Origin: Alphaproteobacteria bacterium
GTDB taxonomy: Bacteria; Pseudomonadota; Alphaproteobacteria; UBA828
DNA length: 64,000 nt
NCBI GenBank assembly: GCA_965214705.1
Contig: CBDCCI010000002.1
Span: 864,001 to 928,000 of the forward strand
Direction of reading: 5' to 3'
The notes beneath the pieces are model-generated. The model made no database searches. It saw only the letters and a list, made by a program, of their open reading frames with translations, and had not been told where the DNA came from. The position numbers and the translations under genes were made by a program. Of the stretch, positions 1 through 64,000 are shown one piece after another (within the stretch, counting starts at the first letter, position 1; each line of letters starts with the position of its first letter).

Positions 1-736
1 CGCCCTTGACGTTGAGCTCGCCCAGCAGGTCGAGCGCGGTGCGCCGGGTGATGCCCTCCAGGCAGGTGCCGCCCGGCGTGGTCGCGGTGCCGCCCTTCAC
101 GGCGAAGACGTTGAAGCCCGGCCCCTCGGCGATGTTGCCGTCGAGGTCCACCACCACCGGCATGTCGCAGCCGCGCTCGTAGCTCTCGAACAGCGCGCGG
201 ATCATGTCGCCCCAGTGGAAGTTCTTGGCGGTGGGGTCGACCGAGCCCGGCGGAATGCGCAGGTAGGAGCTCAGGTGCAGGTTGATGCCGCGCGCGCGCA
301 TCTCCTCGTCCGCGATCCAGACGAAGGGGATGGCGAAGGCGATGAAGCGGTTCTCGCAGGCGCGGGGGTCGCGGGTGCCCTTGGGCGGCATGCCGCGGGT
401 GCAGAGCACCTCCACGTAGGCGTCGCGCAGCTGGCTGAGGCGCATGAGCCGCATCAGGATCGCCACCACCTCGTCGCGGGCGTGGGGGATGGACATGCGG
501 ACGCTGGCGAGGCTCTTCTCGAAGCGGTCGAGATGGTGATCGAGGCGGAAGAACTTGCCGCCCCAGACGTGGACCACGTCGTAGGTGACATCGGAGCGGG
601 TGAAGCCCCAGTCGAGGATCGGTATCCGCGCCTCGGCGATGGGCACGTAGGCGCCCTCGATGAAGGCGGCGCCATCGGCAAAGCGGTTCTCCAGTCGCAC
701 CACGCCGTCGGCCGTCGCTTCCGTGACCCGTGTCAT
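1..736 (-). CDS. Fold-type IV PLP aminotransferase, probable (R)-selective amine transaminase; 3' end runs off the window
   Basis: Manual translation from ATG at 736 (not in ORF track): ARIPILDWGFTRSDVTYDVVHVWGGKFFRLDHHLDRF, DAYVEVLCTRG, RIPPGSVDPTAKNFHWGD (PLP Lys), EGPGFN, LEGITR. Confidence 0.85.
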   Translation of the reverse strand, partial: MTRVTEATADGVVRLENRFADGAAFIEGAYVPIAEARIPILDWGFTRSDVTYDVVHVWGGKFFRLDHHLDRFEKSLASVRMSIPHARDEVVAILMRLMRLSQLRDAYVEVLCTRGMPPKGTRDPRACENRFIAFAIPFVWIADEEMRARGINLHLSSYLRIPPGSVDPTAKNFHWGDMIRALFESYERGCDMPVVVDLDGNIAEGPGFNVFAVKGGTATTPGGTCLEGITRRTALDLLGELNVKG

Positions 737-820
737 CAGCGGTCTCCCCGGTTCGCACATCCAGATCGGGCGACAGTGTGCCGCATCGTGCCGACTAGCG
801 CGACTGTCGGCAGGTGATAG

Positions 821-1660
821 CTACACCGGCACCGTTCCCTCGATGAGGATGCGGAGCAGCCGGCGCGGGTGGTCGCCCTCGTGGGGCGAGGCCCTGTGCA
901 TCGTGCAGCGATTGTCCCAGATCACGATGTCGTCCGGTTGCCATGCGTGGACATGGACGAACGCCGGCTGCGTGGCGTGCCCTATGAGCTTGTCGAGGAG
1001 GGCGTCGCCGTCCGCGAGCGGCAGGTCCGCGATCCGGTCGATGCGGTTGGGGTTGATGTAGAGCGCTTTGCGGCCGGTCTCCGGATGGGTGCGCACCAGC
1101 GGGTGCGTCACCGGCGGGGTGCGTGCCTCCTCCTCGGGCGTGCGCTCGGGCACCGGCGAGCGGTTGCGGCGGGACTGATACATATGCACGGCCTTGAGCC
1201 CGGCGATGCGGGTCTTGGTTTCGTCCGGTAATGCCTCGTAGGCCAGGTGCATATTGGTGAACGACGTATCGCCGCCCTTTGGCGGCACCACCTCGCCGTA
1301 GAGCATTGTCACCGCGCACGGCACGGCCATGTAGGAATCGTCGGTGTGCCACTGGCCGCCGAAGGTCGCCGCCTTGCCGGTGGCGGTGCTGATCCCCTGG
1401 CGGCGCTCGATCAGCGAAATCTCGGGGTACCCCGTGTCGCGCAGAACGCCCATCAACTCCCGCTGGGGCGTGCCAAAGATTCGGGCGAGGCGCGGGAATG
1501 TCTCGGGCGTCGCCCCGCCGCTGCGGATGCAGAGCATCGGGCTTTCCCGAAAGGCGCGGCGCAGCGCCTCGCATTCCTCGGGCGCCGGCGACTCGAGATC
1601 GAACCCGGTCACCACAGCACCCAGCCCTGCCTTGGTGGGGTCCGTCACGGCTATGCCCAC
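821..1660 (-). CDS. TauD/TfdA family 2-oxoglutarate/Fe(II) dioxygenase
   Basis: WHTD (HxD), GGDTSF, HPLVRTHPETGRKALY, WDNRCTMHR; likely GTG start at 1660 preceded by GAGG. Confidence 0.9.
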   Translation of the reverse strand: MGIAVTDPTKAGLGAVVTGFDLESPAPEECEALRRAFRESPMLCIRSGGATPETFPRLARIFGTPQRELMGVLRDTGYPEISLIERRQGISTATGKAATFGGQWHTDDSYMAVPCAVTMLYGEVVPPKGGDTSFTNMHLAYEALPDETKTRIAGLKAVHMYQSRRNRSPVPERTPEEEARTPPVTHPLVRTHPETGRKALYINPNRIDRIADLPLADGDALLDKLIGHATQPAFVHVHAWQPDDIVIWDNRCTMHRASPHEGDHPRRLLRILIEGTVPV

Positions 1661-1909
1661 CGCGCGCCTCGTCCGTTGCCGCCGCCCGCTCGTGCCTCGC
1701 TCTTGGGACGCTTGCATATCGCCCCGACTCGGGCAAACGACGGCGGCATGGCGCGGCCGAGAGCGCCGGTTTTCGCGCCGAAGCGTGGGAGCGGAAATCG
1801 AAATCCGGCACCAATTGTAACGAAGCCGCGATCCGCCCGGCATATGCGTTGCCCGCACATGGATTTGGGCCTATGTTTCGGGCGCTTTTCTGGCCAGGAG
1901 TACGAATCC

Positions 1910-2476
1910 ATGGTTCCGAGGAAGTTGGTGAGTGCGCTCGCCAAGACGGGCGCGCTCGGGCTCGTCTTGATCGCGTTGGCCGGCTGCCCGCCCATGCAAC
2001 AGGGCGGCGAAGGCGGCGAGGCCGGCGGCGGCGACATGCTGATGTCGATCCTGCCGCTCATTCTGATTTTCGTGGTGTTCTACTTCCTGCTGATTCGCCC
2101 GCAGCAGAGGAAGCAGAAGGCCCACCGCGAAATGCTGCAGAACGTGAACCGGGGCGACGACATCGTCACCAACGGCGGCTTGGTCGGGAACGTCGTCAAG
2201 GTCGGCCGCGGCGACAGCGTTCTCGTGGAGATCGCGCCCGACGTCAGGGTCCGGGTCATGCGCAACATGATCTCGCAGATCATGCCGCGCCATGAACAGT
2301 ACGAGGAAGACGACGAGGACGAAGACGAAGAGGACGAGCGCGAGGACGAGACCCTCGAGGACGAGGTCGACGACGAAGACGAGGACGAGGACGAGGACTA
2401 CGAGGACCTCGACGAGGAAGACGAAGACGAGGAGGAAGAGGAGGAGGACGACAGGCGGAGAAGGCGCAGGCGCTGA
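1910..2476 (+). CDS. yajC: Preprotein translocase subunit YajC with N-terminal lipobox and acidic/Arg C-terminal tail
   Basis: FVVFYFLLIRPQQRKQKAH, GDDIVTNGGLVG, VEIAPDVRVRV; AGGAG RBS at 1896-1900; directly upstream of secD. Confidence 0.92.
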   Translation: MVPRKLVSALAKTGALGLVLIALAGCPPMQQGGEGGEAGGGDMLMSILPLILIFVVFYFLLIRPQQRKQKAHREMLQNVNRGDDIVTNGGLVGNVVKVGRGDSVLVEIAPDVRVRVMRNMISQIMPRHEQYEEDDEDEDEEDEREDETLEDEVDDEDEDEDEDYEDLDEEDEDEEEEEEDDRRRRRRR

Positions 2477-2503
2477 TCGGGCCGTTCCTCTCCCGTATAG
2501 CCG

Positions 2504-4081
2504 ATGCTCCGTACCCGTCTCTGGCAAGTCGCTGTCGTCGCGGTGATCATCGCCGCGGCGATCGTCTTCGCCGTGCCCAACCTGTTCAGCCGCGTCTCGC
2601 TCGAGAGCTATCCCACGTGGCTGCCTTCGAGCCAGGTCAACCTCGGCCTCGATCTCCAGGGCGGCTCTCATCTTCTGCTCGAGGTGCAGGTCGCCGACAT
2701 CCTGCGCGAGCGGATCACGACATTGGTCGATGACACGCGCGTGGAACTCAGGCGCAACGGCATCAAGTACACCGGGCTGAAGGCGGCGCGGGACCGCGTC
2801 GTCTTCCAGCTCATCGATCCCGGCCAGATCGACGTAGCCGCCGAGGCGGTGGAAGATCTCGACCCCGAGGCCGAGATCGACAGCGACTCCGGCGGGGCCT
2901 TCCAGATCGTGCTCACCGAGGAGGCGGTGGAGGGCCGTCGCCTCGCCGCGGTGAACCAGTCGATCGAGATCATCCGCCGCCGCATCGACGAGACCGGCGT
3001 GCGGGAGCCCACCATTCAGCGCCAGGGCGAGGACCGCATCCTCGTCCAGCTGCCCGGCGTGGACGATCCCGAGCGCATCAAGCGCCTGCTGGGCCGGACG
3101 GCGAAGCTCACCTTCCACCTGCTGGACGAGAACGTGACCGCGCAGGACCGGCGCTCAGGCCGCGTGCCGCTAGGCTCGCTGCGGCTTCCCAGCGACGAGG
3201 TGGGCGAGGACGGCGAAGAGACATTTTACATCATCCGCAAGCGAGTCATGGTGAGCGGCGATTCGCTGGTCGATGCAGCGACCACGCGCGACCAGACCGG
3301 GCAGTGGGCGGTGAGCTTCCGCTTCGATTCCACCGGTGCGCGGAAGTTCGGCGACGTGACCACCGAGAATGTCGGAAGGCCCTTCGCCATCGTGCTGGAC
3401 GGCCGGGTCATCAGCGCGCCGGTGATCCGCGAACCCATCGTCGGCGGCAACGGGCAGATCACCGGCAACTTCACCGTGGAGGAGGCCAACGACCTCTCGC
3501 TCCTGCTGCGCGCGGGTGCGCTGCCCGCGCCGATGAAGATTCTGGAGGAGCGCACGGTCGGGCCCGATCTCGGCGCCGATTCCATCGAGGCCGGCAAGAT
3601 CGCCTGCATCATCGGGCTCGCGGCGGTGATCGTGTTCATGGTGCTCTACTACGGCCTGTTCGGTCTGGTCGCGGATCTCGCGCTGATCCTCAACCTGATC
3701 ATCATGCTGGGCGTGCTGTCGCTGCTGCAGGCGACGCTGACGCTGCCCGGCATCGCCGGCATCGTGCTCACCATCGGCATGGCGGTAGACGCCAACGTGC
3801 TGATCTTCGAGCGAATACGCGAGGAGGCGAAAGCGGGCCGGGCGCCGTTCTCGGCCATGGAGGCCGGCTATCGCCGTGCCTTCACCACCATTATCGACTC
3901 CAACCTGACGACGCTGATTGCCGCTATCATCCTCTTCATCATCGGCACCGGGCCGGTGAAGGGCTTCGCCGTCACGCTCGGAATCGGGATCGCCACTTCC
4001 ATGTTCACCGCCATGCTGGTGAGCCGGATCATCCTGGTCGCCTGGCTGCGCCAGCGCCGGCCCGCAGCGCTGCCGCTTTAG
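2504..4081 (+). CDS. secD: Protein translocase subunit SecD
   Basis: NLGLDLQGG, RRIDETGVREPTIQRQG, LPGIAGIVLTIGMAVDANVLIFERIREE. Confidence 0.98.
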   Translation: MLRTRLWQVAVVAVIIAAAIVFAVPNLFSRVSLESYPTWLPSSQVNLGLDLQGGSHLLLEVQVADILRERITTLVDDTRVELRRNGIKYTGLKAARDRVVFQLIDPGQIDVAAEAVEDLDPEAEIDSDSGGAFQIVLTEEAVEGRRLAAVNQSIEIIRRRIDETGVREPTIQRQGEDRILVQLPGVDDPERIKRLLGRTAKLTFHLLDENVTAQDRRSGRVPLGSLRLPSDEVGEDGEETFYIIRKRVMVSGDSLVDAATTRDQTGQWAVSFRFDSTGARKFGDVTTENVGRPFAIVLDGRVISAPVIREPIVGGNGQITGNFTVEEANDLSLLLRAGALPAPMKILEERTVGPDLGADSIEAGKIACIIGLAAVIVFMVLYYGLFGLVADLALILNLIIMLGVLSLLQATLTLPGIAGIVLTIGMAVDANVLIFERIREEAKAGRAPFSAMEAGYRRAFTTIIDSNLTTLIAAIILFIIGTGPVKGFAVTLGIGIATSMFTAMLVSRIILVAWLRQRRPAALPL

Positions 4082-4090
4082 GCCCTTATC

Positions 4091-5275
4091 ATGTGGCGTT
4101 TCCGGCTCATCCCCGACAACACGAAGGTGCCGTTCCTGCGGCTGCGCCGCACCTTCTTCATCGTCTCCATCGTGCTGGCGGTGCTGTCGGTCGCGGTCCT
4201 GCTGGGCCGCGGGCTCAACTTCGGGATCGACTTCGCCGGCGGCATCCTGATCGAGGTGGGCACCGAGCGGGAAGCCGATATCGGACAGATGCGGAGCGCG
4301 CTCACCGGCCTCGGCCTCGGCGAGATCGCGCTGCAGGAGTTCGGCTCGCCCAACGAAGTCCTGATCCGCATCGAACGCCAGCCGGGCGACGCGGGCGCTC
4401 AGCAGGTCGCCGTCACCGCCGTGCGCGAGGCCCTGAGCGCGAACTACAGCGATACGCTGAGCTACCGCCGGGTCGAGACCGTGGGGCCGAAGGTCGGCGG
4501 CGAACTGATCCAGGCCGGCATCATCGCGGTGGTGGTCTCGGTCTTCCTGATGCTGGTCTACATTTGGTTCCGGTTCGAGCTGCCCTTCGCCATCGGCGCG
4601 GTGATCGCGCTGCTTCACGACGTGCTGCTCTCGCTCGGAATCTTTGCGGCGCTCGGGCTGGAATTCAATTTGCCCATTGTCGCCGCGATTCTGCTCATCG
4701 TCGGCTATTCGATGAACGACACCGTGGTCGTGTACGACCGCGTGCGCGAGAATTTGCGCAAATACAAGACGTTGCCGCTGCTCGAGTTGCTCAACAAGAG
4801 CGTCAACGAGACCCTCGCGCGCACCGTCATCACCTCGGCGACGACAATGCTCGCCCTGCTTGCCCTGCTCATCTTCGGCGGTGCTGTCATCCGCGATTTC
4901 AGCTTCGCGATGATCTGGGGCGTGATCGTCGGCACCTACTCGTCGATCTTCATTGCAGGCGCGCTCTTGCTCTACGTGCAGCCGCAGCGGGGCGGCCAGA
5001 AGAAGACCGTGGGCCAGGCCGAGCGAACCGCCGCCCTCGACGAGGACCTGCCGCCTGCACGGTTTGCCGCCGAGCCCGAGCCCGCGGGCGCGCTGCCGGA
5101 GCCGGAAACGCCGGTGGCCAGCGTGGCCGACATCGCTCGGGCCGCCGACGCAGCCGAGGCGGCCCTCGCCCAGGAGGGCGAGGAGGAGCCCGAGCCCACC
5201 GGCTCGCGCAAGCAGCGCCGCGCGAGCTCGTCACGGGAGCGCAAGCGCCGGCGACGCAAGCGCGGCAAGCGCTAA
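4091..5275 (+). CDS. secF: Protein translocase subunit SecF with extended C-terminal tail
   Basis: GLNFGIDFAGG, VGPKVGGEL, GYSMNDTVVVYDRVRE, GTYSSIFIA. Confidence 0.97.
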   Translation: MWRFRLIPDNTKVPFLRLRRTFFIVSIVLAVLSVAVLLGRGLNFGIDFAGGILIEVGTEREADIGQMRSALTGLGLGEIALQEFGSPNEVLIRIERQPGDAGAQQVAVTAVREALSANYSDTLSYRRVETVGPKVGGELIQAGIIAVVVSVFLMLVYIWFRFELPFAIGAVIALLHDVLLSLGIFAALGLEFNLPIVAAILLIVGYSMNDTVVVYDRVRENLRKYKTLPLLELLNKSVNETLARTVITSATTMLALLALLIFGGAVIRDFSFAMIWGVIVGTYSSIFIAGALLLYVQPQRGGQKKTVGQAERTAALDEDLPPARFAAEPEPAGALPEPETPVASVADIARAADAAEAALAQEGEEEPEPTGSRKQRRASSSRERKRRRRKRGKR

Positions 5276-5284
5276 GAGCGCACC

Positions 5285-5668
5285 GTGGACATCACGCCGC
5301 TCGTCCCCGAAGGCCGGCAGATCGTCGAGAGCTACGGCAACGACGGCTTCAGGATTAGCGGCGAGCGTTATCCGGGCCCGGTCATCGTCTGGCCCGAGGG
5401 CGTGGTTCCCTGGCGGGTCTCGGGTATCGCGTCGGCCGCGATCGAGACGCTCGATGCCGTGTTCTCCGCCGAGCCCCCGGTCGAGATTCTGCTGATCGGC
5501 AGCGGTGCCGCGTTCGAGATGGCGCCGGCGCCGTTGCGCGCGGCGCTCGGCAAGCGCGGCCTCTCCGTCGAGAGCATGGACACCGGCGCCGCCTGCCGCA
5601 CCTACAACGTGCTGATGGCCGAGGACCGGCGCGTCGCCGCCGCCCTCATCCCCGCGCGAATGGACTGA
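5285..5668 (+). CDS. Mth938-like (NDUFAF3-like) domain protein
   Basis: ILLIGSG, MDTGAACRTYNVLMAEDRRVAAALI; typical position after secF in Alphaproteobacteria. Confidence 0.92.
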   Translation: MDITPLVPEGRQIVESYGNDGFRISGERYPGPVIVWPEGVVPWRVSGIASAAIETLDAVFSAEPPVEILLIGSGAAFEMAPAPLRAALGKRGLSVESMDTGAACRTYNVLMAEDRRVAAALIPARMD

Positions 5669-5680
5669 CCGCCTCCTTTT

Positions 5681-6268
5681 TCAACTCAGCGGGATGTCGC
5701 TGTCGTCCTTCGACCCCTGGTACGCTGACGAGAGCTCGTTGTAGAGCGTGCGAAGGTGGGAGATTTGGTCCTTTAGGTCCCTGCTTTCGCTGCCGATCAG
5801 GTCGTCGACGGACCGGCATCGCCAGAACGCGTTCTCGCGGGCGTAGTCGCCGTTCTCGATGCGGAAGACCTCGCTCAGAATCCGCAGGTCATGGGGGATG
5901 TTGAAGGCGTCGCGGGTGTCCACGTAGCCGAAGAGGTAGTGGAAGTTGTCGAACCCGGCCCAGGTGATCGCGGACAGGCACAGCGAGCAGGGCTCGTGGG
6001 TCGAGAGGAACAGGCAATCCTCGGGCGCAGGGCGCTCGGCTGCGCCCAGCGCGAAGAACGCGTTGAGCGTCGAGATTTCGCCGTGGAACAGCGGGTTCTC
6101 GGTCTCGCGGTTGGTTGCGGCGATGACCAGCGACAGGTCCGACTTGCGGAGGATCGCGCCGCCGAACACCTTGTCGCCACGCGCAACGCCCGCCCGAGTC
6201 AGCGGAACGATGTCGTGCTCGATCACATCCAGGAAGCGGCTGGCCAGCGCGCGGTCCGAGTGGGTCAT
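5681..6268 (-). CDS. Zn-dependent nucleoside/guanine deaminase (cytidine deaminase fold)
   Basis: HGE...EPCSLC zinc motif; ATG at 6268 overlaps the stop of the upstream deaminase. Confidence 0.88.
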   Translation of the reverse strand: MTHSDRALASRFLDVIEHDIVPLTRAGVARGDKVFGGAILRKSDLSLVIAATNRETENPLFHGEISTLNAFFALGAAERPAPEDCLFLSTHEPCSLCLSAITWAGFDNFHYLFGYVDTRDAFNIPHDLRILSEVFRIENGDYARENAFWRCRSVDDLIGSESRDLKDQISHLRTLYNELSSAYQGSKDDSDIPLS

Positions 6269-7287
6269 AGTCCGGCATCCGCCGCCGCATAGCCCTCCAG
6301 CCGGCTGAGCAGGGCACGCTTCTCCTCCGGAGGCAGCCAGCTTGCCTCGAAGGCGTTGGCGGCGAGCCGTACCACCTGATCCCGGCTCAGATCGGCCTCC
6401 TCCTGGGTCGCGACCAGATTCTCGTGGATGTAGCCCAGGAAGTACGCGGGATCGTCGGAGTTGACGGTCGCGCGCATGCCCTTCTCCAGCATGCGCCGAA
6501 CCTCCAGCGCCTTGAGGCTGCCGGTAATGCACTTGTTGGAGATCGGGCAGACCGTGAGCGCCAGGCCCCTGCGCACGATCTCGTCGCAGAGCGCCTCGTC
6601 CTCCAGCGAGTTGACGCCGTGGTCGATTCTGTCGACCCCGATGTCGTCGAGGGTCTGCCAGAGATGCAGGGTCGAGTTCTCCTGATCCACGTCGCAGTGC
6701 ATAGTGAGCCGGTAGCCCTCGGCGCGCGCCCGGGCGAACACCTCCTTGAACTTCACCGGCGGATTGCCCTTCTCGTCGGAGTCGAGACCCACGCCGACGA
6801 TCCAGTCCCTGTACGGCAGGGATTGTTCCAGCGTCGCCATTGCGGATTCGGCACTCATGTCCCGCAGGAAACACATGATGAGCTGGGTGCGGATGCCGAG
6901 CCTGGCCTGCGCGTCCTCCAGCGCCCGGCGAATGCCGCGAATCACGGTGTCGTAGGCGATGCCGCGCGCGGTGTGAGCCTGGGGGTCGAAGAACATCTCG
7001 GCGTAGATCACGCCCTGGGAATGCGCCTTGGTCAGGTAGGCGGTGGCCAGATCGTAGAGGTCCTGCTCCGTCACCAGGACGCCCATGCCCTCGTAGTACA
7101 TCTTGAGGAACGACGGCAGGTCGTCGAAGTCGTAAGCGGCCCGCATCTCCTCGACCGACTCGTACGGCAGCTCGATGCCGTTGCGGCGGGCGAGGTCGAA
7201 CTTCAACTCCGGCTCGAGCGTCCCCTCCACGTGGACGTGCAACTCGGCCTTCGGCATGTCTTCGATGAAGCGTCTCATGTCCGTCAT
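6265..7287 (-). CDS. add: Adenine/adenosine deaminase
   Basis: PKAELHVHVEGTLEP, EMFFDPQAH, RIDHG, VNSDDPAYF. Confidence 0.92.
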   Translation of the reverse strand: MTDMRRFIEDMPKAELHVHVEGTLEPELKFDLARRNGIELPYESVEEMRAAYDFDDLPSFLKMYYEGMGVLVTEQDLYDLATAYLTKAHSQGVIYAEMFFDPQAHTARGIAYDTVIRGIRRALEDAQARLGIRTQLIMCFLRDMSAESAMATLEQSLPYRDWIVGVGLDSDEKGNPPVKFKEVFARARAEGYRLTMHCDVDQENSTLHLWQTLDDIGVDRIDHGVNSLEDEALCDEIVRRGLALTVCPISNKCITGSLKALEVRRMLEKGMRATVNSDDPAYFLGYIHENLVATQEEADLSRDQVVRLAANAFEASWLPPEEKRALLSRLEGYAAADAGL

Positions 7288-7482
7288 GGCTTCAAGCCCG
7301 TGGTTCGGCGTGAATTAATCGCCTCTCGGATACGCCAGAAATCGACAGGTTGCCATAGCGATCTGCGCCCAGCCAGCGCGCCCAACGATGAACCGAGCCG
7401 CGAATTGCCGGCGACAATTGCAACCGCCCGTCAAGGCACTATGCTAAGCGCTGGCGATTCGTGATTGCAGGGGGCACAAGAA

Positions 7483-7575
7483 ATGACCAACCCGCTGACA
7501 TCGCTTGGCAAAACCGTGATCATGGGGGTCATTATGACCGTGATCATCGTCGCCATCCTCTATGGCATAAGCTGA
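7483..7575 (+). CDS. 30-aa single-TM peptide, in frame with the downstream PuuD-like gene
   Basis: MTNPLTSLGKTVIMGVIMTVIIVAILYGIS*; same frame as 7591, separated by TGA at 7573-7575. Confidence 0.6.
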   Translation: MTNPLTSLGKTVIMGVIMTVIIVAILYGIS

Positions 7576-7590
7576 CGGGGAGGCGAGGCG

Positions 7591-8121
7591 ATGGACATTC
7601 CATTGGTCGACTACCATTGGTGGACATTCTTCTTCCGCTGGACCCACGTGCTCGCGGGCGTGATGTGGATCGGGCTGCTCTGGTACTTCAACTTCGTCCA
7701 GATCCCGAACATGCCGAAGATCCCGGACGACCAAAAACCCGCGATCGGCAAGGTGATCGCGCCGGCGGCGCTCTTCTGGTTCCGCTGGGCGGCGCTCGCC
7801 ACGGTGGCGACCGGCATCGTGCTCGCGCTGATGAACGAGTATTTCTCGGATGCTATCACCTTCGGCATTCTCGGCGCGGCCACCGACGGGCACGTGCTGA
7901 GACACACCGCCATCGGCATCGGGATGTGGCTCGGCATCATCATGATGCTGAACGTCTGGCTCATCATCTGGCCGAACCAGAAGCGGGCGCTCGGCATCGT
8001 GGAGGTCGAGGCCGATCGCAAGGCGCGATCGGCGCGCTACGCCATGCTGGCATCGCGCACCAACACGATGCTGTCGATCCCGATGCTCTACTCCATGGTT
8101 TCGGCGCAGAACGTCTACTGA
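7591..8121 (+). CDS. Urate hydroxylase PuuD-like membrane protein (short form, no cytochrome c domain)
   Basis: FRWTHVLAGVMWIGLLWYFNFVQ, ALFWFRWAA, NVWLIIWPNQK, SRTNTMLSIP; GGAGG RBS; next to purine deaminases. Confidence 0.82.
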   Translation: MDIPLVDYHWWTFFFRWTHVLAGVMWIGLLWYFNFVQIPNMPKIPDDQKPAIGKVIAPAALFWFRWAALATVATGIVLALMNEYFSDAITFGILGAATDGHVLRHTAIGIGMWLGIIMMLNVWLIIWPNQKRALGIVEVEADRKARSARYAMLASRTNTMLSIPMLYSMVSAQNVY

Positions 8122-8189
8122 CGCGATAGCGCATACGCACCCGCCCGGCCGCCGCACCATTCGGCGTCGGGCGGGGCAGTTTCCCCGGA

Positions 8190-9464
8190 TCAGGTAGCGG
8201 CGAGCGCCCGCAGGGCGTGCTGCGCCGCGGTGACGCCCGAGCGCACCGCCCCTTCGATGGTGGCGGGCAGCCCGGTCGCGGTCCAGTCCCCGGCGAGGAA
8301 GAGGTTGCGCAGGTGGGTCTCGGCCGGCGGGCGCAGCGGCAGGGCGGCCGGTATCTGGGCGAAGGTCGCGCGCTTCTCCTTCACGATGCGAACCGCCGGG
8401 GTGGCGGGCGGCCGATAGTCGAGCGCCTGCGAAACATCGTTCCAGAGCATCTCGGCGATCTCCGCCGCCGGGCGCTCGGCCAGCGCACCCGCCGCGCTCA
8501 CGGTGACCGACGCGATGTCGCCGCGGGCGAAGACCCACTGCGCCGTGCCACCCACCACGCCAAGGATCGCGCTGCCGCCCGGCATCGGCACCGGCCGGTC
8601 GAGCCGGAAGTGGGCGTTGACGATGGGCCGGGTCTCCAGCGGCGCCGGAACCTCGGGCAGGAGCTGGGTGCAGACCTGCGGCGTCACCGCGAGCACGGCG
8701 ACATCGCCCGGCGCGAACGCCGCCGCGTCGCCACCATTGCCGGCGAAGTCGAGGCCCGTGACCGCGCGCCCGTCGTGCCGGATGGCGCGGAGCCGGCGGT
8801 TGTAGTGCAGCAGGCCGCCGCCGCGTTCCACGTAGCGCATGCCCGGCTCCACCAGATTCGGGCCGAGGCCCTTGCGGGTGAGATAGGCGCGGCAGGCCGC
8901 CTCGCCCTGGCCGAAGGTGAGGCGCACCACCGGCCAGAGCAGGCGCGCGGCAGCCTCCTCCACCGAGGCATTCAGCACCGCCACGGTGAGCGGCTCCCAC
9001 AGCCGCTCCAGCAGCGGCCCCGTGCCCCGCAGCCGCTCGGCGGCGGTGTCGCCATCGCGCGCGCGGGCGAGCGCGAGGCCCGCCAGATAGTGGCGCGCGC
9101 GGCTGCCCGGCACGCGGCGCCCCGGCGCCATGATCCACCAGGGCACAGGCCCGGCATTGGGGCGCACGGTCCAGCGCTCGCCCGAGCGCAGGTCGACGAA
9201 GGGGAAGGCCGCGCGCTCATGGCCGATCAGGCCGTCCCGCGCGCCGATGGTCTCCAAATAGCCGAACACAGCGGGATTGGCGCCCAGGATCAGGTGGTTG
9301 CCATTGTCGATGGTCCGGTCCAGGGTGGCATCGTGGAACGAACGGCAGCGGCCGCCCGCGTGCGCCGCCGCCTCCCAAAGGACGACGCGCTGCCTCGCCT
9401 TCACCAGCTCCACGGCGCAGGAAAGACCCGCCATGCCGGCGCCGATCACGTGAACGGTCGCCAT
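8190..9464 (-). CDS. hpnE: Hydroxysqualene dehydroxylase / squalene-associated FAD-dependent desaturase
   Basis: VIGAGMAG, GGRCRSFHD, IDNGNHLILGAN, EKRATF, LAGDWTATGLPATIEGAVRSG. Confidence 0.88.
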   Translation of the reverse strand: MATVHVIGAGMAGLSCAVELVKARQRVVLWEAAAHAGGRCRSFHDATLDRTIDNGNHLILGANPAVFGYLETIGARDGLIGHERAAFPFVDLRSGERWTVRPNAGPVPWWIMAPGRRVPGSRARHYLAGLALARARDGDTAAERLRGTGPLLERLWEPLTVAVLNASVEEAAARLLWPVVRLTFGQGEAACRAYLTRKGLGPNLVEPGMRYVERGGGLLHYNRRLRAIRHDGRAVTGLDFAGNGGDAAAFAPGDVAVLAVTPQVCTQLLPEVPAPLETRPIVNAHFRLDRPVPMPGGSAILGVVGGTAQWVFARGDIASVTVSAAGALAERPAAEIAEMLWNDVSQALDYRPPATPAVRIVKEKRATFAQIPAALPLRPPAETHLRNLFLAGDWTATGLPATIEGAVRSGVTAAQHALRALAAT

Positions 9465-9558
9465 GCTCCCTCGCATTCCTCCCGCCGGAACCACACCAAG
9501 GGTGTATAGGGCAGGGCCGGCGCGAGGCAAACGCGCTGCGGGGCGGGGCGGGGCCTGA

Positions 9559-10404
9559 GTGGCGCCGTCGCTCTCCGCCGTCGGCGCACTCGCGCGTGCC
9601 GCCGACTACGACCGCTATCTCTCCGCCGTGTTCGCGCCGGCCGGCCGGCGCGAGGCACTGTTCGCGCTGATCGCCTTCAACCACGAGATCGCGCGCATTC
9701 CCGAGGCCGTGAGCGAGCCGATGCTGGGCCGCATCCGGCTGCAATGGTGGCGCGAGGTGCTCGACGCAGCCTATGCGAGCGAGCCCACCCGGCGCCATGA
9801 GGTGGCGCTACCGCTGGCGGACACGATTCGAGCGTGCGCGCTGGGCCGCGCCCCATTCGACGCGCTGCTGAAGGCGCGGGAGGCCGACCTCGAAGAAGGC
9901 GGCCCGGCCGATTTAGCGGCGCTGGAGCGCTATGCGGCGGGCACAGGAGGAGCGCTGACGGAACTCATGGTGGCGACTTCCGGCGCGGAGGGCCGCCCGG
10001 CGCTGGAGGCCGGGAGGCAGGTCGGCACGGCCTGGGCCTTGGTCGGTACGCTTCGGGCGGCGCCCCACGCGGCGGCGCAGGGCCGGGTCACGCTCCCGGC
10101 CGACCTTCTCACGCAAACGGGGATCACCGCCGACGATCTGCGGGCAGGCCGGGCGTTCGAGCGTTTCACTGCCGTCGCCGAACCGGTGGCAGGCCGCGCC
10201 GCCGAATTGCTCCAAGCCGCGCGGCAGGACCGGCGTGCGGTGCCCCGGCAGGCCCGCGGCGTGCTTCTGATCGCCCGCCTCGCCGATCTCTATCGTGCGC
10301 GCCTGCACCGCGCCGCTTGGGACCCCCGCGATCCACGTCTCGCCATCGGGCCGCTCCGCAAGCAGGCGGCGATGTTGGCGGGCGCAGTATTCGGCCGCTA
10401 CTGA
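9559..10404 (+). CDS. Phytoene/squalene synthase family protein (NDUFAF6-like)
   Basis: DYDRYLSAVFAP, ALIAFNHEIARIPEAVSEPMLGRIRLQWWRE; lacks canonical DDxxD motifs. Confidence 0.88.
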   Translation: MAPSLSAVGALARAADYDRYLSAVFAPAGRREALFALIAFNHEIARIPEAVSEPMLGRIRLQWWREVLDAAYASEPTRRHEVALPLADTIRACALGRAPFDALLKAREADLEEGGPADLAALERYAAGTGGALTELMVATSGAEGRPALEAGRQVGTAWALVGTLRAAPHAAAQGRVTLPADLLTQTGITADDLRAGRAFERFTAVAEPVAGRAAELLQAARQDRRAVPRQARGVLLIARLADLYRARLHRAAWDPRDPRLAIGPLRKQAAMLAGAVFGRY

Positions 10405-10413
10405 CGCCTTTGC

Positions 10414-11769
10414 TCAGGCCGCCGCGGCGCGGCCCTCGCCCAGCCAGCGGCCGAAATCGGCCCGCGCGCGTTCCACCATCGCGGCTTTGCGCACGCGCTT
10501 GGGCACGCGGCCCGCGAGCGGCGGGAACAGGCCGAAGTTGACGTTCATCGGCTGGAAGGTCCCGCCTGCGCCCAGGTGCCCGCCGGTGATGTGGCTGAGC
10601 AGCGCACCGAACGCAGTGGTCGGCGGCGGGGGCGGCGCAGTGGCGCCCGCGACCTCCGCGGCAGCGAAGCGCCCGGCGAGCAGGCCGATCGCCGCGCTCT
10701 CGACATACCCCTCGACGCCGGTGATCTGGCCCGCGAAGCGCACGTGCGGCGCCCGGCGCAGGCGCAGCTCCGCATCCAGCTGGACCGGGCTGTTGATGAA
10801 GGTGTTGCGATGAATGCCGCCGAGCCTGGCGAAACTGGCCTGCTCCAGCCCCGGAATCAGGCGGAAGACCCGCTTCTGCGCGCCGTGCGTGAGCTTGGTC
10901 TGGAAGCCCACCATGTTGAAGAGGGTGCCGAGCGCGTTGTCCTGGCGCAGCTGCACCACCGCGTGGGGGCGGGCGCCGGTGGCGGGGTCGGTGAGGCCCA
11001 CGGGCTTCATCGGGCCGAAGCGGAGCGTGTCGCGCCCGCGCGAGGCCATCACCTCGATGGGCAGGCAGCCCTCGAAGTAGGGCGTGTCGCGCTCCCAGTC
11101 CCGGAAAGGGATCGTGTCGGCGGCGAGCAGCGCGTCGATGAAGGCCTCGTAGCGCTCGCGGTCCAGCGGGCAGTTGATGTAGGCCGCGCGGTCGCCGCCG
11201 GGCCCGGCCTTGTCGTAACGGGACTGGAACCAGGCCCGCTCGAAGTCGATGCTGTCGCGGTGTACGATGGGCGCGAGCGCGTCGAAGAAGGCTAGGTGCT
11301 CTTCGCCGGTGGCGTCCAGGATCGCCTGGCTTAGCCCCGGTGCGGTGAGGGGGCCGGTGGCGACGATGGCCGGGCCCTCCGCCGCATCCGGCAGGCCTCG
11401 GGCTTCCGCGCGGCACACCTGGATGGCGGGGTCGTCCTCGATCGCCTGCTGCACCGCGTCGGCGAAGCCCGTGCGGTCCACCGCCAGCGCCTGGCCGGCC
11501 GGCACCTTGTGGCGGTCGGCGGCGGCCATGATCAGCGAGTCCGCGCGCCGCATCTCCTCGTGCAGGAGGCCGACGACGTTGCGCTCGGCATCGTCGGAGC
11601 GGAAGGAGTTGGAGCAGACCAGCTCCGCGAGCCGGTCCGTGACGTGCGCCTCGGTGGCGCGCACCGGGCGCATCTCCCAGAGCTCGACCGCCCCGCCCCG
11701 GCGCGCGATCTGCCACGCCGCCTCGCAGCCGGCGAGGCCGCCGCCGACGATGCGGATTCGCTGATCCAC
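10414..11769 (-). CDS. trmFO: tRNA (uracil-54-C5)-methyltransferase TrmFO
   Basis: [54 protein letters not shown]. Confidence 0.97.
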
Positions 11770-11799
11770 CCCTGCGTGCTCCGCGCTGCGCCGCCGGGC

Positions 11800-14691
<2,892 letters not shown>

Positions 14692-14859
14692 GGGCGCGGA
14701 CGAAACGGTTCGGGGATCGACTCTGGAATATAGGAGCTTCGCCCGGCGAAGGCGAGAGCCGCCGGTATGCGTAGCCGGCATACGGGGCCGGTTTGAGGCG
14801 GCTCTGGCTATAGGCTAAGAATCGCCAAGGTAGCCTGCGTGTACAGAGGAGGTTCAGTT

Positions 14860-15321
14860 ATGGCGGGTAGCGTCAACAAGGTCATTCTGGTCGGCAACCT
14901 GGGACGCGACCCGGAAACCCGTCAGACTCAGGACGGCAGGCCCATCGTCAACATGTCGGTCGCCACCAGCGAGAACTGGCGGGACCGTCAGACCGGGGAG
15001 CGCCGCGAGCGCACCGAGTGGCACCGCGTCGTGATCTTCAACGAGCGCTTGGCCGAGGTCGCGCAGAACTACCTGCGCAAGGGCTCCAAGGTCTATCTCG
15101 AAGGCCAGCTGCAGACCCGCAAGTGGACCGACCAGTCGGGGCAGGAGCGCTACACCACCGAGGTGGTGCTCGGGCGCTTTCGGGGCGAGCTCACGATGCT
15201 GGACAGCCGCGCCGATAGCGGCGGCGGGCGTGACTACGGCGGCGAGCCGGCCGGCGCCCCGGCCACGGCCCGCGACAGCGGCCCATCATCCACCGACCTG
15301 GACGACGATATTCCGTTCTAA
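14860..15321 (+). CDS. ssb: Single-stranded DNA-binding protein
   Basis: [19 protein letters not shown] ... DDDIPF; GAGGAGG RBS; divergent from uvrA. Confidence 0.98.
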
Positions 15322-15459
15322 TTGTGAGGAGAATTGCACCCAACAACGCGGTTCGCGGCGTTGTGAATCAGGGGTGTTTCCTGTAGTCTCTTCGGTATGA
15401 GGAGCGAGTCGCAGCGCGCGGCCTAATTCCTTGTCCCTCAATAATCTTTTCGGTCATCG

Positions 15460-18163
<2,704 letters not shown>

Positions 18164-18171
<8 letters not shown>

Positions 18172-18670
18172 GCGGGTCGGCCTCTATCCCGGAACCTTCG
18201 ACCCGATCACCACGGGCCATCAGGACATCATCAGGCGCGCGCTCCGGGTGGTCGACAGGCTGGTGGTGGCAGTCGCCGTCAACGCGGGCAAGAACCCGCT
18301 GTTCGACGTGGACGAGCGGGTGGCGCTTACCGCGCAGGATCTCGCAGCGCTCGGGCTCGAGCCGCCGCAGCTGGAAGTGCGCAGTTTCGACAGCCTGCTC
18401 ATGCATTTCGTCCACGAGGTGAACGCCACGGTGATCGTGCGCGGGCTCCGGGCCGTTTCCGACTTTGAGTACGAGTTCCAGATGGCGGGCATGAACGCCA
18501 GGCTCGACCAGGGTGTCGAGACCGTGTTCCTGATGGCCTCGGAGCGGCACCACTTCATCTCCTCGAAGCTGGTCAAGGAGATCGCCTCCCTCGGCGGCGA
18601 CGTGTCGAGCTTCGTCTCGCCGCTCATTGCCCAGCGCCTCGCCGAGCGGTTCGGGACGCCGCCTCCCTGA
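18164..18670 (+). CDS. coaD: Phosphopantetheine adenylyltransferase
   Basis: [34 protein letters not shown]. Confidence 0.97.
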
Positions 18671-18694
18671 GGCCGGCGGCGCCGGCGACCATCG

Positions 18695-20805
<2,111 letters not shown>

Positions 20806-20847
20806 GTAGGAGACGGGGACGCTGGGGAAGACGACTGACCGGAGAGG

Positions 20848-21603
20848 TCAGTCGCCGAAGCCCTTCACCCGCTCGGCGGTCTCGGGGTCGAGGAAGCGCC
20901 GCACGGTCGCCTCGGTCTCCAGCGCCAACGCGCCCTCGATATCGAAGCCGCCCGCCCGGTTGAGCACCCGCTTGAGCTCGCACACCGCTCCTTGAGGCAG
21001 GGCGGCGATGCGCGCGGCCGTCTCGTGCGCCGTCTCGAACACCTGATCGTCTGGCACCACGCGCCAGGCGAGGCCCATCTCGTGCGCTTCCGCGGCGCTG
21101 AAGGTTTCGCCGAGCAACAGCAGTTCGCGGGTCTTCGCCAGCCCCACGATGCGCGGCAGGATCGCCGTCACGCCGCCGGTCGGGAACATGCCCCACTTGA
21201 TCTCGGGGAAGAAGCACTTGGTGCCTTCGCCAAAGACGGCGAGATCGCAGTTGATCGCCCATTCCAGCCCGCCGCCCACGGCCCAGCCATGAATGGCGCC
21301 GACCACCACCTTGTCGCCCAGAACCAAGCGGCGCGAAACCTCCTGGATCGCCTCGATGAAGGCCCGGGTCTCCGCCTCGCCGGCGGTCTGGTTCTCGATG
21401 TCCTTGAGGTCGTCGCCGGAGCAGAAGGCACGCCCTGCGCCGCGCAGGACCAGCGCGCCCACCCCATCGTCGGCAAGCACGTCGTCTAGTGCTGCACAGA
21501 GATCGGCGAGCAGTGTGGCGTTGAGCGCGTTGAGCCGCTCCGGCCGGTTGAGCGTGAGCGTGGCGACGCCCGCCGTCACGCCGGTGAGGACGGTACCCGC
21601 CAT
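20848..21603 (-). CDS. Enoyl-CoA hydratase/isomerase family protein
   Basis: LTLNRPERLNAL, AFCSGDDL, GWAVGGGLEWAINCD, FPE. Confidence 0.9.
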   Translation of the reverse strand: MAGTVLTGVTAGVATLTLNRPERLNALNATLLADLCAALDDVLADDGVGALVLRGAGRAFCSGDDLKDIENQTAGEAETRAFIEAIQEVSRRLVLGDKVVVGAIHGWAVGGGLEWAINCDLAVFGEGTKCFFPEIKWGMFPTGGVTAILPRIVGLAKTRELLLLGETFSAAEAHEMGLAWRVVPDDQVFETAHETAARIAALPQGAVCELKRVLNRAGGFDIEGALALETEATVRRFLDPETAERVKGFGD

Positions 21604-22904
21604 CTTCGATCCTCCCTGATCAGTCGCTGCGTCTTGCCGCCGGTGCGTGGCAGCGAGCCGGGCGGCAGCAGGTTCACGATGGCCGAAGCCCGAAGTGCGG
21701 CCTTGATTGCCTCTTCCACGCGCGCAGCCAGCGCTTCCGTGCCCTCTGCGTCCGGCGCCAGCTCGGCCTCCACCGGCAGGCGGTCGTACGGGCCGTCGCC
21801 CTTGAGCCGGATTCGGAACTCGCCCGAGAGCACGTCGAAGCCGGCGATCACGCCGCCGACGGCGGTCGGGAAGATGTTGACGCCGCGCACCACCACCATG
21901 TCGTCGCTGCGGCCAAGCACCCTGAAGCGGGTCGCCGCGCGCCCGCAGGTGCACATGCCTGTGCCCGTGATGGCGATCACGTCGTTGGTGCGGAAGCGCA
22001 CCAGCGGTTGCGCCTCGCGCTTCAGGTGCGTCAACACCAGCTCGCCGCTTGCGCCCTCCCGCCACGCCACCGGATCGCCGCTCTCCGGCTCGATCAGCTC
22101 CGGGTAGAGCACGTCCTCGCCCAGGAAGTGCAGGTCGTTGCTGGCCCAGCACTGGCTCGCGAAATTGCTGAACACGTCTGAGACGCCGTAGTTGGCGTTG
22201 CGCGCGGTAAAGCCCCAGACGCTCTCAAGACGCCCACGAAAGCTCGGGTCGTCCAGCCCCGCCTCGCCGCCGAAGAGGCCAAGCGTGAGTCCCAGGTCGC
22301 GCGGCGCGAGGCCCGGGAAGTGTTCCGCGATCGTCTGCTCCAGGGCGGCGGGGTAGGAGGGTGTGCAATGGATCACCCGGACCTTCAGGTCGAGGATCGT
22401 GCGTATCAGGAGCTGGCTCTCGCCTGCGCCGAAGGGAATCACGGTCGCGCCTGCGGCTTCGAGGGAGAGGTGGTCGCTCACCCCTCCCATCCACATCCGG
22501 TAGTTGAGGCAGTGCACCGTGAGCGTACCGGTGGTGAGCCCGGCGGCCTGAAAGCAGCGCGCGCCGACCTCGGCCGTCTGTGCTGCGTCGGCCTCCGTCT
22601 GGGCGATGTTCATGGCCTGGCCGGTGGTGCCGGAGGTTCGATGCAGGCGGATGACGAACTCACGCACGGCCGCGAGGTAGTCGCCGAAGGGTGGGTGCGT
22701 GGCCTGGGATTCCCGCAGCATCGCCTTGTCGCAGAGGGGGAGCGCGGGCAGGTCCTCCAGCCGCTCCGGCACGTGCCGGCCGGCCCACAGCCGGGCGAAG
22801 AAGGGCGATTGTGAGATGACATAGGCCCGCTGGGCACGCCAACGCTCTTGCTGGAGCGCGGCAATCTCCTCAGGCGGCCGAAGCGCCTCGCTTACAGGGC
22901 TCAT
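21576..22904 (-). CDS. Phenylacetate-CoA ligase (PaaK)-like acyl-CoA ligase
   Basis: RTSGTTG, YGVSD, GELVLT, PLVRFRTND, GRSDDMVVVRGVNIFP. Confidence 0.85.
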   Translation of the reverse strand: MSPVSEALRPPEEIAALQQERWRAQRAYVISQSPFFARLWAGRHVPERLEDLPALPLCDKAMLRESQATHPPFGDYLAAVREFVIRLHRTSGTTGQAMNIAQTEADAAQTAEVGARCFQAAGLTTGTLTVHCLNYRMWMGGVSDHLSLEAAGATVIPFGAGESQLLIRTILDLKVRVIHCTPSYPAALEQTIAEHFPGLAPRDLGLTLGLFGGEAGLDDPSFRGRLESVWGFTARNANYGVSDVFSNFASQCWASNDLHFLGEDVLYPELIEPESGDPVAWREGASGELVLTHLKREAQPLVRFRTNDVIAITGTGMCTCGRAATRFRVLGRSDDMVVVRGVNIFPTAVGGVIAGFDVLSGEFRIRLKGDGPYDRLPVEAELAPDAEGTEALAARVEEAIKAALRASAIVNLLPPGSLPRTGGKTQRLIREDRRWRVPSSPA

Positions 22905-22944
22905 GCGGTGCGCCCGCACGCTTGCGGCCGTGTCCGAGACCGGC

Positions 22945-25900
22945 TCAGGCGATCTCGGCTTGCGCCTCGTCGACCAGCGGGTGGGACAGGCGGGAAATCA
23001 TCTCCCGCGGGCAGATCTGCCAGAAGTTGCCGATCTCCAGGGTCCAGTCGGCGAGTAGGCGTTCGCTGTAGCGCGAGCGGGTCTCGGCATGGTGCTCCTC
23101 GACCAGAGCACGGCACTCGCGCTCCCAGTAAGCGCTGGCGATCCGTTGCCAGACCACCGTGTCAGCGTTGACGCGCCGTTCGAAGGTGGCGTCGGGGTCG
23201 TAGACGAAGGCCATGCCGCCGGTCATGCCGGCGGCGAAGTTGTCGCCCACGGGCCCCAGGATGACCGCAATGCCGCCGGTCATGTATTCGCACCCGTTCG
23301 ATCCGCAGCCCTCGACCACAGCGCGCGCGCCCGAGTTGCGTACGCAGAAGCGCTCGCCCGCCTGGCCGGCGGCGAACAGCTTTCCGCTGGTGGCACCGTA
23401 GAGGACGACATTGCCGATGATCGTGTTCTCGTTGGAGGCGAGCGGGCTCGAGGTCGGCAGGCGCAAGACGATAGTGCCGCCGGAGAGCCCCTTGCCCACA
23501 TAGTCATTGGCGTCGCCGCTCACCACGATCTTGAGGCCCTGGACGGCCCAAGCGCCCAGCGATTGTCCGGCGGAACCGCGCAGGCTCACCGTGAAGTAGT
23601 CGGGCGGCAGCCCCGACATGCCGAAGCGGCGGGTCAGGTGGGAAGAGAGCTTGGCCCCGATCGTGCGGTGCGTGTTGCTCATCGTGTAGGCGAGCTGCAT
23701 CTTCTCCGGCACTTCCAGCGCGTCGTCGGCGTCGCTGATGATCTGCTCGTCGAGGGTGCCGGGCACCTCGATCCGTCCCTTGCGCGTGGAGTGGCGGGGG
23801 TGGCCGCCGGGGTCCGCCTGGGCGAGCAGCGGGTTGAGGTCGAGATCGTCGAGATCGGCGCTGCCGCGGCTGACCTGGCGTAGCAGGTCGGTGCGGCCGA
23901 CAATCTCGTGAAGCGTCGCCACCCCGAGCGACGCCAGAATCTCGCGCACCTCCTCGCCGATGAAGGTGAACAGGTTGACCACCTTCTCCGGCGTGCCCTC
24001 GAACTTGGCGCGGAGCGCCGGGTCCTGCGTACAAACGCCGACCGGGCAGGTGTTGCTGTGGCACTGGCGCACCAGGATGCAGCCCATCGCGACCAGCGAG
24101 GTCGTGCCGATGCCGAATTCCTCGGCCCCCAGCATAGCGGCGGTGACCACGTCGCGGCCGGTCTTGATGCCGCCGTCGACCCGGAGCGTCACGGTGTGGC
24201 GCAGGCGGTTGAGAGTCAGGACCTGATGCACCTCGGCGAGACCCATCTCCCAGGGCACGCCGGCATATTTCACACTGCTCTGGGGCGAGGCGCCGGTGCC
24301 GCCGTCGTGGCCCGAGACCAGAACCACGTCGGCCTTCGCCTTGGCGACGCCGGCGGCGATGGTGCCGATGCCGGCCTCGGCCACGAGCTTGACCGTGACT
24401 CTGGCGTTCGGGTTGATCTGCTTCAGGTCGTAGATCAACTGGGCCAGGTCCTCGATCGAGTAGATGTCGTGGTGCGGCGGCGGCGAAATCAGCGTCACCC
24501 CCGGCGTCGAATGGCGCAGCTTGGCGATCTCCTCCGACACCTTGAAGCCCGGAAGCTGGCCGCCTTCGCCCGGCTTCGCCCCTTGCGCCATCTTGATTTC
24601 GATCTCGCGGCAGTGGTTCAGATACTCCGCGGTCACGCCGAAGCGCGCCGACGCGATCTGCTTGGTCGCCGACGACGCGTTGTCGCCGTTGTCGCGCGGC
24701 TCGAAGCGCTCGCGTGCCTCACCGCCCTCGCCGCTGCAGGACGCAGCCCCAATGCGGTTCATGGCGATCGCCAGCGTCTCGTGCGCCTCCTTGGAGAGCG
24801 CGCCGTGCGACATGCTTCCGCTGCTGAAGCGCTTGCGGATCTGAGTGATCGATTCCACTTCGTCGAGACCGATCTCCGGCCTGTCGGACTCGAAGCCCAG
24901 GAGGTTACGGATCTGGATCGGCGGCAGCGCGTACACGCCCTCGGCATACTTCTTGTAGGTCGCGTAAGAGTCGGCTGCGAGCGCCGACTGGAGCATATGG
25001 ATGAGCGGTCCGTCGAAGGCGTGGAGCTCGCCCGAGCGGCGGTACTTGAGGAGGCCGCCGACCGGCAGCACCACGGGGCTCTCCTCGTAGGACTTGCGGT
25101 GCTGGCGCAGCACGCGGCGCTTGATGCCGCTGAGCCCGATGCCGGAGAGCCGCGCCGTCATGCCGGGGAAGAAATCGGCGACCAGCGCCCGGCTGAGTCC
25201 GACGGACTCGAAGTTGTAGCCGCTCCGGTATGAGCTCAGCACTGAAATGCCCATCTTGGAGAGGATCTTGAGCAGCCCCGCATCCACCGCGCGGCGGTAG
25301 CGGTCCTCGCAGTCCGCCAGGCTGCGGTTGCCGAAGAGTCCCCGCTCCTGCCTGTCGGCCAGACTTTCGAGCGCGAGATAAGGGTTGATCGAAGTCGCGC
25401 CCACCCCGATCAGGACGGCGAAATAGTGGACGTCGAGGCACTCGGCGGCGCGCACGTTGATCGAGGTGAAGGTCCTGAGCCGCTGACGCACCAGATGGCT
25501 GTGCACCCCGCCGGCCGCGAGGATCATGGGGATCGGTGCGCGCTCTTCCGAGACATGCTCGTCGGTCAGGATCAGGTGGGTTGCGCCGCCGCGCACGGCT
25601 TCCTCCGCCTGCGCGCGGATGCGCTCCATTGCCGCAGTGAGTCGACCGCGGCCAGGGGACGCGTCGAAGCTGCAGTCGATCCACACCGCCTTGTCGCCCA
25701 GAAGCTCGGTCAGGCCTTTGAATTCGCCGTTGGTGAGGACCGGCGAATCCAGTTGCAACAGCGCGGTCTGCTCGGGCTCGCCGGCGAAGATGTTGCCCAT
25801 GTTGCCGAGCCGGGTGAGCAGACTCATGACGCTGTATTCGCGCAGGGAATCGATCGGCGGGTTGGTCACCTGCGCGAACATCTGGCGGAAGTAGTGGTGC

Positions 25901-27459
25901 AGGCCCCGATACTGGCCCGAGAGCACGGCGAGCGGCGTGTCGTCGCCCATTGAGCCCGTCGGCTCCTTGCCGTCGTCCACCATGGGATGGAGCACCAATT
26001 CGAGCTCCTCCATGGAATAGCCCACCATGCGCTGGCGCAGCCGGAGCTCGTCGCGCGAGAACATGCGGGGTGCCGCCGTGCCGGAGACCAGCGCGCTCGC
26101 GTCGACCACGTCTGCGACCCATGCCGCGTATGGCTTGGCCTCGGCCAGCATGTCCTTCATCTCGCGGTCGTGATAGAGGCGGCCTTCGGAGAGATCGACG
26201 CAGATCATCTGACCGGGGCCGAGGCGCCCGTTCTCGGTAATCCGCTCAGGCGCGATGGGGACCATGCCGGCTTCGGAGCCGACCACGAGCATCCCGTCGG
26301 CGGTGACGCTGTAGCGCATGGGGCGAAGCCCGTTGCGATCCATGCCGGCGAGAATCCAGGTGCCGTCCGTCGCGGCGATGGCCGCCGGGCCGTCCCACGG
26401 CTCCATCACGCAGTTGCAGAAGTTGTAGAAGGCGCGGTGGTGGGCCGGCATGTCCTGCTTCTTGGACCAGGCGTCGGGGATCAGCAGGCTGTGGGCCGCC
26501 GGCACCGAGCGCCCGGCCCGCACCACGCCCTCGAGCACGGCGTCGAGCGCCATGGAATCCGACGAGTCCGGCTCGATCAGCGGAAAGAGCTCGCTGTTAT
26601 GGGCGCCGAAGACGTCGCTCGCAGCGCGCGTCTCGTGATTCGCCATCCAGTTCTTGTTGCCACGAATCGTGTTGATCTCGCCGTTGTGGGCGAGCATGCG
26701 GAAGGGCTGCGCCAGCCGCCACGTGGGGAAGGTGTTGGTCGAATAGCGCTGGTGGAAGATCGCGAAGCGTGACACGAAGCGCTCGTCGAGCAGGTCCGGA
26801 TAGAACGCCGTGAGCTGCTCGGCCAGGAACATGCCTTTGTAGATGAGCGAGCGGCACGAGAGAGAGCAGATGTAGAAGCCTGTGATGTGACGGTCGAGAA
26901 CTTGCTTCTCGATGCGCCGGCGGATGATGTAGAGGTCGATCTCGAACTGGTCGTCGTCAACGCCGCGCCGGTTGACGATCATTACCTGCTCGATCTCGGG
27001 CCGGGCAGCGTTCGCCTTCTCCCCGATCACCGACGAATCGATCGGCACCTGGCGCCAGCCCACGATGCCGTGGCCGAAGCGGAGGATCTCGGTCTCGACG
27101 ATGCTGCGGCAAAGGTCCTGCGCGCCGAGATCGGTCTTGGGCAGGAACACCATGCCGACGGCCAACCGCCCGCCTTTGGGGCTCTGACCCGTCGCCTCTA
27201 TATGCTCCCGGAAGAAATCCTGCGGAATCTCGACGTGGATGCCGGCGCCGTCGCCGGTCATGCCGTCGGCGTCGACCGCGCCCCGATGCCACACGGCCTT
27301 GAGTGCCGCGATGCCCGCCTCGACCACGTCGCGCCGCGGCGTGCCGTCAAGCGCGGCGATCAGCCCGACCCCGCAGGAATCGTGCTCGAAAGAGGGGTCG
27401 TAGAGGCCGAAGCCCTGACCGGGCTCAGCGGCATGGGGATGGTGCTCACGCTCCTTCAT
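22945..27459 (-). CDS. gltB: Glutamate synthase large subunit
   Basis: HDSCGVG, HQRYSTNTFP, IKMAQGAKPGEGGQLPG, CxxxxxCxxxxC 3Fe-4S motif; start overlaps gltD stop. Confidence 0.98.
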   Translation of the reverse strand: MKEREHHPHAAEPGQGFGLYDPSFEHDSCGVGLIAALDGTPRRDVVEAGIAALKAVWHRGAVDADGMTGDGAGIHVEIPQDFFREHIEATGQSPKGGRLAVGMVFLPKTDLGAQDLCRSIVETEILRFGHGIVGWRQVPIDSSVIGEKANAARPEIEQVMIVNRRGVDDDQFEIDLYIIRRRIEKQVLDRHITGFYICSLSCRSLIYKGMFLAEQLTAFYPDLLDERFVSRFAIFHQRYSTNTFPTWRLAQPFRMLAHNGEINTIRGNKNWMANHETRAASDVFGAHNSELFPLIEPDSSDSMALDAVLEGVVRAGRSVPAAHSLLIPDAWSKKQDMPAHHRAFYNFCNCVMEPWDGPAAIAATDGTWILAGMDRNGLRPMRYSVTADGMLVVGSEAGMVPIAPERITENGRLGPGQMICVDLSEGRLYHDREMKDMLAEAKPYAAWVADVVDASALVSGTAAPRMFSRDELRLRQRMVGYSMEELELVLHPMVDDGKEPTGSMGDDTPLAVLSGQYRGLHHYFRQMFAQVTNPPIDSLREYSVMSLLTRLGNMGNIFAGEPEQTALLQLDSPVLTNGEFKGLTELLGDKAVWIDCSFDASPGRGRLTAAMERIRAQAEEAVRGGATHLILTDEHVSEERAPIPMILAAGGVHSHLVRQRLRTFTSINVRAAECLDVHYFAVLIGVGATSINPYLALESLADRQERGLFGNRSLADCEDRYRRAVDAGLLKILSKMGISVLSSYRSGYNFESVGLSRALVADFFPGMTARLSGIGLSGIKRRVLRQHRKSYEESPVVLPVGGLLKYRRSGELHAFDGPLIHMLQSALAADSYATYKKYAEGVYALPPIQIRNLLGFESDRPEIGLDEVESITQIRKRFSSGSMSHGALSKEAHETLAIAMNRIGAASCSGEGGEARERFEPRDNGDNASSATKQIASARFGVTAEYLNHCREIEIKMAQGAKPGEGGQLPGFKVSEEIAKLRHSTPGVTLISPPPHHDIYSIEDLAQLIYDLKQINPNARVTVKLVAEAGIGTIAAGVAKAKADVVLVSGHDGGTGASPQSSVKYAGVPWEMGLAEVHQVLTLNRLRHTVTLRVDGGIKTGRDVVTAAMLGAEEFGIGTTSLVAMGCILVRQCHSNTCPVGVCTQDPALRAKFEGTPEKVVNLFTFIGEEVREILASLGVATLHEIVGRTDLLRQVSRGSADLDDLDLNPLLAQADPGGHPRHSTRKGRIEVPGTLDEQIISDADDALEVPEKMQLAYTMSNTHRTIGAKLSSHLTRRFGMSGLPPDYFTVSLRGSAGQSLGAWAVQGLKIVVSGDANDYVGKGLSGGTIVLRLPTSSPLASNENTIIGNVVLYGATSGKLFAAGQAGERFCVRNSGARAVVEGCGSNGCEYMTGGIAVILGPVGDNFAAGMTGGMAFVYDPDATFERRVNADTVVWQRIASAYWERECRALVEEHHAETRSRYSERLLADWTLEIGNFWQICPREMISRLSHPLVDEAQAEIA

Positions 27460-28904
27460 GCGGCTGCCTCCCTCATGCCATCGCGTTCGTCCGCGTTCGC
27501 CTGGATGTAGCGGTGAATGGAGCGCGCGGCGTCGCGCCCGTCCTTGATCGCCCACACCACCAGCGAGGCGCCGCGCACGATGTCGCCGATGGCGAAGACG
27601 CCGTCGAGGCTCGTCATCATGGTGCGCCAGTCGATCAGCAGCGTACCCCAGCGCGTCGTCTTCAGTGTGGGCTCGCCGAAGAAGGTCGGCAGGTCCTCGG
27701 GGTCGAAGCCCAAAGCCTTGATGAGCAGGTCGGCATCGATGGAGTAGCTCGAGCCGGGGATGGGCTGGGGCGTCTGCCGCCCGCTCGCATCGGCGACGCC
27801 GAGGTGAATGCGCACCGCGCGCACGCCCTGGACCGTCGTATCGCCGAGCACGGCCTCGGGCGCAGAGAGCCAGACGAACTCGACGCCTTCCTCTTCGGCG
27901 TGACGTACCTCCTGCATCGAGCCCGGCATGTTCACGCGGTCCCGCCGGTAGAGGCAGCGCACCGAGCGCGCGCCCTGGCGCACCGCCGTGCGCACGCAGT
28001 CCATCGCCGTGTCGCCGCCGCCGACGACCACGACATTCTTACCGCTGGCGTCCAGCGTGCCGTCGTCGAAGGCCGGCACCGCATCGCCCAAGCCCTTGCG
28101 GTTGCTGGCGGTGAGGTAATCCATCGCCTGGAAGATGTTGCCAAGGCCGATCCCCGGCAGGGACACATCACGCGCCTTGTAGGCGCCGGTCGCGATCACC
28201 ACCGCATCGTGCTGCGCGCGCAGCTCCGCGAGCGAACAATCGCGCCCGACCTCGACGTTGAGGTGCATGTGCACGCCGCCCTCGATGAGCAGGTCGGCCC
28301 GGCGCTGAACGATGGACTTCTCCAGCTTGAAGTTCGGAATTCCGTAAATCAGTAGCCCGCCGACCCGGTCGTAACGGTCGTAGATATGGGCCTGATAGCC
28401 CATACGGCGCAGCTCCTCGGCGACCGTCAGGCCACCGGGGCCGGCACCGACGATGCCCACCGACTGCGGGCGCTCCGCCCTGGGTTTCGGCGGTTTGACC
28501 CAGCCGTTGCGGAAGGCGGTGTCGGTGATGTAGCGCTCCACGGCGCCGATGGTGACCGACTCGAAGCCCTTTTCGATCACGCAGTTGCCTTCGCAGAGGC
28601 GGTCCTGCGGGCAGATGCGGCCGCAGATCTCGGGCATGTTGTTGGTCGCCGACGAAATCTCGTAAGCCTCTTCCAATCGCCCTTCGGCCGTCAGCATCAG
28701 CCAGTCGGGGATGTTGTTCGAGACCGGGCAGTGAATCTGACAAAAGGGCACCCCGCACTGGGAGCAGCGCGCGGCTTGGTCGGCCGCCGCCTCGGGCCGG
28801 AAGTCCTCATAGACCTCGCCCCAGTCGCGGCGGCGGAGCGCCGGCGCCCGCTTGTCCGGGTGCTCTTGCTCCAGCGTCACGAATTTGAGCATTTCTGCGC
28901 CCAC
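27456..28904 (-). CDS. gltD: Glutamate synthase small subunit
   Basis: RCSQCGVPFCQIHCP, CGRICPQDRLCEGNC, GGGDTAMDC, GDIVRGASLVVWAI. Confidence 0.96.
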   Translation of the reverse strand: MGAEMLKFVTLEQEHPDKRAPALRRRDWGEVYEDFRPEAAADQAARCSQCGVPFCQIHCPVSNNIPDWLMLTAEGRLEEAYEISSATNNMPEICGRICPQDRLCEGNCVIEKGFESVTIGAVERYITDTAFRNGWVKPPKPRAERPQSVGIVGAGPGGLTVAEELRRMGYQAHIYDRYDRVGGLLIYGIPNFKLEKSIVQRRADLLIEGGVHMHLNVEVGRDCSLAELRAQHDAVVIATGAYKARDVSLPGIGLGNIFQAMDYLTASNRKGLGDAVPAFDDGTLDASGKNVVVVGGGDTAMDCVRTAVRQGARSVRCLYRRDRVNMPGSMQEVRHAEEEGVEFVWLSAPEAVLGDTTVQGVRAVRIHLGVADASGRQTPQPIPGSSYSIDADLLIKALGFDPEDLPTFFGEPTLKTTRWGTLLIDWRTMMTSLDGVFAIGDIVRGASLVVWAIKDGRDAARSIHRYIQANADERDGMREAAA

Positions 28905-29020
28905 GCGCTCTCTCCACAAGGTTTCGGCGTGGCGGCCGCTGCCGGCACCGGTCTTGCGCTGTTGCCCCTGCGTACTATAGCGGCAAGCCAGTACACGTGC
29001 CAGACAATTCAGCACTTATA

Positions 29021-29037
29021 AGACAGTATAGCTGTCT
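29021..29037. promoter_or_regulatory. Palindrome AGACAG-N5-CTGTCT, candidate operator in the gltD/uppP divergent promoter region
   Basis: Perfect 6-bp inverted repeat in an AT-rich intergenic stretch about 120 bp upstream of gltD. Confidence 0.45.
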
Positions 29038-29216
29038 AAAACGCGCGGGTGACATCGAGTCGAATTTCAAGTCGACCGGTCCGACCAAAGTTTCGGAGAA
29101 TTTTAGTGCCGATACGCGACGATATGTCGCGAGCGGCGCATCGTGCCTGATCGGGCCAGCGATGGTATAAGCGCGCCGCGGCCCGAGTCGGTCGACACTG
29201 AGGCAGCAGCACGCCC

Positions 29217-30026
29217 GTGCCGTTCCTTCATATCGTCGTCATCACGATCATTCAGGGCATCACCGAGTTTTTGCCCGTGAGCTCGTCCGGGCATCTGGTG
29301 CTCGTGCCATTCGTCACCGGATGGCAGGACCAGGGGCTGGTCATGGACGTGGCGGTCCATGTCGGCACGCTGGCGGCGGTGCTGGTCTACTTCTGGCGTG
29401 ATCTCGGGCAGATCACCCTCGGCTGGATCGGCGGGCTTTGGCGGCGGCGGGACCGGCGCCTCGGCCGCGCGCTCGGCTTCTACGTGGTGGTTTCGGCGGT
29501 CCCCGTAATCCTCGTGGGCGGCGCGATCTACGTGCTGGGGCACGAGATGCTGCGCAACCCGGAAGTTGTCGCCTGGGCCACGATCAGCTTCGGCATCCTG
29601 CTCTATCTCGCCGATCGCATCGGGATCACCGTGCGAGAGGTCGAGCACATGACGCTCGGCCACGCGGTCTTCATCGGGCTTGCTCAGGTGCTCGCGCTCA
29701 TTCCCGGCGCGAGCCGCTCGGGCGTCACCATGACGGCGGCGCGCTGGCTCGGCTACGAGCGGCCAGAGGCGGCCCGCTTCGCGATGCTCATGTCGATCCC
29801 CGTGATCGCGGCGAGCGGCGCGGTAGCCGGATACGAGGTCTGGCAGCAGGGCGACCCGATCGTTATCGGGAGCGCGGCGCTGGCCGCGGCGCTCTCCTTC
29901 GTGGTGGCGCTGCTCGCGATCGCGCTGCTGCTCGCCCTGCTGCGGCGCGTGAGCTTCACGCCGTTCGTGATCTATCGCCTGCTGCTGGGCGGTGCGGTGC
30001 TCGTCTGGCTTTACTACGTGGCCTAA
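29217..30026 (+). CDS. uppP: Undecaprenyl-diphosphate phosphatase
   Basis: QGITEFLPVSSSGHL, ALIPGASRSGVT. Confidence 0.96.
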   Translation: MPFLHIVVITIIQGITEFLPVSSSGHLVLVPFVTGWQDQGLVMDVAVHVGTLAAVLVYFWRDLGQITLGWIGGLWRRRDRRLGRALGFYVVVSAVPVILVGGAIYVLGHEMLRNPEVVAWATISFGILLYLADRIGITVREVEHMTLGHAVFIGLAQVLALIPGASRSGVTMTAARWLGYERPEAARFAMLMSIPVIAASGAVAGYEVWQQGDPIVIGSAALAAALSFVVALLAIALLLALLRRVSFTPFVIYRLLLGGAVLVWLYYVA

Positions 30027-30052
30027 CGCGCCGGGCGGAGGAGAGAGACGGC

Positions 30053-31054
30053 TCAGGTTTCTCCCACCGGAGACGATTCGGTGTTGCCGCGGCGGTAATC
30101 GCGCAGATAGGTCGGCAGAATCAGCTCGGCCGCCGTCGCGTCGACCCCGAGGTCGGCGAGCCCCAGCGCGTCCGGGGCAACGACGTTGTCGATCCTGAGC
30201 AGCTTGACCTGGTCCGGCGTCAGCGGCGGGATCGGCGCGAACTGCAGAAACTTCGCCATCACCGCCGCCGCGAAGAATGGCACGGGCACGTAGAGCGCAG
30301 CGCGGCCTGTTTCGGAGGCGACCAGCGCCATCAGCTCGGCGTAGCTGTAAATCGAGGGCCCGCCGAGCTCGTAGGTCTTGCCCTGCGCTGCGTCGCTGCT
30401 CAGCGCCCGCTGGGTGGCCTCGGCGATGTCGCCAACGAAGACCGGCTGGAACCGCGTGGTGCCCGCCTCGAACTCGGGCGTGAGGAACAGCCCGTCGAGC
30501 TTCATCTTCGGCATGCCGTCGAAGAACAGCGGCAGCGCCGGGACCAGACGCACCATGGACGCGAAGCGGTTGAAGAAGTCGTCCTCCGGCCCGAACACTA
30601 GGCTCGGCCTGAAGATGGTGGTGTCGGGGAACGCCTCCCTGACCGCCGCCTCGCCGGCGGCCTTGGAGCGCGCGTAGTCCGAGGGCGAGGTCGCATCGGC
30701 GCCGATCGCCGAAATGTGAAGCACATGCACGACGCCAGCCTCCGCCGCCGCGCGCGCGATGCGGTCGGCCGACGCCACGTGGACGGCGTAGAAGTTCTGC
30801 CGGCCGCGTTCGTAGAGGATGCCGGTCAGATTGATGACGGCATCTGCCCCTGCGACGGCACGCCGGACCGAGTCCTCGTTGCGCACGTTGGCCTGAACCG
30901 GGACGACCTGGCCGACATCGCCGCACGGGCGCAGGAATCCGGCCAGCTCCGGCCGCCGCGTCGCAATACGGATGCCGTAGCCCTCCTGCGCGAGCCGTTG
31001 GACAATGTGGCGCCCGAGAAACCCGGTCCCACCGAAGATTGTGACGATTTGCAA
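30053..31054 (-). CDS. Complex I NDUFA9-family NAD-dependent epimerase
   Basis: VTIFGGTGFLG, GDVGQVVP, YARSKAAGE, RPSLVFGPEDDFFNRFA; start approximate (TTG). Confidence 0.9.
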   Translation of the reverse strand: MQIVTIFGGTGFLGRHIVQRLAQEGYGIRIATRRPELAGFLRPCGDVGQVVPVQANVRNEDSVRRAVAGADAVINLTGILYERGRQNFYAVHVASADRIARAAAEAGVVHVLHISAIGADATSPSDYARSKAAGEAAVREAFPDTTIFRPSLVFGPEDDFFNRFASMVRLVPALPLFFDGMPKMKLDGLFLTPEFEAGTTRFQPVFVGDIAEATQRALSSDAAQGKTYELGGPSIYSYAELMALVASETGRAALYVPVPFFAAAVMAKFLQFAPIPPLTPDQVKLLRIDNVVAPDALGLADLGVDATAAELILPTYLRDYRRGNTESSPVGET

Positions 31055-31181
31055 GTCGGCCCCGCTCGCTCGTCCCTGCCGTTGACGCGCCCCGACTATT
31101 AGCCCGGATGTCTCACCGATGTCACGGCCTGCGTCGCGCAGGCGTTGACCCTGGTGAGAGTTCCGGGCTAGGCAGCACGCC

Positions 31182-31799
31182 ATGGCTCAGCACCTCCATC
31201 GCGGCGACCTGCCGCCGGGGCTCACCTTCGGCGATTCGGTGGCGATCGACACCGAGACGATGGGCCTCAACCCGCATCGGGATCGGCTCTGCCTGGTGCA
31301 GCTCTCGCGCGGCGACGGCGACTGCCATCTCGTGCAGTTCCCGCCGGGCGAGCCCGTCGACGCGCCCAATCTGGCGGCGCTGCTGGCCGACGAGGCGGTG
31401 CTGAAAATCTTCCACTTTGCCCGCTTCGACATCGCGGTGCTGGAGCACGCGCTCGGGGTCTGCTGCGCGCCAGTCTATTGCACGAAGATCGCCTCGCGCC
31501 TTTCGCGCACCTTCACCGACCGCCACGGCCTCAAGGACCTTTGCCGCGACCTGCTGGGCGTCGAGATATCCAAGCAGCAGCAATCATCCGACTGGGGTGC
31601 AGACCAGCTCTCCTCGAACCAGCTCGACTACGCCGCGAACGACGTCCTCCACCTGCACCCGCTCAAGGAGAAGCTCGACGAGATGCTCGCCCGCGAGGGA
31701 CGCGCCGAGCTCGCCGAGGCCTGCTTCGCCTTTCTGCCCTACCGCGCCCGCCTCGATCTCCAGGGCTGGCCCGAGGTGGACATCTTCGCTCACGATTAG
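31182..31799 (+). CDS. rnd: Ribonuclease D (short alphaproteobacterial 3'-5' exonuclease)
   Basis: AIDTETMGL, KIFHFARFD, CTKIAS, QQSSDWG, YAANDV. Confidence 0.9.
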   Translation: MAQHLHRGDLPPGLTFGDSVAIDTETMGLNPHRDRLCLVQLSRGDGDCHLVQFPPGEPVDAPNLAALLADEAVLKIFHFARFDIAVLEHALGVCCAPVYCTKIASRLSRTFTDRHGLKDLCRDLLGVEISKQQQSSDWGADQLSSNQLDYAANDVLHLHPLKEKLDEMLAREGRAELAEACFAFLPYRARLDLQGWPEVDIFAHD

Positions 31800-31936
31800 C
31801 CTGGTTGTTTCACCGGACCCCCGCCCGCCTGCCGCAGACGGCGGGGAGAACGACGGGCCCATCGTAAGCCTTGGCAATGCTTCTCTGCCAGCGCTAGCCT
31901 TGTTCATCCACCGGGCTGATCGACGGGGGCCGCGCC

Positions 31937-33149
31937 ATGTACGACGCAATCGTTGTGGGGGCGCGGTGTGCCGGCGCCTCTCTTGCGATGCTTCTCTCCC
32001 GCAAGGGCTACCGCGTCTTGCTCGTCGATCGGGCAACCTTTCCCAGCGACCACACCATATCGACGCATCTGGTCTGGCAGAACGGAACGAACCGTCTGCG
32101 TAAATGGGGTCTACTCGACACGGTCGCCGCCTCGAACTGCCCGCCGATGTCTTCCTTCTTCATCGACTTCGGGAATTTCCGGCTCGACGGCGAACCCACG
32201 CCGGCGGACGGCCAGAAATATGCGTTCTGTCCCAGACGCTTCCTGCTCGACAAGTTCTTGGTCGATGCCGCCGCGGCGGCCGGCACCGAGGTGCGGGAGG
32301 GCGTGTTCGTCCGGGAGCTCGAAGGCGACGGCGACCGTGTGACCGGAATCTCCGGAACCGACAAGAACGGCGCCACCGTTCGAGAGACCGCCCGAATCGT
32401 CGTCGGCGCGGACGGCATGAATTCGCTGGTGGCGCGCGCGGTTCAGGCACAGGAATACAACGCGAAACCACGGCTGCAGAGGACTTACTTCAGCTACTGG
32501 AGCGACGTGCCGTCCCATGCCGTGGAGATCTACGTCGGGGAATGGCGGGGGGCTTACGCGTTCCCCACCAACGACGGCCTGACGGTGGTCGGCGCGAACT
32601 GGACCGCGCGAGACGCTCGCGACGTTAAAGCCGACATCGAGACGAACTACCCCGAAACGCTGGAAGCCTGGACGCCGTCGCTCGCCGAACGGGTGCGCGA
32701 TGGCACGCGCGAGTGATCGCTGGCTCGGCGGCTCCATTCCGAGCTTCCTCCGCAAGCCCTATGGACCTGGCTGGGCGCTGGTGGGCGATGCCGGGGTCAC
32801 CATGGACCCGTGCACGGCGGAAGGCATCACCAACGCTCTGCGCGATGCCGACTTCTTGGCCGATGCCCTCGACGAGGGTTTCTCCGGCCTGCGACCGATG
32901 GACGAAGCGCTTGCCCAGTACGAGCAACGACGCAACGCGGCGATCGTGCCGATCTACGAGCTCACCTGCGAATTGGCGTCCTTCGCGCCGCTGCCGCCCG
33001 ACAGGCGCCAGCTCCTGGAAGCCCTTATCGACAACCAGCCGGACACCAATCGCTTCCTGGGCTTGATCGCCCAGACCGTGTCCATCCCCGAGTTTTTCGC
33101 CGATGAGAATGTACAAAGAATCCTGTCCACCGCATCGAATGTGCACTGA
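31937..33149 (+). pseudogene. FAD-dependent oxidoreductase (geranylgeranyl reductase-like), frameshifted near 32714
   Basis: 5' part GARCAGA...GADG (31937-32716) and 3' part GPGWALVGDAG...DPCTAEGI (to 33149) join if one base is removed at GAG-T-GAT. Confidence 0.8.
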
Positions 33150-33151
33150 TC

Positions 33152-33180
33152 CACGCGGTCGCGCGCGCAGTGACCGCGTG
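33152..33180. terminator. GC-rich hairpin right after the oxidoreductase stop
   Basis: CACGCGGTC...GACCGCGTG perfect 9-bp stem; no clear U-tract. Confidence 0.35.
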
Positions 33181-33308
33181 CGACGTTGCGCAGGCTTGGC
33201 GAGGACGGGACGTGTGAGAGGCGCTCCCCGCCTGCTACGATTGCCTGCCTTACAAGAGCTTAGCGGAACGTAGCGATCGCTCGTTCCCGCGGCATAGGGA
33301 CGGGCTCC

Positions 33309-35087
33309 ATGAGCACTGCCGCAACCGGCGGCCGCAAAGGTATCCGCTACCAGCCTGACGAGAGGCCGCCGCCGGCGCTCGCCTTCGGCCTCGGCGCTCA
33401 GATCGCCGTGCTCACCATCGCCGGCATCATCCTGGTGCCCACCATCGTGATGCGTGCCGCCGGCGCGAGCGAGGACTATCTCTCGTGGGCGGTGTTCGGC
33501 ACGGTCGCGATCTGCGGCCTGACCACGGCGCTGCAATCGATCCGCACCGGACGGATCGGTTCAGGCCACGTGCTCATCATGGGGGCCTCCGGGGCCTTCA
33601 TCGCGGTCTGCATCAACGCGATTGCGGCCGGCGGCCCGGCCTTGCTGGCCACGCTGGTCATCATCTCCTCCCTCGTTCCGCTCCTGATTTCCGTTCGCCT
33701 CGCGCTCTTCCAGCGGATCCTGACACCGACGGTCTCGGGCACCGTGATCATGCTGATCCCCGTCACGGTGATGCCGGCCGTCTTCAAGCTCCTGGCGGCG
33801 GTGCCGGAGGGCAGCCCCGCCCTGGCGGCGCCATTGAGCGCGCTTGCGGTGGTGCTCGTTCTGGCAGCCATCGCGTTGAAGGCGTCGGGCGCACTGCGCC
33901 TCTGGGCACCGGTCATCGGCGTCGTCGCCGGCACGGGCGTCGCCGCCGCATTCGGCCTCTATGACGCGGGCCGCGTGGTCGATGCGCCCTGGGTCGGCGT
34001 GCCGGCGGGCGAATGGGCGGGCTTCGATGTCGAATTCGGTCCGTCGTTCTGGGCGCTGCTTCCGGCCTTCCTCCTGGTGGCCGTGATCGCCACCATCCGC
34101 TCCATCAGCGGCGCCGTAGCGATCCAGCGGGTCTCGTGGCGGCGGACGCGGGCTGTGGACTTTCGGGCGGTGCAAGGGGCGATCACCGTGGACGGGATCG
34201 GCAACGTGCTTTCCGGCCTCGTGGGCACGACGCCGAATACGGCCACCACGGTGGGTGCGTCGGTGACCGAGCTCACCGGTGTGGGCGCGCGCAGCGTCGG
34301 CATCGCATGCGGGGCAGTCTTCTTCGCAGCGGCGTTCCTGCCCAAGCTGCTGGCCCTGGTGCTCGCAATACCGGGGCCGGTGATCGCTGCCTACCTCGGG
34401 GTCCTGCTGGCGACGCTCTTCGTGATCGGCATGAGGATCGCCATCCAGGACGGCATCGACTACCGCAAGGGCCTGATCGTCGGCGTCTCGTTCTGGATCG
34501 GGGTCGGCTTCCAGAACGACCTTGTGTATCCCGAGCACATCTCGGAATTCGCAGGCGGTCTCTTGCGCAACGGGGTCACGGCCGGCGGGGTCACGGCCAT
34601 CCTGATGACCTTCTTCGTGGAGTTGACCAAACCCCGCCGCAGCCGCATGGAGGAGGCATTCGACCTCTCGGTCCTGCCGAAGATCAGGGAGTTTCTCGGC
34701 GTCTTCGCGACCCGCAGCGGCTGGGATGGGGCGATGGCGGAGCGGCTGGACGCCGTCTGTGAAGAGACGCTGCTGACCCTCGTCCGGCATGAGCAAGAGG
34801 GAGAGGAGAAGCAGGAACGCCGCCTGCGGCTGGTGGCCTACAGGGAAGGCAATGGCGCGGTTCTCGAGTTCGTCGTCGCGTCGCGAGAGGGCAATATCCA
34901 GGATCGCCTTTCGCTGCTCGGCGACCAGCCCGGTGAGGTCTCGGCCGAGCAGGAGGTCTCGCTTCGCCTGTTGCGCCGGCTCGCTTCCTCCGTCCGCCAT
35001 CAGCAGTATCATGGCACCGACATCGTGACGATTCGCGTGGCAGCGGTGGTGGCTGACGAAACAGGGGCGGCCGGCGAAAGGAATTGA
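33309..35087 (+). CDS. NCS2 (xanthine/uracil permease-like) transporter fused to a degenerate HATPase/RsbW-like C-terminal domain (SupE-like)
   Basis: IRYQPDERPP, TPTVSGTVIMLI, many TM segments, DGIGN; soluble tail EETLLTL...SLRLLRRLASSV; directly upstream of the PKS. Confidence 0.8.
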   Translation: MSTAATGGRKGIRYQPDERPPPALAFGLGAQIAVLTIAGIILVPTIVMRAAGASEDYLSWAVFGTVAICGLTTALQSIRTGRIGSGHVLIMGASGAFIAVCINAIAAGGPALLATLVIISSLVPLLISVRLALFQRILTPTVSGTVIMLIPVTVMPAVFKLLAAVPEGSPALAAPLSALAVVLVLAAIALKASGALRLWAPVIGVVAGTGVAAAFGLYDAGRVVDAPWVGVPAGEWAGFDVEFGPSFWALLPAFLLVAVIATIRSISGAVAIQRVSWRRTRAVDFRAVQGAITVDGIGNVLSGLVGTTPNTATTVGASVTELTGVGARSVGIACGAVFFAAAFLPKLLALVLAIPGPVIAAYLGVLLATLFVIGMRIAIQDGIDYRKGLIVGVSFWIGVGFQNDLVYPEHISEFAGGLLRNGVTAGGVTAILMTFFVELTKPRRSRMEEAFDLSVLPKIREFLGVFATRSGWDGAMAERLDAVCEETLLTLVRHEQEGEEKQERRLRLVAYREGNGAVLEFVVASREGNIQDRLSLLGDQPGEVSAEQEVSLRLLRRLASSVRHQQYHGTDIVTIRVAAVVADETGAAGERN

Positions 35088-35192
35088 AAGTGTCACACCA
35101 ATCAACGACAGCCTTAGCTTATGTGAATGCCACTGGCCCATAAGCGTGGGTTAGAATAACCATTCCGTCCTCCTGACTGAGGGAGTATCGCG

Positions 35193-38100
35193 ATGGCGGA
35201 GCGAGACAGGGCTTGCGGACGCGCGAGCGACGCGCCCGACTTAAACGACGAACGCGCGCCGGAAGTCTCCGGGGCGAATGAACCAATAGCGATCGTCGGC
35301 ATGGCGTGCCGGTTTCCCGGCGCCAACGGCATTTCCGCCTTCTGGCGTTTGCTTGAGGAGGGCGGGAACGCCGTGCAGGAGGGCGAGCCGGGCTCCGGCA
35401 TCGGGCGCATCGGCGCGCTCTTCCCCGACGATACGGGTCAGATTCAAGCCTGCCGCTTCGGCGCCTATCTGGAAGAGCTCGAGCAGTTCGATGCCGCCTT
35501 CTTCCGTATTTCGCCGGTGGAAGCGCAACTGCTGGACCCCCAGCAACGGTTGATTCTGGAGACGAGCTGGCGGGCGCTCGAAGACGCGGGCATCGATCCC
35601 GAAGGGCTGAAGGACAGCCGCACCGGTGTCTATGCGGGGATCAGCAACAACGACTACCGAGGGCTGATTCTGGAGGCCAGCGAGAACGCGGGGGCCGCCG
35701 AACCCGCCGCGAGTCTTTATGCGGTCACCGGCACCTCCCTCAATACGGCCATCGGCCGGGTTGCGTTCGCGCTCGGCCTCGGGGGGCCGGCGATGGCAGT
35801 GGACACCGCCTGCTCGTCATCATTGGTCGCGACGCATCAGGCCGTCTCCGGCCTGCAGCGGGGCGACGCAGACCTCGCGCTCGCCGGTGGGGTGAACATC
35901 ATTCTCTCGGGTCGGCTTCTGGAATTTCGTGCCAACGCCGGGATGTTGTCGCCGGACGGCCAATGCAAGACCTTCGACGCCTCCGCCAACGGATATGTCA
36001 GGGGCGAAGGCTGCGGGATTCTAGTGCTGAAGCGGCTCGCCGAGGCGGAGGCGGACGGTGACCGCATCTGGGGGGTCATACGGGGCACGGCACTGAACCA
36101 GGACGGCGCGAGCCAGGGTCTGACGGTTCCGAACGGGGCGGCGCAGGAACGAGTGATCCAGGCGGCGCTCAAGCGGGCTGGAGTCCGGCCTTCGGATATC
36201 GACTATCTGGAGGCGCACGGGACCGGCACCGAGGTGGGCGACCCGATCGAGATCAATGCGACGGCGGCGGTCTACGAGCGCGGTCGGGATGCTGGCCGCC
36301 CGCTGCTGATCGGCTCAGTCAAGACCAACATCGGGCATCTGGAATCCGCGGCAGGGGTCGCGGGGCTGATCAAGACTGTGCTTGCGATGAATCGGCGAGT
36401 CATCCCCAAGCACCTCCATTTTCGCAATCCCAATCCGGAGATGGACTGGGAGCGGCTGCCATTGCAGGTGACGTCCGCCCCGACGTCGTGGCCCGCCCAT
36501 GCAGACCGCGCGCCGCTGGCGGGTGTGAGCGGGTTCGGATGGTCCGGGACGAACGCCCACGTCGTGCTGGAGGGATATGGCGCGCCGAACAACGCAGAAT
36601 GGGGCACGGGCGCCGCGCGGCCGGTTGCGGTGTCGCTGCCGGCGTCGGTCGCCGGGCTCGCGCAGTCGGCGGGCGGGCTTGCCCTACGCGGAACGCGCCT
36701 GCTGCCGCTCTCCGGAAAGTCGGCCGCGGCGCTTCGCGACATGGCAGGACGCTATCTCGCCTGGCTCGACGAGGACGCCGACGCGGCCTTGCTCGCCGAC
36801 ATGGCATGGACGGCCGCCACAGGCCGGAGCCACTTCGGCCACCGGGCAGGAGTGGCGTTCCAGGACGCGGAGTCACTGCGTGAGGGTTTGCGGGCGATCG
36901 TCGAGGCGGACGAGAGACCGGCATCGCGCAAGGCGGCGAAGGTCGCGTTTGCCTACACCGGACAGGCCAGCCAGTGGCCCGGCATGGGCGAGGCACTCTA
37001 TGCGAGCGAGCCGGTGGTGCGCGCGGTGCTCGACCGCTGCGACGCGGTGCTCGCGGAGGACCGGGGCGGCGCCTCGCTGCTGGACGTGATGTTCGGGCGG
37101 CCCGGTGCGGCCGGCGATCTGGACGATCCGCACTGGAAGCAGCCGGCGATCTACGCGCTGGAGTGCGCGCTCGCGGCACTCTGGGAGAGCATCGGTATCC
37201 GACCGGACGTGGTGCTCGGGCACAGCCTGGGGGAGATCGCGGCGGCGCATACCGCCGGCGTCTTCGGCCTGGAGGAAGGCCTGCACTTCGCGGCGGCGCG
37301 GGGTTCGCTGATTGGCGCCCTGCCCGGCAAGGGCGCGATGGCGGCTGTGTTCGCGCCGCCCTCCCGCGTGGCCGACGCCGTGGAAGAGCTGAACGCCGCC
37401 TCCGGCGGGCCGGGTCTGAGCGTCGCTGCGGACAACGGCGCCCACCAGGTGGTGAGCGGACCGGCGGCGGATATCGAAACGATCCTCGCCCGCTTCGAGG
37501 CGGAGGAGGTTCGCGTCGCGCGACTGCGCAGGAGCCCGGCCTACCACAGCGCCATGATCGAGCCGGCATTGGGCGATCTGGAGGCCGAAATCTCGACAAT
37601 CGCATTCCAGCCGCCGTCGCTCCCCTTCGTCAGCAACCTGACCGGCCGGGCGCTGGACGCGGGCGAGGCGCCGGACGCGCCCTATTGGCGGCGCCAGGCG
37701 CGTGAGCCGGTGGCCTTCCGCGCCTGCATCGAGACGCTGGCGGAGATCGGCGTGGATGCCGTCATCGAGATTGGCCCCCACGCCGTGCTGGGGCCGATGA
37801 CGACCATGGCGTGGCCGGAGTCGGCCGGCACGGCGCCGGCGGTTCTCTCCAGTCTGCAGCGGCCGTCCAAGGACGAAGCCCCGCCATCGCCGGGCTCCGG
37901 CGGCGGCTTCGTAGAGGCGGTTGCCGGCGCCTACGAGGCGGGGCTTCCGCTCCGCTTCGAAGGACTCTTCGCCGGTGAATCGCGGAGCAAGATCGCGCTG
38001 CCGGGCTATCCATTCCAGCGCGAGCGTTATTGGGTCGAGGCACCGAAGCGGCGGCGGCAGTCAAGCGACCACCCGTTGCTCGGCAGCCGGCACGAGTCCG

Positions 38101-41100
38101 CGAGCGGGGAGATCGCCTTCGACACGGAGGTCTTCCCATCCGATCCGGCGTGGCTCGCCGACCATCGCGTTTTCGGCCGGTTGATCGCGCCGGGCGCGCT
38201 ATACGGTGCCATGGCGGTATCGGCCACCCTCGCCGAGGGCAGCGACGCGGTGATCGTCGAAGACTTCCAGATGCAGAGCGCGCTGGTCTTCCCCGACGAG
38301 GACGCCGAGGACGGCACCGGCGATGCGGGCCGGCGTGTGCAGGTGCTGTTCGACGACGCTGAGGACGAGGCGGCTCGCCGGGTCCGCATCCTCAGCCGCG
38401 GCGACGCTGAGGACGGGTGGACGCAGCACGCGGAGGGTCGTATTTCGGCAAGCTCAGCTGGGCAGTCGCAAGCAGCCCCGCCGCTCGATATCGAGGGGCT
38501 GAAGGCCGCCCTCACGCCGGTGGATCTCGCGGCTTACTACCGCGCCAAGGCCGCCGTCGGGATCGATCTCGGCCCCTCGTTCCGTACGGTGGAGGGGCTA
38601 TGGGCACGGCGGGGCGAGGCGCTCGCCGAAGTGGCGCTCCCGGCCGGTGTGGAGCGAAACCCGTTCGACGTGCACCCGCTCGTGCTCGACGGCTGCTTCC
38701 AGGTCTTCGGCGCGGCGCGCAACCCCGACGGTGGCGAGGAAGGGATCACCTATCTGCCCTTCGCGTGGGAGCGGCTGTGGCTGGCTGTCGGCTTGCCGGA
38801 GCGTCTGTTCTGTCACGTGACTGTGAAGGAAGGCCGGCCCGGCGAGGAGGCGGACACTGAGGGCGGTGGAATACCGGAGGTTCATGCCGCCGACCTTCGC
38901 CTCTACGACCAAGACGGGGCGCTCATCGGGGAGTTGACCGGCTTCACCGTGAAGCGGGCAACGCGGGCGGCGCTGCTCGAAGGCGTGGAAGGGATCGACG
39001 AGCTTCTCTACGAAGTCGTATGGCGCGACTGCGCCTTGCCGCCGGGCATGCTGCCGGCAGACTTTCTGCCGAGTCCGTCGGCCGCGGCGTCCCGCTCGCA
39101 GCCATTCTCCCGGTATCTGACCGATGAGGGAGTCGAGGTCGCGGACGAGACCGACCTCCAAGGGGAAATGGGGCGGGCGTCGTGGTGCTACGCGCTCTCG
39201 GCCCTGGAAACGCTCGGTTGGGAGCGAAGCGCGAGCGCGGTCGTAAACCCGGAGGAGCTGCGCAAGCGCCTGGAAGTTCTGCCCGAACACGCGCATCTGC
39301 TCCGCCGGATGCTCGAGATCCTGGCTCGTTCGGGCGTGTTGCAGGCGAAGGACGAAGGTTTTGTTGTAAGGATCGGAGCGGACGATCCGTTGCCGGACGA
39401 AATGCCGTGCGATTCAGAGGCGTTTCTGGCCGAGGTAACCGGGCGCTTCCCGCACGCGGCGAACGAGATCGGGCTGTTTCGGCGCTGCGCCGGTGCCCTG
39501 CCCGATGTGCTGCGCGGCAACGAGGATCCTCTGTCGCTGCTGTTCGGCGACGCGGAGCCGACGGCCGGCGATCTGTATCGGCTCGCGCCGGTCTGGCGGG
39601 CAGCGAACCGCATGATCGGCGAGGTGGTTCGCACGCTCGTGGACAACGTGCCGGACGGGCGGCGTCTGCGCGTACTGGAGGTGGGCGCCGGCATCGGCTC
39701 GGCGACCGAAACCATCCTGCCCGAGCTTCCGGTCGGGCGGTTCGACCTCATGTATACCGACATCTCCGCAGGCTTCTTCGCGGAGGCGGAATCGCGCTTC
39801 GGCGGCGCCGAGGCGTCGATCGACTACCGGGTGCTGGATATCGAGAAGGACCCGGTGGAGCAGGGCTTCGAGCCCCACGCATACGACATGGTCATCGCGG
39901 CCAACGTGCTACACGCCACGAGCCATCTGGACGAGACGCTCGCCCACTGCCGGGCGCTCCTGGCCCCGTCGGGGCTGCTGGTGGCGCTAGAGAACCAGCG
40001 TGGTAGGGGCTGGATGGACCTGATCTTCGGTCAGCTGGACGGATGGTGGCGCTTCGCCGATCGCTACCGCCCGAACCACGCCCTCGCCGGACCCGACGTG
40101 TGGCGTCAGGCGCTGGCCGATGCGGGGTTCACGGAATCCGAGGTTCTCGGCGTGGACCGATCGGAGACGGCCGGCCTGCCGGATCGAGGGGTGATCGTGG
40201 CGCAGGGCCCAGCGGAGATCGACCTGCCCGAGGGCGCCTGGATTCTGGCTGCCGACCGGGGCGGCGCTGCGGCGGCACTCGCGGCGCAACTCGCGGCACA
40301 GAACCAACGGGTGGTGCTGGCCGGCGACGATCCGGCGGGCACGGGCGCGGCGGCAGAGAGCGAGGCCGGGATCGTCGCGGCTTCAGTCGAGATGGAGTGC
40401 CGCGAGTCCTGGCGATCGCTCGTCGAAGGCCTGTCCCCGGACGTGCCTTTCGCCGGCGCGGTGCACCTCGTCGCGCAGGACGGCCATGGAGCGGACGCGA
40501 CGACCGCAGACTTGGCGGCGGATGCGAAACGGGCGGCGGCGAGCGCGCTCGCGCTCGTGCAGGGCATCGCGGACGCAGACGCCGTGCCCGAAAAGGGCCT
40601 CTGGTTCGTCACCAGGGGTGCGCAGGTGCTGGAGCGGGAGCGGACCGGACAGTTGGCCGGCGCCGCCCTTTGGGGCCTGGGCAAGGTGGTGGTGCGGGAG
40701 GCGCCCCAGCTGCAATCCCGGATGCTCGATCTCGACCCCGAGGCAGCGGAGCCGCAGGCCGTCCTCGCGGATGAATTGCTGTTCCCGGATTCGGAGAACC
40801 ACATCGCGCACCGCCAGGTAGCCCGGCTGGTGCGGACGGGTTCCGGCGCGGAGCGTCTTGCCCTGCCGGAGGAGGCGGATTGGGTGCTGGCACCGGACGA
40901 GGGAGGGGCGATCGAGACACTGCGGGTGCAGCCGCTGGCGGCGCGTGCCCTGGAGCCGAAGGAGGTGCGCGTCGCGGTCGAAGCCTGCGGGCTCAACTTC
41001 CTTGATGTGTTCCGAGCCATGGGCCTGGTCGAGGAGGGACTACTCGGCGAGGAATTCTGCGGCCGGATTGTCGAAACCGGTTCGGACGTAACCTCCGTCA

Positions 41101-42638
41101 CGGTGGGCGACCGCGTGGCCGGCTTTGCGTTCGGCACCTTCGGGCCGGAGGTGGTGACGCGGGAGGAACTGGTCGCGCTTGCGCCGCCGGACGTGTCGGC
41201 GACGGCGCTCGCCACGATCCCCTCGGTGTTTGTGACATGCGTGCTGTCATATGAGCTTGCCGGGCTGAAGGCCGGGGACCGCGTGTTGATTCACGCCGGC
41301 GCGGGCGGAGTCGGCCTTGCGGCCATCCAGCTCGCCCAGGCGGCAGGGGCGGAAGTGTTCGCCACGGCGAGCACGCGCAAGCGAGCCTATCTCCGCTCGC
41401 TCGGCGTCGAGCATGTGTTTGACAGCCGCTTGACCGCGTTCGGTGAGGAAATCCTCGCGGCCACAGGCGGCGCTGGGGTCGACGTGGTGCTGAACAGCTT
41501 GACTGGCGAGGGCTTTATCGAGGCGAGCCTCGCCTGCCTCGCCGAGCGCGGCCGCTTCGTGGAACTCGCCAGGCGGGATATCCTGAGCGAGGACGAGATG
41601 GCGGCACTGCGGCCGGATGTCGCCTATTCGATCCTCGATCTCTACACCCTGAAACAGCAGGATCCCGCGCGTCCCGGTGCGGCCCTGAAAGAGGTGCTGG
41701 CACGCATCACTACGGGCGAGCTTGCGCCGCTCAGGCACACCAGATGGCCGCTAGCCGAGACGAGCGCCGCGATGGGCTACATGCGCGCGGCGCGACATAT
41801 CGGCAAGATCGTGCTGACGACGTCTCCCCTCGGGGCGGGCCGGCTGCGGCAGGACCGGACCTACCTGGTGACCGGCGGCCTCGGGGGCATCGGCTGTGCG
41901 CTTGCCGAGTGGCTGGCCGAGCGCGGCGCGGGCACGGTCGTGCTGAACGGCCGACGGGCACCGGACGCGGCTGCCGAAGAGGCGATCGAGGCGCTGCGCG
42001 CCCGCGGGTTCAGCGTGGAGGTCGAGCTTGCGGACGTGACGGATCCGGCCGCGCTGGATGCCATGCTCGCGCGGATGGACGGGGCCCTGCCGCCGCTCGC
42101 CGGGGTGATCCACAGCGTCGGCGTGCTGGCCGACGCCGCGCTCGGAAACCAGAGCTGGGAGAGCTTCGAGACCGTGCTGTGGCCGAAGATGCTCGGCGCA
42201 TGGCACCTCCACCGCGCAACCGCCGATCGCGACCTCGACCTCTTCGTTATCTTCTCGAGCGTGGCCGGCATCCTGGGCAATCCGGGCCAGGCCAATCACG
42301 CGGCGGCCAACGCGTTCCTCGATCAGCTCGCCGCCCACCGGCGCGCGCTGGGTCTTCCGGGCCAGGCCATCGCCTGGGGTGCGTGGTCGGGGCTCGGCGA
42401 GGCGGAGGAGCAGCGCGAGCGGATCGCACAGCGGCGGGAGGCATCGGGAACGGGCTGGTTCACGCCGGAGCAGGGCTTCAAGGCGCTCGATCGTCTGCTG
42501 CGGCAGGACGCCGCTGCCGCTGCCGTGCTGACGGCGGACTGGGCAGCGTTCGGCGAGGCCCTAGAGAGCCGCCCACCCCTGTTCGAGGACCTGCTCTCTG
42601 ACGCGTCCGCGGACGACGAAGCCGCGGCCTCGTCGGAA
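35193..42638 (+). pseudogene. supA: SupA-like type I PKS, fragment 1: KS-AT-DH-MT-ER-KR (reads 14 aa into the IS, stop at 42683)
   Basis: KS DTACSSS/HGTGT/NIGHLE; AT GHSLG; DH HRVFGRLIAP; MT LEVGAGIG; ER LIHAGAGGVG; KR TGGLGGIG. Confidence 0.9.
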
Positions 42639-44798
42639 CCCAAGTTGGCACTTTTCCGCTGCCTGTGTTCCCTATTGGTTTGATTCAACGCGATATTTTT
42701 CTCGGTCGATTCCAACATGGCCCCACATTTTGTGAGATTCTGTCAGCTCATCAGACGGGTCCTCGTGCGGTGGATGGCGGGGTCCACGCCCGCCGCCGAG
42801 GAGATTGCGGCAACCTCGGCGGCCGGGCGCGTGTCCTGGCGGTTGACGATCAAGGTGCCGTCGGTCTGGCGCAGGCGCGTGGTGATCCGCACCCAGGTCC
42901 GCATGCTCTCGCGGATCGACGCCCAGCACTTGTGGATGCCGCGCGCGGCCAGCCGGGTACGGATCAGATGCACGGCGTGGTAGGCCAGCACGGCGATCAG
43001 CAGGTGGGCCGCGATGCGCCGGTCGAGCTGGTGCCAGATCGGGCGAAGGCCGAGCTCGGATTTCAGGCTCCGGAATGTCGCCTCGATATCCGTGATCCGC
43101 CAGTACGTCCGCAGGACCGTCTCGATGTCCCAGTCGACGTGGCTGGTGCGCAGCACATAGGCACCGGCGCCCTCATCGGCCTCGTCGTATCGCGGCCTGC
43201 GCTTGAAGCGCACGGCGGTGGCATTGGGGCCGGTTTTCGCCCTCTCGACCGTGATCTCGTAGTGCCTGGCGACGGCGGAGAAGCGCTGCTTGAGGCGGCC
43301 TATGCTCTCCAGCACCTTGTCGTAGCGCTTGAGGCGGCCCTTGACCGGGAGGCCGCCGTGGAGCCTTTCCAGCGCCGCCTCGAAGCGGTTCCGCCTCAGG
43401 CCGATGATCGCGTTCTCGGCCTTCTTCTTGCCCTCGCTGACGACGTAGAGCCGCGCCTCGCCGTCCTCGCTGGCAAGCCGCCAGGCCCGCACCTCGTGGC
43501 GCGCGCTGGTGATCAGCAGGGCCTCGGGTCCGCCCTCGGGCGGCGCAGGCCTGGCACCGCGGCTGACCGCGATCCAGTCGTAGCCCTGCTCGCCCAGCCA
43601 CGCGATGTTTTTCTCGGTGGCGATGCCCGCGTCCATGACCACCGTGGGCTTCGCCGCCGTGCCGCCGCACACCGCCTCGAGCCGCGCCAGCGCCTCGTGC
43701 AGCGTGCCCGGCTCGCTCACGTTGCCCGGCAGGATCTCGCAACTGCGCGGGAAGCCCGCGCCGTCGAGCGCCAGCGCCAGCGTGATGAGGGGACAGTCGT
43801 CGCGCTTCTGCTTGGAGCGCCCGAACCTGGGAAGCTCGCCGCCCGTGTGGCCGTGGTAGTGGACGTTGGTGAGATCGTAGAAGGCGATCGTCTCGGGCAG
43901 GTCGAGCAGTGCGCGCTCACGGTTGAACAGCTCCCGCTGGATGGCGGCGCGGTGGCGCCAGAGCAGGTCGCCGATGCGGTAGAGCGTCTTGCGCCGCAGC
44001 GCCTTGCGGTCGCCCTCCAGGCCCAGGAGCTCGGCGGCCGCGCTGTCGTGGCGGAGCCAGCGGCTGGTATCACGCTCGCTGGCGGGATGGACCATCCTGG
44101 CGACGATCAGCGCGCTGGCGATGCGCCCGTCGCGGCCCTTGATGTCGAGGCCGTGGAGGATTTCGGCGAAGCCGAGGGCGTCGAGGGCCTTGAGGCACAG
44201 GCGCTCGCAGCCGACCGTGCGCGGGTTCTCGTGCTCCAGGGTATCGAGGTCGACGGTGGCGATGTCGGGCTTGCGCGCCTCTTCCTGCATCGCCTCGACG
44301 CGGAACCCCCTGGCCCTGAGCTTGGCGACGATGTCCTCGGCTGCGGCCCGCACATCCGCCTCGCCCTCGAACAGCGGCGGCTTGCCGTGAAGCAGCGCCT
44401 CGGCGAGTTCGGTGACGGCCTTCCACTTCTCGCGCGGCACCGGATAGTCGGTGCCGAGATTGAGCAGCGTCCTGTGGCGCACCTTGTCGCCGACGCGCTG
44501 GGCGAGCACGAGGCGATGGCTTCGGACCGGCTGGCCGGCCTTGTCGGTGTGTGTCCTGGTTGCCTTGATGTACATGGCGGCGCCGTTTCTGCGATGCCTG
44601 TTTCGCATACACGGCGTTCGCGGCATCTGGCAAGAGGGATATCGACTCAACTCCAAAGTCCTGGCCCCACAATTGGCTTCCAGGACCACGAATGGCAAAT
44701 GTGGGTCTCAGGTGTCCTCCAACCCCAACATCTAGTGGTTCAGCGCCGCAAAACTGGCTCGAACAGGCTCGGCTGGTCGGAAAAAGTGCCAACTTGGG
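42639..44798 (-). mobile_element. IS1634-family insertion sequence, 2160 bp
   Basis: Terminal IRs CCCAAGTTGGCACTTTT (from 42639) and AAAAGTGCCAACTTGGG (to 44798); target duplication GGAA at 42635-42638 and 44799-44802. Confidence 0.93.
42743..44575 (-). CDS. IS1634 family DDE transposase
   Basis: YDLTNVHYHG, FGRSKQKRDDC, VVMDAG, IEATFRSLKSELGLRPIWH; likely start MYIKAT at 44575. Confidence 0.92.
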   Translation of the reverse strand: MYIKATRTHTDKAGQPVRSHRLVLAQRVGDKVRHRTLLNLGTDYPVPREKWKAVTELAEALLHGKPPLFEGEADVRAAAEDIVAKLRARGFRVEAMQEEARKPDIATVDLDTLEHENPRTVGCERLCLKALDALGFAEILHGLDIKGRDGRIASALIVARMVHPASERDTSRWLRHDSAAAELLGLEGDRKALRRKTLYRIGDLLWRHRAAIQRELFNRERALLDLPETIAFYDLTNVHYHGHTGGELPRFGRSKQKRDDCPLITLALALDGAGFPRSCEILPGNVSEPGTLHEALARLEAVCGGTAAKPTVVMDAGIATEKNIAWLGEQGYDWIAVSRGARPAPPEGGPEALLITSARHEVRAWRLASEDGEARLYVVSEGKKKAENAIIGLRRNRFEAALERLHGGLPVKGRLKRYDKVLESIGRLKQRFSAVARHYEITVERAKTGPNATAVRFKRRPRYDEADEGAGAYVLRTSHVDWDIETVLRTYWRITDIEATFRSLKSELGLRPIWHQLDRRIAAHLLIAVLAYHAVHLIRTRLAARGIHKCWASIRESMRTWVRITTRLRQTDGTLIVNRQDTRPAAEVAAISSAAGVDPAIHRTRTRLMS

Positions 44799-44802
44799 GG
44801 AA

Positions 44803-45025
44803 GACCTGCTTGCACAGCTTGCCGCGACGCCCGCGGCGGGGCGCGAGGAACTCTTGGTGTCCTTCCTGCAACAGGAGGTGCAGGCGGTGCTGCGGCTGCC
44901 GTCGGCGCCGGCGCCGACGGTCGGCTTCTTCGACCTCGGCATGGATTCGCTGATGGCGGTCGAGCTGCGGAACCGCCTGAACCGGGCGTTCTCCGGCGCT
45001 TACGCGGCGCCTAACACGCTGGTGT
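44803..45025 (+). pseudogene. supA: SupA-like PKS fragment 2: most of the ACP domain
   Basis: DLLAQL...GFFDLGMDSLMAVELRNRL...APNTLV; joins fragment 1 in frame once the IS is removed. Confidence 0.92.
45015..45025 (+). repeat. attL core CACGCTGGTGT
   Basis: Identical to 58930-58940; PKS similarity stops immediately after it. Confidence 0.9.
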
Positions 45026-45375
45026 GCACTAGCCTACACGATTTTTCAGTGCTCAGGGGCTGACGCAGGGTTGCAGTTCCCTCCTTTATTCGGGTTATGC
45101 TACAGTAGGTTACAGGAGAGGTCAAGGGGAAATAGAGCGGGGGTGGAGGACACATTGGCAGATCATGTGTCTTCCAGAAGTTGCATTCAGGGAAGTCGGG
45201 GCGTGGAATTTGCCGTGGAGAACTGGTATGGTTTCTGTGCTGAGACTGGATAATTCAGTCAGGACACACGAATGGCATGCAATTGCAGTTGCGAGGAATA
45301 TCATAGGAGTTTCGTGATCTGTCCTGCATTGCGGAGGAGCCGCGTGTCGCGGTTACAGAAGGTCCCTACGGGCGG

Positions 45376-45747
45376 ATGGCCACGATGAGGGAGGATACTA
45401 GCGGACGGCGCCAGCGCGCGGTCATGGCCACCGATGCGGAGTGGGAGCGCATCGGCCGGGCTGCGGCGGCTTGCGGTATGGACCTGTCTCGCTTCGTCAT
45501 CCATCGCGCTCTCGATCGCGATCCGCTGCCGCCGGAAGTCCTGCGCCGGGCGGTCCGCGAGATGCTGGTGATGTCCAGGCTGGAGGAGAGGCGGCTACGC
45601 GGGGCGGGCGCCGGCGAGGCCTGGGAGGACGCCTGCGACGCGGTGGACGAATGGATGGAGCGCGAGAGCATGCTCGACCGGCTCACCGATCCAGGTGCTG
45701 CGAACCGCTGGAAGGCGGCGGGGCGGGTTGAGGAGGACGGGTCGTGA
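45376..45747 (+). CDS. Small ribbon-helix-helix (MobC/CopG-like) protein 1
   Basis: RQRAVMATDAEWERIGRAAAACGMDLSRFVIHRAL strand-helix-G-helix pattern. Confidence 0.65.
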   Translation: MATMREDTSGRRQRAVMATDAEWERIGRAAAACGMDLSRFVIHRALDRDPLPPEVLRRAVREMLVMSRLEERRLRGAGAGEAWEDACDAVDEWMERESMLDRLTDPGAANRWKAAGRVEEDGS

Positions 45748-46055
45748 CGGAGGAGGCGGCACGGCCGCTCAGGCGTCAGCGAAGCCTGCACTGCAAGCCG
45801 GCTGAACAGGCGATGATCCGGGAGCGCGCGGCGGCGGCGGAGAAGACCGTGTCGCGCTATATTCTGGATCTCGCGCTCGCCGACGATCCGGACCGCCATC
45901 CGCTGGTGCTGACTGAAGCGGAACAGGTGGAGCAGCGGGACGGGGTGCGGGAGTTGCAGGCATTCGTGCGGGCTCTCCGGCGCGAGCTTCCGGGGGGCAG
46001 CGGGCTGAGCCTTCTGAGCGCGATCTCCGTCCTCGCGAGGGAGCGTGCGCTGTGA
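45744..46055 (+). CDS. Small RHH-like protein 2
   Basis: RQRSLHCKPAEQAMIRERAAAAEKTVSRYILDLAL; GTGA overlap with the previous gene. Confidence 0.65.
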   Translation: MTEEAARPLRRQRSLHCKPAEQAMIRERAAAAEKTVSRYILDLALADDPDRHPLVLTEAEQVEQRDGVRELQAFVRALRRELPGGSGLSLLSAISVLARERAL

Positions 46056-46588
46056 GACGGACGCGGCGTCGGCGGAAGGCGCGCAGGCCGAGCAGGCACA
46101 TCTCGATTTCGGCGACGGACGCGGAGTGGGAGACCGTTCGCAACAAGGCCGACCAGCGCGGGCTGTCGATCGCGCGCTACCTGCTGGAGCTGGTGGAGCG
46201 GGACGGCTCGGAAGAGGACACTGGTCTCCGGCACGAGTGGCCCGCGTTGGCGCTGGCAAAGGACGAGCAGCGGGAGCAGCTGGAGGCGCTGCGGGAGGTT
46301 CGCGCGCTGATGCTGGAGGGGGAGGATGCGGGTCCGCTTGTGCGCGACATGCAGGAGAGGATCGCGGTGATGTTCGCCGCCTGGGCGTCCGCGATGGCCG
46401 GGGCGGGCCGCTCGGAAGAGCTGCGCATGGCGCTCGCCTCGGTGCTGGGCGAGGAGCGGGCACGCATCGCTGCGGCGTCGGTCGTGACCTCGGTCACGGT
46501 TTCGACCGAGCCGCCGGCAGCGAAGAAGGAGGTCGCGCCTGAGTCCCGCGAGGGAAAGGCGGACGCCGGCCAGGACCGGCTCTTGTGA
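46052..46588 (+). CDS. Small RHH-like protein 3
   Basis: RHISISATDAEWETVRNKADQRGLSIARYLLELV; GTGA overlap with the previous gene. Confidence 0.65.
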   Translation: MRRTRRRRKARRPSRHISISATDAEWETVRNKADQRGLSIARYLLELVERDGSEEDTGLRHEWPALALAKDEQREQLEALREVRALMLEGEDAGPLVRDMQERIAVMFAAWASAMAGAGRSEELRMALASVLGEERARIAAASVVTSVTVSTEPPAAKKEVAPESREGKADAGQDRLL

Positions 46589-46815
46589 GGCGGGCACCAT
46601 GTGCGCCACGGTCCCTATCGAGGTGCAGAGAATCGTCGGTACAAGGGGAGAGACAACGTGATTGCGGGATGCGGCGGCAGAAGCGAAAGGTCGCGCTTCA
46701 GGCCCACAACGGGAAGACGGACTTGCGCCTATACCGTTTGCTGTGAGGCGGCCTCCATGTGCGCCACCGGCATGAACGAGGTGCACGAGATCGACCACAC
46801 GAGGGAACAATTGTC

Positions 46816-47483
46816 GTGACTGCGGAGCGCGACGGCAAGAGCGCGTGGACCGGCCAGCCGGACTTGCTGGCGAGCCTGCCGCCGGAGGGCCCGCCCGCTT
46901 CGCGGCCGGATCCCGGTATCGATCCTGCCGTGGTCGAGGAACTGCTCACCGAAGTCCGGGTCCTGCGGGAGCAGGTGGCCGGACTGAAGGAAGCGGTATC
47001 CGCCGACCGGCCTGCGCCAGCGCCTGAGGCTGCACCTGAGGTGCTGACGCGGGAGGCGCTGGAAGCCTGGGGCGACAATCTCGTGACCCGTGTTGCCGAG
47101 GCTGCGCGGTCGGCAGACGCGCCGGCGGCCGCGCCGGGGACGACGCGGCGGCGGCGACCGTCGCAAACCATGCCGGCAGGATCGAGGAAGCGGCGGCGAA
47201 GGCGGCAGCGGCGGCGGAACGCATCGATCGGGGTATGGCAACCACTGCGGACCGGGTCGCGGCCGGGGTCGAGGAGGCCGCGGCCAGGATCGAAAAGGGC
47301 CTCGCAGCGACGCGCTCCCAGGTCATCGACCATTCCGGTTCTATCCGTGGGCTTCTCTATGACGTCCTCACGCAAACGGCCGGACCGAAGTTCGGCTTGA
47401 AGACGGTTCTTGTGGGCTTGATCGTCTTCGTTCTGGGCATGCTGCTCGAGAGCCACATACATCTGCTCTACCGATGGCAGTGA
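46816..47483 (+). pseudogene. Coiled-coil protein with C-terminal TM helix, frameshifted at a G4 run (47136-47139)
   Basis: GAGGGA RBS plus GTG at 46816; adding one G joins ...AAPG to DDAAAATVANHAGRIEEAAAK...GLIVFVLGMLL. Confidence 0.6.
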
Positions 47484-47558
47484 GCCCGGTGAGCCTGCGG
47501 CGTCCCGCCTGTCCGCCACTGCCGCGCACCGGCGCGGCCGTAATCGGGGTCTGAGCCG

Positions 47559-50500
47559 ATGGTCGCCACGGTCGTCGAGCTTCGTTCGTCCGCCATGGCG
47601 GTGACCTACTACGAGCGCGACGGCTACTACGCAAAGAACGATCCCGAGCACCGCCAGGCGAGCTTCTGGTACGGGGACGCGGCGAAGGCGCTCGGGCTCA
47701 AGGCCCATGTGCGTCCCTCGCGCTTCGAATCAGTGCTGTCGGGATACGTGCCGGGCATGGACCTGCGTCTCGGCCGGATGCGCGAGGGGGAGCACGATCA
47801 CCGGCCCGGCTGGGACATCACCCTGTCCGCGCCGAAGTCGGTATCGCTGGAGGCGCTGGTGATGGGCGACCGCCGGGTGATCCGGGCTCACGACGAGGCG
47901 GTGCGCGCGACACTCCAGTTCGTAGAGACGGACCTTCTGCAGACCCGGGGCTGGGACCCCGCGACCCGGCGCCGTCCCCGGGTGAAGGCGGAGGGCATGG
48001 TGGTGGCGGGGTTCCGCCATCTCGCGAGCCGCGACCAGGACCCCCAGCTGCACACCCACTGCGTGCTGGCCAACATGACGCGCAATGGGTCCGGGGAATG
48101 GCGGAGCGTGGAGCCGACGAAGATCCGCCGCAGCGAGAAGCTGATCGGAGCATTTTACCGGAACGAGCTTGTGCTACGTCTCCAGGCGCTCGGCATGGCC
48201 GTCTCGCCGACCCTCGTGGGACGGGTGCCGGGGTTCGAGCTTGCGGGCTACGACCGCGCCTTCCTGGACGCGTTCTCGGGCAGGCGCCGCGAGATTCTCG
48301 CGTACCTGGAGCGCCAGGACCTGTCCTACTCGGCGAAGCACACGCAGATGGCGGCGCTGCACACACGCCGGCGCAAGGAGGACAAGGGCCTCGCGGACCT
48401 GGTGCCGGAATGGCGCGAACGGGCGCGGGCACTGGGTCTGGTCCGGGAGAAGACGGCCCTCGCGCCGTCCCGGCCGCTCGACCCGGTGACCGGCGAGCGG
48501 GTGACAGTGCCGCGTGCGCCCCCACCCGACCTGCCGGCCAACGAGATCCGCAGCCTGAAGCGCGCGCCGGCGCTGCCGGCGCTGCCGAGGCAGCCCCGCG
48601 ACGGCGTTGCCGCGTCGGCGGGGGTGAATCCCACGCCCCCTCGCTCACCGGCACCGGCGGAGCTGTCGCAGGAGCCCGAGCGGGGCGTCCTGGAGGCGGT
48701 GGCGCGTGCGGTGGCGCACGTTGCGGAGAGGCGCACCGCGATCCCGGAGGCCGAGATCCGGGCGGTGGCGCTGGGCCATGCACCGGGGCGCTACACCCTG
48801 GCCGAGGTCGACGGGGCGATTTCACGGCTGGTGTCCGGGGGCGAGCTGATCGAGGCGGAACGCCGGGGCATGGACCGGGCCTTCGTCACCGACCGCGCGG
48901 TGAAGGCCGAACGCCAGGTGCTGGCGTCGATGCGGTCGGGGCGCGGCAAGCGGCCGGCGCTGGCCGGCGCGGATGCCGTGGAGGCGCGGCTCGGGGCGTC
49001 GCGTCTCACCCGGGGCCAGAGGGAGGCGGTCCGCACGGTGCTGCTGTCGAGCGATCTCACGGTCGGCGTGCAGGGCCATGCGGGCAGCGGCAAGACCACC
49101 ATGCTGAGGGAGGTGAAGGCGCTTCTCGGAGGCAGGACGATACAGGGCCTCGCGCCCTCGGCCGCCGCCGCCCGGGTTCTCGCCAGAGAGGCGGACATCC
49201 CGTCCAGGACGCTGCAGCACTTCCTGACCCGCTTCAACGATCTCTCCGACCCGGCGCGGCTGGCGCGGGGCCGTGAGGAGTACGGGGGCGCGGTGCTGGC
49301 GGTAGACGAGGCGTCGATGATCGACACCGTGCGCATGGAGGCGCTGCTGCGCATCGCGCGCGATCTGAATGTCGCGCGGGTGGCGCTGGTGGGCGACACC
49401 GCGCAGCTGAAGGGGGTGGATGCGGGCCAGCCCTTCCGTCTGCTGCAGAAGGCGGGCATGGCGACGGCGACCATGGACGAGGTGCTGCGCCAGCGCGACC
49501 CGGAGCTGCGCGCGACGGTGGGTCTTGCCCGGGAGGGGGAGCCGGGCGCGGCGATCGCGGCGCTGGGCAACCGGGTGCGCGAAGCACGGCGCGAGGAGCT
49601 CGGCATCGAGGCGGCGCGGCGCTGGCTCGCGCTGGCGCCGGAGGACCGCGCGGACACCCTGATCCTCGCGCCGACGCACGCGATCCGCCGGCAGGCAAAC
49701 GAGGCGGTGCGCGAGGGGCTCGCGGAGGAAGGCGTGCTGAGGAGCCGCACGCTCGCCGTCGACCGCCTGGTTGACCGGCGGCTCACCCGTGCGCTGGCTT
49801 CCGATATCCGCAGCTACGAGCCCGGAGACACCATAGTGTTCCACCGCGACGTCTTCGGCTGCCGCGCGAACGACGTCTGCACCGTCATGGGCTACGACGG
49901 CGGCAGGGTCGTATTGGCCCACGCCGAGGGCGAGCGCCGGTTCCGGCCCTCGGGCAATGCGGCGCGCTATCTGGGCCTCTACGACACCGAGCGGATCGAG
50001 CTGCGCGCCGGCGACCTGATCCGCTGGACGCGCAACCGCAAGGCCCCGCCCGGCCGCGGCAGGCATCCCCGGGGGCCGGACCTGGTCAACGGCGGCGAGG
50101 CGGAGATCGTGGAGATCGGCTACAGGCGGGTGCGCTTCCGCGAGGGCGGCCGGGAGTTCGGTCTTGCGCTTACCGACCCGCAGCTGCGCCATCTGGATCA
50201 TGCCTACTGTTCCACCGTGCATTCTGCGCAGGGCCGGACGGCGCGGGCGGCGATCGCGGTGCTGGACGCGGGCGCCGGGGCCGACCGCGAGCTGTTCCAT
50301 GTCGAGCTCAGCCGGGTCTCGGAAGAGTTCCTGCTGCTGACCGACGACCGCGACGCGCTGATCGAGAGCATGGCATACGACCGGAGCGAGGACGGGGCGC
50401 TGGAGGCGCTGGGGATCGACCTCTCCGAGCCCCCCGTGGTGGACCCCGAAGAGTTCGCGGTGCTGGCGAGCGACTGGCAGGCGCTCCTGCGGGAGGGCGA

Positions 50501-52337
50501 GGCGGCGAACACCGTTCCGTTCCTCCTCCCGGGCTACCGGGACACGATGGCCCAGGCTGCTGCGCTCGCGCAGATCGAGGACCTGCCGGAGGACATGCGC
50601 CGCCTCACCGGCACCATGCTGGCGAAACACGAGCAGCATCTCGCGCACGACCGCGAGGTGCAGGGCCTCGTCGGGCGCGTGCGCGACCACTGGCGGCGCT
50701 GGCCGGAGCTCGGTTGGGCTGCCTCCTCGCAAGGAGTGCCGGTGGAGGAGCTTCCCGCACACGCTGCTTGGCGCGAGGAAGGGGCGGCGCTCCTGGAGGC
50801 CGCAGCCCGGCTCGGGGCGGACGGCGAGGCAGCACCCCATCTGCATGCCATGCCTGGCGGGCGCGCCGGCCTGGAAGACGCCGTCGATATGCTCGAACGC
50901 ACGCGGCTCCTCGACGATGCCGGACGGTTCGAACGGGCGTGGCACGCGCTCCGCGAACGGGCTGCGGAGAGCGTCATCCCGGAGATTTACGCGCCGGGCT
51001 ACCGGCAGGTGGCGCAGCTTGGCGAGAATCTCGCGGCCGCCGAGAGGCTCGACGCGCAGGCCCAGCGCGCGGTGGCGGAATGGCGGGAGGTCGATGCGGC
51101 GCAGACGGCGCTGGCGGACGAGGTGCGCACCCTGCCCGGCCGCATCGCGGCGTGGCAGGCGGTGGTCCTGCCACAGGACGAGCCCGGCGGGCTCGAGCCG
51201 GACCATCCCGCGCGCCTCGCTTGGCGCGAGGAAGGCGCCGCACTGGAGGCCATGGCCGGGGACATGCTGCGCCCGGAAGACGTCCATGCGCCCTACCTGG
51301 ACGCCGAGCCGGATGCGCGCGAGGCCGTCCGGCAGGCGGCCGAAGAAGTCGCCGACTCGCTCCGGCACGACCGCTACCGGGCATTCGGGTGGCTGACGAA
51401 GGAGGTAAACCGGCAGGCGCGAGAAACCGGAACCGAGGCGTTCCATGTGCCGCGCTACGGCGAGATGATCGCACAGGCCGAGGCGCTCTCCGCGCAGGCG
51501 GCGCTGCCGGCGCGCACGCAGGAGGTTGTCGCCTCGTGGCTCGACTACCATGCCCGGTGCGAACCGGTCTGCCGGCAGATCCGGGAATGGCCCGCACGGC
51601 TTGACGCGCTGACGGCGGACTGCCCCGAACGCCCCGCGAGGCTCGTGTCCCTGACCGAGTGGCGCCAGCAGGCGGAGCCCCTGCTCGCCGATGCCCGTGC
51701 GATGCTGGCAAACGACGCCCCCCACGCGCCCCATCTGGCAGCCATGCCGGACGAGCGCAAGGCGCTGGCCGAGGGAACGAACCGCCTCGACCGCGAACTG
51801 ATTGAGGTCGAGGCACGGGAGACGGACGTGCTGTCTTCGGTCGTGCAGCAGTGGGCGGAGAAGACGGGCGGTATCGGCTTCGATAGCCGCGACTATGCCG
51901 CGCTGATGGAGCGCGCACGCTCCCTCGATGCCAGGCCGCATCTGCCGGAGGGTCTGCGCGAGAGGGTCGACGTCCTTCTCTTCAGGGACGAACGCTGGGC
52001 GATCGACCGGGATCGGGTCGAAGCATTCCTCGAGCGGGCTGCGGAGGCCGAGAGTGCGCGGCAAGTCATGACGCAGCAGCGCGTCACGACCAACTCGTTC
52101 GAGGAGCGTCGACAGGCCCGGCGAGACTGCCGGCAGAAGGAGAAGGAGGTTCTCGACGAGGCGGCGGCAATCAGGAAGGACATGCCGCAACACGAGCTCG
52201 CCGCCCATCTGGGCGCCGCCGGCGCAGGCCCGGACGCGGTCCAAAAGCGCGAAGAGGAGATCCGCAACAGGATCGCCCGGGAACAGGAAAAGCAGGCCGC
52301 CCTGCGAATGAGCCGGGACCGGGGAATGTCGATGTAA
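47559..52337 (+). CDS. MOBF relaxase-helicase (TrwC/TraI-like) with repetitive C-terminal extension
   Basis: YYERDGYY, DITLSAPKSVS, HLASRDQDPQLHTH (3H), Walker A GHAGSGKTT, VDEAS, TVHSAQGRT. Confidence 0.95.
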   Translation: MVATVVELRSSAMAVTYYERDGYYAKNDPEHRQASFWYGDAAKALGLKAHVRPSRFESVLSGYVPGMDLRLGRMREGEHDHRPGWDITLSAPKSVSLEALVMGDRRVIRAHDEAVRATLQFVETDLLQTRGWDPATRRRPRVKAEGMVVAGFRHLASRDQDPQLHTHCVLANMTRNGSGEWRSVEPTKIRRSEKLIGAFYRNELVLRLQALGMAVSPTLVGRVPGFELAGYDRAFLDAFSGRRREILAYLERQDLSYSAKHTQMAALHTRRRKEDKGLADLVPEWRERARALGLVREKTALAPSRPLDPVTGERVTVPRAPPPDLPANEIRSLKRAPALPALPRQPRDGVAASAGVNPTPPRSPAPAELSQEPERGVLEAVARAVAHVAERRTAIPEAEIRAVALGHAPGRYTLAEVDGAISRLVSGGELIEAERRGMDRAFVTDRAVKAERQVLASMRSGRGKRPALAGADAVEARLGASRLTRGQREAVRTVLLSSDLTVGVQGHAGSGKTTMLREVKALLGGRTIQGLAPSAAAARVLAREADIPSRTLQHFLTRFNDLSDPARLARGREEYGGAVLAVDEASMIDTVRMEALLRIARDLNVARVALVGDTAQLKGVDAGQPFRLLQKAGMATATMDEVLRQRDPELRATVGLAREGEPGAAIAALGNRVREARREELGIEAARRWLALAPEDRADTLILAPTHAIRRQANEAVREGLAEEGVLRSRTLAVDRLVDRRLTRALASDIRSYEPGDTIVFHRDVFGCRANDVCTVMGYDGGRVVLAHAEGERRFRPSGNAARYLGLYDTERIELRAGDLIRWTRNRKAPPGRGRHPRGPDLVNGGEAEIVEIGYRRVRFREGGREFGLALTDPQLRHLDHAYCSTVHSAQGRTARAAIAVLDAGAGADRELFHVELSRVSEEFLLLTDDRDALIESMAYDRSEDGALEALGIDLSEPPVVDPEEFAVLASDWQALLREGEAANTVPFLLPGYRDTMAQAAALAQIEDLPEDMRRLTGTMLAKHEQHLAHDREVQGLVGRVRDHWRRWPELGWAASSQGVPVEELPAHAAWREEGAALLEAAARLGADGEAAPHLHAMPGGRAGLEDAVDMLERTRLLDDAGRFERAWHALRERAAESVIPEIYAPGYRQVAQLGENLAAAERLDAQAQRAVAEWREVDAAQTALADEVRTLPGRIAAWQAVVLPQDEPGGLEPDHPARLAWREEGAALEAMAGDMLRPEDVHAPYLDAEPDAREAVRQAAEEVADSLRHDRYRAFGWLTKEVNRQARETGTEAFHVPRYGEMIAQAEALSAQAALPARTQEVVASWLDYHARCEPVCRQIREWPARLDALTADCPERPARLVSLTEWRQQAEPLLADARAMLANDAPHAPHLAAMPDERKALAEGTNRLDRELIEVEARETDVLSSVVQQWAEKTGGIGFDSRDYAALMERARSLDARPHLPEGLRERVDVLLFRDERWAIDRDRVEAFLERAAEAESARQVMTQQRVTTNSFEERRQARRDCRQKEKEVLDEAAAIRKDMPQHELAAHLGAAGAGPDAVQKREEEIRNRIAREQEKQAALRMSRDRGMSM

Positions 52338-52793
52338 GCGTGGAACGCAGCAGGCGCAGACCGCCGCGTCCGTGCGGACCGCAGGCCATGGTGTCGAGGC
52401 GGGGCGCCGTTCCGATTCGTGGCGGCCTTCTGACTCGCAGGGGAACAACTTGTGGCATATGTCCTCATGTACAGGGACGTGTGAGCGTGCTGATTATCGG
52501 TGGTTCGTTCCCGAGTGTTTCACGTCTCCGCATAGCCACTCTGCCATCTGGCCTCGCCCATTCAGTCGACGGTCTCCTTGGCCAGACCTTCGCCCTCGCC
52601 TATCATCACTCTCATTTACGACTCGTGGGCAGCCCGCTTCGCCGGGTCGCCCGCCAAATACAGCGGCCCTAGACCCGGCACGGGGTAGCCCTTGGTGCTT
52701 GGCAAATTGGCGGGACCTCACGTGACCCACGTGTCGTAAGCACGGCCCGGCACCAGTGCCGGGTCGAAACAACGAATGACGCGAGGTACGGCT

Positions 52794-53237
52794 ATGAGGA
52801 CTCTCGTGTACGCCGCTGCGGTCGCGTCTCTGTTCGCGGGGAGCGCTGCCGCCGGGCCGTGCGACGAGGCCGAGCGCGGTACCTACCTGAGCAACGTCTG
52901 CTGGCTAGTCAATACTCACGCGAACAATAGAGTATTCGTTTACGAGAGAAGCATAATCGAGGCCAACGAAGAAAATTGCACGATCACGCTCGTGAGAAAC
53001 CAGGACGACGACAATCCGCTGAAGATCTACTTCAATCGAGCAAATCTGCGGGACATTGAGACGCGCATCGTTGATGGTAAGAACTGTCTCTATCTTTATG
53101 GAGAAGAGCTTGTAGAGGAAACGCGCGGATACGGCGAATACGTCGCATTCTGCGGTCGTAAATCAATGGAGCGCGTTGAAGCCGCCGCGGTCAACCTCTA
53201 CGCAAAGTACTGCACGGGAAGGGTGTCGGAGTTCTGA
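52794..53237 (+). CDS. Small secreted Cys-containing hypothetical protein
   Basis: Signal peptide MRTLVYAAAVASLFAGSAAA; six Cys in the mature part. Confidence 0.7.
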   Translation: MRTLVYAAAVASLFAGSAAAGPCDEAERGTYLSNVCWLVNTHANNRVFVYERSIIEANEENCTITLVRNQDDDNPLKIYFNRANLRDIETRIVDGKNCLYLYGEELVEETRGYGEYVAFCGRKSMERVEAAAVNLYAKYCTGRVSEF

Positions 53238-53355
53238 ATGGACCCAGACATGATGATGGAGATGAAGCTCGTGCGAGAGCGAGACGAGGTAGCGGTTGCG
53301 AGCATTTCACCATCGTCTATGTTCTCTTCTACCTTTTCACAGAAAGGACGCAACA

Positions 53356-54153
53356 ATGACACAACCGGAGTTAGGACCAGCATGCCGCGCTGTATCCCAA
53401 CTGTGGGATGACGCTGTGCAGATGTTTCTGGATAGTGGTGAACGGCCGCCGCATCTTGATTCGTGGTTTCGGTCTTACCGGGGCGGCGGTAAAGGCGCTG
53501 TTGAACGAAACGCCATGCCTGAACCATTTCTGGGTTCGCTGGCGACCAAGCCGAGGGGTGTTATCCTCGCTCTAAATCCTGGAAAGGCCGATCTTTGCTT
53601 CCAGGGACGCACCGGCATCTTCGCTGACGAGATTCGGACCAACGGCGGCTCTTACACGAGGTGGGCAGCATCGTGGCCTTATTTCCGGGAGGCGTGGATC
53701 GAACGAAAGCGGCGGAACCAACATCATGAGAGGCGCCTCCAGTTCATTCGCAACTGGCTTGACGACCAAGAGTTGTCGCATAGCGCGATGGTCTCCTTCG
53801 AACTGTACCCTTGGCACAGCGATCGTTTCTCCGGCAGACTGGATTGCGAGGCCGCAGGCAAGTTCTTTGCGGGTCATATACGGGACGCCCTTGTGGAACT
53901 CGACGCACCCGTATTCGCCTTCGGCGCGCGATGGTTTCCGATCCTCAAACACGCGCGGTCCGGTCTTGAGGTTGACGAACGGCTGGATGGAGAACGGCCA
54001 TATTGCAGCTGTGTGGCAAGCCGCAGGGTTATGCTCCTACGAGGAGACGGCGGGCTAAATGTGATCGCGGTCAAGCAAATGGGGTATGCGGGTCCACCGA
54101 GCCGCGACGAGACCCTCCGGTTGCGCGATGTTGTGACCGACATCTGCTCCTGA
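53356..54153 (+). CDS. UDG-superfamily protein resembling anti-phage DNA glycosylase Brig1
   Basis: PEPFLG, ILALNPG, FQGRTGIFADEI, WAASWPY, FELYPWHS, VFAFG; 265 aa; AAAGGA RBS; family assignment from memory of motifs. Confidence 0.7.
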   Translation: MTQPELGPACRAVSQLWDDAVQMFLDSGERPPHLDSWFRSYRGGGKGAVERNAMPEPFLGSLATKPRGVILALNPGKADLCFQGRTGIFADEIRTNGGSYTRWAASWPYFREAWIERKRRNQHHERRLQFIRNWLDDQELSHSAMVSFELYPWHSDRFSGRLDCEAAGKFFAGHIRDALVELDAPVFAFGARWFPILKHARSGLEVDERLDGERPYCSCVASRRVMLLRGDGGLNVIAVKQMGYAGPPSRDETLRLRDVVTDICS

Positions 54154-54486
54154 TCCGGCCCGCCGCAGCTCTCATGCTGCTAACAACGAGGACCTCAAGA
54201 ATCCCCTGGCGGCACCCCCGGATCGCGAAATAGACTATAGCGCTCGTAGGCCGAATAGGGGTCTGGATTGAATGCTGACTGACAGTGTAGCGCTACACCG
54301 ACAAACAAAATGTGCGCAGCCTGTGGCGTTCGGAGATCTGCCGCTGGCGATGGTGCTTCACGTTCGAGAGACCGCTCTGGGTCGGAAGATCGCGAAGATC
54401 AGCTTGACTTCAAGCGCCCCGTTACGAAGACTTGCGAAGCTCAGTACTCGACTTCAGCCGCCCTTCCGGAATCAGAGAGGCCCCTC

Positions 54487-55341
54487 TTGGCAAAAGGTAA
54501 CAACGGAAACTACCTACAGCATTGCGTTGAAGTCGAATCGGCGGCGCTTCTTGCGCAGATAAGTCCCAACCGCATGCTCCATGTCGCGCTGACGCATGGC
54601 ATGGCACCGTTCGAGCAGATCGGCGAACCCAACGGCAATGCCTACTGTCTCCTTTACGGTACGTTGTGCGAGGCTGCTGGCGAATCCAAATGCAACGAAC
54701 GGAAGATTGTGAAGGCGTATAGGGTGTCATGAAAATGGCACGGATACCAGCCTGACATTGCGAATCTGTTCGATGACTTGAAGACGGAAAAGCACTACCC
54801 CAACTCCGCGGAGCTATTACGCACGATCATTGGAACAAACCGGTTATCCGGTAGTATAACGGACCGAGATAAGGCTAAGTGCAAGGAACTTGCAGCGGCT
54901 TGGGCCGATTCAGGAATTGTTGTCGCCCGATCGTTATGGCGCAAGCAACTGAATCCGGGCGGCGCGCTGAGCTGCCCGGACCATCTGGATGCGCCTTGGC
55001 TGTTTTCCATGGACCCGATGACCTATTCGGAAAACGGCGACAACGATGATGCGTATCTGCATCGCTCAGATTTAGACCTGCTGGCACCTGCGCTTGAACA
55101 ATACGTCTGCAGCGGCCAGCCCGGCATTGCATCTCTGTTCGTGTACGGTGTAGGTAGCCACGCGAACCGACAACGCCAATTCTGGGCATTCATGGACGAA
55201 CTGGCTAAGCGGCTGGGTTTGCAGACTCTTTCCTATAGGACTGCCCATCGCGGTGGAAATCTCAATTTGGCTGGCTTGTTGTGTTCAGATCACCAACTGG
55301 CTGTAGGCTTTGATCTTCCTGACCTTAAGGAAGGCCGATGA
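54487..55341 (+). pseudogene. Divergent RlmJ-like SAM-dependent methyltransferase interrupted by an in-frame TGA at 54730-54732
   Basis: ORFs 54310-54732 and 54778-55341 share a frame; motifs GNNGNYLQH, ALTHG, HYPNS, SMDPMTY. Confidence 0.5.
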
Positions 55342-55392
55342 GGGCAGAATAATCGTGTCGGCACGCACGATGTTTTTCCAAGTATCGCGAAC

Positions 55393-56358
55393 ATGAGGAT
55401 GCAGTTGGCTATATATACGAACCTGAGCGCTGCGTGCAGGTGGAATCCATGGAGGGCGTTTTCCGAGCAGTTGAGGCGAGCAGCCCTTCTTCTTACCTTG
55501 CTGTTCCTCGTGCTCGAAGGCGCAGCGGCGGAAGAGGGTGCTGGAAGCGAACCTCCTTACGGCAGCGAGGAACTCGCACGACAGGCCGCAGATTGGGATG
55601 TGTTCAACAGCGGGATCCAGCAAGAGTTGCGTCTGCTAGTCGATAAAGGTCTTATTGACAAAGAAGCTTTCAACCCGGCCCCATCTACGTCGTCGAAATG
55701 GTGGGACGAACAGGGGACGAAAGGCAAAGCGTTACGAGCTCGCATCGTCCGTAAGCTTAGGGCTAATCCCTTAATGGAAGGCGCGTCGAACTTAAGCCTG
55801 TGGTTTATGGTGGGGCTCCTGGAACAAGGCGCCCGCGTTAGAGCAACGGTTAAAGACCTAAAGGTCAAGTCCCCAAATAACGCTCCCTTTGCGAGCGGTT
55901 TTGGTCCTGGAAGCGAGCGTGAGCGGTTTGGTCTGTGGACAGAGTGTAGGCCGCTATGGCCCGAACTGTTTTTGAATTCGAAAGATGACAATTTCGAGGT
56001 TTCGATCCGCGCCGCGGTGGAGAGCAGGCTACGTGGGGCGAGGCTCTATGGCGGCTTGACGAGGAGCAGTACGGGCGAGGACTTCGTCCCCAGCGGCGAA
56101 CCTCTGCAAGTTGTAGTGAACCTCGGCAGCGGCTTGTTTAGCGTTAGCGTGGGACTGCAAAAGCGCCTGTTTGATCCGATTACAGGGTTGCGGAGTTTTG
56201 CTTACGCGGATTATGGCGGCGGAGGCTATAGCAGTTTCGGTGCCGGTCCGCCGGAATTCGTGCATTCCGTACTCTCCGACCACTTGGATAGGTTTATCGC
56301 CGACTACCTGCGCGTCAACGCGGACGCGTGCGGCGGTCCGTCGGAGGTGGCGAAGTGA
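55393..56358 (+). CDS. Hypothetical protein, probably exported
   Basis: LRRAALLLTLLFLVLEGAAA signal-like segment (start may be TTG at 55471); C-terminal ESRLRGARLY...YLRVNADAC block. Confidence 0.65.
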   Translation: MRMQLAIYTNLSAACRWNPWRAFSEQLRRAALLLTLLFLVLEGAAAEEGAGSEPPYGSEELARQAADWDVFNSGIQQELRLLVDKGLIDKEAFNPAPSTSSKWWDEQGTKGKALRARIVRKLRANPLMEGASNLSLWFMVGLLEQGARVRATVKDLKVKSPNNAPFASGFGPGSERERFGLWTECRPLWPELFLNSKDDNFEVSIRAAVESRLRGARLYGGLTRSSTGEDFVPSGEPLQVVVNLGSGLFSVSVGLQKRLFDPITGLRSFAYADYGGGGYSSFGAGPPEFVHSVLSDHLDRFIADYLRVNADACGGPSEVAK

Positions 56359-56543
56359 TTGTTTGGACGGAATGCTACAGACGGTAGCATAAAGGATGAT
56401 TACAGCACGAGATGTCACTCGTTTGTTCCCGCCACGGTCTTTCGCGCCACCGCATGCCAAGCGCCTTATCCATACTTTGCGAGAGCAGGCAGCTTAATGA
56501 CTCTCAGATCGTGGTGCGGGTCGGAGAACGTCGTTCCCGCAAC

Positions 56544-57689
56544 CTACAACCCCATGATGTTTGCGATGGCCCGGCCCACCCTCTCCGCGGCGTTCTCGAT
56601 ATCCCGGTCCCCGAGGTGAGCGTAGCGCAGCGTCATGCGTACGTTGGAGTGGCCGAGCAGCCGGGAGACTACCGGCACCGGCACGCCGTTCATCACCGCG
56701 TGGCTCGCCACGGTATGACGCAGGTCATGAAGGCGCACGTCCTCGATGCCGGCTTCACGCCGCACCCGGTACCAGAGAGCGAGATAGCGGCTGCGCGGCC
56801 GCGACGGGTCGCGCGGCGAGGGAAAGACGAAGGGGCTTGTCCCGCGCGGCTGACGCCCGAGAACCGCGCGGGCCTTGGTGTTGAGAGGAACCGTCCTCCG
56901 GCCCGTCTTGCTTTCCTGGAGGATCAGGCGGTGGTCGTCGACTTCCGACCAGCGGAGCTGCACGATCTCGCCCCTGCGGCACCCGGTCAGAAGCAGCAGG
57001 CGGACGATGTCGGCCTGCTGCCGCTGGTCGCTTCCCGTTTGTCGGTCAAGCGCGCGGTGCAGACGATCGACTTCCTTGCGCGACAGGAAGCGGGTGAGCA
57101 CCGGGCGCCGGTTTCTCTGTATGTCGCGGGCCGGGTTGGTGTCGATGTGGCCGCGGGCGGCGGCGAAGTTCAGGATCTGCCGCAGGAGGGCGAGACCGTG
57201 ATTGGCGTTGCCGGGGGCGGTGCGGCTGAAGTCGTCGAACCAGCGTCTGATCTCGGCCGGGGAGATGCGGTCGAGCCGCTTCGAGCCGAAGGCCGGCAGG
57301 ATGCGGACGTCGAGCAGGCACCGGAAGGCACTCCTGGACGAAGGCTTGTATCTGTCGAAGTTGGCCTCCTTCCACTCGCCGGCGACAAAGTCGCGCAACA
57401 GGGGAACGGCACGCTTGGGAGCGGCCCTGTCCTCCGGTTCCGGCGCGGCCTGGCGGGCGAGGCAAGCGCGGCGCGCCTCGGCGACGCTCATGGTCTCCAC
57501 CGGGCCGAGCGAGATGCGTCTCGATCCGTCTGCGCTTTGCCGCAAGAGGACCCAGCTCTTTCCTCCGGTAGCTCGGACCCGGACCCCGAGCCCGCGCACC
57601 GTGGTATCCCAGACGGTATATTCCCGCTCGCCGGGCTGCAGCCGAGACACGGCGGCGTCGGTGATGCGCACGCGTTTCGGTCCTGCCAT
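56544..57689 (-). CDS. Tyrosine recombinase/integrase 2 with N-terminal arm-binding (DUF4102-like) domain
   Basis: WDTTVRGLGVRV...GGKSW; TGCRRGE, SKTG, HDLRHT, LLGH...LRY: all catalytic residues present. Confidence 0.95.
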   Translation of the reverse strand: MAGPKRVRITDAAVSRLQPGEREYTVWDTTVRGLGVRVRATGGKSWVLLRQSADGSRRISLGPVETMSVAEARRACLARQAAPEPEDRAAPKRAVPLLRDFVAGEWKEANFDRYKPSSRSAFRCLLDVRILPAFGSKRLDRISPAEIRRWFDDFSRTAPGNANHGLALLRQILNFAAARGHIDTNPARDIQRNRRPVLTRFLSRKEVDRLHRALDRQTGSDQRQQADIVRLLLLTGCRRGEIVQLRWSEVDDHRLILQESKTGRRTVPLNTKARAVLGRQPRGTSPFVFPSPRDPSRPRSRYLALWYRVRREAGIEDVRLHDLRHTVASHAVMNGVPVPVVSRLLGHSNVRMTLRYAHLGDRDIENAAERVGRAIANIMGL

Positions 57690-57692
57690 GGC

Positions 57693-58811
57693 TTACTCTC
57701 CTAACGCCTTTCCGACGATTTCTGCGGCATCGGCGACCATGCTGTCGGCGAGGTGCGTGTACTTGAGAGTGGTCTCGGGGCTCGCATGACCGAGCAGGCG
57801 TCCGATGGCGAGGACGGTGACGCCCTGCCTGAGTGCGATGCTGGCATGCGTGTGTCGAAGATCGTGAAGGCGCACGTCAGTCAATCCGGCCTCGGCACGG
57901 AGCCTGTGCCAGAAGTGGTCGAGCGCGCCCGGCTCGGGCGGTTGGGCTCGATGCGGGGCCGCGAACACCCAGGGACCCTTCCGCTCCAGGTCGTCGAGGA
58001 CGTCACGCGCGGGCTGCGACAGCCAGACGGTTCTGGGGCCGGACTTGCTATCGCGCAGGAAGAGGTGTCCCTCGCGGTAGTCGGACCATCGGAGGCCCAG
58101 CATCTCCCCTTTCCGGCATCCGGTCAGCAGCAGGAGGCGGATTGTTGCGACATGCCGCGGGAAGCGCTCCGCATGCGCGGACAGCTGCGCCGACAGGCGG
58201 CGAATCTCGTCGTCGGAGAGAAAACGCTCACGCCCCTTGCGGCGATAGCGCCGGATGCCCCGGCAGGGGTTGGAGCCCTCGGGCCTGAGCCCCGCCACCT
58301 CGGCCTCGCGCATGATGACCGACAGGACCGGCATCGACCTGTCGGCCGCGACCGGGGTGGCGCGGAGCGCGGCGAACCAGTCATGCACCTCGTGGCGGTC
58401 GATCTCGGCAACCGGGCGACCGGCGAAGTGAGGCAGAATCTGGTTCTTGAGATAGCGCCGGTTGACCGCCAGCGTGCGCCGCTTCCACAGTCGTTCGTAT
58501 TGCAGGAACACGGTCTCGGCGAAATCCTCGAAGAGCGTTTCCCCGGCCGCGGAATCCCCTTCACCCCGCCTGATGGCGGCGAGCATCCCGCGGGCGCGGG
58601 CGCGCGCCTCGTCAACGCCGGTCTCTGCGGCGTCACCGACGATCTTCCAGGCGCGCTCCCCGTCGTGCTGGCAATGGATGAAGAAGCGCTTGCGGCCCGA
58701 GGGCAGCACGCGGATGCCGAAGCCTTTGAGCTTGCCGTCCCGGACATCGCGGGCTGTCTTGCGGGGCCTGAGTGCCCGCACGCGGGCGTCGGTGAGGGTC
58801 GTTCCGGCCAT
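57693..58811 (-). CDS. Tyrosine recombinase/integrase 1 with N-terminal arm-binding domain
   Basis: DGKLKGFGIRVLPSGRKRF; TGCRKGE, SKSG, HDLRHT, LLGH...LKY. Confidence 0.95.
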   Translation of the reverse strand: MAGTTLTDARVRALRPRKTARDVRDGKLKGFGIRVLPSGRKRFFIHCQHDGERAWKIVGDAAETGVDEARARARGMLAAIRRGEGDSAAGETLFEDFAETVFLQYERLWKRRTLAVNRRYLKNQILPHFAGRPVAEIDRHEVHDWFAALRATPVAADRSMPVLSVIMREAEVAGLRPEGSNPCRGIRRYRRKGRERFLSDDEIRRLSAQLSAHAERFPRHVATIRLLLLTGCRKGEMLGLRWSDYREGHLFLRDSKSGPRTVWLSQPARDVLDDLERKGPWVFAAPHRAQPPEPGALDHFWHRLRAEAGLTDVRLHDLRHTHASIALRQGVTVLAIGRLLGHASPETTLKYTHLADSMVADAAEIVGKALGE

Positions 58812-58929
58812 GGCGTCTCTCCCGGCTGCGGTTGCAGCCGGGGAACGTCGGGGTAGCCGATCCGTCCGGATGCAACAGATGTGGAGAGAAAAAGCGACCC
58901 TGTTTCAGTCCATTAGCACCGAAGGTGCG

Positions 58930-58940
58930 CACGCTGGTGT
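58930..58940 (+). repeat. attR core CACGCTGGTGT
   Basis: Identical to 45015-45025; followed by TCGATTATCCG, which completes the codons for FDYP. Confidence 0.9.
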
Positions 58941-61609
58941 TCGATTATCCGAACATTTCCGTTCTCGCTGATCATCTGGTGGGGGAGCTTGGCGACGAGA
59001 TCGCGGCCCCAGCCCCCGAGGCGACGACCGAAACGAGCCGGCAGGTGCCGGTGCGGCGCGAGGACGACGGCATTGCCATCGTAGGGATGGCCTGCCGCTT
59101 CCCCGGCGCGCCGGACATCGCCACATTTTGGCGCCAGCTCGAAGCGGGTCACGACGCGGTGACGGACGGGCGCCAAGACGGCGGGACCTGGACCGGGGTT
59201 GCCGGAGACCCGGCAGCCGACGACAGTCCCTGGAGGCAAGGCGGCTTCGTCGACGGGATCGACGGCTTCGATGCGCGCTTCTTCGGCATGACTCCCATCG
59301 GCGCACGCATGATGGACCCGCAGCAGCGGCTGCTCCTGGAAACCACCTGGCAGGCGCTCGAAGATGCGGGGATCGATCCGGACGGCCTGCGGGGCAGCTG
59401 CACCGGGGTCTACGCCGGGGTCTCCACCAGCGAGTACCGCGATCTGATGATGTTGGCTGGCAACGAGAACCTCAGCTATCTCGGTACCGCGAGCAGCACC
59501 GCAGTCGGCGGTGTGGCGTTCAAGCTGGGTCTCACGGGACCGACCAATCCGGTGATGCTCAACTGCGCGGCGTCGCTGGTCACGGTGCAGCAGGCGGTCG
59601 CGGGCCTGCGGCAGGGCGAGGTGGAGATGGCGCTGGTGGGCGGCGTGAGCGCCGTGCTCTCGCCCGGGCTGACCGTCGAGATGGCAGCGCTGGGAATGCT
59701 GTCACAGCGCGGCCGCTGCAGCACCTTCGATGCTGCGGCAGACGGATTCGTGCGGAGCGAGGGCTGCGGCATGGTCGTCCTAAAGCGGCTCGCCGAGGCT
59801 GAGGCCGACGGCGACCGCATCTGGGGGGTCATTCGCGGCGCGGCGGTCAACCAGAACGGAGCGAGCGCGGGGCCGACCGTGCCGAACGGCCCGGCGCAGG
59901 AGCGGGTGATCGAGGAAGCGCTCTCGCAGGCGGGGGTCCTGCCGTCGGACGTTGACTATCTGGAGGCGCACGGGGCGGGTTCGGCGCTAGGCGATCCTAT
60001 CGAGGTGAACGCGGCGGCGGCGGTCTATGGTCGGGAGCGGAGCCCTGACCGTCCGCTGCTCATCGGCTCGGTCAAGACCAACATCGGCCATCTGGAATCG
60101 GCGGCGGGCGTTGCCGGCCTGATCAAGGTCGTGCTGGCGATGCGGCACGGCACAATCCCGAAGAACCTGCACTTCCGGGACCCCAATCCGCACCTGGAGT
60201 GGGACCGGCTGCCGCTGCGCGTGGTGTCGGAGACGACGGACTGGCCGCGAGACCCCGACCGGCCGCCGCGGGCAGGCGTCAGCGCGTTCGGTATTTCGGG
60301 CGTGAACGCGCACGTCGTGCTGGAGGGCTACGGGCCGACGAGTGGCGCATCGGCCGGGAACCAGGGCAATGATTCCCATGCGGGCGCCCCGCAGCGCGTC
60401 GCGGTGACATTGCCGGAGCCGGCCGCGAGTCTGCCGCCGTCCGAGGAAGCCTTCTCCGCGCGCAACACGCGGTTTCTGCCGCTCTCGGCCAAGTCCGACG
60501 AGGCGCTCCAGGCACTGGCGGGGCGCTATCTCACGTGGCTTGACGAGCACGCCAGCGAACTGGCGGCAGATGGCGCTGCATCTGACACCCTGCTCTCGGA
60601 CATGGCCTGGACGGCCGCCGTCGGCCGCAGCCACTTCGGCCATCGGGCGGGCGTGGTGTTCCAGGACGCGGAATCGCTGCGACAAGGTCTCACCGCGCAC
60701 GCGCATGCGGACGCGGTGCCTGGCCCGGGGGCGGCGACGAAGGCGGCATTCGCCTACACCGCCGAGACTGGCGAGTGGGTCAGCATGGGGGGCGCACTCT
60801 ACGCGCGCGAGCCGGTGGTGCGCGCCGTGCTCAACCGCTGCGATGCGGTGCTCGGGGAGGATCGGGGGGCCTCGCTGCTCGATGCGATGTTCGGCGGTCC
60901 CGGCGTCGAGGGGGGCCTGAGCGATCCGGCGTGGGCGCGGCCCGCAACCTACGCTCTCGCGTGCGCGCTCACCGCACTATGGGCGAGCGTCGGCATCCGG
61001 CCAAGCGTGGTGGCCGGACAGGGCGCAGGCGAGATTGCGGCGGCACAGGCCGCCGGCGTGTTCAGTCTGGAGGACGGCTTGCGGCTAGCCGCGGCCGGGA
61101 GCGACACCGAGGCGGCGCTGGACGGCGTCGCATTCGCCACGCCGACGGTCGGCCTTGTGAGCGACCTCACCGGCCACGTGATGGATCCGGATCAAGCTCT
61201 GGATAGGATGTACTGGCACCGCCAGGCGGCGGGCGCTCCAATCGCAATCGACGGCTGCGCCGAGACACTGGCCGCCCTGGGCGTCGACGTCGTCATCGAG
61301 ATCGGACGGGCCTCCGTGCTGGCGCCGCTGTTGGCAGAGGCTTGGCCGAAGACAGAGGAAAACGCAGCGGCGCCAATGCTGTTGTCGAGCCAGCGGCAGT
61401 CGTCGGGCGGCGAAGAGGCGGCGGCAGGACATGCCGACGGTGCCTTCGTGGAGGCGGTCGCCCGGGCCTACGAGGCGGGGCTCGGCGTGTCCTTCGCGGG
61501 GCTCTTCGCGAGCGAGACACGGCGTCGTATCTCGCTGCCGGGCTATCCCTTCCAGCGCCGGCGCTTCTGGCTATCGAAGCCTGGGGGGCACACCACCGTG
61601 TCGGATTGA
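58941..61609 (+). pseudogene. supA: SupA-like PKS fragment 3: end of ACP, second KS and inactive AT
   Basis: FDYPNISVLADHL; KS2 LNCAAS/HGAGS/NIGHLE; AT2 GQGAG lacks the catalytic Ser; ends LPGYPFQRRRFW. Confidence 0.9.
59783..60850 (+). repeat. KS2/linker region paralogous to the KS1 region (about 36030-37050), with blocks of near-identical DNA
   Basis: AAGCGGCTCGCCGAGGC..GACCGCATCTGGGG at 36030 and 59783; GTCAAGACCAACATCGG; AGCCACTTCGGCCA..TTCCAGGACGCGGA. Confidence 0.8.
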
Positions 61610-61651
61610 GCGCACGAACGTGCACCGGCAGGGGTGCCGCTCACGCGGGCG

Positions 61652-62551
61652 CTACGAGAGGCCGTGCCGCTCCAGGAATTCGCGGGTCACCGCAACGCAC
61701 TCCGCGGGCTTCTCCAGTTGCAGGAAGTGCGTTGCCTCGGGGATGAAATCGTAGTCCATGGCCGAGACAATTCGCTGGTCGAGCGTCGGCAGATACGCAT
61801 GCGGCAGGGTGGGGTCGGCACCGATGATCTTCGTCGGGCAGTCGAGCAGGTCGAGGTCCAGCAGCGGGAAGAAGCTCCGGGCGTAATCCATCATCTGCGC
61901 TTCGTATTCGCGGGGGCAGCGAAGCTCATAGCCCTCACCGCTCGCGGCCTCTCGGAGCGTCGTCCGGGCCATGAGTTCGTGTACGCCGGGAGCGGCCCGC
62001 TTGAAGGTCGGAAAGATTCCCAGAATCTCGATAAAGTCTTCCCGTCTCCTGAAGTGCTGTCCCCGCCGCCGAATCAGGGCCGCCCCGCGCTCGGCAGCGT
62101 CGTGAAGCTCCGTCTGACTCGCGCCGGGCCTGGTCAGGGGCGGATCGAACAGGACCAACGCCGAATAGAGTTTGCTGAACGAGAGCAGCGTCACGACCGT
62201 GGTGAGCGAGTGAAAGATGCCAACGGTCGGCTTGCTTCCATGGGTACGATCGATGGTCTCGAGAATGATGTCGTGATCGCGAATCATGGTCGGAACATTG
62301 TGATCCGTCTGGGCGCCGACGCTGTTCCAGCCGTGGTTCCTGAGGTCGTAGACCATCAGGTCGAAGTCGTCCGCGAGCAGAGACCAGAACGGATAGTAGA
62401 GATCGGCGGCGAGACCGCTGCCGTGGCTCAGGACGATTCTGAGGCCCGACGGATTGCCGTGCCGCCGCACCGTGGTGGTGGTATCGGCGTCAAGGCGGAC
62501 ATCCAGCGTCGAAAGGGGCTGGGGTATCTCCCAAACCGCTTCTGTCGTCAT
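61652..62551 (-). CDS. Alpha/beta hydrolase (SupD-like)
   Basis: SHGSG, YDLRNHG, FHSLT nucleophile elbow, THFLQLEKP. Confidence 0.85.
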   Translation of the reverse strand: MTTEAVWEIPQPLSTLDVRLDADTTTTVRRHGNPSGLRIVLSHGSGLAADLYYPFWSLLADDFDLMVYDLRNHGWNSVGAQTDHNVPTMIRDHDIILETIDRTHGSKPTVGIFHSLTTVVTLLSFSKLYSALVLFDPPLTRPGASQTELHDAAERGAALIRRRGQHFRRREDFIEILGIFPTFKRAAPGVHELMARTTLREAASGEGYELRCPREYEAQMMDYARSFFPLLDLDLLDCPTKIIGADPTLPHAYLPTLDQRIVSAMDYDFIPEATHFLQLEKPAECVAVTREFLERHGLS

Positions 62552-62693
62552 GGCAGAGGGTCGGGTTTCCTCCCGACGCCGGGCTTTGAACGGAGACGCA
62601 ACATGGGCCGAATTTAGCTACGGCCAGTGCCGGAATTGCCGGCGCCCCCGCGTTTGGAGGCGGCCGGCCGTGCTCACTTGGCGCCGGAAAGCA

Positions 62694-62924
62694 TCACCCG
62701 GCGCGGGCATCGATATACGTCACAAGCTCCCGTAACGTATTGAACTGCAAGCAGTCCTCCGCAACCATGTTCAGGCTGAACTCCTGATTGACCGCCTTGT
62801 AAAACGCGACCGCATCCACCGAAGAGACCCCGGCGTCACTGAACGGCCGATCGAAATCTGGATCGTGATCCAGGTCGAAGCTGTCGTTGATGATTGTCCG
62901 CAGGCGGGTTTCCGTTGACGACAT
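62694..62924 (-). CDS. Free-standing acyl carrier protein (SupB-like)
   Basis: 76 aa; DAGVSSVDAV phosphopantetheine-site variant; TLRELVTYID; GGGAG RBS. Confidence 0.82.
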   Translation of the reverse strand: MSSTETRLRTIINDSFDLDHDPDFDRPFSDAGVSSVDAVAFYKAVNQEFSLNMVAEDCLQFNTLRELVTYIDARAG

Positions 62925-63245
62925 GCGCATAGTCTCCCTGTCTTTAAAGAGCTGAAAGTGAGACCCCACACGGGGCTCAGAAGTGTACAGGTCCGATTGC
63001 ATCGACACCATCGCCGAAACGGAAGGCGCCGCGCAACAACTGCGCCTTATTAGGCGTCGACTATGCCGATTCGGTCAAGTCTTGTCGCAACTCCCGGCTT
63101 TGGCAAACTACGCTGCAAATCCATGACGGGTTACTTAATGCTAATCCGTCGACACGTCAGCGTGCGAGCGGGAGGCCGATAGAGACCGCCATGCGCGACA
63201 AATAGCGGGCGGAAAATGCCCCGACGCGGATACGCACCCGCTGCG

Positions 63246-63971
63246 CTACGAGCCGCTGCTCTGAGACGGTAGTCTGTAGGCGAGCGCGGCGGCGAAGCGG
63301 GGCTCTCCCAAATCCAGGAGCCGCCATTCGCTCTCCGGCGCGTGCCGGAATCGAAACAAACCCGACCGGTCGCCGCGCAGCATCGCCTCCGGGATTTCGA
63401 ATCGCGACGGGCTTAGAGAAAATCCGGCGCCGATCGCCTTGATCAACGCCTCCTTCATGCTCCACAGGCGATAGAAGAGATGAACCTTGTCATCGCCGGT
63501 GGCGATTGCCAGCGAGCGGCGCTCGGCCGGTCCGTAAACCAGACCGCCGATGCCTTCCAGGTCGCGCTGCGCGACACGCTCCTCCACATCGACGCCGAGG
63601 CAGTCGAGCGCGCCGAGCACGATCAGCCCGTGCCGGCCGCTGTGACTGACGTTGAAGCCGATCCTCGCGCGCCGGCCGTTCAACACGGCGAAGGGCTTGC
63701 TGTGTTCGCCGTAGCCGAAGGAGAGCGCGCGATCTTCGCAGCCCAACCGATCGCAGAGACTGACGCGGAGCGCAGCGCGGCAGAGGGCGTACTCCCGCCG
63801 GGCGCGCTCCGACAGGAAACGGCGCCAGCGCGTCCCTTCGTCATCGTCTAGCAGCGAAAGGGCGCGGGCCTCGCGCTCCGCATCCGGCGTGAGGTCCACG
63901 TGCAGGATCGTCGCGCCTTCGACCTCGCGCCAGAGACTCCACCAGGGGCTGGCCGATTTCGTCATCACCAA
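63246..63971 (-). CDS. Sfp-type 4'-phosphopantetheinyl transferase (SupC-like)
   Basis: SKP, FNVSHSG, LGVDVE, FYRLWSMKEALIKAIGAG. Confidence 0.92.
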   Translation of the reverse strand: MVMTKSASPWWSLWREVEGATILHVDLTPDAEREARALSLLDDDEGTRWRRFLSERARREYALCRAALRVSLCDRLGCEDRALSFGYGEHSKPFAVLNGRRARIGFNVSHSGRHGLIVLGALDCLGVDVEERVAQRDLEGIGGLVYGPAERRSLAIATGDDKVHLFYRLWSMKEALIKAIGAGFSLSPSRFEIPEAMLRGDRSGLFRFRHAPESEWRLLDLGEPRFAAALAYRLPSQSSGS

Positions 63972-64000
63972 AGGCGGTGTCTGGTAGCGGCAATCACCTC

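What the first reader, a model, noticed from the sequence alone, without database searches (positions are those of the whole stretch)
45015..58940. Dual-integrase mobilizable element that targets the conserved ACP 'TLVFDYP' codons of a PKS and would excise seamlessly
Seen: CACGCTGGTGT occurs at 45015-45025 and 58930-58940. Joining the flanks gives AAC ACG CTG GTG TTC GAT TAT CCG (NTLVFDYP), the conserved motif at the end of type I PKS ACP domains, in frame. The reconstructed attB (CTAACAC-GCTG-GTGTTCG) and attP (GTGCGCAC-GCTG-GTGTGCAC) both have imperfect dyad symmetry around the same centre, as expected of tyrosine-recombinase core sites. Unlike tRNA-targeting elements, it does not replace the disrupted gene end. 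Inference: this is an IME family using a conserved biosynthetic-domain motif as attB. It could then hit many PKS modules, or act as an excision-controlled switch like the sigK/nifD intervening elements.
Basis: partly seen in the sequence, partly recalled or inferred. Interest (0 to 1): 0.88.

Follow-up and report, generated by a model that had tools for sequence, protein, structure and literature searches.

The report
Two-integrase mobile element splitting a PKS gene
A 13.9-kb mobilizable element with two side-by-side integrase genes really has split a polyketide synthase gene, but it belongs to a large family that inserts at many unrelated sites sharing only a short GGTGT-containing core, so the carrier-protein motif is a chance target and not a genetic switch.

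Summary
CACGCTGGTGT occurs only at 45015-45025 and 58930-58940. Joining the flanks gives in-frame NTLVFDYP. Two same-genus genomes carry exactly that uninterrupted site inside an intact 3455-aa PKS ORF. Independent assemblies span both junctions.

The 13,915-bp insert encodes three NikA-like proteins, a MobF/TrwC relaxase, low-GC cargo with a Brig1-like anti-phage glycosylase, and two tandem arm-type tyrosine integrases.

This genome holds 37 ends of the same family. All read ...TTAGCACCGnAGGTGCG-N6-GGTGT|flank. I paired 26 with left ends: repeats are N5+GGTGT, and targets share only GGTGT. Identified targets are transposase, coupling-protein, integrase, oxidoreductase and decarboxylase genes; none is an ACP. 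A relative with 90%-identical integrases sits elsewhere although its PKS site is free. The PKS gene is also broken by an IS1634-family element, so excision cannot restore it.

The interesting part is the family itself: paired elements cover at least 9.7% of the genome, and the short address drifts between near-identical copies.

The parts
35193..42638 (+). 5' part of the interrupted type I PKS gene (KS-AT-DH-cMT-ER-KR)
   Evidence: Pfam domains. Orthologues in G417 and G406 are single 3455-aa ORFs.
42639..44798 (-). IS1634-family insertion sequence (2160 bp) in the KR-ACP linker of the same PKS gene. Transposase at 42743-44698 (-). Perfect 17-nt terminal inverted repeats at 42639-42655 and 44782-44798. 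4-bp target duplication GGAA at 42635-42638 and 44799-44802.
   Evidence: Inverted repeats, sequence. DDE_Tnp_1 and NF033559 IS1634 family at 257.7 bits. Relatives read ...TCGTCGGAAGACCTG... with one GGAA.
44803..45014 (+). 5' part of the ACP domain coding region (left flank of the element)
   Evidence: PP-binding, E 3.5e-10. Continuous with the right flank in G417 and G406.
45015..45025 (+). attL core: CACGCTGGTGT, the left copy of the direct repeat
   Evidence: Family comparison suggests positions 2-11 are the meaningful identity and position 1 matches by chance (position 1 matches in 6 of 26 pairs).
45026..45375 (+). Left arm of the element (type-1 left end, GCACT...), with GTTGCAG at 45070-45076 as a candidate arm-type site
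   Evidence: Homologous left ends elsewhere in the genome. A GTTGCA-type heptamer is present in 20 of 26 left arms and 21-23 of 26 right arms. That these are arm sites is inference.
45376..46588 (+). Three small consecutive ORFs (45376-45747, 45744-46055, 46052-46588) with weak NikA-like ribbon-helix-helix matches, taken as likely relaxosome accessory proteins
   Evidence: Pfam PF21983, E 4e-5 to 9e-5, all below the gathering score. Coding-like GC3.
47559..52337 (+). MobF/TrwC-type relaxase-helicase (1592 aa)
   Evidence: TrwC 250 bits and AAA_30. NF041492 MobF 254.9 bits.
52500..56400 (+). Low-GC cargo (GC 0.54-0.58 against about 0.70): five same-strand ORFs. 53296-54153 is a Brig1-like anti-phage DNA glycosylase; the others have no family match.
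   Evidence: Composition. NF047634 Brig1, E 4e-68, 229.6 bits against a cut-off of 230. No hits in Pfam, PADLOC or PHROGs.
56544..57689 (-). IntB: the second, downstream tyrosine integrase (381 aa), with arm-binding, SAM-like/central and catalytic domains
   Evidence: Pfam. Catalytic R, K, HxxR, H and Y all present. Starts 3 nt after the intA stop (coordinates).
57693..58811 (-). IntA: the first tyrosine integrase (372 aa), same domain layout, 40% identical to IntB
   Evidence: Pfam, alignment. Thousands of unnamed relatives in metagenomes.
58812..58929 (+). Right arm: GTTGCAG at 58831-58837, inverted TGCAAC at 58871-58876, and the family-wide terminal block TTAGCACCGAAGGTGCG at 58913-58929
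   Evidence: Sequence. Conserved in 37 ends of this genome and in 73 matches in 15 other same-genus genomes.
58930..58940 (+). attR core: CACGCTGGTGT, the right copy of the direct repeat
58941..61609 (+). 3' part of the PKS gene: end of the ACP (FDYP...), a KS, and a degenerate AT (GQGAG in place of GHSLG, with an internal gap of about 70 aa), then the native stop
   Evidence: Pfam, BLASTP against the upstream module. Relatives have an uninterrupted 3455-aa ORF followed by the same hydrolase gene.
44540..44550 (+). Unoccupied CTTGTCGGTGT inside this IS copy. The same site is occupied by other dual-integrase elements in other copies of the IS.
   Evidence: Occupied copies.

Best explanation
Window 45015-58940 is a recently acquired integrative mobilizable element of 13,915 bp. 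It carries a MobF/TrwC relaxase with NikA-like accessory proteins, an anti-phage cargo, and an operon of two paralogous arm-type tyrosine integrases, intA then intB. It has no conjugative pore of its own.

It entered by conservative site-specific recombination between its attP (...TTAGCACCGAAGGTGCG-C-ACGCT-GGTGT-GCACT...) and a chromosomal sequence carrying the same 10 bases, ACGCTGGTGT. That sequence happens to encode T-L-V-(F) in an ACP domain.

The element is one of at least 37 family members in this genome. The family's rule is that the integrases need an invariant GGTGT, and that the five bases 5' of it must match the element's own copy. I infer this match is checked by base pairing in the strand-exchange (overlap) region, most likely core positions 2-8. 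Mismatches at the two bases next to GGTGT are tolerated. Imperfect integrations therefore rewrite the element's 'address', and near-identical elements end up at different sites.

The ACP motif is an incidental target. In this strain the PKS gene is simply inactivated, by this element and by an IS1634-family element upstream.

Shown: the boundaries, the empty site, the gene content, the family-wide end structure, the diversity of targets, and the second disruption. Inferred: that both integrases act together at the core, the position of the overlap, tolerance of heterology as the source of address drift, and current activity.
For: Boundaries and empty site. G417 and G406 read through with one copy of the core.

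Junctions in independent assemblies. Unique cargo depth in X1 is 63-67 against 56-83 for the flanks, so the element is single copy.

Genes.

Family size: the integrase search of the genome gave 150 matches and 111 integrase loci. By my count of the table, 27 are directly adjacent intA-then-intB pairs.

End structure: 37 right ends share TTAGCACCGnAGGTGCG-N6-GGTGT, and the sequence diverges immediately after GGTGT (reversed-pattern control 0).

Pairing of ends: 26 of 37 right ends were paired with left ends. 14 are identical at core positions 2-11. 7 have one mismatch, always at position 5 or 6. 5 have two mismatches. Position 1 matches in 6 of 26, which is about chance. Of the 17 mismatches I counted in that table, 12 lie at positions 5-6.

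Target logo: across 25 distinct attB sites only (G/C)GTGT is conserved.

Precision of insertion: reconstructed targets give long coding-like ORFs across the joint, including for mismatched pairs. Four unoccupied copies of the IS91-like target CAGGGTGGTGT|TCGACATC lie within 190 kb of an occupied one.

Address drift: IntA proteins 94-99.5% identical sit with cores differing at 1-3 of the N positions, for example CCCGGT against CCCGAT at 99.5%.

Targets: IS1634-family, IS66, IS91 and DUF772 transposases, a TrwB coupling protein, a Xer-like recombinase, another element's intA, an FAD oxidoreductase, a PLP decarboxylase, and a DruA-like protein.

Same architecture elsewhere: L011, L012 and G300. 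16 of 21 same-genus genomes and 4 of 401 class-sample genomes carry the end motif. None of the 73 matches outside G000 listed has the core CACGCT.

G417 has a 90%/89% identical IntA/IntB pair at another site with core TTAGGC, while its PKS attB is empty.

Second disruption: the IS with its GGAA duplication. Orthologous ORFs are intact at 3455 aa.
Against: No excised circle or empty-site joint was seen in the runs laid. Those were assembled contigs, which drop rare forms, so activity is neither shown nor excluded.

No excisionase-like gene was recognised.

11 of 37 right ends could not be paired with a left end, so the N5+GGTGT rule rests on 26.

Three unoccupied CACGCTGGTGT sites and further unoccupied ACGCTGGTGT sites exist in the genome. 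The 10-11-mer alone may therefore not suffice, or the element has simply moved only once.

attB shows no conserved left half-site, which is unusual for a tyrosine recombinase core and leaves the geometry of the synapse open.

The overlap position and the joint action of the two integrases are inferred from sequence patterns only.

Mismatched pairs could in part reflect recombination between different elements rather than heterologous integration.
Confidence: 0.8

Rival explanations
1. One reading: an IME family whose attB is the conserved ACP 'TLVFDYP' coding motif. It could hit many PKS modules, or serve as an excision-controlled switch like the sigK or nifD intervening elements.
For: The insertion is in frame in ACP codons, and recombination between the repeats would restore NTLVFDYP. 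The local attB has a 5-bp dyad, read directly from the sequence.
Against: None of the 25 other paired elements shows an ACP or PKS context, and the 12 identified targets are unrelated genes. L011 and L012 flanks are unrelated. G417 has a close relative of the element elsewhere and an empty PKS site. The genome has one TLVFDYP-like site only. The PKS gene carries a second, independent IS insertion. Orthologues in G417 and G406 are uninterrupted, so the insertion is strain-specific and not a conserved developmental arrangement.
Confidence: 0.03
2. Only one of the two integrases carries out integration and excision at this core. The other is a paralogue with a different job, such as directionality control, resolution of multimers, exclusion of rival elements, or recombination at another site.
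For: No separate excisionase was found, so a second integrase could take a directionality role. One case of decoupled evolution exists: IntA 93.4% but IntB 69.4% identical between two elements.
Against: Both proteins keep all catalytic residues and arm-binding domains. The order intA then intB, with a gap of a few bases, is kept in 27 pairs here and in other genomes. IntA and IntB identities mostly rise and fall together. The two half-sites of attP are unlike each other, which suits two different binders.
Confidence: 0.22
3. The element is an immobile relic. It inserted once, can no longer excise, and the repeats are only a scar.
For: No excised form or empty site appears in the laid contigs, and cargo depth equals flank depth. 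No recognisable excisionase was found.
Against: All main ORFs are intact. The repeats are perfect. The site is empty in genomes with 94-95% identical flanking DNA, so the insertion is recent. The family is clearly proliferating in this genome.
Confidence: 0.15
4. The junctions are an assembly artefact caused by repeats, not a real insertion.
For: The genome is very rich in related repeats, a setting where misjoins happen.
Against: Short-read contigs from two studies cover attL (X1) and attR (X1, X2, X5) with no differences. The insert is bounded precisely by a duplicated core whose single copy is seen in relatives. The integrase pair is at most 73% identical to any other copy in the genome, so the region is unique.
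Confidence: 0.01

Closest known systems
Integrative mobilizable elements and ICEs with lambda/P4-type arm-binding tyrosine integrases (P4 and HP1 integrases; ICE names recalled, not tested)
   Same: The integrases have an arm-binding N-terminal domain, a core-binding domain and a catalytic domain (Pfam). The closest solved relatives are HP1 and lambda Int and the Xer proteins. The element is bounded by a direct repeat shared with the target, carries a relaxase but no pore, and carries cargo.
   Different: There are two paralogous integrases in one operon instead of one. The shared core is only 10 bp, of which just GGTGT is constant. Targets are protein-coding genes of many kinds rather than a tRNA or other fixed gene end. 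There are dozens of copies per genome.
XerC/XerD
   Same: Two paralogous tyrosine recombinases would act on one core with unlike half-sites. For this element that is inference. Weak NCBIfam similarity to XerC and XerD lies far below their cut-offs.
   Different: Xer proteins, as I recall, lack arm-binding domains and act as chromosomal housekeeping enzymes at dif. Here the pair is encoded by the mobile element and has Arm-DNA-bind_3 domains.
Multi-recombinase elements: Tn554 (TnpA/TnpB/TnpC), strand-biased circularizing elements (intA-tfp-intB-srap), GInts, RIT trios
   Same: Two or more adjacent tyrosine recombinase genes, conserved termini around a short variable spacer, and several possible target sites (Background section of PMC10214605; passages of PMC3414803).
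   Different: Those elements have extra core genes (tfp and srap, ginC and ginD, tnpC), are described as non-mobilizable, and leave a different 6-bp 'fingerprint' and 'footprint' at the two ends. Here intA and intB are directly adjacent. A MobF relaxase is present in about half of the members (13 of 26 paired elements). The two ends usually carry the same 10 bases. BIM modules are one recombinase plus an unrelated protein.
CTnDOT and Tn916 integrases (tolerance of overlap heterology)
   Same: Target choice rests on a short conserved motif plus a variable stretch, and mismatches inside the exchange region are tolerated. For IntDOT I saw only the abstract listing of PMC2817482; the rest is recalled.
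   Different: Those systems use a single integrase. There the coupling sequences usually differ fully between the ends. Here 14 of 26 pairs are identical and mismatches are confined mostly to two positions.
Developmentally excised intervening elements (sigK skin, nifD element; recalled)
   Same: A gene is interrupted in frame by an element with its own recombinase, and recombination between the short repeats would restore the ORF at the joint.
   Different: The gene here has a second insertion. The interruption is absent from close relatives. The element carries transfer functions and belongs to a proliferating family.

Membership tests
Integrative mobilizable element (IME) | Encodes its own integrase(s) | tested here: met
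   Two Phage_integrase proteins with arm-binding domains. Catalytic residues are intact.
Integrative mobilizable element (IME) | Bounded by att repeats, with a single copy in the empty site | tested here: met
   11-bp repeat. One copy in G417 and G406.
Integrative mobilizable element (IME) | Relaxase and accessory genes, but no mating-pore genes of its own | tested here: met
   MobF/TrwC relaxase and NikA-like ORFs. No T4SS or coupling-protein domain among the element's ORFs scanned. None of the genome's 7 T4CP hits lies in the window.
Integrative mobilizable element (IME) | Excises as a circle and is transferred with a helper | not testable with these tools
   Only assembled contigs could be laid, and no excision joint was listed.
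   0 of 25 other paired elements shows a PKS or ACP context (12 targets identified, none a PKS or ACP), and neither L011 nor L012 does. None of the 73 listed ends in 15 other same-genus genomes has the core CACGCT.
Excision-controlled gene switch (skin or nifD type) | Recombination between the repeats restores an otherwise intact gene | tested here: not met
   The joint itself would be restored. The ORF is also cut by an IS at 42639-44798.
Excision-controlled gene switch (skin or nifD type) | The interruption is conserved at the same site among relatives | tested here: not met
   G417 and G406 have uninterrupted 3455-aa ORFs.
SE / GInt / Tn554-type multi-recombinase elements | Extra conserved core genes between or beside the recombinase genes (tfp and srap, ginC and ginD, tnpC) | tested here: not met
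   intB starts 3 nt after the intA stop, with no ORF between them. The neighbours are cargo ORFs without family matches. Homology to tfp, srap or tnpC was not tested directly because no reference sequences were at hand.
SE / GInt / Tn554-type multi-recombinase elements | Different 6-bp spacers at the two ends (footprint and fingerprint), with no empty site formed | tested here: inconclusive
   14 of 26 pairs carry identical 10-bp cores and 12 differ at 1-2 positions. The fate of the donor site cannot be seen in contigs.
XerC/XerD-like heteromeric recombinase pair | Each paralogue binds one half-site and catalyses one pair of strand exchanges | not testable with these tools
   Only indirect evidence: both proteins are catalytically complete, the half-sites are unlike, and co-occurrence is strict.

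The most novel reading that the evidence does not exclude
The dual-integrase elements are a distinct, so far undescribed class of 'address-drifting' site-specific elements. A heteromeric IntA/IntB complex would recognise only GGTGT in the target and would read a 5-base address by pairing it with the element's own overlap sequence. The centre of the overlap tolerates a mismatch, so each imperfect integration rewrites the address. A site-specific integrase system would then spread like a transposon: 37 ends, and at least 9.7% of this genome. Left (mobilization) and right (integrase) modules could also be swapped by recombination at the shared core. If this is right, the pair would be a naturally reprogrammable integrase.
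Probability: 0.35. Interest if true: 0.7.

Novelty: new variant of a known kind. Interest (0 to 1): 0.5.

Why it matters
For the original claim, the result is a correction. A conserved biosynthetic motif is not being used as a landing pad, and there is no evidence for an excision switch. A PKS gene was knocked out by two unrelated mobile elements in one strain.

What remains of interest is the family. Tandem arm-type tyrosine integrases with a fixed end structure, a target requirement of only GGTGT plus a short self-matching address, and massive amplification in one genome are not covered by any paper I could find. Public records name the proteins only generically.

The family offers a natural series of near-identical integrase pairs with different addresses. 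That makes two questions directly testable: how much of tyrosine-recombinase target choice is DNA-DNA matching rather than protein recognition, and what a second integrase adds.

The elements also carry defence cargo (a Brig1-like glycosylase here) and relaxases, so they probably move defence genes within this bacterial genus.

Tried and rejected
1. I first suspected the PKS was decaying, because the downstream AT matched only Pfam positions 9-115 of 319. I rejected this. The degenerate AT and the ORF end are native, since relatives have the same single 3455-aa ORF.

2. Left ends were first sought only as GGTGTGCAC. This missed most of them (which also crashed on an empty list). I replaced it with a search for the core itself, then BLAST with several left-end types.

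3. The first extraction of IntA and IntB by a fixed 'MAG' start found almost none. I redid it by ORF position. That analysis covers 22 elements with both ORFs intact, out of 37 ends.

4. PADLOC and PHROGs gave nothing for the cargo or the small ORFs. Pfam gave nothing for eight small ORFs in the left part of the element or two just downstream of trwC, including any Xis- or AlpA-like protein.

5. No VirB4-type ATPase (PF03135) was found in the genome at E 1e-10. Seven coupling-protein hits lie outside the window. The helper for transfer is unidentified.

6. Laying runs X1, X2, X5 and X6 listed no joint linking 45015 to 58930 and no circle joint. The listed joints have short sides (20-36 letters) and look like cross-matches between paralogues. 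These were contigs, and 31 further joints were not shown, so this says nothing about rare excision.

The IS is about 22% of the query, so they may hold only the IS. I draw no conclusion on habitat from them.

8. In G417, the element with the 90%-identical integrases showed no matching second core of 9 or more bases, and no TrwC, within 39.8 kb. Its left end was not found.

9. The 13 tandem pairs of more distant integrases (36-42% identity) do not show the same end motif upstream. I did not pursue them.

10. The literature searches found no description of this family. I read PMC3414803 (passages) and PMC10214605 (abstract and Background).

11. I did not run complex prediction on IntA and IntB. 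A pass would be expected from likeness to solved recombinase tetramers and would not separate a hetero-complex from a homo-complex.

Full report
**1. The observation**

CACGCTGGTGT occurs twice in the window, at 45015-45025 and 58930-58940. Chance expectation is 0.03, and 0 of 100 shuffles gave two matches.

The bases shown confirm the frames. The left ORF reads AAC ACG CTG GTG at 45013-45024. The right ORF reads ACG CTG GTG TTC GAT TAT CCG at 58931-58951. Deleting 13,915 bp joins them in frame as NTLVFDYP. The left fragment is a PP-binding domain. The right fragment continues into KS and AT.

**2. Direct proof of the insertion**

A search of 31 related genomes with the KS DNA found orthologues at 95% (G417), 94% (G406) and 89% (G414), with more at 74-77%.

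G417 and G406 read ...GCGCCTAACACGCTGGTGTTCGATTATCCGAA... straight through, with one copy of the 11-mer. In both, the PKS is one ORF of 3455 aa, followed by the same hydrolase and phosphopantetheinyl transferase genes.

Contigs from public runs of two studies cover attL (X1: 44799-45430) and attR (X1: 58783-60637, X2: 58678-59565, X5: 58351-59068) without differences. The depth of the unique cargo in X1 (63-67) equals that of the flanks (56-83). The insertion is therefore real, single-copy and strain-specific.

**3. Anatomy of the element**

Reading from left to right:

- a left arm;
- three small ORFs with weak NikA-like matches;
- a 1592-aa MobF/TrwC relaxase-helicase;
- a block at GC 0.54-0.58 with five same-strand ORFs, one of which matches the Brig1 anti-phage DNA glycosylase at E 4e-68, 229.6 bits against a cut-off of 230;
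- on the minus strand, intB (56544-57689) and intA (57693-58811).

Both integrases have arm-binding, central and catalytic domains. They are 40% identical to each other and keep the R, K, HxxR, H and Y residues. No mating-pore genes and no excisionase were recognised.

**4. The same PKS gene has a second insertion**

An IS1634-family element of 2160 bp lies at 42639-44798. It has perfect 17-nt inverted repeats and a GGAA duplication, and it sits in the KR-ACP linker. The relatives read through this point with a single GGAA.

The odd-looking last module has an AT with GQGAG and an internal gap. I take this as native, since relatives have the same-length uninterrupted ORF. The gene therefore has exactly two disruptions, and excision of the element alone would not restore it.

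**5. The family**

The genome is three contigs, 7.92 Mb. A search with IntA gave 150 matches. tblastn resolves 111 integrase loci. By my count of that table, 27 are directly adjacent intA-then-intB pairs at 53-75% identity to the window's pair. About 13 further tandem pairs are at 36-42% identity.

Upstream of every intA, the sequence ends in ...TTAGCACCGnAGGTGCG-N6-GGTGT and then diverges completely. There are 37 such ends (the reversed-pattern control gave 0).

Left ends come in several sequence types: GCACT..., GGTCCT..., GACAAA..., AGAAA..., GAGTCC..., GAACC... All are preceded by N6-GGTGT.

I could pair 26 right ends with left ends. The elements range from 4.2 to 94 kb, and some are nested. 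Of these pairs:

- 14 are identical at core positions 2-11;
- 7 differ at one base, always position 5 or 6;
- 5 differ at two bases.

Position 1 agrees in 6 of 26, which is about chance. The window's 11-bp repeat is therefore the family's 10 bp plus one chance match.

Of the 17 mismatches I counted in that table, 12 lie at positions 5-6. Across 25 distinct reconstructed targets, only (G/C)GTGT is conserved.

The paired elements together cover 764,479 bp, which is 9.65% of the genome.

**6. Targets**

Reconstructed targets give long, coding-like ORFs across the joint, including for pairs with a mismatch. The interrupted genes are:

- an IS1634-family transposase, hit at the same site CTTGTCGGTGT in two paired elements and at two further unpaired ends; the copy in the window carries this site unoccupied at 44540-44550;
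- IS66, IS91 (Y2) and DUF772 transposases;
- a TrwB coupling protein;
- a Xer-like recombinase;
- the intA gene of another element;
- an FAD-binding oxidoreductase;
- a PLP-dependent decarboxylase;
- a DruA-like protein.

Three further targets scanned gave no Pfam match, and the rest were not scanned. None is a PKS.

Four unoccupied copies of the IS91-like target lie within 190 kb of an occupied one. The genome has a single TLVFDYP-like coding site by my regex. It also has three unoccupied copies of the 11-mer.

**7. Other genomes**

The closest IntA found in the species collection is 90% identical (L011). It ends in GGTGCG-TTAGGC-GGTGT next to unrelated DNA. A Defluviicoccus MAG copy (L012, 73%) lies in what I read as an oxygenase-like gene.

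These copies and those of G300 have the same intA-then-intB order. G417 has the 90%/89% pair at C5:128,3xx, while its PKS site is empty.

The end motif occurs in 16 of 21 genomes of the genus. That is 73 matches outside G000, none with core CACGCT. It occurs in 4 of 401 genomes sampled from the class, one of them with 11 copies.

IntA has at least 3343 relatives at E 1e-60 among the 8000 candidates scored. All carry only generic names.

**8. Mechanism**

Shown: recombination between an attP of fixed architecture and targets that share 10 bases with it.

Inferred:

- GGTGT, invariant in element and target, is protein-recognised.
- The five bases before it are matched by pairing during strand exchange. 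They differ freely between elements, yet are the same at both ends of each element.
- Near-identical integrase pairs (94-99.5% IntA identity) carry cores differing at 1-3 of these bases. The address is therefore not protein-encoded, and it drifts.
- Mismatches cluster at positions 5-6. This fits a 7-bp overlap at about positions 2-8 whose centre tolerates heterology. After replication, one end keeps the element's base and the other keeps the target's.
- The unlike half-sites of attP (AGGTGCG on one side, GGTGT plus a variable left end on the other), the strict pairing of the two genes, and their intact active sites suggest a hetero-complex in the manner of XerC/XerD.
- GTTGCA-type heptamers in both arms are candidate arm sites.

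Three other elements share a 90-91% identical TrwC with the window's element, although two of them have integrases only about 60% identical; the third was not compared. One of them has the same ACGCTGGTGT at its left end. Modules therefore seem to be exchanged, possibly at the shared core.

**9. Comparison and verdict**

The element meets the sequence-level criteria of an IME. It is not a member of the SE, GInt, Tn554 or RIT groups as described in PMC10214605 and PMC3414803. It resembles them in using more than one tyrosine recombinase and a short variable spacer.

I found no paper describing tandem arm-type integrases with this end structure. Supplements were closed.

The finding is a new variant of a known kind, and the family-level behaviour is the part worth following up.

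Noticed in passing
window 42639-44798: An IS1634-family insertion sequence (2160 bp, perfect 17-nt inverted repeats, GGAA duplication) interrupts the same PKS ORF in the KR-ACP linker. Relatives read through with one GGAA.
   Followed up: yes
window 44540-44550: This IS copy carries an unoccupied CTTGTCGGTGT. The same site is occupied by other dual-integrase elements in other copies of the IS (right ends at G000 C1:655650, C1:3355696 and C3:2067572; left end at C3:1420737).
   Followed up: partly
window 53296-54153 (cargo 52500-56400): The low-GC cargo includes a Brig1-like anti-phage DNA glycosylase (229.6 bits against a cut-off of 230). Its four neighbouring ORFs have no match in Pfam, PADLOC, PHROGs or NCBIfam.
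   Followed up: partly
G000 C1:~360,390-360,465: The left flank of one element is a tandem array of at least six 12-nt units (TCGCGGGTGGTG-like), each containing that element's core. It could be a trace of repeated recombination or slippage at the att site.
   Followed up: no
G000, e.g. C1:469814-472121, C2:538294-540608, C3:303716-306001: About 13 further tandem pairs of arm-type integrases, only 36-42% identical to IntA, lack the same terminal motif upstream. They are possibly a second dual-integrase family.
   Followed up: partly
G000 C1:614735-654625 and C1:360465-382350: Elements are nested in one another. One is inserted in the intA gene of another (reconstructed ORF across C1:654617-655624). 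A 15.6-kb element lies inside a 21.9-kb one.
   Followed up: partly
G000 C1:1876229-1881043, C2:556977-561770, C3:1675339-1679802: Three other elements carry a TrwC 90-91% identical to the window's. Two of them have integrases only about 60% identical; the third was not compared. Mobilization and integrase modules are apparently shuffled between family members.
   Followed up: partly
window 58941-61609; L049 1785-12152; L050 1627-11994: The PKS ends with a KS plus a degenerate AT (GQGAG instead of GHSLG, with an internal gap of about 70 aa) and no final ACP. Relatives have the same-length intact ORF, so this odd architecture appears native.
   Followed up: partly
L012 1802 and 2893: In a Defluviicoccus MAG contig, two dual-integrase right ends face each other about 1.1 kb apart. 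Two elements are therefore inserted head to head.
   Followed up: no
G300: A genome of another family in the class has 11 copies of the end motif. At least five of those listed share the core TTGAGT, and three of them share the same flank. This looks like a second, independent burst into a repeated target.
   Followed up: no
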